A DNA stretch of 32,000 nucleotides. Origin: Patescibacteria group bacterium (GTDB lineage Bacteria > Patescibacteriota > Patescibacteriia > 2-01-FULL-39-33). The stretch's first letter is position 1; the number at the start of each line of letters is the position of its first letter. The notes below the pieces were generated by a model. It had not been told where the DNA came from. It saw only the letters and a program-made list of their open reading frames with translations, and did no database searches. The stretch covers positions 90,001 to 122,000 of the forward strand of contig JBAZMW010000001.1 of NCBI GenBank assembly GCA_041649575.1, written 5' to 3'. The translations under genes and the position numbers were made by a program. Shown here one piece after another: positions 1 to 32,000 of the stretch.

Positions 1-447
1 CGAGCCGACTTGCAGCGGCTAAAAACCGGAATAATAAATTTGGAACAGAGGGAAAAATTATTAAAGAAATACCAATCGGAGGGTTTTAGGTTTTCGGAAA
101 ATGAGCAAGATTTGCTGTCTCTAGCCCTGCCCAAGGATTTTGACTTGCCAGCTTTTATTATTCAGCTAAAAAACTTGGCCGATAATTATGGCTTCTTGAT
201 AAACAATATAAAAATAACCGAGACTGCTGCCGGAGCAGCGGGCAATAAAGTTCAGGTGGCCGAACAGGCCAACCATTTGAAAAAATTGGGAATCGAATTG
301 GAGCTGATCGGCGGTGATTACGGTAATTGGAAAAAAGTATTAACTGCCATGGAGTCCAGTATTATGATTTTTGATGTCACGGCTTTGGATTTTTCGGCCG
401 ACAACCCGGTTTATAAGTTGAAGCTGGTTACCTATTATTACAATTAA
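1..447 (+). CDS. PilO-like type IV pilus assembly protein, probably 5'-truncated by the window edge
   Basis: The frame is open back to position 1, and the track start at 10 is a TTG. No N-terminal TM helix is present, as expected if the 5' end is cut off. The C-terminal pattern LELIGGDYGNWKKVLTAMESS...YKLKLVTYYY resembles PilO C-terminal domains as I recall them. The gene heads a pilB/pilT/pilC/pilA/pilD cluster. Confidence 0.55.
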   Translation, partial: RADLQRLKTGIINLEQREKLLKKYQSEGFRFSENEQDLLSLALPKDFDLPAFIIQLKNLADNYGFLINNIKITETAAGAAGNKVQVAEQANHLKKLGIELELIGGDYGNWKKVLTAMESSIMIFDVTALDFSADNPVYKLKLVTYYYN

Positions 448-463
448 TTTAAACTAACGTTTT

Positions 464-817
464 ATGATATCCAGGGAGAAAAAGAAGGGGTTTAATGTTT
501 ATTTAGTTTTAATAGTGGTGGTTGTTTTATTTTTGGCTTTGCTGGGCGCTAATTTTTGGCTGGTCAATAAAAGCTTTCAGCCTTTGGAAAAAAGCCAGGA
601 CAGTAATGTGGACATCGCCCTGGATAAAAGCCGGGCAGCCACGAAGATCAAGGAGGAGTTAGTTGTCAAATTAGAACAAATGGAAAAAAGGGGGAAATTC
701 GGCAATTGGCCTTTGGTTTTGGCCGAGATCAAGCTAAGTGACAATCGAGACAACCCTTTTGTCAAAAAGTTAGTCAAAGAAAGCGATATTATTTTAGCGC
801 CATTATTGAAAGATTAA
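464..817 (+). CDS. Small membrane-anchored protein of the pilus operon (function unknown)
   Basis: 117-aa ORF with a basic N-terminus followed by one hydrophobic helix (KKKGFNVYLVLIVVVVLFLALLG). The KGF start resembles a prepilin leader but lacks Glu at +5. It is tightly packed between the PilO-like gene and pilB. Confidence 0.5.
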   Translation: MISREKKKGFNVYLVLIVVVVLFLALLGANFWLVNKSFQPLEKSQDSNVDIALDKSRAATKIKEELVVKLEQMEKRGKFGNWPLVLAEIKLSDNRDNPFVKKLVKESDIILAPLLKD

Positions 818-870
818 CGCCAGTCAAGCCATGGGTTTTATTATAAATAGCAGCCCGCTCTAGGATTTTT

Positions 871-2613
871 ATGAATCTCAACAATACCGATAGAATTAAA
901 AACGCACTGCTTAGCAGAAATTTAATCGATCCTAAGGATTTGGCCGTAGCCGAAGCCAAGGCGATTGAGACCAACAAGAGTTTGGAGGAGATTTTAGTTC
1001 AGGAGCGATATTTTGCCAGCAAGGAATTCAATAAACTAAAAGGAGAAATTTTTAATTTGGAAACAATTGACCTGGAAGAGATAACGGCTGATCAGGCAAC
1101 CTTAAACCTATTGGCTCCCAAAGTGGCAGAAAATTATCAGGCGGTGATTTTTGCCAGAGCCGGCGACGAGATAAAGGTGGGCTTGGTTGATCCCGGAAAT
1201 TTTCAGGCTCATGAGGCCATAGACTTTTTGGCGACACAAAAGGGATTGAGACCAAGGTATTACGCGATATCTTTTCAGGATTTTAGATCGACCTTCAATC
1301 AGTACAGCGGCTTTAAAAAAGAAATTGGAACGGCGGTCGAGGCGGCTAAAGTCAAGTTTGCCCAGCGGGAAGGATTTTTAAAAGTAAAAGAAGAGGAAGA
1401 AGACTTCGATCAGGTAGTCAAAAGCGCGCCGGTGGCAAAAATTGTTTCGGTAATCGTAAAGCATGCTGTCGATGGCGGCGCTTCGGATATTCACATCGAG
1501 CCAGGAAGAAGCACCGGTCGGGTACGTTATCGCGTTGATGGCAATTTGTTTAATTCGCTGACTCTGCCAGATTATCTTTATAATGCCGTGATTTCTAGAA
1601 TCAAGGTTTTAGCCAACATGAAATTAGATGAAACCCGTTTGCCGCAAGATGGCAGAATCAGGTTTAAGCTCGATGATCGCGAGGTAGATTTGAGAGTCTC
1701 TGTCTTGCCGACTCTAAACCAGGAGAAAGTGGTGATGAGGGTTTTGGACACTTCGGCGGGAGTGCCCACCTTGGCCGAGCTGGGTTTTTCTGACTATCAT
1801 ATTCAAATAATTGAAAAAAACATTAAGAGGCCATACGGATTATTTTTACTGACAGGCCCGACCGGGAGTGGCAAGACCACCACCCTTTATTCTGTTTTAA
1901 ATATTTTGAATTCAGACCAGCAAAATATCACTACCCTTGAAGATCCGATAGAATATTATATCGACGGGGTTAACCAGTCGCAGATTAATCCTGATATTGG
2001 ATTTTCTTTTGCCTCCGGACTAAGATCGATACTGCGCCAGGATCCCAATATTATCATGGTTGGCGAAATTCGCGACAGTGAAACCGTAGAGCTAGTGATT
2101 CACGCGGCTTTGACCGGTCATTTGGTTTTTTCCACCCTGCATACCAACAGCGCCTGGGGAGCGATTCCCAGATTAATAGACATGAAAGCCGAACCATTTC
2201 TTTTGGCCTCGACTCTCAATCTGGTCATGGCGCAGAGGTTGGTCAGAAAAGTCTGCCCCAATTGCAAAACAGAGGCCAAGCTGCCCCCCAAAGTATCGGA
2301 AAAAATAATGCTGGAAATAAAAAAGATACCGGATGTTTTTTTACAGTCGCTAAAGGGCAAATACGCTTTCTATCGAGGCCAGGGTTGTCAGAGTTGCAAT
2401 AACACCGGCTACCTTGGTCGGACGGTGGTGGGGGAAATAATGGATATCACCATGGAGCTAAAGGAGCTGATGGTTAAGGATTTTACTATCAAAGATATTC
2501 AGGATCAGCTCCAGAGACAAAACTACATCAACCTAGCTCAAGACGCCATTCTCAAGGCTTTGCAGGGACTGACAACGATAGACGAAGTACTTCGAGTTTC
2601 TCAAGATCAATAA
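871..2613 (+). CDS. pilB: Type IV pilus assembly (extension) ATPase PilB/GspE family
   Basis: All four ATPase motifs are canonical: Walker A GPTGSGKTT, Asp box TLEDPIEY, Walker B IIMVGEIRD and His box TGHLVFSTLHTN. It also has a tetracysteine motif (CPNC...CQSC) and an N-terminal GspE-N/MshEN-like region. Confidence 0.93.
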   Translation: MNLNNTDRIKNALLSRNLIDPKDLAVAEAKAIETNKSLEEILVQERYFASKEFNKLKGEIFNLETIDLEEITADQATLNLLAPKVAENYQAVIFARAGDEIKVGLVDPGNFQAHEAIDFLATQKGLRPRYYAISFQDFRSTFNQYSGFKKEIGTAVEAAKVKFAQREGFLKVKEEEEDFDQVVKSAPVAKIVSVIVKHAVDGGASDIHIEPGRSTGRVRYRVDGNLFNSLTLPDYLYNAVISRIKVLANMKLDETRLPQDGRIRFKLDDREVDLRVSVLPTLNQEKVVMRVLDTSAGVPTLAELGFSDYHIQIIEKNIKRPYGLFLLTGPTGSGKTTTLYSVLNILNSDQQNITTLEDPIEYYIDGVNQSQINPDIGFSFASGLRSILRQDPNIIMVGEIRDSETVELVIHAALTGHLVFSTLHTNSAWGAIPRLIDMKAEPFLLASTLNLVMAQRLVRKVCPNCKTEAKLPPKVSEKIMLEIKKIPDVFLQSLKGKYAFYRGQGCQSCNNTGYLGRTVVGEIMDITMELKELMVKDFTIKDIQDQLQRQNYINLAQDAILKALQGLTTIDEVLRVSQDQ

Positions 2614-2646
2614 TAAAATAACTAGGAAATATAATAAAAGAATATT

Positions 2647-3039
2647 ATGCCTAAAAAAGAAAAAGCGATATCGATTTTGATTGTGGAAGACGACATTTTT
2701 TTGGCCGATCTTTATCGGACTAAATTTGAGTTGGAGGGATTTAAGGTTTTTGTGGGTTATGACGGTGAAAAGGGGCTGGAGTTGGCTAGTAAAAATTTAC
2801 CCCAAGTCATTCTTCTGGACTTAGTTTTGCCAAAGATGAGCGGTTTCCAGGTTTTGGAAGCTCTAAAAAACGATAAAAGACTAAGAGAAGTCCCGGTGAT
2901 TCTCTTGACCAACCTAAGCCAAAAGGCAGACGTGGAAAAGGGTTTGAGTCTGGGGGCTAATGACTATCTAATCAAAGCCCATTTTATGCCCTCGGAAGTA
3001 GTGAATAAAATTAAAAAATTAGTTGACAGGGCGGTTTAA
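2647..3039 (+). CDS. Stand-alone CheY-like response regulator receiver domain
   Basis: 130 aa with all receiver signature residues: DD (15-16), phospho-acceptor D58 in LLDLVLP, T88 in LLTNLS and K110 in DYLIKA. There is no output domain. It sits between pilB and the pilT-like gene. Confidence 0.9.
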   Translation: MPKKEKAISILIVEDDIFLADLYRTKFELEGFKVFVGYDGEKGLELASKNLPQVILLDLVLPKMSGFQVLEALKNDKRLREVPVILLTNLSQKADVEKGLSLGANDYLIKAHFMPSEVVNKIKKLVDRAV

Positions 3040-3042
3040 TCT

Positions 3043-4122
3043 ATGGAATCTTCGCAATACTTGTTGGTCAAGGGTATCTTAATTGAAGCCGTGACTCGGG
3101 GAGCGGTTGATTTGCATTTTTCCGTGGGCAACAACCCGGTTTTGCGAGTTAACGGGGAACTGGTTGTTTTACAGGATAAAGACTTGATCACGCAGGATTT
3201 TATGGAAAAGCTGATGGCTTCGCTACTGACAGTAGAACAGAGAAAAAAAGTAGAAGTCGACCGGGAGATAGTTCTGACCCACAACTTTGACAAAGATTTA
3301 AGATTCAAAATAAACGTCTTTTATCAGCGGGGTTTTTTATCGGCCACCCTGCGTCATATTCCGGCCAAAATCCCGACTATCGGTTCCCTGGGGCTTAATT
3401 CGGTGATCAGGGAGCTAACCAAATTGAAAAGTGGTTTGGTCATTATTTCCGGGCCTTTCGGCTCAGGCAGAACAACCACGGCCATCGCCATGCTTGAGGA
3501 GATAAATCAAACCAGAAAAGAGTACATCATTACCATTGAAGATCCGATCGAATACCTTTTTGCAAATAAAGAAAGCATTGTTGAACAGAGAGAGGTTGGG
3601 CGAGATACCAAATCATTTTTGGATGCCCTGCATTATTTTCAGGAGGAAGACGGCGATATTTTGTTTCTCGGTGAAATGGGCGACAGTAAAACCATTCCCA
3701 TGGTTTTGGAAATAGCCCGGGGCAGCTCGCTGGTTTTGACGGTCTTGGGCGCTGCCTCCGCTGTTAATACGGTGGCCAGCATTTTGGACATTTTTCAAAG
3801 CTTTGATCAGGAAAGGGTCAAGGATTTATTGGCTACCTCCTTAAGAGCGATAATTTGTCAGAAGATGGTGCCAAAGGTGGGTGGTGGCAGTTTGGTGGTA
3901 CAGGAAATCATGCTGGTTAATGATGCTGTTAAATCAATTATTCTCGGCGGCAGCAATCAACAGTTAGACAACATCATTCAGACTTCAAGAAAAGAAGGCA
4001 TGATTTCTTTTGATCAGGCGTTGGCTCAATTGGTTAATGAAAGAAAAATTCTTTTAAAGGATGCCATTGACAATGCTTCCAACCGTTTGGCGTTAGAAAG
4101 TTTGCTTAGAGAAAAATATTAA
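3043..4122 (+). CDS. PilT-family hexameric ATPase paralog with degenerate catalytic motifs
   Basis: Length and Asp box (TIEDPIEY) fit PilT. However, Walker A is GPFGSGRTT, with Arg (codon AGA, 3469-3471) in place of the invariant Lys. Walker B is LFLGEMGD rather than GEMRD. The His box is replaced by RGSSLVLTVLGAAS. Confidence 0.85.
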   Translation: MESSQYLLVKGILIEAVTRGAVDLHFSVGNNPVLRVNGELVVLQDKDLITQDFMEKLMASLLTVEQRKKVEVDREIVLTHNFDKDLRFKINVFYQRGFLSATLRHIPAKIPTIGSLGLNSVIRELTKLKSGLVIISGPFGSGRTTTAIAMLEEINQTRKEYIITIEDPIEYLFANKESIVEQREVGRDTKSFLDALHYFQEEDGDILFLGEMGDSKTIPMVLEIARGSSLVLTVLGAASAVNTVASILDIFQSFDQERVKDLLATSLRAIICQKMVPKVGGGSLVVQEIMLVNDAVKSIILGGSNQQLDNIIQTSRKEGMISFDQALAQLVNERKILLKDAIDNASNRLALESLLREKY

Positions 4123-4140
4123 TTATAAATAATAAAGTAG

Positions 4141-5352
4141 ATGCCTATTTTTTCCTATAAAGCCAGAAACAGTCGAGGCCGTTTGATCGAGGGGGTAGTC
4201 GATGCGGTTACGGCAGACGCGGTAGCCAACTTGTTGGTGGAAAAAAATTTAGTAGTAACAAATATCGAAAGGCAGGGTGGTGAATTTTTAAAAAGCCACG
4301 GTCTGTTTTTTTTCAGAAGGGTCAAAAACAAAGAACTGGTTTTTTTCTTTCGTCAGTTGGCGGTAATGATTGAGGCTAATTTGCCGATAGTCAGGGCTTT
4401 AAAAATTTTAGTGCGGCAAACCGGTGATAAAAAATTAAAAAGGATCATCGCGACGGTGGCCGACGAGGTTGACGGTGGCTCGAAGCTATCGGAGGCGATG
4501 GCCAGCTTCCCGGAAGTTTTTGGTGTTTTTTACATTAATATGATTGGTTCCGGCGAGACCTCCGGTCGTTTGAGCGAGGTGGTTAATTATCTGGCTGATC
4601 AGCAAGAAAAAGATTACGATTTACAATCAAGAGTTAAGGGTGCCCTGATCTACCCGGCTTTTATAATAGTCAGTCTGCTGGTGGTGGCTTTTATTATCAT
4701 GACTTTTGTTATTCCCCAGATCTCTTCCTTACTTAAAGAATCGAATGTGACCCTGCCTTTGACTACCAGGATTCTGATGGCGGTCTCTGATTGGTTGAGA
4801 GCCTGGTGGTGGCAGGCTATAATAGCGATCATTCTACTAATTGGTGGCTTAAGCGTTTACGGCAGGTCAGAGACCGGCGGCCATTTTTTTGACTGGCTAA
4901 AATTAAGAGTACCTATTTTTGGAAAGATTTTTAGAGAAATTTATATTGTCAGAATAACTCGAAGCTTAAACACCCTCTTGGCTGGCGGTGTGCCGGTAGC
5001 CAGGGCCTTAGAGGTGGTAAAGGAGGTTGTGGGCAATAAAATCTATAAAGAAATATTGGAACAGGCCATTAAAGAAGTTGAAGAGGGCAATCCCTTGGCT
5101 GACAGCTTGTTGGTTTTCGAGAGTTATTTGCCCTTGGCGGTGTCACAAATGGTCAGTATTGGCGAAGAGACTGGCAAATTAGAGGAAGTGACTGGTAAAA
5201 TAGCCGATTTTTACTCACGAGAGGTTGATGCCAGCACCAGGAACTTAACGGTCTTAATAGAACCGGTAGTGATGATAATTTTGGGCGTGGGCATAGCTTT
5301 TTTCATCATGGCCGTGATCACGCCCATGTGGCAATTATCGGCGTCGATGTAG
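4141..5352 (+). CDS. pilC: Type IV pilus platform protein PilC (GspF family)
   Basis: 403 aa with the duplicated GspF-domain layout and TM segments. Typical motifs include FFRQLAVMIEANLPIVRAL and RSLNTLLAGGVPVARAL. It follows the pilB and pilT-like genes. Confidence 0.92.
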   Translation: MPIFSYKARNSRGRLIEGVVDAVTADAVANLLVEKNLVVTNIERQGGEFLKSHGLFFFRRVKNKELVFFFRQLAVMIEANLPIVRALKILVRQTGDKKLKRIIATVADEVDGGSKLSEAMASFPEVFGVFYINMIGSGETSGRLSEVVNYLADQQEKDYDLQSRVKGALIYPAFIIVSLLVVAFIIMTFVIPQISSLLKESNVTLPLTTRILMAVSDWLRAWWWQAIIAIILLIGGLSVYGRSETGGHFFDWLKLRVPIFGKIFREIYIVRITRSLNTLLAGGVPVARALEVVKEVVGNKIYKEILEQAIKEVEEGNPLADSLLVFESYLPLAVSQMVSIGEETGKLEEVTGKIADFYSREVDASTRNLTVLIEPVVMIILGVGIAFFIMAVITPMWQLSASM

Positions 5353-5369
5353 TCTGAGTTCGGAATTTG

Positions 5370-5378
5370 TGCTATAAT
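5370..5378 (+). promoter_or_regulatory. Extended -10 promoter element (TGcTATAAT) upstream of the major pilin gene
   Basis: TGCTATAAT lies in the pilC-pilA spacer. It would give a roughly 150-nt 5' UTR containing a 6-bp hairpin, CGATCC-gac-GGATCG (5487-5501). Confidence 0.45.
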
Positions 5379-5535
5379 GGTAATAAGAGCCTAAAGGGGC
5401 AGAAACTTTCCGCAAATTTAATTATTAATAATCAAAAAGGTCGAAAAAAATAAAAGTTTTATCTACTCGAGTGGAAAAAACAGCTTCGATCCGACGGATC
5501 GGAGAAAAAGTCAACTTAATAAAAAAATTTAAGCT

Positions 5536-5928
5536 ATGAAACAAAAAGGTTTTACTTTGATTGAACTTTTGGTGGTAATTGCCATTATTGGCTTGTTATC
5601 TTCTTTGGCAATTATCTCCCTAAACAGCGCCAGAAACAAGGCTTACGACGCTCAAGTTAAGAGCGATTTGGTACAAGTCAGAAATTCGGCTGAGATTTAC
5701 TATGATACTAACGGTTCTTATACTGGTTTTACTGTACCAACGCAGCTGGTAGCGCCTAATTGCAGCGATGACGCCGCTTACGTGGTGACTATTTCAGCCG
5801 ATGGCACGGCTTATGCCTCTTGGGCCGACTTATGCGCCGATACGGACAACGATTATTGTGTTGATTCGGTCGGGGTGTCAAAGGTGACCGCTGGCCATGT
5901 GGCCGATGGGGCTACCGCCTGCCCATAA
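5536..5928 (+). CDS. pilA: Type IV major pilin (prepilin with class III signal peptide)
   Basis: The leader MKQKG is followed by FTLIELLVVIAIIGLL, giving G-1, F+1 and E+5. It has a pilin alpha-1 helix (SARNKAYDAQVKSDLVQVRNSAEIYY) and C-terminal Cys pairs. It has its own promoter and a strong terminator. Confidence 0.87.
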   Translation: MKQKGFTLIELLVVIAIIGLLSSLAIISLNSARNKAYDAQVKSDLVQVRNSAEIYYDTNGSYTGFTVPTQLVAPNCSDDAAYVVTISADGTAYASWADLCADTDNDYCVDSVGVSKVTAGHVADGATACP

Positions 5929-5951
5929 TTCAAACTTTCTTTTTCAAGATT

Positions 5952-5985
5952 AAAAGCTCTCTTCCTCAAAGAAGAGAGCTTTTTG
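5952..5985 (+). terminator. Rho-independent terminator after the pilin gene
   Basis: Perfect hairpin AAAAGCTCTCTTC-ctcaaa-GAAGAGAGCTTTT followed by a T-run. Confidence 0.75.
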
Positions 5986-5999
5986 TCTGGCCAGATTTA

Positions 6000-6008
6000 T
6001 GGTATAAT
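6000..6008 (+). promoter_or_regulatory. Extended -10 promoter element (TGgTATAAT)
   Basis: TGGTATAAT lies directly after the pilin terminator and upstream of the 6044 ORF and pilD. Confidence 0.45.
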
Positions 6009-6043
6009 ATTAAGCAAGAATAAGGAAATTAAAACCAGACAGC

Positions 6044-6451
6044 ATGACCAAGCGCACAAAATTTAAACTGATAATTTATTTATTATTATTGATTTTGGGT
6101 ATTACCGGATTGATTTTGTGGTCTATTTTTAATGCGGCTCGGGGTCGGGACTATAAAAGACTGGGAGAAATAAAAATAATAGAAGCAGAGTTTAACAGTT
6201 ATTTTAATAAGTTTAACACCTATCAGGTGCCGGATTGTTCGCCACCCATGTTGGTTAACTATTGTAGTGGTAAAGGCGAGAGAGTTTTGGCTATAGATAC
6301 GATAGTCGACCCTGTCAATAAAGGAAATTTTCAGTATTTAGTGAGTTCATTAAGTGACGATAATTTTCGAGTCGATTTTTCTCTGGAGATGGGTATCGGC
6401 ACTCTGGCAGCGGGTAATTATCTGCTGACACGTCAGGGTATTTCTAAATAA
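6044..6451 (+). CDS. Membrane-anchored pilin-like protein lacking a prepilin cleavage motif
   Basis: It has an N-terminal TM helix (FKLIIYLLLLILGITGLILWSIF). This is followed by NAARGRDYKRLGEIKIIEAEFNSYF, which resembles the post-TM part of the pilin alpha-1 helix. There is no G/F-xxx-E site. Confidence 0.55.
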   Translation: MTKRTKFKLIIYLLLLILGITGLILWSIFNAARGRDYKRLGEIKIIEAEFNSYFNKFNTYQVPDCSPPMLVNYCSGKGERVLAIDTIVDPVNKGNFQYLVSSLSDDNFRVDFSLEMGIGTLAAGNYLLTRQGISK

Positions 6452-6468
6452 AGCGACTGGTTTTCTCT

Positions 6469-7251
6469 ATGTTTTATTTTTTGATTTTTGTTTTTGGTTT
6501 AGTGATTGGCAGTTTTTTAAATGTAGTTATTTTTCGTTTACGCAGCGGGGAGAAGATTGTTAATTCTCGCTCCCACTGCCGGAGCTGTAAGAAGCAGCTG
6601 ACCTTTAAGGACCTAATTCCGCTGGTAAGTTTTGTTTGGCAAAAAGGACGTTGCCGTTATTGCGGGGCAAAAATTTCTTGGCAGTACCCATTGGTGGAGC
6701 TGGTTACCGGTCTGTTGTTCGTGGCGGCAACTTTTAATATTATCGGTAACTTGGGAGCGGGCATGTTATTTTACAATTCGGATATTTTTTTTAATTGGTT
6801 AAAAAGTTTGGTTTTTATCTCTTTTCTGGTGGTAATTTTTGTTTATGATTTGAAGTGGTTGCTTATTTTAGACAAGATAACTTTGCCGGCAGGGATTCTG
6901 GCCTTGGCTTTCAATTTGTTTTTGGGAATTAGCTGGAAGAGTCTGCTGCTGGGGGTTGTTGTCGGCCTGGGATTTTTTCTAATCCAATTTTTGGTTTCCC
7001 GGGGCCGGTGGATCGGCGGCGGCGACTTAAGGCTGGCGGTGGTAATGGGGTTGATGCTGGGCTGGCCCAAGATTCTAGTGGCTCTGTTTTTCGCTTATAT
7101 AATCGGCGCCCTGATCGCTTTGATTCTAATGGCTTGGGGGAAGCGCGGTCTGAAATCACAGGTTCCGTTTGGCACCTTCTTGTCGCTGGGCACGTTGGTA
7201 GCTATTTTTTGGGGCGAAGAAATAATCAAATGGTACTTAAGTCTCGTTTGA
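6469..7251 (+). CDS. pilD: Prepilin peptidase / N-methyltransferase PilD (peptidase A24)
   Basis: It has CxxC...CxxC (CRSCKKQL...CRYCGAKI) in the N-terminal cytoplasmic loop. It is polytopic, with the two Asp-containing motifs VYDLKW and GGGDLRL. Confidence 0.92.
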   Translation: MFYFLIFVFGLVIGSFLNVVIFRLRSGEKIVNSRSHCRSCKKQLTFKDLIPLVSFVWQKGRCRYCGAKISWQYPLVELVTGLLFVAATFNIIGNLGAGMLFYNSDIFFNWLKSLVFISFLVVIFVYDLKWLLILDKITLPAGILALAFNLFLGISWKSLLLGVVVGLGFFLIQFLVSRGRWIGGGDLRLAVVMGLMLGWPKILVALFFAYIIGALIALILMAWGKRGLKSQVPFGTFLSLGTLVAIFWGEEIIKWYLSLV

Positions 7252-7259
7252 ACAAATTT

Positions 7260-7802
7260 ATGCCAAAACAAAAAATGACCGCCGGTTTCACTTTGATAGA
7301 AATTTTGGTAGTTATAGCCATCATGGGCGCGCTCTCTTCTTTTTTAATAATCAATTTTCGAGTTAACGAAGACAGCCGTAAATTTAAGAACGACTCTCTG
7401 CTGGTGATGGACGGTTTTAAAAAGGCCCAAACCATGGCTTTGGCCAGCCAGCTGGTAGAGGGTCGGGCGCCGGTCGGTTACGCGGTGTTATTGGACGATT
7501 GCTCTTTTGGCTCCTGCTCTTACGAAATCGCCTCTTATGGCGGCGATAAAAAAGACTTTAGCAACCAAAGTGATTTTAAAACAATTGAAAAAGTAAATTT
7601 AAGCGAGGAAGTAGAGCTAAAAGCCAAAAATTCGCGGATTATTTTTTTCCCGCCGCGGGCCGAATCGGTAATTTTGGTCAATGGAGAAATTACCAACTAT
7701 CTGCCGGTTGAGTTGCGCCACAAAAAAGGCAAACTTTTGCCTATCTGCGTGACAGTAAGCGGCATGTCGGGCAGAATTGATTCGAGTCCCTGTTCCATGT
7801 AG
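7260..7802 (+). CDS. Minor pilin / pseudopilin (prepilin-type N-terminal domain)
   Basis: I moved the start to the ATG at 7260, because the track start at 7008 overlaps pilD. The leader MPKQKMTAG is followed by FTLIEILVVIAIMG. The ATG at 7275 is an alternative start. Confidence 0.8.
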   Translation: MPKQKMTAGFTLIEILVVIAIMGALSSFLIINFRVNEDSRKFKNDSLLVMDGFKKAQTMALASQLVEGRAPVGYAVLLDDCSFGSCSYEIASYGGDKKDFSNQSDFKTIEKVNLSEEVELKAKNSRIIFFPPRAESVILVNGEITNYLPVELRHKKGKLLPICVTVSGMSGRIDSSPCSM

Positions 7803-7806
7803 TTTT

Positions 7807-8478
7807 ATGATTTCAAAAATAAAAAAATTTTTTAGCAACCAAACCGGCCAGAGTCTTTTGGAACTGATTGTGGCCATGGCCATTATTAATGTTGGTTTGT
7901 TTGCGGTCTGGGCGCTCTTTCTGTCTAACTTTTCAGGCGAACAAGAAGCCAAGGCCAGAATCGTTGGAGTCAATCTGGCCAGAGAAGGAGTGGAAGCGGT
8001 AAAAAATATCAGAGATTCTAATTGGCTTAGGCTGGAAGACAATAAGCGCTGTGGCCAAAATCTTTGCAGTTGGGATTATGGCCTGGTCGGCCCTGGCGGC
8101 GATGACACCGCTATTTTAGTGGATCTGTTTGAAACCAGCGGTGAAGCCAGATTGGATTTTGGTCCCGATAGTTTAAACGACAATTCAACAAAGATTTTTA
8201 TCGATCAATCTCTGGCCAAGGGTTTTTTTATCCAGCACCCCAGTGGTAGCGCCCAGACCGGCCAGCCGACGATTTATCGTCGGCTGATAACTCTTGATGA
8301 TATTTGCTGCTCTGATATTAACGGAGACGGTGATTGCGACGACAATGCGTTTAAGGCTTGTTCGGAGACGACCGGCTCGTTGAAAGTCGGCCTGGAGGTC
8401 AGCTCCAGGGTGCAGTGGCTGCTTAACGGTAAAAGCAGGGAAGTGGTGGCGGAAGACCATTTGTTTAATTGGAAATAA
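7807..8478 (+). CDS. Minor pilin-like protein (prepilin-type N-terminus)
   Basis: I moved the start to the ATG at 7807. The leader MISKIKKFFSNQTG is followed by QSLLELIVAMAIINVG, with Glu at +5. It lies in the run of pilin-like genes. Confidence 0.7.
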   Translation: MISKIKKFFSNQTGQSLLELIVAMAIINVGLFAVWALFLSNFSGEQEAKARIVGVNLAREGVEAVKNIRDSNWLRLEDNKRCGQNLCSWDYGLVGPGGDDTAILVDLFETSGEARLDFGPDSLNDNSTKIFIDQSLAKGFFIQHPSGSAQTGQPTIYRRLITLDDICCSDINGDGDCDDNAFKACSETTGSLKVGLEVSSRVQWLLNGKSREVVAEDHLFNWK

Positions 8479-8489
8479 TTTAAACCTCA

Positions 8490-9086
8490 ATGAAATTTTT
8501 TAGAATAACTTCGGGCAACAATTCAAAACAAGGCTTTACTCTGGTGGAGGTGCTGGTGGCAGTGAGTATTTTTAGTATTTTGTCGGTGGTGGTGTCTTCG
8601 ATTTTTTTGAACGTCAATGGCTTGCAGCGCAATACAGCCAGCTATCAGCGATTGCAGAACGAAGGCCGTTATATGTTGGAAAAATTGGCGCGCGAAGTGA
8701 GATCGAGAGAAATAAGCTATCCACTGGAAAATCCTCAAGACCACCTTTTTTTCAAAAAAGACGAAAAAGGCAATTATTTGAGAATTTGCTGGGTGGACGA
8801 CTGGTTAAAATATTATCTTGACGCCGATAATTCTTTGGATAACGAAGAGAATTTGAACAACTGCCGAACCAAGGGACAGCCGCTTAATGCTCATGACGTC
8901 AGCGTGACCGAGGCCAGTTTTTTTATTCTGCCGGTCTTGGAAGATCGCTGGGGCGAGAAGCCGCTTTCTAACATCCAGACTCGGGCGACCGTTCTTCTGA
9001 AAATAAAAAACAATTCAGGCAACAGCAAAGATCAAAAGGAACTGACGCTACAAACCACAATCTCCAGCAAAATTTATAAAAGATGA
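8490..9086 (+). CDS. Minor pilin (PilW/PulJ-like, prepilin-type N-terminus)
   Basis: The leader ...NNSKQG is followed by FTLVEVLVAVSIFSIL. The gene ends with TGA at 9084-9086, and the next gene starts at 9088. Confidence 0.8.
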   Translation: MKFFRITSGNNSKQGFTLVEVLVAVSIFSILSVVVSSIFLNVNGLQRNTASYQRLQNEGRYMLEKLAREVRSREISYPLENPQDHLFFKKDEKGNYLRICWVDDWLKYYLDADNSLDNEENLNNCRTKGQPLNAHDVSVTEASFFILPVLEDRWGEKPLSNIQTRATVLLKIKNNSGNSKDQKELTLQTTISSKIYKR

Positions 9087-9087
9087 C

Positions 9088-12061
<2,974 letters not shown>

Positions 12062-12116
12062 AAGAGTGGCAATTTGAGAACGACCCGACTCGGCCGCTTT
12101 TTATTTTTCTTAATGC

Positions 12117-12145
12117 TTGTCAAATTAATTCAAAGGTGCTAAAAT
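12117..12145 (+). promoter_or_regulatory. Sigma-70-type promoter for gatCA
   Basis: TTGTCA (12117-12122), a 17-nt spacer, then TAAAAT (12140-12145). It lies 25 nt upstream of gatC. Confidence 0.5.
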
Positions 12146-12169
12146 TTTTCTAGTTTTAACCGTCAAAAT

Positions 12170-12463
12170 ATGAAACTCTCTCAACAAGAAGTCGAACACA
12201 TTGCCTCGTTGGCCCGTCTGAAGCTAAGCCAAGAGGAAAAGGAAAAATACGGCGAGCAATTGTCGGCCATTTTGGATTATATGGAAAAATTGCAAGAAGT
12301 GGCTACCGACAACATCGAGCCGACTTCGCAAGTCACCGGACTGGCCAATATCATGAGAGAAGACGAGATAAAAGAATCGGGGATAGCCGCCGGTCTGCTT
12401 GGCTGCTCTCCGGAAAACGACAGCGAAATGATTAAGATTCCCAAAATTTTTACCGACAAATAA
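12170..12463 (+). CDS. gatC: Asp/Glu-tRNA amidotransferase subunit C
   Basis: 97 aa with the typical sequences VEHIASLARLKLSQEEKEKY and LSAILDYMEKLQEV. It lies immediately upstream of gatA. Confidence 0.9.
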   Translation: MKLSQQEVEHIASLARLKLSQEEKEKYGEQLSAILDYMEKLQEVATDNIEPTSQVTGLANIMREDEIKESGIAAGLLGCSPENDSEMIKIPKIFTDK

Positions 12464-12464
12464 T

Positions 12465-13922
12465 ATGGGCCTAAACGAACTAACACTACTGGAGGCCTTC
12501 AGGGGCCTAAGAGAAAAAGAATTTTCCAGCCAGGAATTGACAGCCGATTGCCTGAAAAGAATAAAAGAGACTAACGGCAAGCTGAATTCTTTTATTACTA
12601 TTAGCGAGGAAGAGGCTATGGCCAAAGCCAAAGAAGTGGACAAGAAGATCAGCCAGAACGAAGAACTCTCGCCTCTGGCCGGCATACCCGTCTCGATCAA
12701 GGACTTGCTGTGCACTCAAGGAATCAAAACGACAGCCGCTTCCAAAATTTTAGAAAATTATGTTCCGCCTTTTGACGCCACGGTAGTGGAAAGACTGAAG
12801 GCCAACGAAGCGGTAATTGTGGGCAAGACCAATTTGGACGAGTTCGCCATGGGCTCCTCGACAGAAAATTCGGCTTTTGGCACTACCAAAAATCCATGGG
12901 ATGTGTCGAGGGTGCCGGGAGGCACTTCGGGCGGCTCCACGGCTTCTATCGCCGCCGACCAAAGCATTTATTCGATTGGCACGGATACTGGCGGTTCAAT
13001 CAGGCAACCAGCCTCTTTTTGCGGCGTCACAGGCCTAAAAGTGACCTATGGGCGCGTTTCACGCTATGGGGTGGTGGCTGATGCCTCGTCCCTGGATACC
13101 ATTGGCCCAATAGGCAAAAACGTGGCCGACATCGCCGTAGTTTTGCAATATATTGCCGGCCGGGACGACAAGGATTCCACCACTCCAGAAGTGGCGGTGG
13201 AGGATTATAGCGAAGAGATAGCCAAGGAGATAAAGGGACTCAAAATTGGTTTGCCCAAGGAATATTTTGTCGAAGGCATTGATCAAGACACCAGAGAAGT
13301 GATTTTGAAGGCAGTAAAAAAATTCGAAGAATTAGGCGCGGAGATTATTGATATTTCTTTGCCGCTGACCGACCCGGCCCTAGCCGCCTATTACATTATT
13401 CAGCCGGCCGAGGTTTCTTCTAATCTGGCTCGTTATGATGGCATCAGATATGGTTTTTCCAAGCGAGCGGACAGCGACCTGTTGAATGTTTATTTAAACA
13501 GCAGGAGCCAGGGTTTTGGGCCGGAAGCCAAAAGAAGGATTATGATCGGCAGCTATGTGTTGTCGGCCGGTTATTACGACGCTTATTATAAAAAAGCGAT
13601 GAAAGTGAGAACTCTGGTCAAAAATGATTTTGATAAGGCGCTGGAAAAAGTGGATATTATTCTGACACCGGTGGCGCCCACGCCGGCCTTCAAGATCGGC
13701 GAAAATATCGATAATCCTCTACAAATGTATTTGGCCGATGTCTTTACGGTGCCGGCTTCGCTGGCGGGAATTTGCGGCCTGTCGGTGCCAGCGGGATTTG
13801 CCGCCGGCTTGCCGGTTGGTGTACAATTACTGGGCGGGAGATTTGCCGAAAAAATTATTCTAAGAGCCGGTCATCAATACCAGCTGGCGACCGATTGGCA
13901 TAAACAAAAACCAAAAATTTAA
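12465..13922 (+). CDS. gatA: Asp/Glu-tRNA amidotransferase subunit A (amidase signature family)
   Basis: It has the amidase signature GGTSGGSTASIA, the catalytic context IKDLLCTQGIKTTAASKIL, and a typical GatA length of 485 aa. Confidence 0.95.
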   Translation: MGLNELTLLEAFRGLREKEFSSQELTADCLKRIKETNGKLNSFITISEEEAMAKAKEVDKKISQNEELSPLAGIPVSIKDLLCTQGIKTTAASKILENYVPPFDATVVERLKANEAVIVGKTNLDEFAMGSSTENSAFGTTKNPWDVSRVPGGTSGGSTASIAADQSIYSIGTDTGGSIRQPASFCGVTGLKVTYGRVSRYGVVADASSLDTIGPIGKNVADIAVVLQYIAGRDDKDSTTPEVAVEDYSEEIAKEIKGLKIGLPKEYFVEGIDQDTREVILKAVKKFEELGAEIIDISLPLTDPALAAYYIIQPAEVSSNLARYDGIRYGFSKRADSDLLNVYLNSRSQGFGPEAKRRIMIGSYVLSAGYYDAYYKKAMKVRTLVKNDFDKALEKVDIILTPVAPTPAFKIGENIDNPLQMYLADVFTVPASLAGICGLSVPAGFAAGLPVGVQLLGGRFAEKIILRAGHQYQLATDWHKQKPKI

Positions 13923-13939
13923 AAAATAAATTTAAAACT

Positions 13940-14554
13940 ATGAGTGAGGAACAAAAGCAGAATAAGCAACAATTTTTAACCGGGCTTTTTGGCGGTATCG
14001 CCGTGGTGGCTGTGATTGGCTTGATAATTTTGGGTGTGGCTTTTATTTCCATGTCGAAAAATAACAATAATCCCAGCGTCAATAACAACCAGGGCAATCA
14101 AAACAACTCGCCAACGCCCACCGCCAATGAGCCGGCCACTACGCCCATTGACATTAAAGGGGCTATGACTTTCTCGCAAAAGAAAGACGCAAATCTTTGC
14201 AAAGAAGACGGCAAGCCGGTGGTCTATCTGTTTTCCACCACCTGGTGCCCGCATTGCGAGTGGGTAAAAGCGGCCTTTGACAAGGTGGCCAAGGAATATA
14301 TCGATGCCGGCAAGATCAAGGCCTATCACTGGGAAGTCGATACCAACGACGACACTCTGACTTCGGAAAAAGAGAACCAGGTGCCGGAGGCGGCCATGAA
14401 GGCTTATCAGGAATTTAATCCGCAGGGGTCAATTCCCACTTTCGTTTTTGGTTGCAAATATTTCCGAGTGGGCAATGGTTATGAGAGAGAAGACGACTTG
14501 GCCAAAGAAGAAGCCGAATTCAGGCTGATAATTGATAGTTTAATCAAACAATAA
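13940..14554 (+). CDS. Membrane-anchored extracytoplasmic thioredoxin-fold oxidoreductase
   Basis: It has an N-terminal TM anchor, an N/Q/P-rich linker, and a thioredoxin active site WCPHC (STTWCPHCEW). Confidence 0.8.
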   Translation: MSEEQKQNKQQFLTGLFGGIAVVAVIGLIILGVAFISMSKNNNNPSVNNNQGNQNNSPTPTANEPATTPIDIKGAMTFSQKKDANLCKEDGKPVVYLFSTTWCPHCEWVKAAFDKVAKEYIDAGKIKAYHWEVDTNDDTLTSEKENQVPEAAMKAYQEFNPQGSIPTFVFGCKYFRVGNGYEREDDLAKEEAEFRLIIDSLIKQ

Positions 14555-14569
14555 GCGATTTTTTCCAAT

Positions 14570-14608
14570 CCAGCCCTACACTTTTATAAAGGTGTAGGGC
14601 TGGCTTTT
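14570..14608 (+). terminator. Rho-independent terminator
   Basis: Hairpin CCAGCCCTACAC-ttttataaag-GTGTAGGGCTGG followed by CTTTT. Confidence 0.7.
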
Positions 14609-14673
14609 AAATTGGACAAAACCGATTTTTTTGGCTAAACTTGTTATTAGTTTCAAAAATGGAAAGCAAAAAT

Positions 14674-14764
14674 GGAGAGTTCGCATAGTTGGTCTAGTGC
14701 GCACGCTTGGAAAGCGTGTAGGGTGTCAAAACCCTCGAGGGTTCGAATCCCTCACTCTCCGCCA
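14674..14764 (+). tRNA. tRNA-Ser (anticodon GGA), class II with long variable arm, CCA encoded
   Basis: Hand-folded as follows:
- Acceptor stem: GGAGAGT/ACTCTCC.
- Anticodon stem and loop: CACGC/GCGTG with loop TTGGAAA.
- Variable arm: AGGGT/ACCCT.
- T arm: GAGGG-TTCGAAT-CCCTC.
- Discriminator G followed by CCA. Confidence 0.9.
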
Positions 14765-14802
14765 ATTCAATAGGGATAATAAACAACATAACCAAAAATA
14801 AT

Positions 14803-15288
14803 ATGACCGAACAAACAATAAAATCAACCGGCTGTTGCGAACCGTTCAACCCGGAGCCCTGGCAAGAAAAAGAGATTAACTGGCAAGACAAAATTTTTGT
14901 CAAAGACCAGGTGACGAGCTTTCTTCACATCCCGCTTAATTTTGGAAAGATAGTGGTCAAAAACATGAAGCTGATTGAAAAGGCAGGAGCCAAGGCGCCT
15001 CATCAACTGATGCTCACCGATGAGAAATCTCTTTGGGGCGCGGATATTTACATTGATGTTGCCAAGGAGGTGGCGGGAGCGCAAATGGCCAAACTTTCCG
15101 GCATCTTCCTGACAAAGGTCTTTGAAGGGCCCTACCAAAACGCCGGCAAATGGGCGCTGGAGATGAAAGAATACGTAAAAAGCAAGGGTAAGGAAATAAA
15201 AAAGTTGTATTTTTCTTATACTACTTGTCCCAAATGCGCCAAGGCCTACGGGAAGAATTATGTGGTACTTTTTGCCCAGATAAATTAA
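14803..15288 (+). CDS. Conserved hypothetical protein with Cys motifs
   Basis: 161-aa ORF with an N-terminal GCCEPFNPEPW and a C-terminal CPKC. I could not assign a family from the sequence alone. Confidence 0.6.
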   Translation: MTEQTIKSTGCCEPFNPEPWQEKEINWQDKIFVKDQVTSFLHIPLNFGKIVVKNMKLIEKAGAKAPHQLMLTDEKSLWGADIYIDVAKEVAGAQMAKLSGIFLTKVFEGPYQNAGKWALEMKEYVKSKGKEIKKLYFSYTTCPKCAKAYGKNYVVLFAQIN

Positions 15289-15292
15289 ACAT

Positions 15293-15321
15293 TTGACATA
15301 ATCTATTTAATCGGTTATAAT
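15293..15321 (+). promoter_or_regulatory. Consensus sigma-70 promoter for the RRM protein gene
   Basis: Perfect TTGACA (15293-15298), a 17-nt spacer, then perfect TATAAT (15316-15321). This implies a 5' UTR of roughly 120 nt before the ATG at 15451. Confidence 0.65.
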
Positions 15322-15450
15322 AGGGGAGTAAGTATTTCTCTCAAGCGAGTTAGCTTTTCTTATATGTTTAGTGGCCGAGCCATTATATATAAGTGACAAA
15401 GGAGAAGAGAGGTCGTCTTACAACTTAAAAAATCAAGAACATATAAGAAA

Positions 15451-15777
15451 ATGGCAAAAAAGTTATACGTAGGCTCTTTAGCCTATAGCATTACCGACGA
15501 CCGCTTAAGAGAAGTTTTCTCTGAAGCCGGTGCCGTCGAATCCGCCACGGTTATCATCGACAAGATGTCTGGACGTTCCCGAGGCTTTGGTTTCGTGGAA
15601 ATGTCCAATGATGACGAGGCGGCAAAAGCGATTGAGATGTTCAATGGCAAAGACGTCGATGGCATGGCCATCACTGTCAACGAAGCCAGACCAATGTCCG
15701 ACAGGCCGCGCCGATCTTTTGATCGCAACAGCAGCGATAGAGGCGGTTATGGCCGCGATCGCAGACGATCATTCTAA
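15451..15777 (+). CDS. RRM-type RNA-binding protein with Arg/Gly/Ser/Asp-rich tail
   Basis: RNP-2 is LYVGSL and RNP-1 is RGFGFVEM. The C-terminus is RS/RG/RD-rich (SDRPRRSFDRNSSDRGGYGRDRRRSF). Confidence 0.92.
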   Translation: MAKKLYVGSLAYSITDDRLREVFSEAGAVESATVIIDKMSGRSRGFGFVEMSNDDEAAKAIEMFNGKDVDGMAITVNEARPMSDRPRRSFDRNSSDRGGYGRDRRRSF

Positions 15778-15793
15778 GGATCATCTATAAAAA

Positions 15794-15829
15794 AACAGCT
15801 TCCGCCAAAAGCGGAAGTTGTTTTTTTTG
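15794..15829 (+). terminator. Rho-independent terminator
   Basis: Hairpin AACAGCTTCCGC-caaaa-GCGGAAGTTGTT with one G-U pair, followed by T8. Confidence 0.75.
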
Positions 15830-15869
15830 TTTGGCCGTTTTTATGATAAAATAAGGTAAACTAAAATTT

Positions 15870-16727
15870 ATGGGAATATTTTTCGCTTTTTTGGCTTTGT
15901 TGTTTTGGGGTGGAGGAGATTTTTTAATTCAAAAAAGCGCGAGAAAATTTGGCAACTGGTTGACGCTTTTTTATATTACGGCTTTTGGCTCAATCATCCT
16001 TTTGCCTTTCGTTTACTCCCGGCTGGGGGAGGTTTTTTCTTTTGGCAAGGAATTTTGGTTTTTATTGTTGGTCTCGGTGGTCATTTTGTTGGCCGCCTTA
16101 TTGGACTTCGAGGCTCTAAGAGTTGGAAAGATTTCGGTGGTGGAGCCGGTTTACGCTCTAGAGATTCCGGTCACTATTTTATTGGCTTCCCTGATAATAG
16201 GGGAATATTTAAGCGGCCCGCAGTTGTTTTTGGTGGTCGTGCTTTTGGTTGGTATTTTTTTGGTTTCCGTTAAATCTTTAAATAAATTAAAACGGTTCAG
16301 GCTGGAGCGGGGCGTTTTGCTGGCCGTGGTCGCTACCGTGGGCATGGGCCTGGCTAATTTTTTGTTTGGCTTCGGCGCCAGAGAGACCGGCCCGCTACTG
16401 GTTAACTGGTTCACCAGCCTGGTAATGGCCTTGGTCGCTTTAATTTATTTGGTTGGCCGGGCGCGGGCCAAAGAGATATTCAGCGGCTGGAAAAGAGAGA
16501 AATTGTTGATTGTGGGAACTGGTTTGATTGATAATTTGGCATGGATCTCTTTTACTTGCAGCACTCTTTATATTCCCATAGCCATCACCACCAGCATTAG
16601 CGAAAGCTATATCGCCTTGGCCTCGGCCTTGGGTTTATTTTTCAACAGAGAAAAGCTAAAAAAGCATCAATGGCTGGGACTGATTCTGGCCGTAGTGGCG
16701 GTGGTTGTTTTGGCGATTATCACCTGA
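15870..16727 (+). CDS. EamA/DMT-family transporter
   Basis: 285 aa with about 10 hydrophobic segments in a duplicated 5+5 arrangement, typical of the drug/metabolite transporter superfamily. Confidence 0.8.
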   Translation: MGIFFAFLALLFWGGGDFLIQKSARKFGNWLTLFYITAFGSIILLPFVYSRLGEVFSFGKEFWFLLLVSVVILLAALLDFEALRVGKISVVEPVYALEIPVTILLASLIIGEYLSGPQLFLVVVLLVGIFLVSVKSLNKLKRFRLERGVLLAVVATVGMGLANFLFGFGARETGPLLVNWFTSLVMALVALIYLVGRARAKEIFSGWKREKLLIVGTGLIDNLAWISFTCSTLYIPIAITTSISESYIALASALGLFFNREKLKKHQWLGLILAVVAVVVLAIIT

Positions 16728-16731
16728 ACAA

Positions 16732-17019
16732 ATGAACACGGATTTTTCTAAAAATATTTTTAAGGTCGTGGCCCGGATACCGCCGGGCCGGGTTTTGACT
16801 TATGCCCAGGTGGCAAGTAGAGCCGGCCGGCCGCTGGCTTACCGGGCGGTTGGCAATATTTTGAGCCAAAACCATGACCCCCAAATACCCTGCCATCGAG
16901 TGATCCGTTCGGACGGGCTGGCCGGCGGCTATAACCGGGGCAAGAGAAAAAAATTGGAATTACTGAAGAAAGAGGGGGTGATTAAAAATAAGTTGCCCTC
17001 TTTGGGGGGGGCATGCTAA
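16732..17019 (+). CDS. Minimal MGMT-family protein (O6-alkylguanine-DNA alkyltransferase C-terminal domain only)
   Basis: I moved the start to the ATG at 16732. It has the active-site motif PCHRV with the Cys retained, and helix-turn-helix context (YAQVASRAGRPLAYRAVGNIL). At only 95 aa it has no N-terminal domain. Confidence 0.85.
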   Translation: MNTDFSKNIFKVVARIPPGRVLTYAQVASRAGRPLAYRAVGNILSQNHDPQIPCHRVIRSDGLAGGYNRGKRKKLELLKKEGVIKNKLPSLGGAC

Positions 17020-17050
17020 AATAAGCCCATAAAAAATAATCATAAAACCC

Positions 17051-17635
17051 ATGCAGGAAACTTTAAAGAATCTGACCAAAGCTTTTATCGGCGAATCGCA
17101 GGCCAGAAACCGCTATACCATGTATGCCAGTGTAGCCAAAAAAGAGGGCTTTGAGCAGATAGCCGAAATTTTTTTGCTCACCGCCGATCAAGAGCGGGAA
17201 CATGCCAATAAAGTATTTAAAGAAATTCAGGAACTCAAAAAAGACAATCCCGAAGAATTGGCCGCGATCAGGGTGGAGGCCGAAGCGCCGACCGCTTATG
17301 GCACCACGGCCGAAAACCTGAAGGCGGCCATTGCCGGCGAGAATTACGAACACACCAAGATGTACCCGGAGTTTGCCGACGTCGCCGATAGCGAAGGCCT
17401 AAAAAGCGTTGCTTTTAGATTGCGCCACATCGCCACAGCCGAAGAGCATCACGAAGAAAGGTATAAAAAATTATTAAAAGAAGTAGTAGCGGACACCGTC
17501 TTTAAAAAAGACAAGGAAGTTTGGTGGGTCTGTCGCGAATGCGGTTATCAGCATTTTGGCAAAGAAGCGCCCCAGGAGTGCCCGTCTTGCAATCACGCTC
17601 AAGCATTTTATCAGGTGAAGTGCGAAGAGTATTAA
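17051..17635 (+). CDS. rbr: Rubrerythrin
   Basis: It has an N-terminal ferritin-like diiron domain (ESQARNRY, ADQEREHA, ENYEHTKMYPEF, AEEHHEERY). Its C-terminal rubredoxin-like domain is CRECGY...CPSCNH. Confidence 0.93.
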   Translation: MQETLKNLTKAFIGESQARNRYTMYASVAKKEGFEQIAEIFLLTADQEREHANKVFKEIQELKKDNPEELAAIRVEAEAPTAYGTTAENLKAAIAGENYEHTKMYPEFADVADSEGLKSVAFRLRHIATAEEHHEERYKKLLKEVVADTVFKKDKEVWWVCRECGYQHFGKEAPQECPSCNHAQAFYQVKCEEY

Positions 17636-17643
17636 TTTAATTT

Positions 17644-18246
17644 ATGCAGTATTATATCCCTCTAATCATGGAGGGGCTGCGCCATTACGGCTATTTTATT
17701 TTATTCTTTGGCGCTTTTTTTGCCGGCGAAACCTTTATCCTGGCGGCGGCATTTTTGGCTTCTTGGAAATATTTTAATTTGCAGTGGGTGATTTTGGTCA
17801 GTTTGTTGGCAGTGCTTCTTTCAGACAGCCTTTGGTATTTCATCGGGCTGAAATTTTCCCAGCCCATCAGCCGCTTCAGGCGTTTCTTCTCACCAGTTAG
17901 ATACGAAAAAAGAATTGCCGCTTTCAAAAACGGTTTTAATAAACACTATCGGGAGTTTTTGATTTTGGGGAAATTCGTTTATGGAGCGAGGATTTTGACG
18001 CTTTTGGCCGCCGGCCATCAAAAAATAAATTATAAAAAATTCTTATATTATAATTTTATCGGCAATATTATCTGGCTGTTTGCGGTAATAATCGTGGGCT
18101 GTCTGATGGGCCTGGCCTGGGATTATCTTGATCGGTTCAATCACTATTGGCGTTATTTGATTTTGGTCGGCTTGGCCCTGCTACTGGCGGTCAGATTCGT
18201 TTTCAGTAAAATTATTAAAAAACTCAATTATGAGCCGGGAAGTTGA
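17644..18246 (+). CDS. DedA/SNARE-associated family membrane protein
   Basis: It has typical DedA features: FFGAFFAGETFILAAAFLA, LLSDSLWYFIGLKF and GKFVYGARILTLLAAG. Confidence 0.82.
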   Translation: MQYYIPLIMEGLRHYGYFILFFGAFFAGETFILAAAFLASWKYFNLQWVILVSLLAVLLSDSLWYFIGLKFSQPISRFRRFFSPVRYEKRIAAFKNGFNKHYREFLILGKFVYGARILTLLAAGHQKINYKKFLYYNFIGNIIWLFAVIIVGCLMGLAWDYLDRFNHYWRYLILVGLALLLAVRFVFSKIIKKLNYEPGS

Positions 18247-20065
18247 AGAGATAAAAGCCAAGCTGGATTTGGTGGATTTTATGAGCGAATACGTCAAACT
18301 GTTGCCGGCGGGCGGTAATTTTAAGGCTCTTTGCCCTTTTCATAACGAAAAGACCCCGTCTCTAATGGTCAATCGCCAGAGGCAAATTTGGAAATGTTTC
18401 GGTTGCGGCGAGGGCGGAGATGTTTTTAATTTTTTGATGAAAATAGAAGGGTTGGAATTTGCCGAAGCACTGAAGGTTTTGGCGCAAAGGGCGGGCGTGG
18501 CCCTAAGAACCCAGGACCCGGCGCTTAACAGCGAAAAAAATCGTCTTTATGGTCTTTTGGATTTGGCTGCGCGTTATTGGCACAAGGTGCTTTTGGATTC
18601 TTCGGCGGCCAAGGAAGCCAGGGATTATTTAAGCCAGCGGGGCCTAAGCTGGGAGACGATCGAAGATTTTCGCCTGGGTTATGCCATCGAAGCCTGGGAT
18701 GATTTGAATAACTTTCTGATTAAGAAGGGTTTCACTGAAGCAGAAATTTTTTCAGCCGGTTTGTCGGTAAAAAAAGAGCGGGGAACCGGTTTTTATGATC
18801 GTTTCCGAGCCAGAATAATGTTTCCCATTCTTGATTTGCACGGGCGGGCAGTGGGCTTTGGCGGCCGGACTCTAAAAAAAGAAGAAGCCGCCAAATACAT
18901 CAATACGCCGCAGACCAGCGTTTATAATAAAAGTTCGGTTCTCTATGGCTTCTACCGGGCCAAGGAGACAATCAAAAAAAATGACTTGTGCATTTTGGTT
19001 GAAGGCTACATGGACGTTTTGCCTTCTTATCAGGCGGGGGTAAAAAATGTGGCGGCGATTTCTGGCACCGCCTTGACCGGGGAGCAAATAAAAATTTTAA
19101 AAAGATACTCAAACAATCTGGCCCTGGCTCTGGATATGGATGCGGCCGGTCAGCAGGCGGCTTTGCGTAGCATTGATCTGGCCTTGGCCGAAGAAATGAA
19201 CGTCAAAATAATCAGCCTGCCTTTTGGTAAAGATCCGGGGGAGTGCATTAAGAATAATCCTCAAGATTGGCCGGACTCGATAGTAAAGGCGCAGGCGGTG
19301 ATGGATTATTTCTTTGGCTCGGCCCTGTCCAAATACGACATCAGTCAGCCGGAACAAAAGAAAAAAGCCGCTAAATTTTTGCTGGAGAAAATCAGTAAGC
19401 TGGGGGACAGGGTGGAGCAGGATTATTGGCTGAAAAAATTGGCCGCCACTCTAGCGGCATCAGAAGCGGTTCTAAGAGAGCTGCTGGTCAAGCTGGAGAG
19501 GGGATTTGGCAAAAGAGTCGGCGTCAAAAAAACGGAAGCCGCGCAAAACAGGCCGTCAGAAGATCAGGAACTGATACTTTTGAAAAGGCTTCTGGTCTTG
19601 GCTTTTAATTTTCCTCAATATTTTTTCAGAATCGTCGAGAGCGTCTCCCTGGATTTTTGGAATAATGATTTAAATCTTAGTCTTTACAAAAAGATTGTAT
19701 TATTTTATACTAGAAATACCGGTTCATTGGAAAAGTTGTCTGTGGATAAGCTGGGAACAGAAATTTGGAAAATATTCGACGAGTGGCTAAAGCGGGATAA
19801 GCCGGATTTTAGCGCCGCAGAATCAAAATTATTGGAAGAAGTTTTTTTATTGGCTCAGGCCGAGCGCGGTGTGATTGAGGAAAAAGCGGCCAAAGAAGAG
19901 CTGGATAATTTTTTAAAGTTGCTTAAAAACAATTATTTGACCGGCGAGATAGACAGATTAAAACAGACTCTGGAAAAAGCGGAACTGGCCGGCCGGCCGG
20001 CAGAAGAGCTGGCGCAGATTTATTTGAAACTTAACGAATTAATCAAACAAAAAAATATTAATTAA
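18230..20065 (+). CDS. dnaG: DNA primase DnaG
   Basis: It has a zinc-binding domain ([13 protein letters not shown]...[15 protein letters not shown]) and a TOPRIM domain (LVEGYMDV...DMDAAGQ). It lies upstream of rpoD, the classical macromolecular-synthesis arrangement. Confidence 0.95.
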
Positions 20066-20112
20066 TACGCCTCGTTAAAATCAGCGGGGCAATTATCAAA
20101 GGTTCTAATTTA

Positions 20113-21417
20113 ATGTCCTCGAAAAAAAATAGAGGCAAGAAGAATAGAAATAAAAAGCCGGCCAAAACCAAAACCGCCGGCAGGCGAACAGCCAAAATTA
20201 GGAAGACGGCAGGTTCCAAAAATAAAAAATCTCAGTCCGCCAAACACAAAAAAAATTTAAAGGCGGCTATTAAAAAAAAGAGAGCCAAGCTTCGCAAACT
20301 TCCTAAGGCCATAGTCAAACCAGACGAAGAAGCGATCCAAACCTTGATTCGAAAGGGTAGATCGCGTGGTTTTATTACTGAACAAGAATTGCAGATAATT
20401 TTGCCGGAGCTGGAAGAATATATTATTCGCTACGAAGATTTGCTGGAAGAACTAGATCGGTTGGGAATTAATATCATGGAGTCGGGCGGTTTCTTTTCTT
20501 CGGCCCAGGCTAAAACCGAAGAGAAAAAGCCTGAAAAAAAGAGAAAGCCCAAAGCCAAAGCGATTACCGAGAGCGATATTAGCTTGGGGGATATTTCCAC
20601 CGATTCGATCCAGATGTATTTGAGAGAAATCGGCCGAGTGCCGTTGTTGTCTTCCGAGGAAGAAGTTTATCTGGCCAAAAAAATAGAAGAAGGCGAAATC
20701 GAGGCGCGGCAAAAATTGATCAGGGCTAATCTGCGCCTGGTGGTTTCGGTGGCCAAAAAGTTTCAAGGCAAAAGCCTGTCTCTTTTGGATTTGATTCAAG
20801 AGGGAAATATCGGGCTGTTTCGGGCGGTAGATAAATTCGATTATCGCAAGGGTTATAAATTTTCCACTTATGCCACTTGGTGGATCAGGCAGGCCATCAC
20901 CCGCTCTCTGGCCGATCAGTCGCGCACTATTCGCATTCCGGTGCATATGGTGGAAAACATTAATAAATTTCAGCAAGTAGAGCGGCGTCTGGTGCAGGAT
21001 CTGGGCCGCGAGCCGTTGCCGGAAGAAATTGCCGCCGAGATGGGCGAGGAGTTGGTCAAGATAAATCATATTATAAAAATTTCCCAAGAGACGATTTCTC
21101 TGGGCACGCCGGTAGGCGATGATAGTGATGACAGTATTCTGGAAGATTTTATCGAAGATCAGAAGACCATTAGTCCGGATAAGGCAGCCGCTTTGCAGAT
21201 TCTGGGCGATTATGTGCGACAAGTGATTTCCGAGCTCACGCCGCGCGAACAAAAGGTGCTCGAGATGCGTTTTGGGTTAAAAGACGGCGTAGCACATACA
21301 TTGGAAGAAGTGGGTCAGGAGTTTGATGTTACGCGTGAGCGTATTCGGCAAATAGAGGCCAAGGCGTTGGAAAAGATTGAAAAAATAAAGGGCATTGAAA
21401 AATTGAAAGATTTCTAA
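20113..21417 (+). CDS. rpoD: Primary sigma factor RpoD (sigma-70) with Lys/Arg-rich N-terminal extension
   Basis: Region 2 is [39 protein letters not shown]. Region 3 is present. Region 4.2 is [23 protein letters not shown]. The first ~70 aa are extremely basic. Confidence 0.95.
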
Positions 21418-21421
21418 ATTA

Positions 21422-21450
21422 TTGACAGCGGCTGGGTTTTTTGTTAATAT
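21422..21450 (+). promoter_or_regulatory. Near-consensus sigma-70 promoter driving the tRNA-Asn leader
   Basis: TTGACA (21422-21427), a 17-nt spacer, then TAATAT (21445-21450). It lies about 200 nt upstream of the mature tRNA-Asn 5' end. Confidence 0.55.
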
Positions 21451-21482
21451 TTTTTTAGAGTCATGTCTGATGGCTCTTTTAA

Positions 21483-21614
21483 AAAAACAAATGATCCGCG
21501 ATAGCGAAATGGGTCGAGGCCATAGGCCGAGACGGGCAGAAGCGAGCAAAGCGAGAGTCGATGAATGCGACCTTAGGGAGCATTCAGCGCTGCCCCGGAA
21601 GAGCAACCGGCGTT
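21483..21614 (+). other. Partial tRNA-Asn 5'-half copy interrupted by a GC-rich structured insert, within the tRNA leader
   Basis: 21483-21505 (AAAAACAAATGATCCGCGATAGC) repeats 21640-21662, which is 12 nt of upstream sequence plus tRNA positions 1-11. 21600-21611 (AGAGCAACCGGC) repeats 21671-21682, the D-stem 3' strand and anticodon-stem 5' strand. About 90 nt lie between them where the real tRNA has a 9-nt D-loop. That insert contains the stems GGGCAG/CTGCCC and TGAATGC/GCATTCA. Confidence 0.4.
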
Positions 21615-21637
21615 TAGTATATGGCAAAAGTAACAAA

Positions 21638-23107
21638 CTAAAAACAAATGATCCGCGATAGCTCAATGGTAGAGCAACCGGCTGTTAACCGGTAGGTTGC
21701 TGGTTCGAATCCAGCTCGCGGAGCCAAGAAACTAGATACGAACTCATTTTTTGAAGATGAGAGTGTTCGCTCGCCCAGCCCCGCCAATGGCGGGGCTGGC
21801 CTTCGCTCCGCGACGGCTTCGCCGTCGTTTTGGCGGGAAATGAAGCGAATTTTAATGCTTTCGGGGGAATAGAAAATGTTTGAAAGAAACTTTTTAGCAA
21901 AAAGATTTCTTTCAATTCCTTTGGTAGTTTTGAGTCCGGTAATGAAAAATTTTAGAGTGTCCGAAATGCTTTCGGTGGAAAATTTAGAGCATCCATCCGT
22001 TAGTTCGTATCCAGCGCGGTGTCCCGCTTGTTCGTCGTTGTTTAAGCGAAAAACAAGATTTTCAACATAATTTTTATCAACCGAAATGCGCTCTAAATTT
22101 TCCAAACAAAAATCTTCTAATCGTTCGGCGGACACTTGTTTTACTGAACACGCTTGCCAGTCCTGTTTCATCGTGGCGGTGCAACGATAGTAATAATAGC
22201 GGTTCAATTTTCCAGCGATATATTTGTTGGTAAAACAAGAAGTCATATTTGAACCACACTCTTCACATTTTATAAGTCCGCCGAACAGGAAGTTTTTGTA
22301 CACTCTAAAATTTTTCCGCTTTTCCTTATGAATTTTTTGAGCAAGGGCAAAAATTTCTTCTGAAATTATCGGCTTGTGAATACCTTGATAAATTTCGCCA
22401 TTGTGTAAAACCTTACCTATGTAGATAACATTTCGCAAAATGTGGCTGATATTTGTTTTAGAGAAATTTTTGCCTAACTTATTTTTGATACCTCTATCTT
22501 TCAGCATTTGGTAAGTTTTCGCCGTTGAGCCGGTTTCAATATAAGTTTCAAAAATTGATTTTATTTCTTCCGCTTCTTTTTGGTGCGGGATAAGTTTCTT
22601 ATCTTCTCGCTTGTAGCCATAAGGAGTTAGCCCGCCGTTTGCGAGCCCCTTTTTCGCGCGCTCCAACATTTTGTCTTTTGTTCTCTCGCTGGTTAGCTCT
22701 CGCTCAAATTGAGAAAAAGTGAGCATAATATTGCGAAGCAATCTTCCGGCGGGCGTTGAAGTATCAAACCTTTCCGTAATGGAAATAAAATCAATTTTTG
22801 CTTGCTCAAAAAATTCTATCAGTTGGTAAAAATCTTTTGGAGAACGAGTGAGCCGATCGATTTTGTAGACCAAAACCACATCAATTTTTTCTTTTTTCAA
22901 ATCAGCAAGTAATTCCTGCAAGGCGGGACGTTGTAAAATTGCGCCAGAAAATCCAGCGTCGTTATAAACTTTAAAAACCTGCCAATCATTTTGACTTTCG
23001 ATAAACGACCGGATTTTCTGCTCTTGCGCTTCGCAAGATGAAAATTCTTTTTCCGCTTGGTTATCAGTTGAAACTCTTGTATAAATGGCGCAATTTTTCA
23101 TATTCAT
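21638..23107 (-). CDS. Large serine recombinase (integrase/invertase); 3' end uncertain
   Basis: It has an N-terminal resolvase domain with the catalytic Ser in AIYTRVSTDNQ, plus VYKIDRLTRS. It also has a recombinase domain and a zinc ribbon (CEECGSNM...YYYYRCTA...WQACS). The ORF has no stop until it has crossed repeat A and the whole tRNA-Asn gene in antisense (tail ...PRAGFEPATYRLTAGCSTIELSRIICF). Confidence 0.9.
   Translation of the reverse strand: MNMKNCAIYTRVSTDNQAEKEFSSCEAQEQKIRSFIESQNDWQVFKVYNDAGFSGAILQRPALQELLADLKKEKIDVVLVYKIDRLTRSPKDFYQLIEFFEQAKIDFISITERFDTSTPAGRLLRNIMLTFSQFERELTSERTKDKMLERAKKGLANGGLTPYGYKREDKKLIPHQKEAEEIKSIFETYIETGSTAKTYQMLKDRGIKNKLGKNFSKTNISHILRNVIYIGKVLHNGEIYQGIHKPIISEEIFALAQKIHKEKRKNFRVYKNFLFGGLIKCEECGSNMTSCFTNKYIAGKLNRYYYYRCTATMKQDWQACSVKQVSAERLEDFCLENLERISVDKNYVENLVFRLNNDEQAGHRAGYELTDGCSKFSTESISDTLKFFITGLKTTKGIERNLFAKKFLSNIFYSPESIKIRFISRQNDGEAVAERRPAPPLAGLGERTLSSSKNEFVSSFLAPRAGFEPATYRLTAGCSTIELSRIICF
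21652..21726 (+). tRNA. tRNA-Asn (anticodon GTT), CCA encoded
   Basis: Hand-folded as follows:
- Acceptor stem: TCCGCGA/TCGCGGA.
- D arm: GCTC-AATGGTA-GAGC.
- Anticodon stem and loop: ACCGG/CCGGT with loop CTGTTAA.
- T arm: GCTGG-TTCGAAT-CCAGC.
- Discriminator G followed by CCA. Confidence 0.92.
21720..21870. repeat. Inverted repeat A, left arm (151 bp)
   Basis: It is the reverse complement of 23145-23295 with a single mismatch (21848 versus 23167). It starts inside the tRNA-Asn 3' end and covers the 3' part of the recombinase ORF. Confidence 0.95.
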
Positions 23108-23144
23108 AAATTTATATTATTAGTTTTTAAAAAGAAAAAATTGA

Positions 23145-23295
23145 ATTCCCCCGAAAGCATTAAAATCCGCTTCATTTCCCGCCAAAACGACGGCGAAGCC
23201 GTCGCGGAGCGAAGGCCAGCCCCGCCATTGGCGGGGCTGGGCGAGCGAACACTCTCATCTTCAAAAAATGAGTTCGTATCTAGTTTCTTGGCTCC
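23145..23295. repeat. Inverted repeat A, right arm (151 bp)
   Basis: It is the reverse complement of 21720-21870 (150/151 identical). It lies 37 nt upstream of the recombinase start codon. Confidence 0.95.
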
Positions 23296-23498
23296 CGAAT
23301 TAAAACCTTCGCAAACTTTTGAAATTATTTTGCCAAATCTGATACACAAATCCAAAAAGCGAAACCTGAAATGATACGCCCCGCCACTATTTTTCTGGGG
23401 CAAAGGAGGCGGGGCGACGGACTCGCCCGCGCAGAGGAGGGGTCTGGGGAGGAATCCGCGCGGGCTTCGGCTTTCCTTTTTGAAAAAATCGGCGGCTA
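23288..23498. repeat. Inverted repeat B, left arm (211 bp)
   Basis: It is the exact reverse complement of 26466-26676. It overlaps repeat A's right arm by the 8-bp core (23288-23295). Confidence 0.95.
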
Positions 23499-23502
23499 AA
23501 AA

Positions 23503-23531
23503 TTGAAGAAAAATAAAATTCATGTTAGTAT
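23503..23531 (+). promoter_or_regulatory. Candidate promoter of the cargo operon, followed by tandem ATACT motifs
   Basis: TTGAAG (23503-23508), a 17-nt spacer, then TAGTAT (23526-23531). Three ATACT repeats (starting at 23558, 23564 and 23572) abut the XRE start codon and could be an operator. Confidence 0.4.
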
Positions 23532-23576
23532 AGTTGTGAGGGTTAAGTTCAACGCTCATACTTATACTATCATACT

Positions 23577-23786
23577 ATGGAAAGTAATAAAAAACAAATT
23601 GGGGATAAAATTAAAGCCGTCCGCACAAAACAAGGATTGACGCAGGATGCCCTTGCTCGAAAATGTGATATTCCCTACACAACACTGACAAAAATTGAAT
23701 CAAATGTCATAACCAAGCCGTCAATCCAAACAGTTGTTAAGATTGCCACAGGGTTGGGCATTTCAGTAGATGAACTTTTGAAATGA
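23577..23786 (+). CDS. XRE-family helix-turn-helix transcriptional regulator
   Basis: 69 aa with a typical Cro/C1 HTH (RTKQGLTQDALARKCDIPYTTLTKIESN...SIQTVVKIATGLGISVDELL). Confidence 0.88.
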   Translation: MESNKKQIGDKIKAVRTKQGLTQDALARKCDIPYTTLTKIESNVITKPSIQTVVKIATGLGISVDELLK

Positions 23787-23787
23787 T

Positions 23788-25245
23788 ATGAAATTAACCT
23801 CGCTTACAATAAAAAATTTTCGAAGTATTGAAGAGGAAACTTTTGATATTACAGAAGTTGATAACACCTATACTTTTACGCTCATAGGCATTAACGAATC
23901 CGGGAAAAGTAGTTTTTTGAAAGCAGTTTCGTTGGTTGATAATGATGATGAAAAAGTTATTTTCCCTAAAGATTATTTTGAGGAAACAGAATCAATTAGC
24001 ATTGTTTTGAATTACGAGCTTGAAACACAAGAAGAAAAAGACCTAAAAAGTGCTCTTACAGAAAAGGGATTTGAGAAAGACATTTTATCAAAAATAAAGG
24101 TCGAACAGGTTTCTGTTTGTGCGACTTTTGAACCGGTGGCAAATGCACCAAAGAAAGTTTTTGATCAGATTACATTTCAGCAAAAAGTTTTTGACGACTA
24201 CACCTTACTTGGCGACAAACCTACTAAAAAAGACCCACAACAAACACAGGAGGATTTTGACATTGAGAAGTATTTTGAAGTGCATTTGCCGAAATATTTT
24301 TGGAAAATTGCTCACAGGATTGTTTTTTGGAAATCTGATAGTAAGCACCTTATCAATGAACAAATAAACCTTGATACATTTGCTGCTAACCCTGAAGAAA
24401 CATCAATCCCATTGATAAATTGCTTTGAGTTGGCTGGTGTGGCACAAGATCAAATTGTCTCGCAAGTTGCTAAACTAAAAACTGACGATGCTGAGATAGA
24501 TAATCTTGAAGAAAAGCTTGGAGACAAAGTAACTGCCCATATCAAGAAAGTTTGGTCTAATCATCCAATCAAAATAAAATTTAAGATAAATAATTCATTG
24601 CTAACACTTCTCGTTGAGGATGATAAAGTAAAATACAAATCAAAGACAACCGAGCAGAGAAGTGATGGCTTTCGGCAGTTTATTTCATTCCTCCTAACAA
24701 TTTCGGCAGAAAGCGCGACAAATCAGCTCTCTAATTCTTTGCTATTACTTGATGAGCCGGAAACCCATTTGCATCCCCAAGCACAAGAGTATTTGAAAGA
24801 CGAATTGATTAAGATAACGAGAAATGACGAAAACAACATCGTCTTTTTTGCCACGCACTCAAACTACATGATTGATAAGGAACATATTGAACGATGTTTT
24901 AGAGTTTCCAAACAATCAAACCGAAGGACAAAATTGGAAAAATTTCAAGCAGGTCAGAAATCATATGCGGAGGTAAACTATGAAGTTTTTAATATCGTAT
25001 CTTCTGACTACCACAACGAGCTATATGGATATTTAGAAGATGTAGACAAAACAAAATTAGATGGATTAGATAAAACGAAAAAGTGGAAGAATAAGAAAAA
25101 TAATGGTGTAGAGACAGATGTCTCATTGGCAACTTATATTCGACATTCAATCCATCATCCCGAAAATACACTTAATGCAAAATTCACTCCCGAAGAATTG
25201 GAGGGGTCAATTGAAAGTTTAAGAAAATTGAAATATGGAAACTAA
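23788..25245 (+). CDS. ABC/SMC-like (AAA_15/AAA_21-type) ATPase with an uncharacterised C-terminal domain
   Basis: - N-terminus: LTIKNFRSIEE.
- Walker A: GINESGKSS (23887-23913).
- Signature-like motif: QRSDGFRQFISFLL.
- Walker B: LLLLDEPETHLHP.
- H-loop: FFATHS.
- C-terminal ~100 aa: contains YIRHSIHHPEN (R-x4-H, 25141-25158).
- I recognise no TOPRIM or other nuclease domain. Confidence 0.88.
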   Translation: MKLTSLTIKNFRSIEEETFDITEVDNTYTFTLIGINESGKSSFLKAVSLVDNDDEKVIFPKDYFEETESISIVLNYELETQEEKDLKSALTEKGFEKDILSKIKVEQVSVCATFEPVANAPKKVFDQITFQQKVFDDYTLLGDKPTKKDPQQTQEDFDIEKYFEVHLPKYFWKIAHRIVFWKSDSKHLINEQINLDTFAANPEETSIPLINCFELAGVAQDQIVSQVAKLKTDDAEIDNLEEKLGDKVTAHIKKVWSNHPIKIKFKINNSLLTLLVEDDKVKYKSKTTEQRSDGFRQFISFLLTISAESATNQLSNSLLLLDEPETHLHPQAQEYLKDELIKITRNDENNIVFFATHSNYMIDKEHIERCFRVSKQSNRRTKLEKFQAGQKSYAEVNYEVFNIVSSDYHNELYGYLEDVDKTKLDGLDKTKKWKNKKNNGVETDVSLATYIRHSIHHPENTLNAKFTPEELEGSIESLRKLKYGN

Positions 25246-25558
25246 AAATGTAAAATTTGTTGTTTTTGTTCCACTCTCTCACGCTGGCGCTGTGCGCCAA
25301 GCTCTTGGTGAAGCTGGAGCGGGAAAAATAGGAAATTATGACTTCTGCTCTTTTTCTTCTCGTGGCACCGGTCGCTTTCGCGGTAATGAAAATACAAATC
25401 CTACTATTGGCGAAGCCGGAAAATATGAAGCAGTTGAGGAAGAACGGATTGAGGTGATAGTGCCACGAGATATTTTGAGAGAAGTCATCGAAAAAGTAAA
25501 AAGTGTTCATCCATATGAGGAAGTCGCTTTTGATATTTATCCGCTAGAAAATATATGA
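25235..25558 (+). CDS. Small Nif3/YqfO-insert-domain-like protein
   Basis: 107 aa. The pattern KFVVFVP...H...V..AL..AGAG.IGNY..CSF...G.G.F.....NP.IGE.G....V.E.RIE resembles the inserted domain of Nif3-family proteins as I recall it. It overlaps the ATPase stop by 11 nt. Confidence 0.65.
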   Translation: METKNVKFVVFVPLSHAGAVRQALGEAGAGKIGNYDFCSFSSRGTGRFRGNENTNPTIGEAGKYEAVEEERIEVIVPRDILREVIEKVKSVHPYEEVAFDIYPLENI

Positions 25559-26010
25559 CCGACAAACAATTTCTCCAAAAAGCAATAGAAAAAGCGAGAG
25601 AGTCTGTGGCACAGGGTGGTTTTCCTGCTGGTGCGATAGTCGTTAAAAATGGAGAAATTATCGGCGAAGGAGTTTCTGTCGGCAATAAACTGAACGACCC
25701 GACTAGCCACGGCGAAATGGCCTCAATTCGGGCGGCATGCAAAAACCTCAATACTTCCGATTTATCAAACTCGATACTCTATGCGTCCATGCAACCTTGC
25801 CTAATGTGCCTCGGTGCGTCTATGTGGAGCGCGATACCGAAAATCGTTTTTGCATGCCCCAAAGAGAAAGTATCGACTGAATACTACGGCGGACATTACA
25901 AGCCGTCTGCTATCAACGCAGAACTAACTCGTCCGATTGAATTAGTCCATTTCGCCGAACTGGAGAACGAATCGTTGACGATCGTCCGCGAGTGGGAAAA
26001 ATCATTATGA
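25555..26010 (+). CDS. CDA-fold zinc-dependent nucleoside/nucleobase deaminase
   Basis: It has an H-x-E motif (HGE, 25708-25716) and PCxxC (PCLMC, ending at 25809), in a 151-aa protein typical of the cytidine/deoxycytidylate deaminase superfamily (guanine, cytosine or TadA-like). Its start overlaps the upstream stop (ATGA). Confidence 0.88.
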   Translation: MTDKQFLQKAIEKARESVAQGGFPAGAIVVKNGEIIGEGVSVGNKLNDPTSHGEMASIRAACKNLNTSDLSNSILYASMQPCLMCLGASMWSAIPKIVFACPKEKVSTEYYGGHYKPSAINAELTRPIELVHFAELENESLTIVREWEKSL

Positions 26011-26468
26011 ACACCGACAAACTCGCAAAATTTCTAAACGAAGCAAACAAAGCGACCTACGCCAATAAAACTGCGCCAAAAGTCGCACCCTCTCGTTTAA
26101 AGTCAGAGGATTACCAATTTGAAAAAGACGGACTAATTTATCACGATACTTATTTTGGTGGGCGCGACTTTATCGGCGAGGAAATCGTATACGAAAATGA
26201 GAAACCAGCATGGGGCGCAAATTATTTTGGTTTCGTGCTTGATAAAAGTATTAGCGAGAAAGATGTATACGATTTTCTGCGCCGTGCGCTCATGCAGGAA
26301 TATAATGATGTGATTCCAGTACGAGGACCAAGCAACTTTTCCGTTGACGACAAAGAATATCGTTTTGTTGTGAATGGCGACCTTGCCAATTTCTCTGGCA
26401 CAGAGGAAATTTTATTTGACGGAAAAGTTGTTTATCGCTGTCTAATACACGGAGGATTTATTAGATAG
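26007..26468 (+). CDS. DUF5680-like protein (function unknown)
   Basis: I prefer the start at ATG 26007, which gives an ATGA overlap with the deaminase stop; the track offers GTG at 25992. The pattern KATYANK...YHDTYFGG.DFIGEE.V.....P.WGANYFG matches my recollection of DUF5680, but this is unverified. Confidence 0.65.
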   Translation: MNTDKLAKFLNEANKATYANKTAPKVAPSRLKSEDYQFEKDGLIYHDTYFGGRDFIGEEIVYENEKPAWGANYFGFVLDKSISEKDVYDFLRRALMQEYNDVIPVRGPSNFSVDDKEYRFVVNGDLANFSGTEEILFDGKVVYRCLIHGGFIR

Positions 26469-26676
26469 CCGCCGATTTTTTCAAAAAGGAAAGCCGAAGC
26501 CCGCGCGGATTCCTCCCCAGACCCCTCCTCTGCGCGGGCGAGTCCGTCGCCCCGCCTCCTTTGCCCCAGAAAAATAGTGGCGGGGCGTATCATTTCAGGT
26601 TTCGCTTTTTGGATTTGTGTATCAGATTTGGCAAAATAATTTCAAAAGTTTGCGAAGGTTTTAATTCGGGAGCCAA
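26466..26676. repeat. Inverted repeat B, right arm (211 bp)
   Basis: It is the exact reverse complement of 23288-23498. It begins 3 nt before the stop of the last cargo gene and ends with the core GGAGCCAA (26669-26676). Confidence 0.95.
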
Positions 26677-26687
26677 ATTGTATGTTC

Positions 26688-26716
26688 GCCACCCTTATGG
26701 GTGGTGTTTTGTTTTT
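26688..26716 (+). terminator. Rho-independent terminator, probably the original tRNA-Asn terminator displaced by the island
   Basis: Hairpin GCCACCC-ttat-GGGTGGT followed by GTTTTGTTTTT. It starts 12 nt after the right core copy. Confidence 0.6.
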
Positions 26717-26728
26717 GATTTATTTTTT

Positions 26729-26737
26729 TGTTATAAT
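26729..26737 (+). promoter_or_regulatory. Extended -10 element (TGtTATAAT) for tspO
   Basis: TGTTATAAT ends 9 nt before the ATG at 26747. No Shine-Dalgarno sequence lies between them. Confidence 0.45.
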
Positions 26738-26746
26738 CTAGATAAG

Positions 26747-27142
26747 ATGAACACCTACAACTGGTATTCACAACTCATCAAACCATTATGGTCACCGCCA
26801 AGCTGGCTTTTTGGACCGGTGTGGACGGTGTTATACGCGATTATAGTCGTTTCTTTCGGCACGGTGTTTTATAAAATGCTTACAGGCAAAATTACTTGGA
26901 TTGTCGCTTTACCGTTTGTGCTCAATCTAGTTTTCAATTTTATTTTTACGCCAATTCAATTTGGACTTAAAAATAATCTTTTGGCGGCAATAGACATTTT
27001 GCTCGTTCTTGGCACACTCGTTTGGGCAATGGCGGCCATTTATCCGTATGCTCGTTGGATCGCATACATCCAAATCCCGCACTTGCTCTGGGTTTCGTTC
27101 GCGACTGTTTTACAATTAACCATTACTTATTTGAATAGATAG
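26747..27142 (+). CDS. tspO: TspO/MBR family tryptophan-rich sensory protein
   Basis: I moved the start to the ATG at 26747, because the track start at 26561 lies in repeat B. The signature is WYSQLIKPLWSPPSWLFGPVWTVLY, and the protein has five hydrophobic segments. Confidence 0.88.
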   Translation: MNTYNWYSQLIKPLWSPPSWLFGPVWTVLYAIIVVSFGTVFYKMLTGKITWIVALPFVLNLVFNFIFTPIQFGLKNNLLAAIDILLVLGTLVWAMAAIYPYARWIAYIQIPHLLWVSFATVLQLTITYLNR

Positions 27143-27230
27143 ACGGCACGCTAGTCAATATTGGCACGAAATTCGGCATCAGGGTTTTTTAAAAAATTCG
27201 TATTTTAATTAAAAGGCGGAGCTATTAAAC

Positions 27231-27410
27231 ATGAATAAAAATGGAATTAGAATATTATATTTTATTCTTGCCATACTGCTCGGTATTTTTATGTTTGTAT
27301 ATGGCGGATTTGACGATAGTCCCGGGGGACAACTTATAGGGGTAATAGTAATTATTATCGGAATTATAGGATTGATAAAGCGCAAGAAAAAAATTTCATT
27401 CACCAAATAG
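27231..27410 (+). CDS. Possible 59-aa two-TM membrane protein (below the ORF-track cutoff)
   Basis: The ATG at 27231 is preceded by AAAGGCGGAG. The translation is MNKNGIRILYFILAILLGIFMFVYGGFDDSPGGQLIGVIVIIIGIIGLIKRKKKISFTK, which gives two hydrophobic helices and a basic tail. A terminator follows at 27471. Confidence 0.4.
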   Translation: MNKNGIRILYFILAILLGIFMFVYGGFDDSPGGQLIGVIVIIIGIIGLIKRKKKISFTK

Positions 27411-27470
27411 AGCAATGATTTAAGTTAACGCATGTCCTGATTTTATTAATGAGGCGGAGTTAGCAAGAGT

Positions 27471-27497
27471 AACCCCTATTTCAGGGGTTATTTTTTT
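27471..27497 (+). terminator. Rho-independent terminator
   Basis: Hairpin AACCCCT-atttc-AGGGGTT followed by ATTTTTTT. Confidence 0.6.
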
Positions 27498-27538
27498 AAC
27501 TAGCAAATCCTGCAAACTGTTCATTATAAATTCTGATT

Positions 27539-27575
27539 AAAAAAACGAGGGCGGAGAAAACAAGTTCCCCGCCCT
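27539..27575 (-). terminator. Rho-independent terminator of the antiporter gene
   Basis: On the minus strand: AGGGCGGGGA-acttgttt-TCTCCGCCCT with one mismatch, followed by CGTTTTTTT. Confidence 0.55.
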
Positions 27576-27596
27576 ATAAAACGACTCGGTCGCGTT

Positions 27597-29348
27597 CTAG
27601 ACCTCTGCCTTCAGCGCGCCGTGATGGGCTACCCCCTTCTTACGCAGCTCTCCACCCGTTCCCTCCAGTAGGATGGTCAGGTTTGCCCCCTCTTCTCCCT
27701 GACCGCAGAGCAACTGGCTGGCCGCCAGCATGTAGGTGACGAGCACGTAGTGAGCACCCATCTCATACAGCTCCATAGCTTTCTTCCTGGAGTCCACAAT
27801 CCCGATAAAGTTGACCTCGGGGTTCTGCTCCTTGACGTGTCTTAGAAGCAACTCCGTGTCTCTCATGTCGGGAATGGATGAGAACACGGTTTGGATTTTG
27901 GACCAGTCTATAAGAGCCAGCACCTCATGACTCGAGGTGTCCCCAAAGATGCAGGGCACCTTGTCTCGTTCCAGTTGAGCAATGACGTCGGGGTTGTGAT
28001 CTATAACCACATATTTCTTCCCGAGCTTACGTAACGCTCGTTCCAGGATTCGGCCCAGCCGGTCGTGTCCCACCAGAACCACTTCGAACCCGTCTCGTGT
28101 CGCTATCTCCGTGCCATCTTGCAGCTGCTTCCTGGAGGTCAGACGATCCAGCCATTTCAGTCTGTCGCCCAGCAGCCGATAGAGCGACTGGCTGTATTTC
28201 ATGGAGTACGACGATAGGGCAATAGACACGACCGTGATGATAATGATCGGCGACAGCAGCGACGGGCTGAGGTGGCCCAGGGCAATGCCTTGAGCTATCA
28301 GGATGAGACTGAACTCGGACAATTGGCCGACTGCCAGGCCTACACTGAAAGAGGTAGACCGGCGATAGCCAAACAGCCCCACAATAACCATCGTCATTAT
28401 CGGCTTGATCACCATGGCGATCACCGAGAAGACAACAATTAGCAGCCAGTACTGCGAGAGGGTGCTGTAGAATGTCAGGACCTTCAACTGGTCGACCGTT
28501 TCAGTAAACAGCGACTCCGGAGCCAACTGCAGTCCCAAAGAGGCAAAGAACAGCACCGTGAAGAAGCTTTTCAGTGCCTCCAGGTCGCCGATGATCTCAT
28601 AGCGATAACAGAGACGCGCGATAGCCAGCCCCGCCAGAAAAGAGCCGATGCCCATGGACAACTTCTGATGCTGGGCGTAGAACGCCGTGATAAACAGGAT
28701 GCCCATGGTCACCACAAACAGCACTTCTCTTTCCTTGGCCACATACTTGAAGACCTTTGGGAAGACAAACCGCCCGCAGACGAAGACGATTATCAGTATC
28801 AGACCGGCGGCCAGCGTCAGCGTCGAGAGCAGGATGTCCGGCGAGAAGTCATTGATGGTGGTCAGGATGGAGAGGGCAAAAATCGCCATCACGTCCTGCA
28901 TGACCAGAATGCCAATGACGATCTTGCCGTAGAGGGAGTCCAGGTCATACTTCTCTCCCAAGACCTTGACGACCAGCATGGTGGAGGAAAAGGCCGAGAT
29001 CAGCCCGAAATAGACGGCCGTGACATTGCTAAGCCCGAAGAGCTTGCCGGCGCCAAAGCCCAAGGCAAGGGTTGTGGCTACCTGCAGAGCTCCGCCCAAC
29101 ATCGCCACCGCACCCACTTTCTTGAGCCGTTCCAGGTCCATCTCGATACCGATAATGAACAACATCACCACGATCGCCACCTCGGAGAGTTCTGCGATGG
29201 CTTCGGGATGGTTGATCAGGTTGATCCCGAGAGGCCCCAGGACAACTCCCACCAGTACATAAGCGGGAATCATGGGCTGCCTCAAGGCCTTGAATACTAG
29301 CCCGGCGATCCCGGCGAGCACGAAAATCGCTCCGATTTGCGCTATCAT
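27597..29348 (-). CDS. CPA2-family cation:proton antiporter with C-terminal RCK/TrkA-N domain (Kef-type)
   Basis: It has an N-terminal Na+/H+ exchanger-type polytopic domain (LGPLGINLI...EVAIVVMLFIIGIEMDL). The C-terminal domain is Rossmann-like (FEVVLVGHDRLGRILERALRKLGKKYVVIDHNPD). A strong SD (AAGGAGAAG) lies upstream. The gene looks more GC-rich than its surroundings. Confidence 0.9.
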   Translation of the reverse strand: MIAQIGAIFVLAGIAGLVFKALRQPMIPAYVLVGVVLGPLGINLINHPEAIAELSEVAIVVMLFIIGIEMDLERLKKVGAVAMLGGALQVATTLALGFGAGKLFGLSNVTAVYFGLISAFSSTMLVVKVLGEKYDLDSLYGKIVIGILVMQDVMAIFALSILTTINDFSPDILLSTLTLAAGLILIIVFVCGRFVFPKVFKYVAKEREVLFVVTMGILFITAFYAQHQKLSMGIGSFLAGLAIARLCYRYEIIGDLEALKSFFTVLFFASLGLQLAPESLFTETVDQLKVLTFYSTLSQYWLLIVVFSVIAMVIKPIMTMVIVGLFGYRRSTSFSVGLAVGQLSEFSLILIAQGIALGHLSPSLLSPIIIITVVSIALSSYSMKYSQSLYRLLGDRLKWLDRLTSRKQLQDGTEIATRDGFEVVLVGHDRLGRILERALRKLGKKYVVIDHNPDVIAQLERDKVPCIFGDTSSHEVLALIDWSKIQTVFSSIPDMRDTELLLRHVKEQNPEVNFIGIVDSRKKAMELYEMGAHYVLVTYMLAASQLLCGQGEEGANLTILLEGTGGELRKKGVAHHGALKAEV

Positions 29349-29540
29349 TAGTCTTCTCCTTTTGCAAAATTGAACGCGATTAAGACATCTTATTATGTGC
29401 GATGTTACCTTTACGGATAACTTTTTATTTTATAATAAAAATTGGGTTTTTGTCAATATAGAAGACATCATTGTTACTAGTAGGATTCTTTCATAATGTT
29501 TTATATATTTTTTGTTTTTTTATTTGTGGATAACCAGGTC

Positions 29541-29569
29541 TTGACTCTATGTAAAGTATACATTACAAT
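29541..29569 (+). promoter_or_regulatory. Sigma-70-type promoter for the DUF2178-like/XRE pair
   Basis: TTGACT (29541-29546), a 17-nt spacer, then TACAAT (29564-29569). Confidence 0.5.
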
Positions 29570-29596
29570 AAGTAATATAAGCTTAACTTTATCTAT

Positions 29597-29998
29597 ATGA
29601 ACTACAAACAATTCAAGAGAATAAAGGTGTTAATCGCTTCTTTTATTTCGGCTATGGTGGCGATAGCGGTGGTATTTAATAATATTATTTTGGCTTTAGC
29701 CGGAGTATTGATCGGATTACTTTTTCTTTTTTTGGTCAGAAGAAAAACCAAGGCGGTTTTGGTTGATGAAAGAATTCAAAATATCGGCGGTCGCGCTTCT
29801 CGCCTTACTTATGTGATTCTAACCATTACTGTCGCTTTTCTTTCTTTAGTTTTTATTCTGAGTGGCAGACGAATGGGCGAAGCGAATTACGAAACGCTAG
29901 GTATTATCTTAAGCTACATAACTTTATTTAGTCTGGCTCTGTATTCGCTCTCTTACAAATATTTCAGCAAAAAATATGGAGAAACTGACGACGAATAA
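29597..29998 (+). CDS. DUF2178-like integral membrane protein
   Basis: 133 aa with four hydrophobic segments. Its 3' end overlaps a small XRE regulator, a pairing I recall as typical for DUF2178 with a YozG-like HTH. Confidence 0.65.
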
Positions 29999-30182
29999 AA
30001 TCAAGGTTTATCGGGCGATGCGCAATATGACGCAGGAAGAGCTGGCCGAGGAGGTTGGCGTCACTCGCCAGACTATTATCGCGATTGAAAAAAATAAATA
30101 TGTGCCGTCCTTGGAGCTGGCTTTCAGGATTACCAGAGTTTTTAATGAGACAATAGAAAATGTTTTTCAGTATCAAAAATAA
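29976..30182 (+). CDS. XRE-family HTH transcriptional regulator (short, YozG-like)
   Basis: 68 aa with the sequence [49 protein letters not shown]. Confidence 0.88.
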
Positions 30183-30199
30183 AAATTTAAATTAAAATC

Positions 30200-30610
30200 A
30201 TGGGCATTCTTAAAAAAATTGATAAAAATTTGATTGGCTATATTATTGGTGTTGGAATTCTTCTTTTTCTTTTTATTTTTTTTATCACTTGCACGCAAAT
30301 CGGCCATGACGTAAAAAAGCGCTGCGAGCTGGCTCAAAGCAGATATGGAGGCGAGTGCGTCGAGGCTTTAATGAGCCAGGTTGCCGACAGCTCCAGTCTA
30401 TATGGGAAAAACAGTGCCATTTGGGCGTTGGGACAGCTGGGCGATAAAAAAGCGCTGCCATTTCTGGAAAGATATGACACACGAGAGCCGTTGCCTGATC
30501 GTGGAATTCGCGGAGAATGGAACAAGGGAATCAGCCAGTATGAACTGCGCAAAGCCATCAAGCTTTTAAAGAGCGGATTCAATCTCTCGGCTTTTGTCTG
30601 GCGTGATTAA
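30200..30610 (+). CDS. Membrane-anchored HEAT-repeat-like protein
   Basis: It has an N-terminal TM helix. SAIWALGQLGDKKALPFLERY matches the HEAT/PBS-lyase-type repeat consensus. Confidence 0.6.
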   Translation: MGILKKIDKNLIGYIIGVGILLFLFIFFITCTQIGHDVKKRCELAQSRYGGECVEALMSQVADSSSLYGKNSAIWALGQLGDKKALPFLERYDTREPLPDRGIRGEWNKGISQYELRKAIKLLKSGFNLSAFVWRD

Positions 30611-30679
30611 TAACCGTAAGGGAAGTTGGCCGGCTGGTGTATTTATGGCCGCTGGTTTTATAGAAGTTTCAATAAATTT

Positions 30680-31324
30680 ATGAAAAATAATTTACCTCCA
30701 AGAGAGTTTAGGATTTTAAAAAGGTTAAAAACTCCAGCTAAGATCCAAGATTTTTTAAATACCATAAAAATTAATTTTGAAGAGGACGGGGATACCTCTC
30801 TATCGCCCATGTCGGTGCTGGAAAGGGGCGTTTGCCATTGCGCCGAGGGAGCGATTTTGGCGGCGTTGGCTTTGCGCGTCAATGGCTACCCGCCGCTGGT
30901 GCTCGACCTCACCGCCAATAAAAACGATTTTGATCACGTGGTGGCTGTTTTTAAAAAAGACGGGAAGTGGGGAGCGATATCAAAAACCAATCACGCGGTT
31001 TTGAGGTATCGGGAACCGGTTTACGGTTCGATTCGGGAATTGGTCATGAGTTATTTTCACGAATATTTCGACGATCAAGGCCGGAAAAATTTAAGGAGTT
31101 TTTCCAGGCCGGTCAACCTCAAAAGATTCGACCGTCGTGGCTGGATGACAACCAAGGAGGAGGTCGATTATATTATTGAGTATCTGGCTGACGTCAAACA
31201 CTTTCCTATAATCAACAGAAAACAAATCAGAAACCTGAAGAAAGCCGACCCGATTGAGATAAAAGCGGGATTATTGGTGGATTGGAAAGAAAAAAATAAT
31301 CCCATGCCCGAAGGCAGGGATTAA
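30680..31324 (+). CDS. Transglutaminase-like (Cys-His-Asp fold) protein, function unknown
   Basis: I moved the start to the ATG at 30680. The candidate catalytic Cys lies in GVCHCAEGAILAALAL, followed about 40 aa later by DHVVAVFKKDGKWGAI. This spacing is typical of transglutaminase-core or papain-like folds. Confidence 0.6.
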   Translation: MKNNLPPREFRILKRLKTPAKIQDFLNTIKINFEEDGDTSLSPMSVLERGVCHCAEGAILAALALRVNGYPPLVLDLTANKNDFDHVVAVFKKDGKWGAISKTNHAVLRYREPVYGSIRELVMSYFHEYFDDQGRKNLRSFSRPVNLKRFDRRGWMTTKEEVDYIIEYLADVKHFPIINRKQIRNLKKADPIEIKAGLLVDWKEKNNPMPEGRD

Positions 31325-31363
31325 AGAGGGGACCATGGTGCAAGCGCGGGTCTGGCAGGCGAG

Positions 31364-31852
31364 CTACTTGGCCGCATCGGGAGGAGAGGCGGCCTCCGGA
31401 GGAGGACTGATGTCCAGGTGGCTATAGTGGATGATGCTGTCGGTCAACCAGAAGCCGGGCAAGAAGTCGGGACCGACATAACCTAATTTCACGGTCAGTG
31501 TTCGCGTTTCCTCGTCGACTTGGTAATCGCCGGCGCCTCTGACGATTATCTCCAGGCGTTGAGGCTGGGGATCTTCTGGCGGCAACGCGGTCCAGATTGT
31601 CAGCCAGGTCTTCGCCTGGACGGCGCCGGCAACGGATTTCAGAGCCAGTTTTGTCTCTCTTGCGGAGGGAGCGTAGTTGGGACCCAGTTTGCCGCACTCC
31701 TCGTCGGTCAGAGCCTCGCCCTTGACCATCTTCTCCCTTATGGGCTTGGTTTGATCGACAAGGAAAGTGCTCGCGGCCAACCAAGCAATTACAGCCAGGA
31801 ACATCACCACCACCAGCAGTTCGAGCAGTGTAATGCCACTCTTCTCGTTCAT
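31364..31852 (-). CDS. Orphan prepilin-type (type IV pilin/pseudopilin-like) protein, GC-rich
   Basis: The leader MNEKSG is followed by ITLLELLVVVMFLAVIAWL, with Glu at +5. The SD is CAGGAGAA. The C-terminus is Pro-rich. The coding sequence looks much more GC-rich than its neighbours. Confidence 0.8.
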   Translation of the reverse strand: MNEKSGITLLELLVVVMFLAVIAWLAASTFLVDQTKPIREKMVKGEALTDEECGKLGPNYAPSARETKLALKSVAGAVQAKTWLTIWTALPPEDPQPQRLEIIVRGAGDYQVDEETRTLTVKLGYVGPDFLPGFWLTDSIIHYSHLDISPPPEAASPPDAAK

Positions 31853-32000
31853 TAGAGTTCTCCTGTTGAAGGTTCGTTTTTGTGTGCTGGATTTAAGCTA
31901 TAATAAATAATCGAATTTGTCAAAGGATGGTTTTTTTAGTAAAATAAAAAGACCATTTATTTTATTAAAGCTTCTGGCATGACGGTCTTATTTTATTCAA

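Follow-up and report, generated by a model that had tools for sequence, protein, structure and literature searches.

An element at a Patescibacteria tRNA-Asn gene with a large serine recombinase and an inverted attP-like site between its two modules

The large serine integrases of phages (TP901-1, phiFC1/EFC-1, A118 and SprA of SPbeta) combine a Resolvase domain, a Recombinase domain and a zinc ribbon, as does int, the recombinase of the element described here. Serine integrases recombine attP with attB only, and excision requires a directionality factor. The behaviour of the sites at our locus would fit the attP x attB rule, and attL and attR have a short core in common, as they do in the phages. 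The element differs from the phages in its target, which is the very end of tRNA genes (Asn, Gln, Met and others), in its size of about 5 kb without phage genes, and in having its attP within the 3' end of the int gene, with a second, complete, inverted attP inside. SCCmec (CcrA/CcrB) resembles it: there too a serine recombinase uses a conserved housekeeping gene, at its 3' end, as the insertion site for a small cargo cassette, and the cassettes form tandem arrays. SCC ends are short imperfect repeats, and SCC is not known to have an internal inverted attP. SCCmec also differs in its enzymes and its target: int is not a Ccr equivalog (its best NCBIfam match is CcrB, with 203 bits, and the cut-off lies far above, at 900 bits), one recombinase is present here instead of two, and the target is a tRNA gene instead of rlmH.

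The tycheposons of Prochlorococcus are likewise small cargo elements; in their streamlined host genomes they integrate at tRNA genes, and they form stacked arrays. They come from a different phylum and are mostly tyrosine-recombinase elements, many with replication genes; a large serine recombinase is found in 27 of 937, and in the text that describes them "inverted repeat" appears solely in the title of a cited reference and an internal inverted attP is not described (bioRxiv 10.1101/2020.12.28.424599). A serine recombinase gene inside a segment flanked by inverted sites is the arrangement of the Hin H segment of Salmonella, and of Gin, Cin and Pin; Hin-type enzymes are small invertases that act on 26-bp sites with the help of a Fis enhancer (PMC3798978). 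These proteins have ~190 aa with a C-terminal HTH and both orientations are common in populations, whereas our locus has a large serine recombinase of 489 aa, arms of 150-210 nt and a fixed orientation. The yeast 2-micron plasmid (FLP/FRT) is similar in another respect: if excised, the element would form a circle with two long inverted repeats, each with a recombination site. In the 2-micron circle, too, inverted repeats separate two unique segments, and the recombinase gene lies in one of them. FLP belongs to the tyrosine recombinases, however, while the enzyme here is a serine recombinase and the element is known from its integrated form alone.

The window that we analyzed is a stretch of 32,000 nt, to which all positions refer. 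An intact tRNA-Asn(GTT) gene with encoded CCA lies at 21652-21726 on the plus strand (ARAGORN; Rfam RF00005, 76.3 bits), and serves as the B half of the attachment site. Its acceptor end, discriminator and CCA, plus one A, make up the attL core GGAGCCAA (21720-21727, plus strand), which recurs exactly as the attR core at 26669-26676 (plus strand). This recurrence was already given in the initial annotation, and alignment confirms its statement that identity between these outer two sites is limited to 8 bp. The 8-bp core that it proposed is correct for the outer sites at this locus, but is only an upper bound for the crossover region, because the core common to all three sites described below shrinks in relatives to GAGC, GGAGC or GCAGC, i.e. 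(G/C)AGC. Homology among all three sites stops exactly at GGAGCCAA here, and at those shorter cores in the relatives. The 8-mer by itself is weak evidence (8 occurrences in the window vs 1.5 expected); it is the long inverted repeats that make the sites non-random. Past the right copy, an 8-pair stem (26687-26706, six G-C pairs) is followed by TTTTGTTTTT, as had also been noted, giving an intrinsic terminator of hairpin and T-run (26687-26716, plus strand) that is displaced from the tRNA. The first host gene on the right is tspO (26747-27142, plus strand; Pfam TspO_MBR, 8e-28).

Beside the tRNA lies int (21638-23107, minus strand), an intact gene for a large serine recombinase of 489 aa, with three Pfam domains that all score above cut-off (PF00239 Resolvase, 5.6e-42; PF07508 Recombinase, 4.5e-18; PF13408 Zn_ribbon_recom, 2.3e-11) and the catalytic motif YTRVST (AIYTRVSTDNQ, residues 7-17). 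The characterised integrases closest to it are those of TP901-1, phiFC1 and A118: the nearest solved structure is the catalytic domain of TP901-1 integrase (3.5e-33), A118 integrase matches at 4e-13, and identity to the phiFC1/EFC-1 integrase is 38%. The int start has no Shine-Dalgarno sequence and is leaderless-like, with a putative promoter directly upstream of its ATG (TTCAAT-17-TAATAA, 23116-23144, minus strand) that was read by eye and not called by a consensus scan. No recombination directionality factor was recognisable in the element.

Comparison with relatives indicates what the site may look like without an insertion. In eight family-level relatives with the same rpoD/tRNA-Asn synteny, the terminator hairpin stands about 5-25 nt past the tRNA end and there is no recombinase. 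The initial reading of the region as an island placed at the 3' end of tRNA-Asn by a serine integrase is borne out, and so are its short core and the displacement of the terminator. A sample of 11 genomes from the host's own family yielded no int; homologues with 58-94% identity occur in other families of the class. An exact metagenome search with the core plus right flank gave no match, and neither an empty site nor a circle of this very element came to light.

The initial annotation took the element to have two sites. The two outer sites stand, but the count does not: a third GGAGCCAA core, on the minus strand at 23288-23295, is the center of M, an intact inverted attP-like site (P arm, core, P' arm; 23145-23498, minus strand) that had been overlooked. 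Within M, the P' copy occupies 23145-23287 and the P copy 23296-23498. Two long inverted repeats, of 151 nt and 211 nt, had not been reported either. The first, I2 (21720-21870 vs 23145-23295, 151 nt, 99%), flanks int; its outer end is the attL core, and it contains the tRNA-side copy of the P' arm (21728-21870, plus strand), which corresponds to int codons of about 413-461 on the minus strand. The second, I1 (23288-23498 vs 26466-26676, 211 nt, 100%), flanks the cargo and contains the distal copy of the P arm (26466-26668, plus strand). I1 and I2 overlap exactly in the core of M. The open frame of int crosses the P' arm and the core; its final 26 codons are antisense to the tRNA. The arms are GC-rich (0.51-0.55) and absent elsewhere in the 920-kb genome. 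The P' arm holds a hairpin at 21775-21799 and, by direct reading of the sequence, another at 21810-21827 followed by TTTT, which may be a weak terminator-like structure pointing at the tRNA; the consensus scan did not call it. M lies between divergent, putative promoters of int and of the XRE gene, the latter a cargo operon promoter read from the sequence within the unique cargo segment (TTGAAG-17-TAGTAT, 23503-23531, plus strand).

We conclude that 21728-26676 (4,949 bp) is very probably a mobile element in its integrated form, placed by its own serine recombinase, belonging to a family spread across the Patescibacteria, and made of two modules that meet at M. An int module lies between inverted P' arms and an XRE-plus-cargo module between inverted P arms, with M as their junction. 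On this reading, the large serine recombinase recombined the attP of the element with the tRNA-Asn 3' end; the crossover probably fell within AGC (tRNA positions 72-74), the tRNA stayed intact and its terminator came to lie 4.95 kb downstream. AG is the likelier crossover dinucleotide, because the polarity of insertion is fixed.

The cargo module begins with a gene for an XRE-type HTH protein of 69 aa (23577-23786, plus strand; Pfam HTH_3, 3.2e-16). It is followed by a gene for an OLD/AriA/GajA-like ABC-type ATPase of 485 aa (23788-25245, plus strand; Pfam AAA_15, 1.6e-22, and AAA_21), which is a candidate defence gene: its PADLOC matches are Old (1.9e-25) and AriA (6.6e-24), and the Toprim-bearing OLD/GajA profiles align to it over their ATPase part only. 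The last three genes (25235-26468, plus strand) encode a 107-aa protein of no assigned family, with homologues of 60-75% in relatives in other contexts, a CDA-fold deaminase of 151 aa (Pfam dCMP_cyt_deam_1, 7.6e-24) and a DUF5680 protein of 158 aa (Pfam DUF5680, 2.3e-32). Among the element's six genes there is no Rep-like, primase or polymerase family; no replication origin is recognisable, and no relatives were found in viral contigs. The cargo had been described as AT-rich by eye, and windowed GC supports this for part of it: int (body, 0.373) and XRE plus ATPase (0.348) fall in the lowest 1-2.5% of 3-kb genome windows (genome, 0.443), but the last three genes are host-like, with 0.432.

The same three-site layout is found across the family. 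We identified 118 related loci, 112 of them non-identical. An inverted repeat surrounds int in 66 of the 70 relatives that could be tested, with a median length of 151 nt and a median identity of 98.6%, and at least 17 loci, or more with a relaxed search, have a second pair that flanks the cargo and contains the same core; three loci (L080, L091, L143) have the int arms and no detectable distal P copy. The arm copies show concerted evolution: the two copies in one element are on average 98.7% identical (median 100%), compared with a median of 88% between elements, and in 25 of 27 elements no foreign copy is closer to the tRNA-side arm than the M copy of the same element. The expectation of one attP per serine integrase element does not hold: there is more than one, and M is intact. 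We found no published description of such an element.

The right flank records an older event. Joining 21727 to 26677 had been predicted to recreate a plausible empty attB, but the result would not be pristine: positions 26677-26688 (plus strand) carry ATTGTATGTTCG, a 12-nt remnant of an arm, namely the start of the P' arm that belongs to a second, related family of serine-recombinase elements. The 16-mer GGAGCCAAATTGTATG is present in 27 of 401 genomes of the class, vs 1 for the reversed control; it is found after tRNA-Asn, after tRNA-Gln and after P-type arms, with ...GTTCGGCGTTTGTTGCC as its continuation. On this evidence ATTGTATGTTCG marks an earlier occupation of the same tRNA-Asn by a second-family element, of which 12 nt survive. 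The second recombinase family is only 26-28% identical, and has the same three-site layout. Tandem arrays, with the tRNA followed by a family-2 element and then a family-1 element, occur in L137, L151 and L096.

Two pairs of inverted repeats with one common core have a geometry that would permit a double invertible switch, like Hin or a shufflon, in which int flips between 21720 and 23288 and the cargo between 23288 and 26669, altering the recombinase tail or gene expression. Because the int frame crosses the core, the last ~25 residues would then vary with orientation. Five short contigs (L097, L099, L149, L150, L167) are compatible with an inverted int module; every one of them ends in or beside an arm, so that graph mis-joins are inseparable from a real minority inversion. 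We regard such a switch as unlikely, because orientation is strongly fixed: the 3' side of int faces a tRNA in 58 loci vs the 5' side in 4, and among the 29 loci typed on both sides the order P, int, tRNA is found in 22 and the fully flipped order tRNA, int, P in none. Wherever a cargo module has XRE (11 of 11), the gene is M-proximal and points away from int, and homologous cargo pairs have the same orientation in 34 of 34 cases. Modules that flip-flop freely are rejected on these counts. In addition, flipping would leave the promoters unswitched, because both putative promoters lie within the unique segments. With the related A118 integrase, attP fails to react with either attL or attR, and attP recombines with attP at less than 5% of the attP x attB rate (PMC3556126). 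The fixed orientation of the modules would fit the absence of attP x attL and attP x attR reactions, as in A118, and M is presumably essentially silent when integrated, since a serine integrase recombines only attP with attB.

It is very improbable that the locus consists of two tandem elements with terminal inverted repeats that move independently, one carrying int only (21720-23295) and the other a non-autonomous cargo element (23288-26676). Each module does have its own inverted arms terminating in the core, whole-element tandem arrays are known, as described above, and the three loci without a detectable distal P copy would agree with an int-only element. However, inverted sites cannot excise a module conservatively unless the crossover dinucleotide is palindromic, and the fixed insertion polarity argues against this; of 58 loci typed on the relevant side, 44 have the P arm next to the int module, the mutual orientation of the modules is fixed, and no solo cargo module was found among the related loci. 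That the assembly created M by fusing reads of the integrated element with reads of an excised circle is scarcely credible, even though the circle junction would equal M exactly and the genome was assembled, metagenome-style, into 5 contigs. M is inverted and internal to a 245-kb contig, and over 60 assemblies, made independently in many studies, have the same layout; among them are small contigs in which the int segment has a piece of inverted arm at either end (e.g. the 1,376-bp L022/L086). In addition, diverged arm pairs (70-95% identity) exist that collapse could not create.

A double-stranded circle with two identical attP should integrate both ways and apparently does not, so that either the transfer form has an M that is inequivalent to the junction attP, or integrants formed through M are lost. 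This one-way integration despite two attP, and the host-like GC of the last three cargo genes, are among the points that stand against our best explanation. M would be retained by selection on the element, and its arms are homogenised with the outer arms; together these point to a role for M, which may act in the transfer cycle.

One such role, which we consider quite improbable, is that M supplies the second strand of a functional attachment site when the element is present as single-stranded DNA, after uptake or rolling-circle replication. The junction strand P-core-P' would then pair with M into a perfect 354-bp duplex attP with the int and cargo segments looped, which would account for the arms being long, GC-rich and kept identical. 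Cutting of this stem and attB would give a hairpin-capped chromosome, whose replication would give an inverted dimer, to be resolved by attL x attR recombination; this path would yield exactly the three-site layout. It is symmetric, and would not by itself explain the fixed orientation, and the attL x attR step is required. If this reading is correct, a serine integrase would act on single-stranded DNA, as a counterpart of the folded attP of CTX-phi or the attC of integrons.

The window carries tRNA-Asn(GTT) at 21652-21726 (called by ARAGORN and Rfam), the 8-nt core GGAGCCAA at 21720-21727 and again at 26669-26676, and, 3' of the right core copy, a terminator at 26687-26706 with an 8-pair stem followed by a T-run, all as the initial annotation had described. 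The 8-mer by itself proves little, because GGAGCCAA occurs 8 times in the window versus 1.5 expected (0 shuffles reached 8); five more copies (1111, 7507, 11972, 14986 and 28519) are without flanking repeat arms. A repeat search revealed two inverted repeats that the initial annotation did not mention, one of 151 nt (21720-21870 versus 23145-23295, 99% identical) and one of 211 nt (23288-23498 versus 26466-26676, 100% identical). What the two share is precisely a third GGAGCCAA (23288-23295, minus strand), which makes the middle site (M, 23145-23498) an inverted but intact attP-like site, P-core-P'. The half-sites run in the order tRNA, core, P', int (the recombinase gene), inverted P', core, inverted P, cargo, P, core, flank. 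No other copy of the arms was found in the 920-kb host genome (5 contigs, 97.9% complete).

The int gene (21638-23107, minus strand) encodes a 489-aa large serine recombinase with Resolvase, Recombinase and Zn_ribbon_recom domains. Its nearest match among solved chains is the TP901-1 integrase catalytic domain (3.5e-33), and among phages the phiFC1/EFC-1 integrase (38% identity); no int relatives were found in viral contigs. The int frame is open across the P' arm and core, with its 26 final codons antisense to the tRNA. The plus strand encodes an XRE-type HTH protein (23577-23786), an OLD/AriA/GajA-like ATPase (23788-25245), a 107-aa protein (25235-25558), a CDA-fold deaminase (25555-26010) and a DUF5680 protein (25992-26468). 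The 107-aa protein has no Pfam family; its homologues in relatives are 60-75% identical and stand in unrelated contexts, in two of five cases directly 3' of a tRNA (tRNA-Lys in genome G001, tRNA-Ala in G034). As to whether the last three cargo genes might derive from the host, the relatives' loci bearing this homologue lack the deaminase, and the sole DUF5680 homologue lay elsewhere, on a 2-kb contig from a different relative. Judged by eye, int and the cargo operon each have promoter-like hexamers just within the unique segments, so that M forms a 354-bp spacer separating two divergent promoter-like sites. The host genome holds two more large-serine-recombinase genes, ~30% identical to int (C5:21716-22642 and C3:59504-60457), of which the C5 gene adjoins tRNA-Glu (C5:21097-21169); no inverted repeat of at least 35 nt was seen around either.

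The rpoD/tRNA-Asn synteny is kept across the host's family. In 8 syntenic relatives from that family, tRNA-Asn is followed by a terminator hairpin within ~5-25 nt, and the sole 'recombinase' matches are the tRNA itself against the antisense int tail. int was not found in 11 sampled host-family genomes, and its homologues at 58-94% identity occur in other families of the class. The GC content of the int body (0.373) and of the XRE and ATPase genes (0.348) falls in the bottom 1-2.5% of the genome's 3-kb windows, the final three cargo genes are host-like (0.432) and the arms are GC-rich (0.51-0.55); the AT-rich cargo noted by the initial annotation thus holds for XRE and ATPase, as for the int body, but not for the last three genes. 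From these findings we conclude that site-specific recombination inserted the segment at the tRNA end, as first proposed, displacing the tRNA's own terminator, which now lies at 26687. The predicted empty-site junction joins the tRNA-Asn end to ATTGTATGTTCGCC; an exact search of metagenome contigs with the core plus right flank gave 0 matches, and no same-species empty site was found.

Upstream of tRNA-Asn lies a leader (21483-21620) in which 21483-21505 repeats 21640-21662, the initial 23-nt stretch spanning the tRNA 5' end. The leader also repeats 12 nt of the tRNA D/anticodon-stem region, and its repeats are split by a structured insert for which Rfam gave no match. The 70-nt core of this insert (21531-21600) is multi-copy in relatives at 82-94% identity, in the typed cases within ~50-160 nt of other tRNA genes.

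The right flank suggests an older history at this tRNA. We searched 401 genomes of the class, allowing at most one mismatch, for the 16-mer GGAGCCAAATTGTATG, which consists of the core and the first 8 nt of the right flank; it occurs in 27 of them, and its reversed control in 1. It stands 3' of tRNA-Asn, tRNA-Gln or P-type arms and continues ...GTTCGGCGTTTGTTGCCTCGGCGC, which is the P' arm of a second recombinase family (family 2), whose recombinase is 26-28% identical to int. The window retains 12 nt of this arm (26677-26688), followed by the terminator; tRNA-Asn was thus previously occupied, and the earlier occupant left just a scar. Joining 21727 to 26677 was initially thought to recreate a plausible empty attB; such a junction would not be pristine, since the flank holds the 12-nt scar. 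Other elements of the present family (family 1) have right flanks that are mutually unrelated and frequently terminators, from which we infer that the integrase probably reads mostly the tRNA half of attB. Among relatives' tRNA-Asn 3' flanks (loci L010, L011, L013, L016 and L019), several unoccupied ones start with a TTAGAACTCGTTTT-like sequence resembling the P' arm motif ACGAACTCATTTTTT; these could represent either a natural B' half-site or the scars of former elements.

Scanning contigs from genomes and metagenomes yielded 118 loci (112 non-identical), whose named genome records are all labelled Patescibacteria-type MAGs, bar a few probably mis-binned. An inverted repeat surrounds int in 66 of the 70 testable loci, defined by a full-length int with at least 200 nt upstream (median 151 nt, median identity 98.6%); in 2 of the other testable loci the repeats had diverged or were missed at first. 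A second repeat pair around the cargo, with the core in common, was detected at 17 loci or more, a number that a relaxed search raised. Family 2 has the same three-site layout: in genome G396, for example, an element at tRNA-Asn carries int between arms, a 3.5-kb cargo between 241-nt arms, and a terminator directly after the distal core. Recurrence in 66 of 70 loci and in family 2 makes the layout a conserved design and no accident of this genome or of one assembler. Perfect inverted repeats of 150-240 nt break assemblies at these loci, leaving most relatives at contig ends, and read-based excision tests are misled because the internal attP is identical to the circle junction.

The targets are tRNA-Asn and tRNA-Gln, with tRNA-Met and tRNA-Glu in more distant members. 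Several 'non-tRNA' flanks resemble the 3' exon of insert-split tRNA-Asn genes, which ARAGORN misses and which at first concealed ~11 tRNA targets of the survey; rpoD-linked tRNA-Asn group I introns (Rfam RF00028) are present in L012 (G009:C23, 94-471, 67.4 bits) and L015 (G020:C69, 501-771, 95.7 bits). Tandem arrays of tRNA, family-2 element and family-1 element occur at L137, L151 and L096. At these loci one tRNA hosts two or three elements whose serine recombinases belong to different families, and the array junctions are hybrid, pairing one element's P arm with the next element's P' arm.

In five cases (G071, L083, L107, L112 and L105) the sequence common to all three sites shrinks to just GAGC, GGAGC or GCAGC, which would place the exchange within AGC, at tRNA positions 72-74. 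AG is the likelier crossover dinucleotide, because a palindromic GC would abolish polarity, yet insertion polarity is fixed; a GC crossover, with its polarity-free sites and excisable modules, was rejected on that ground. A dyad-symmetry scan for the central dinucleotide in attP of six elements scored at best 10-13 of 26, with inconsistent centres.

The arm copies evolve together. Across 27 elements, P' copies within an element have a median identity of 100% (mean 98.7%), M copies between elements have a median identity of 88%, and in 25 of the 27 the tRNA-side P' copy matches its own M copy no less closely than any foreign M. In G071, where int carries a stop codon, identity of the P' pair is down to 86%. 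Since the copies cannot be homogenised by the site-specific recombination cycle, the homogeniser is either arm-to-arm gene conversion or selection for perfect pairing.

To type orientation, we recorded the sequence outside each arm. The 3' side of int faces a tRNA at 58 loci, a family-1 P arm at 5 and a family-2 P arm at 6 (the arrays); the 5' side faces a tRNA at 4 loci and a family-1 P arm at 44. Among the 29 loci typed on both sides, 22 read P/int/tRNA, 3 read P/int/P2 (the family-2 P arm), 2 read tRNA/int/tRNA (L186 and L199) and none reads tRNA/int/P. XRE, where present (10 relatives and the window), lies 70-103 nt from the M-side arm and is divergent from int, and homologous cargo segments share the same orientation relative to int in 34 of 34 pairs. 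The 58 versus 4 tRNA sides, the fixed XRE and the cargo pairs argue against a flip-flop equilibrium of the modules. Such lack of flipping fits the behavior of A118 integrase, with which attP does not react with attL or attR, and attP x attP proceeds at <5% of the attP x attB rate (PMC3556126). Five contigs typed on one side (L097, L099, L149, L150 and L167) fit an inverted int module, and all end in or beside an arm; they may be minority inversions or mis-joins, the latter because the entries and exits of an arm stay unpaired in a de Bruijn graph. L149 and L150 are not circle junctions, as XRE directly follows the arm, leaving an inverted int module or a mis-join.

Three loci counted as flipped in a first tally were revised, with L186 and L199 carrying tRNA-Asn on either side of int. 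Inverted tRNA-Asn genes bracket the int module both in L186 (a metagenome contig of 2,425 bp) and in L199. L186 has two different tRNA-Asn genes and arms just 70% identical; the right-hand tRNA-Asn of L199 looks like an intron-containing gene missed by ARAGORN, because it resembles the relatives' intron-split genes. Both loci match the product expected had M recombined with another tRNA-Asn gene, a sign that M may be a competent attP. The host genome has a second, unoccupied tRNA-Asn (C3:146075-146153, minus strand) with the same GGAGCCAA core at its end, which the internal attP could use as a secondary attB.

This leaves a puzzle: What is M for? M is retained by selection in two recombinase lineages that are only 26-28% identical, is homogenised with the working arms and appears to serve no flipping. 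We rank first, tentatively and at somewhat less than an even chance, the possibility that M functions once the element is excised or transferred. Insertion via the junction attP alone would part int from its native 3' end and set it head-on to the tRNA; in M-mediated integrants the integrase would stay active, and these would be lost. If the circle were double-stranded, its two identical attP sites should allow insertion in either orientation, which is not seen. Next in our ranking, and unlikely, is a cis-acting accessory site that would aid attL x attR synapsis and replace a directionality factor. M also lies between two promoters, ~150 and 210 nt from them, and might be an integrase-binding operator or insulator there, which we consider improbable. 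There is only a slim chance that a single-stranded attP folds, with M as its second strand. By reasoning, a single-stranded dumbbell model reproduces the layout and not the orientation bias. Some other role takes the remaining probability.

In the literature we found described neither serine-integrase elements with an inverted attP inside them nor this Patescibacteria family; the nearest functional analogues are tycheposons and SCC cassettes. On the usual view, a serine integrase requires a single attP and disregards attL and attR. Genetic tools for Patescibacteria are nearly lacking. A compact, self-contained integrase that has ~50 bp sites and targets the universally present tRNA 3' end is a natural integration vector for them, and it widens the serine-integrase toolbox by a distinct specificity class. 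Explaining why these elements retain a homogenised, non-flipping copy of attP should expose an unknown step in their excision, transfer or regulation.

What the first reader, a model, noticed from the sequence alone, without database searches (positions are those of the whole stretch)
23577..26468. Translationally coupled XRE / ABC-like ATPase / Nif3-like / CDA deaminase / DUF5680-like operon as island cargo: candidate uncharacterised defence or abortive-infection system
- Five genes sit on one strand with junctions of +1, -11, -4 (ATGA) and -4 (ATGA) nt. They lie behind one candidate promoter and are enclosed by the 211-bp inverted repeat.
- The ATPase has the N-terminal ...KNFRSIEE... and GxxxSGKS architecture. 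This is shared by ATPases of known anti-phage systems such as the OLD/Gabija, Septu and PARIS ATPase components. It lacks any TOPRIM or other nuclease partner that I can see.
- The only evident enzymatic effector is a small CDA-fold deaminase (HGE...PCLMC).
- ATPase-plus-deaminase logic is known from RADAR, and nucleotide-depleting deaminases are known defence effectors. Those proteins belong to different families and are much larger.
- This particular combination, on a tRNA-integrated recombinase element, is not one I recognise as a described system.
- The alternative is unrelated housekeeping-type cargo, such as a guanine or cytosine deaminase.
Basis: inference. Interest (0 to 1): 0.75.

Follow-up and report, generated by a model that had tools for sequence, protein, structure and literature searches.

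The report
Swappable island cargo with defence-type ATPase
The five tightly packed genes are real, but they are a patchwork rather than one machine: a restriction-system-associated, defence-type ATPase plus three unrelated small proteins, carried as one of at least two interchangeable cargo cassettes of a small tRNA-integrated mobile element in a Patescibacteria genome.

Summary
**Observation: confirmed.**
- Five + strand ORFs lie at 23577-26468, with junctions of +1, -11, -4 and -4 nt.
- They sit inside a perfect 211-nt inverted repeat, next to a tRNA-Asn-integrated large serine recombinase (LSR).

**Interpretation (ATPase plus deaminase as one defence system): not upheld.**
- The five genes occur together only in a 100% identical copy.
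- 80 species-representative loci and about 20 close metagenomic relatives of the ATPase all lack the other three genes.
- The ATPase is an OLD-like ABC ATPase without Toprim. It has its own conserved ~100-aa C-terminal domain, which has no Pfam match and no Foldseek match.
- In close relatives it is the last gene of C-protein/methylase/endonuclease operons of different families. In distant relatives it sits inside type I hsdM-X-hsdS-hsdR operons. It therefore looks like a self-contained, restriction-linked defence gene, with PrrC as the nearest analogue.
- The other three genes are a stand-alone NIF3/YqfO insert domain, a TadA/GuaD-clade deaminase and DUF5680. Each recurs separately in variable XRE-led arrays of small enzymes in Patescibacteria.
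- In a near-identical strain (99.86% flank identity), the same recombinase and repeat carry a different cargo.

**Most novel point (outside the finding).** The element design recurs: attL, recombinase, an inverted internal attP, repeat-bounded cargo, attR.

The parts
21652..21726 (+). tRNA-Asn (GTT). Its 3' end holds the integration core GGAGCCAA (21720-21727), which is attL.
   Evidence: ARAGORN and Rfam tRNA at 76 bits.
21638..23107 (-). Large serine recombinase. The last ~50 codons lie in repeat IR-a, and the ORF reads through the core into the tRNA.
   Evidence: Pfam Resolvase, Recombinase and Zn_ribbon_recom. PHROG integrase at E 2e-116.
21720..21870 (.). IR-a left arm (core plus the P' half, called X here).
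   Evidence: 151 nt, 99% complementary to 23145-23295.
23145..23295 (.). IR-a right arm. Together with the next arm it forms an intact attP (P-core-P') in inverted orientation.
23288..23498 (.). IR-b left arm (core plus the P half, called Y' here). The inner ~130 nt form a two-hairpin, GC-rich element.
   Evidence: 211 nt, 100% complementary to 26466-26676. Fold. A 91% identical copy lies in another genome, L101.
23577..23786 (+). XRE/Cro-C1 HTH regulator, the first gene of the cargo.
   Evidence: HTH_3 at E 3e-16. PADLOC Control_protein at E 2e-10. It is 55% identical to the XRE that heads array L093/L094, against 41-44% to the C-proteins of the R-M+ATPase operons.
23788..25245 (+). OLD-like ABC ATPase without Toprim. 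Intact motifs: Walker A G34-K40-S, Q290-RSDG, Walker B D322-E323 and H357.
   Evidence: AAA_15 at E 2e-22 and AAA_21 at E 3e-15. PADLOC Old, AriA, AbiLi, GajA and PtuA match the ATPase part only. PDB 6p74 (OLD family) at E 5e-11. Invariant motifs are shown in alignment A1.
24940..25242 (+). Family-specific C-terminal domain of the ATPase (residues 385-485). Conserved motifs are D407-Y-H-N-E411 and R452-x3-H456-H457-P-E-N460.
   Evidence: Alignments A1 and A3. AF2 model with pLDDT 93.7 and topology a-a-a-b-b-a-a. No Pfam hit at E<=10. No Foldseek match in PDB or BFVD. 443 50%-identity clusters carry it; in the full-length proteins listed (about 440-540 aa) it sits at the C-terminal end.
25235..25558 (+). 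Stand-alone NIF3/YqfO insert (cap) domain protein, 107 aa.
   Evidence: Matches 2gx8 residues 163-262 at E 7e-36. Homologues of 82-92% identity are very common in Patescibacteria. It occurs in other contexts in L099 and L101.
25555..26010 (+). Small CDA-fold zinc deaminase (HGE...PCLMC) of the TadA/GuaD/guanosine-deaminase clade.
   Evidence: Pfam at E 8e-24. PDB 1tiy at 3e-22, 1wwr at 2e-21 and 7dbf at 5e-20. NCBIfam TadA scores 74 bits against a cut-off of 150.
26007..26468 (+). DUF5680 protein, 153 aa.
   Evidence: Pfam 110 bits. Homologues of 66-100% identity across Patescibacteria. AF2 model with pLDDT 93, with only weak chorismate-lyase/UTRA-like hits.
26466..26676 (.). IR-b right arm, ending in the core GGAGCCAA (26669-26676), which is attR.
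26687..26716 (+). Terminator-like hairpin plus T-run just outside the element. It is probably the original tRNA-Asn terminator.
   Evidence: and the sequence. The assignment to the tRNA is inference.

Best explanation
**What it is.** The interval is the cargo cassette of a ~5-kb large-serine-recombinase (LSR) element integrated in the 3' end of tRNA-Asn. The cassette is one XRE-led polycistron assembled from unrelated parts.

**Part 1: the ATPase.**
- It is an OLD-like ABC ATPase fused to a family-specific C-terminal domain of about 100 aa.
- This protein is a self-contained module that normally travels with restriction-modification (R-M) systems.
- Most likely mechanism (inferred): the ABC domains dimerise on ATP. 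The protein responds to foreign DNA or to interference with restriction. The conserved C-terminal domain, with its D-x-H-N-E and R-x3-H-H-P-E-N motifs, delivers the output, probably a nucleolytic or growth-arresting activity. This is the logic of PrrC. In this window the R-M partner is absent.

**Part 2: three small proteins.**
- They are a stand-alone NIF3/YqfO insert domain, a TadA/GuaD-clade deaminase and DUF5680.
- They come from a pool of small, mostly nucleotide-related genes that Patescibacteria string behind an XRE gene in variable, translationally coupled arrays.
- Three of four such arrays checked lie directly next to or between tRNA genes, and one is bounded by long inverted repeats.
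- These three proteins most likely act on their own substrates and are not effectors of the ATPase.

**Regulation.** The XRE protein probably autoregulates the whole transcript.

**Shown versus inferred.**
- Shown: gene content, the mosaic ancestry, the R-M association of the ATPase family, the att-site architecture, and the existence of an alternative cargo.
- Inferred: the defence function and the PrrC-like mechanism.
For: **Mosaic ancestry**
- Nucleotide homology to the R-M-linked ATPase loci covers only the ATPase ORF: 23787-25241 at 84% identity.
- Homology to L097 covers the ATPase plus the insert-domain gene only: 23781-25558 at 82%.
- Homology to L093/L094 covers the deaminase plus DUF5680 only: 25553-26466 at 80%.
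- The XRE is closest (55% identity) to the XRE that heads the L093 array.

**No co-occurrence**
- None of 80 GTDB loci carries the three small genes within 7 kb of the ATPase.
- None of about 20 close metagenomic relatives does either.

**R-M association of the ATPase**
- 13 of 32 loci with a resolved ATPase ORF carry hsdM, hsdS or hsdR genes within three genes of it. The usual order is hsdM-ATPase-hsdS-hsdR.
- Relatives of 84-91% identity are the last gene of HTH/N6_N4 methylase/MvaI_BcnI operons or of HTH/EcoRI-methylase/GmrSD_N-HNH operons.
- Other neighbours include an AbiC-like protein, Fic and a TIR protein.

**The ATPase looks complete on its own**
- Its motifs are invariant.
- The C-terminal domain model is confident.
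- Among the full-length proteins listed, the domain sits at the C-terminal end of proteins with this ATPase's length.

**Small genes elsewhere**
- L093/L094: XRE, MazG-like, DUF4406, DUF3850, a HAD-like gene, the deaminase, DUF5680, GrpB, SET.
- L095: XRE, GrpB, a 175-aa gene, DUF5680, NUDIX.
- L099: XRE, RibD_C, the insert domain, SET ... Tag.
- L101: His_Phos_1, the insert domain, GDSL.
- DUF5680 also occurs alone in chromosomal contexts.

**Cassette swap**
- Contig L148 is 99.86% identical to window 13113-23492, then continues into a different XRE-led cargo.
- The five-gene cassette lies on its own contig, L087, in the same sample.
Against: - No experiment exists for any member of the ATPase family.
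- PADLOC hits are generic ATPase matches.
- In this window the ATPase has no R-M partner, so a guard role would have nothing to guard.
- ATPase plus insert domain are adjacent with the same 11-nt overlap in two elements, the window and L097. A two-gene module therefore cannot be excluded.
- Neighbourhood sampling is modest: about 100 ATPase loci and about a dozen contexts for the small genes.
- The small-gene arrays might themselves have a conflict-related role.
Confidence: 0.6

Rival explanations
1. All five genes form one dedicated defence or abortive-infection system, in which the ATPase senses infection and the CDA deaminase is the effector (RADAR-like or nucleotide-depletion logic).
For: - One strand and tight coupling.
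- An ATPase of the defence type.
- A mobile-element context.
- The same five genes on a second contig, L087.
Against: - L087 is 100% identical, so it is the same cassette and not independent.
- None of more than 100 ATPase loci holds the deaminase, DUF5680 or, apart from L097/L098, the insert domain.
- The deaminase+DUF5680 pair occurs without the ATPase.
- The deaminase is closest to housekeeping-type GuaD, TadA and guanosine deaminase, and has no credible PADLOC hit.
- The operon is demonstrably a mosaic.
Confidence: 0.06
2. The functional unit is XRE + ATPase + NIF3-insert domain protein. This would be a three-gene module in which the small PII/CutA-like protein partners the ATPase. The deaminase and DUF5680 would be passengers.
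For: The ATPase and insert-domain genes are adjacent with the same 11-nt overlap in two LSR elements integrated at different tRNAs, the window and L097/L098. Nucleotide homology of 82% spans both genes.
Against: - The shared block is homologous by descent, so it counts as one event.
- About 20 other close ATPase relatives and 80 distant ones lack the insert-domain gene.
- The window's insert-domain protein is closer (90%) to the copy in an ATPase-free array, L099, than to the L097 copy (82%).
- The protein is extremely common and conserved across Patescibacteria, independently of the ATPase.
Confidence: 0.1
3. The ATPase is an accessory subunit that assists restriction, for example by DNA loading, translocation or target search. 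It would not be a guard or suicide module. In this window it would be an orphan left after the methylase and endonuclease genes were lost.
For: - It is always placed inside or at the end of R-M operons of unrelated types.
- In L097 the upstream HTH is 89-91% identical to the C-proteins of the R-M versions, while the methylase and endonuclease genes are missing. This suggests deletion.
Against: - An accessory that serves type I, MvaI/BcnI-type and GmrSD/HNH-type enzymes alike is hard to picture.
- Solitary copies persist intact in many genomes and on a Klebsiella plasmid.
- The window copy keeps all catalytic motifs.
Confidence: 0.15
4. The XRE-led arrays of small enzymes form a coherent nucleotide-pool or nucleic-acid-modification toolkit with a conflict role, either anti-phage or anti-defence. 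The array members seen are deaminase, MazG, NUDIX, deoxyribosyltransferase-like, SET, GrpB, RibD_C, Tag, DUF5680 and the insert domain. On this view the whole operon is defence-related, though not through ATPase-deaminase coupling.
For: - The arrays recur behind homologous XRE genes, next to tRNA genes or bounded by long repeats.
- In the window such genes sit with a defence-type ATPase on a mobile element.
- Many of these folds act on nucleotides.
Against: - DUF5680 and the insert-domain gene also occur in ordinary chromosomal contexts.
- Neither was found on viral contigs.
- There are no PADLOC hits.
- Patescibacteria depend on nucleotide salvage (established knowledge), which explains such genes without any conflict role.
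- Array composition is not conserved.
Confidence: 0.12

Closest known systems
PrrC / RloC anticodon nucleases (ABC-type NTPase fused to a C-terminal RNase; prrC lies inside a type Ic hsd locus)
   Same: - N-terminal ABC-family ATPase plus a C-terminal domain of about 100 aa in one polypeptide.
- Relatives sit between the hsd genes of type I R-M operons.
- Conserved Arg, His and Glu residues in the C-terminal domain.
- The PrrC architecture and its R-M silencing are described in PMC3025547 and PMC3458546.
   Different: - No Pfam AAA_13 match and no PrrC-like match was returned.
- No Arg-Glu-His triad in PrrC spacing.
- The fold is a-a-a-b-b-a-a, with no Pfam or Foldseek match to any family, HEPN included.
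- It is also linked to type II R-M systems.
- tRNase activity is untested.
OLD-family nucleases and their ATPase relatives in Gabija (GajA), PARIS (AriA), Septu (PtuA) and AbiL/RloA (AbiLi)
   Same: AAA_15/AAA_21 ATPase with the N-terminal K-N-F-R-S-I strand, Walker A and an interrupted ABC core. PADLOC gives Old at 2e-25, AriA at 7e-24 and AbiLi at 1e-16. PDB 6p74 scores 5e-11.
   Different: - No Toprim domain.
- No GajB, AriB, PtuB or AbiLii/RloB partner gene, here or in relatives.
- A different, family-specific C-terminal domain takes the place of Toprim.
RADAR (RdrA ATPase + RdrB deaminase) and dCTP-deaminase nucleotide-depletion defence
   Same: An ATPase gene and a deaminase gene lie in one operon on a mobile element.
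   Different: - The deaminase is a 151-aa CDA-fold enzyme of the TadA/GuaD clade.
- PADLOC dCTPase reaches only E 0.008 over 54 residues.
- ATPase and deaminase do not co-occur outside this cassette.
C-protein-controlled restriction-modification operons
   Same: A small XRE/C-type HTH is the first gene (PADLOC Control_protein at 2e-10). Close relatives of the ATPase lie in HTH-M-R-ATPase operons.
   Different: There is no methylase or endonuclease in the window's cassette. The window's XRE is closer to the XREs that head the small-enzyme arrays.
B. subtilis guanine deaminase GuaD (1tiy), TadA and plant guanosine deaminase
   Same: CDA fold, the N-D-P-T-x-H-x-E and P-C-x-M-C zinc motifs, and a similar size.
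   Different: - It scores below the TadA equivalog cut-off, 74 against 150 bits.
- In the HMMER alignment, the GuaD segment GFDDSF (which contains the residue I recall as substrate-binding Asp114) pairs with GHYKPS.
- The substrate is unknown.
NIF3/YqfO (PDB 2gx8, 2nyd)
   Same: The 107-aa protein aligns end to end with the inserted cap domain, residues 163-262 of 2gx8, at E 7e-36.
   Different: It lacks the NIF3 core entirely and has no Pfam hit. It is a free-standing domain protein, very common in Patescibacteria.
Large-serine-recombinase integrative elements (phage integrases, SCCmec Ccr). By design analogy, also the yeast 2-micron plasmid and engineered recombinase-mediated cassette exchange.
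   Same: - LSR domain set.
- Integration at a tRNA 3' end, with attL and attR sharing a short core.
- Two inverted copies of the recombination region split the element into two segments, as in the 2-micron plasmid (established knowledge).
   Different: - An intact attP in inverted orientation lies inside the integrated element.
- The recombinase's 3' end is encoded in the repeat.
- I found no description of this design in the searchable literature. That is not proof of novelty.

Membership tests
OLD-family nuclease / Gabija GajA | N-terminal ABC-type ATPase (AAA_15/AAA_21) | tested here: met
   Pfam AAA_15 at 2e-22 and AAA_21 at 3e-15. PADLOC Old and GajA match the ATPase part. PDB 6p74 at 5e-11.
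OLD-family nuclease / Gabija GajA | C-terminal Toprim nuclease domain (and, for Gabija, a GajB helicase partner) | tested here: not met
   No Toprim hit in Pfam. PADLOC Old and GajA alignments stop at about residue 390. No helicase gene in the cassette.
PARIS (AriA/AriB), Septu (PtuA/PtuB), AbiL (AbiLi/AbiLii) | A partner effector gene next to the ATPase: AriB Toprim, PtuB HNH or AbiLii/RloB | tested here: not met
   PADLOC and Pfam find no such protein among the four other genes. Relatives have R-M genes as neighbours instead.
PrrC/RloC anticodon nuclease | ABC ATPase fused to a C-terminal nuclease domain in one protein | tested here: inconclusive
   The architecture is analogous. The C-terminal domain is conserved and confidently modelled. 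It has no detectable similarity to any known nuclease, and no AAA_13 hit was returned.
PrrC/RloC anticodon nuclease | Genetic linkage to a type I R-M locus that silences it | tested here: inconclusive
   Met for distant relatives, where 13 of 32 loci carry hsd genes. Not met in this window, which has no R-M genes in the cassette. Silencing is not testable with these tools.
PrrC/RloC anticodon nuclease | tRNA anticodon cleavage using an Arg-Glu-His triad | not testable with these tools
   Conserved R452, H456/H457 and E459 exist, but in a different spacing. The histidines vary in some relatives. The PrrC triad is taken from PMC3025547.
HEPN RNase superfamily | All-alpha four-helix core with an invariant R-x4-6-H motif | tested here: not met
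   The model has three helices, a beta-hairpin and two helices. R-N/H-x-I-H-H fits Rx4H in most members, but some have IHY. No HEPN family was found in Pfam at E<=10.
RADAR / deaminase-based nucleotide-depletion defence | Conserved co-occurrence of the ATPase with a dedicated deaminase of the RdrB or dCTP-deaminase family | tested here: not met
   No co-occurrence in more than 100 loci. PADLOC dCTPase reaches E 0.008 only. The deaminase is in the TadA/GuaD clade.
CDA-fold zinc deaminase (dCMP_cyt_deam_1) | H-x-E and P-C-x-x-C zinc motifs within the domain | tested here: met
   84 bits against a cut-off of 25. HGE and PCLMC are seen in the sequence.
tRNA adenosine(34) deaminase TadA | Score above the NCBIfam equivalog cut-off | tested here: not met
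   74.4 bits against a cut-off of 150.
NIF3 / GTP cyclohydrolase 1 type 2 family | NIF3 core with the dinuclear metal site | tested here: not met
   No Pfam hit of any kind. The match to 2gx8 is confined to insert residues 163-262.
DUF5680 | Pfam PF18931 above the gathering score | tested here: met
   110.1 bits against 25.
Large serine recombinase integrative element | Resolvase + Recombinase + zinc-ribbon domains; attL and attR sharing a core with the target tRNA | tested here: met
   Domains. Core GGAGCCAA at 21720 and 26669, with attP-type halves.

The most novel reading that the evidence does not exclude
**Element design.** The operon may be one exchangeable and invertible cargo cassette of an undescribed family of Patescibacteria tRNA-targeting LSR elements. 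In these elements an intact attP, in inverted orientation, sits between the recombinase module and the cargo module, so each module is bounded by long near-perfect inverted repeats made of attP halves.
- The full design, with tRNA target and att sequences resolved, is seen in three independent elements at tRNA-Asn, tRNA-Ser and tRNA-Gln. Their recombinases are only ~27% identical.
- Further partial examples exist.
- Near-identical strains carry different cargo at the same repeat.
- This could be a natural cassette-exchange or inversion platform that distributes R-M systems and defence genes.

**ATPase.** The ATPase it often carries may be a new R-M-guarding effector with an orphan-fold output domain.
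Probability: 0.3. Interest if true: 0.65.

Novelty: new variant of a known kind. Interest (0 to 1): 0.4.

Why it matters
**For defence biology**
- The useful product is not a new ATPase-deaminase system.
- It is a well-delimited, widespread family of at least 443 clusters at 50% identity. Its members are Toprim-less OLD-like ATPases with an orphan C-terminal domain, embedded in R-M operons of several types.
- That makes it a concrete candidate for a PrrC-style second line of defence. It can be tested in cultivable Bacteroidota or Proteobacteria homologues, or with the Klebsiella plasmid copy.

**For scan methodology**
- Translational coupling and a shared XRE gene are poor evidence of joint function in compact Patescibacteria genomes. 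There, unrelated small genes are routinely strung together.

**For mobile-element biology**
- The recurrent attL / recombinase / inverted attP / cargo / attR design, together with the observed cargo replacement between near-identical strains, suggests how ultra-small genomes shuffle accessory genes.

Tried and rejected
1. **HEPN reading of the ATPase C-terminus.**
   - It was prompted by YIR[HN]xIHHPEN, which resembles RNxxxH.
   - It was rejected as a membership claim: the histidines are not invariant, the model is not an all-alpha bundle, and there is no Pfam hit at E<=10.
2. **HNH / beta-beta-alpha-metal reading of the hairpin-plus-helix.** Rejected, because the hairpin holds no conserved histidine.
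3. **Fold searches.**
   - Foldseek against PDB and BFVD gave nothing better than E ~1 for the C-terminal domain.
   - The DUF5680 model gave only weak chorismate-lyase/UTRA-like hits, with TM 0.26-0.29. I treat that as inconclusive.
4. **Phage origin.** No member of the ATPase family and no DUF5680 or insert-domain homologue was found on IMG/VR contigs.
5. **Known RNA in the repeats.** No Rfam match apart from the tRNA.
6. **Promoter claim.** The consensus scan found no site in the 23499-23576 gap.
7. **Assembly artefact as the cause of the inverted repeats.**
   - An independent k141 contig (L087) ends 141 nt into both arms.
   - The same three-site logic recurs in contigs from other samples and other data sources, with different sequences.
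8. **Literature.** Searches for DUF5680, for R-M-embedded AAA_15 ATPases and for LSR elements in the Candidate Phyla Radiation returned nothing specific.

Full report
**1. Observation**

The five + strand ORFs exist as described:
- an XRE regulator, 23577-23786;
- a 485-aa ATPase, 23788-25245;
- a 107-aa protein, 25235-25558;
- a 151-aa deaminase, 25555-26010;
- a 153-aa DUF5680 protein, 26007-26468.

Reading the junction sequences confirms the +1, -11, ATGA and ATGA junctions.

Pfam gives the following:
- HTH_3;
- AAA_15 and AAA_21, with no Toprim;
- dCMP_cyt_deam_1;
- DUF5680;
- nothing for the 107-aa protein.

That 107-aa protein aligns end to end with the inserted cap domain of B. cereus NIF3/YqfO, residues 163-262 of PDB 2gx8, at E 7e-36. 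It is therefore a free-standing insert domain and not a NIF3 enzyme.

The 211-nt inverted repeat around the operon is perfect. The consensus scan finds no sigma-70-like promoter in the 78-nt leader.

The source is a Patescibacteria MAG:
- The identical DUF5680 protein is recorded on a 244,907-nt contig.
- The closest named ATPase relatives are from Candidatus Yanofskybacteria.

**2. Do the five genes belong together?**

No.

A profile of the ATPase recovered 80 loci from species-representative genomes: Patescibacteria, Bacteroidota, Proteobacteria, Chlorobi and others. tblastn with the other proteins gave these results:
- The insert domain, the deaminase and DUF5680 were not found within ±7 kb in any locus.
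- An XRE lies directly upstream in only one locus.

About 20 close relatives from JGI metagenomes (84-91% aa identity) also lack the three genes.

The only other copy of the five-gene set is ENA contig L087. It is 100% identical and ends exactly 141 nt (the assembler's k-mer length) into both repeat arms.

Nucleotide homology shows a mosaic:

| Related locus | Window region matched | Identity | Genes covered |
|---|---|---|---|
| R-M-linked ATPase loci | 23787-25241 | 84% | ATPase only |
| L097/L098 | 23781-25558 | 82% | ATPase + insert domain |
| L093/L094 | 25553-26466 | 80% | deaminase + DUF5680 |

The window's XRE is 55% identical to the XRE that heads L093/L094. It is only 41-44% identical to the C-proteins of the R-M+ATPase operons.

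**3. The ATPase**

*Sequence features.* All ABC motifs are invariant across relatives of 53-90% identity: Walker A G34-K40-S, Q290-RSDG, Walker B D322-E323 and H357. PADLOC matches (Old, AriA, AbiLi, GajA, PtuA, NsnB, HEC-01A) cover only the ATPase region. The closest solved relative is an OLD-family protein, 6p74 at E 5e-11, matched over residues 317-390.

*C-terminal domain.* Residues ~385-485 form a separate conserved domain.
- Its motifs are D407-Y-H-N-E411 and R452-x3-H456-H457-P-E-N460.
- A search of 1.84 billion representatives found it in 443 clusters. In the full-length proteins listed (about 440-540 aa) it sits at the C-terminal end.
- Its AF2 model is confident (pLDDT 93.7), with topology a-a-a-b-b-a-a.
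- It has no Pfam hit at E<=10 and no Foldseek match in PDB or BFVD.

*Genomic context.*
- In 13 of 32 resolved GTDB loci the gene lies among type I R-M genes, typically as hsdM-ATPase-hsdS-hsdR.
- At 84-91% identity it is the last gene of HTH/N6_N4-methylase/MvaI_BcnI operons. It is also the last gene of HTH/EcoRI-methylase/GmrSD_N-HNH operons.
- Elsewhere it is solitary, next to AbiC-like, Fic or TIR genes or between IS copies on a Klebsiella plasmid.
- No member of the family was found on viral contigs.

*Reading.* A single protein that follows R-M systems of unrelated types, and that carries its own conserved output domain, is best read as a self-contained R-M-associated defence gene. The nearest known logic is PrrC: an ABC NTPase fused to a C-terminal nuclease, embedded in a type I locus, silenced by it and unleashed by phage anti-restriction (PMC3025547, PMC3458546). 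I do not file the protein as a PrrC, OLD or HEPN member, because the defining nuclease features were tested and not met or remain inconclusive.

**4. The three small genes**

*DUF5680.*
- Homologues of 66-100% identity are common in Patescibacteria.
- At ~70% identity they sit in unrelated chromosomal contexts.
- Closer ones sit in XRE-led arrays. L093/L094 reads XRE, MazG-like, DUF4406, DUF3850, a HAD-like gene, the deaminase (87%), DUF5680 (81%), GrpB, SET. L095 reads XRE, GrpB, a 175-aa gene, DUF5680, NUDIX.
- Its model is confident, but it gives only weak chorismate-lyase/UTRA-like matches.

*Insert-domain protein.*
- It is 82-92% conserved in very many Patescibacteria.
- It occurs in L099 as XRE, RibD_C, insert domain, SET ... 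Tag, and in L101 as His_Phos_1, insert domain, GDSL.

*Deaminase.*
- It matches B. subtilis guanine deaminase, TadA and plant guanosine deaminase best.
- It falls below the TadA equivalog cut-off.
- It has no credible PADLOC hit.

Neither DUF5680 nor the insert domain was found on viral contigs.

*Where the arrays sit.*
- L094 lies between two perfect 112-nt repeats that include tRNA-Thr.
- L099 follows tRNA-Ala.
- L095 is bounded by a 141-151-nt inverted repeat.

Overall these are variable strings of small, mostly nucleotide-related genes. Their tight coupling is a property of the genomes, not of a shared pathway.

**5. The element**

*The three sites in the window.* The core GGAGCCAA occurs three times:

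| Position | Strand | Flanks | Identity |
|---|---|---|---|
| 21720, the tRNA-Asn 3' end | + | B-core-X | attL |
| 23288 | inverted | Y'-core-X | an intact attP |
| 26669 | + | Y'-core-B' | attR |

The recombinase module is therefore bounded by 151-nt repeats, which contain the recombinase's own 3' end. The cargo is bounded by 211-nt repeats.

*The design recurs with unrelated sequences.*
- L097: tRNA-Ser, core CCGCAG, repeats of 120 and 207 nt. Its cargo is XRE, ATPase, insert domain and two unknown genes.
- L112/L113: tRNA-Gln, repeats of 93 and 157 nt. Its cargo is HTH, EcoRI-methylase, GmrSD/HNH and ATPase.
- Partial versions occur in L083, L106 and L109.
- The recombinases are only ~27% identical.

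*Geometry.* It equals a circle with two inverted attP copies that has integrated through one of them. This reading is inference.

*Alternative cargo.* In the sample that also holds L087, contig L148 is 99.86% identical to window 13113-23492. That stretch covers DnaG, RpoD, tRNA-Asn, the recombinase, IR-a and most of the IR-b arm. About 24 nt before the inner end of IR-b it diverges into a different XRE-led cargo of zinc-ribbon proteins. The five-gene operon is thus one of at least two alternative cassettes at this site.

**6. Verdict**

- The proposed ATPase-deaminase system is not supported.
- What remains is a mosaic cargo cassette. Its one plausible defence component is a Toprim-less OLD-like ATPase with an orphan C-terminal domain. 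This is a new variant of a known kind and is uncharacterised.
- The element architecture and the cassette replacement are the most unusual things seen. They lie partly outside the finding and need read-level and experimental confirmation.

Noticed in passing
window 21652-26676; also L097 629-6521, L112 533-6589, L083, L106, L109: A recurrent element design: tRNA 3' end (attL), repeat-bounded large serine recombinase, an intact attP in inverted orientation, repeat-bounded XRE-led cargo, attR. The full design, with tRNA target and att sequences resolved, is seen at three different tRNAs, with recombinases only ~27% identical. L106 holds three repeat-bounded modules. I found no description of this design in the searchable literature.
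   Followed up: partly
L148 10381 onward versus window 23475 onward; L087: A contig 99.86% identical to the window's chromosome and recombinase carries a different XRE-led cargo (zinc-ribbon/DZR proteins) from ~24 nt inside the inner edge of IR-b. The five-gene cassette lies on its own contig in the same sample. Most SNPs between the two haplotypes fall within the IR-b arm.
   Followed up: partly
window 23372-23498 and 26466-26592; L101 4894-5029; L102 1673-1808: The inner ~130 nt of IR-b form a two-hairpin, GC-rich element. It is 91% identical to a sequence just downstream of an unrelated gene in another Paceibacterota genome, with a compensatory G:C to A:T change in one stem. It may be a dispersed terminator-like or REP-like element. 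It has no Rfam match.
   Followed up: partly
window 21638-21727 versus 23141-23374: The recombinase ORF crosses the att core. Its last ~25 residues are therefore encoded by antisense tRNA sequence in the integrated state. After excision they would be different (...FLAPELKPSQTFEIILPNLIHKSKKRNLK).
   Followed up: no
window 21483-21616: Fragments resembling the 5' part of tRNA-Asn lie ~160 nt upstream of the real tRNA (30 nt at 93% and 20 nt at 85%), separated by ~85 nt. They could be a decayed tRNA copy, or an older integration scar. ARAGORN calls no gene there.
   Followed up: no
L093 14-4323; L094 2353-6699; L095 132-2677; L099 2705-3151: XRE-led arrays of small enzymes in other Patescibacteria are bounded by a duplicated full tRNA-Thr (a 112-nt perfect direct repeat), by a 141-151-nt inverted repeat, or follow tRNA-Ala with a 207-nt tandem repeat. 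No recombinase gene was seen in the sequence held for L093 and L094; the other two were not checked for one.
   Followed up: partly
window 26007-26468 (model macde4b2596bb): DUF5680 folds confidently (pLDDT 93) as helix + four strands, twice. It has weak chorismate-lyase/UTRA-like matches, which hints at a small-molecule-binding domain. NCBI names some members 'XRE family transcriptional regulator'.
   Followed up: partly
window 27500-29500: GC content rises to 0.52-0.55, against ~0.42 in the surroundings. The rise covers a 583-aa minus-strand ORF (27597-29348) that looks by eye like a cation/proton antiporter with a C-terminal NAD-binding regulatory domain. It may be foreign DNA. It was not annotated with tools.
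   Followed up: no
window 26561-27142: The TspO/MBR ORF, as listed, starts at a TTG inside IR-b. Pfam covers residues 62-190, so the real start is probably the ATG at 26748, outside the element.
   Followed up: no
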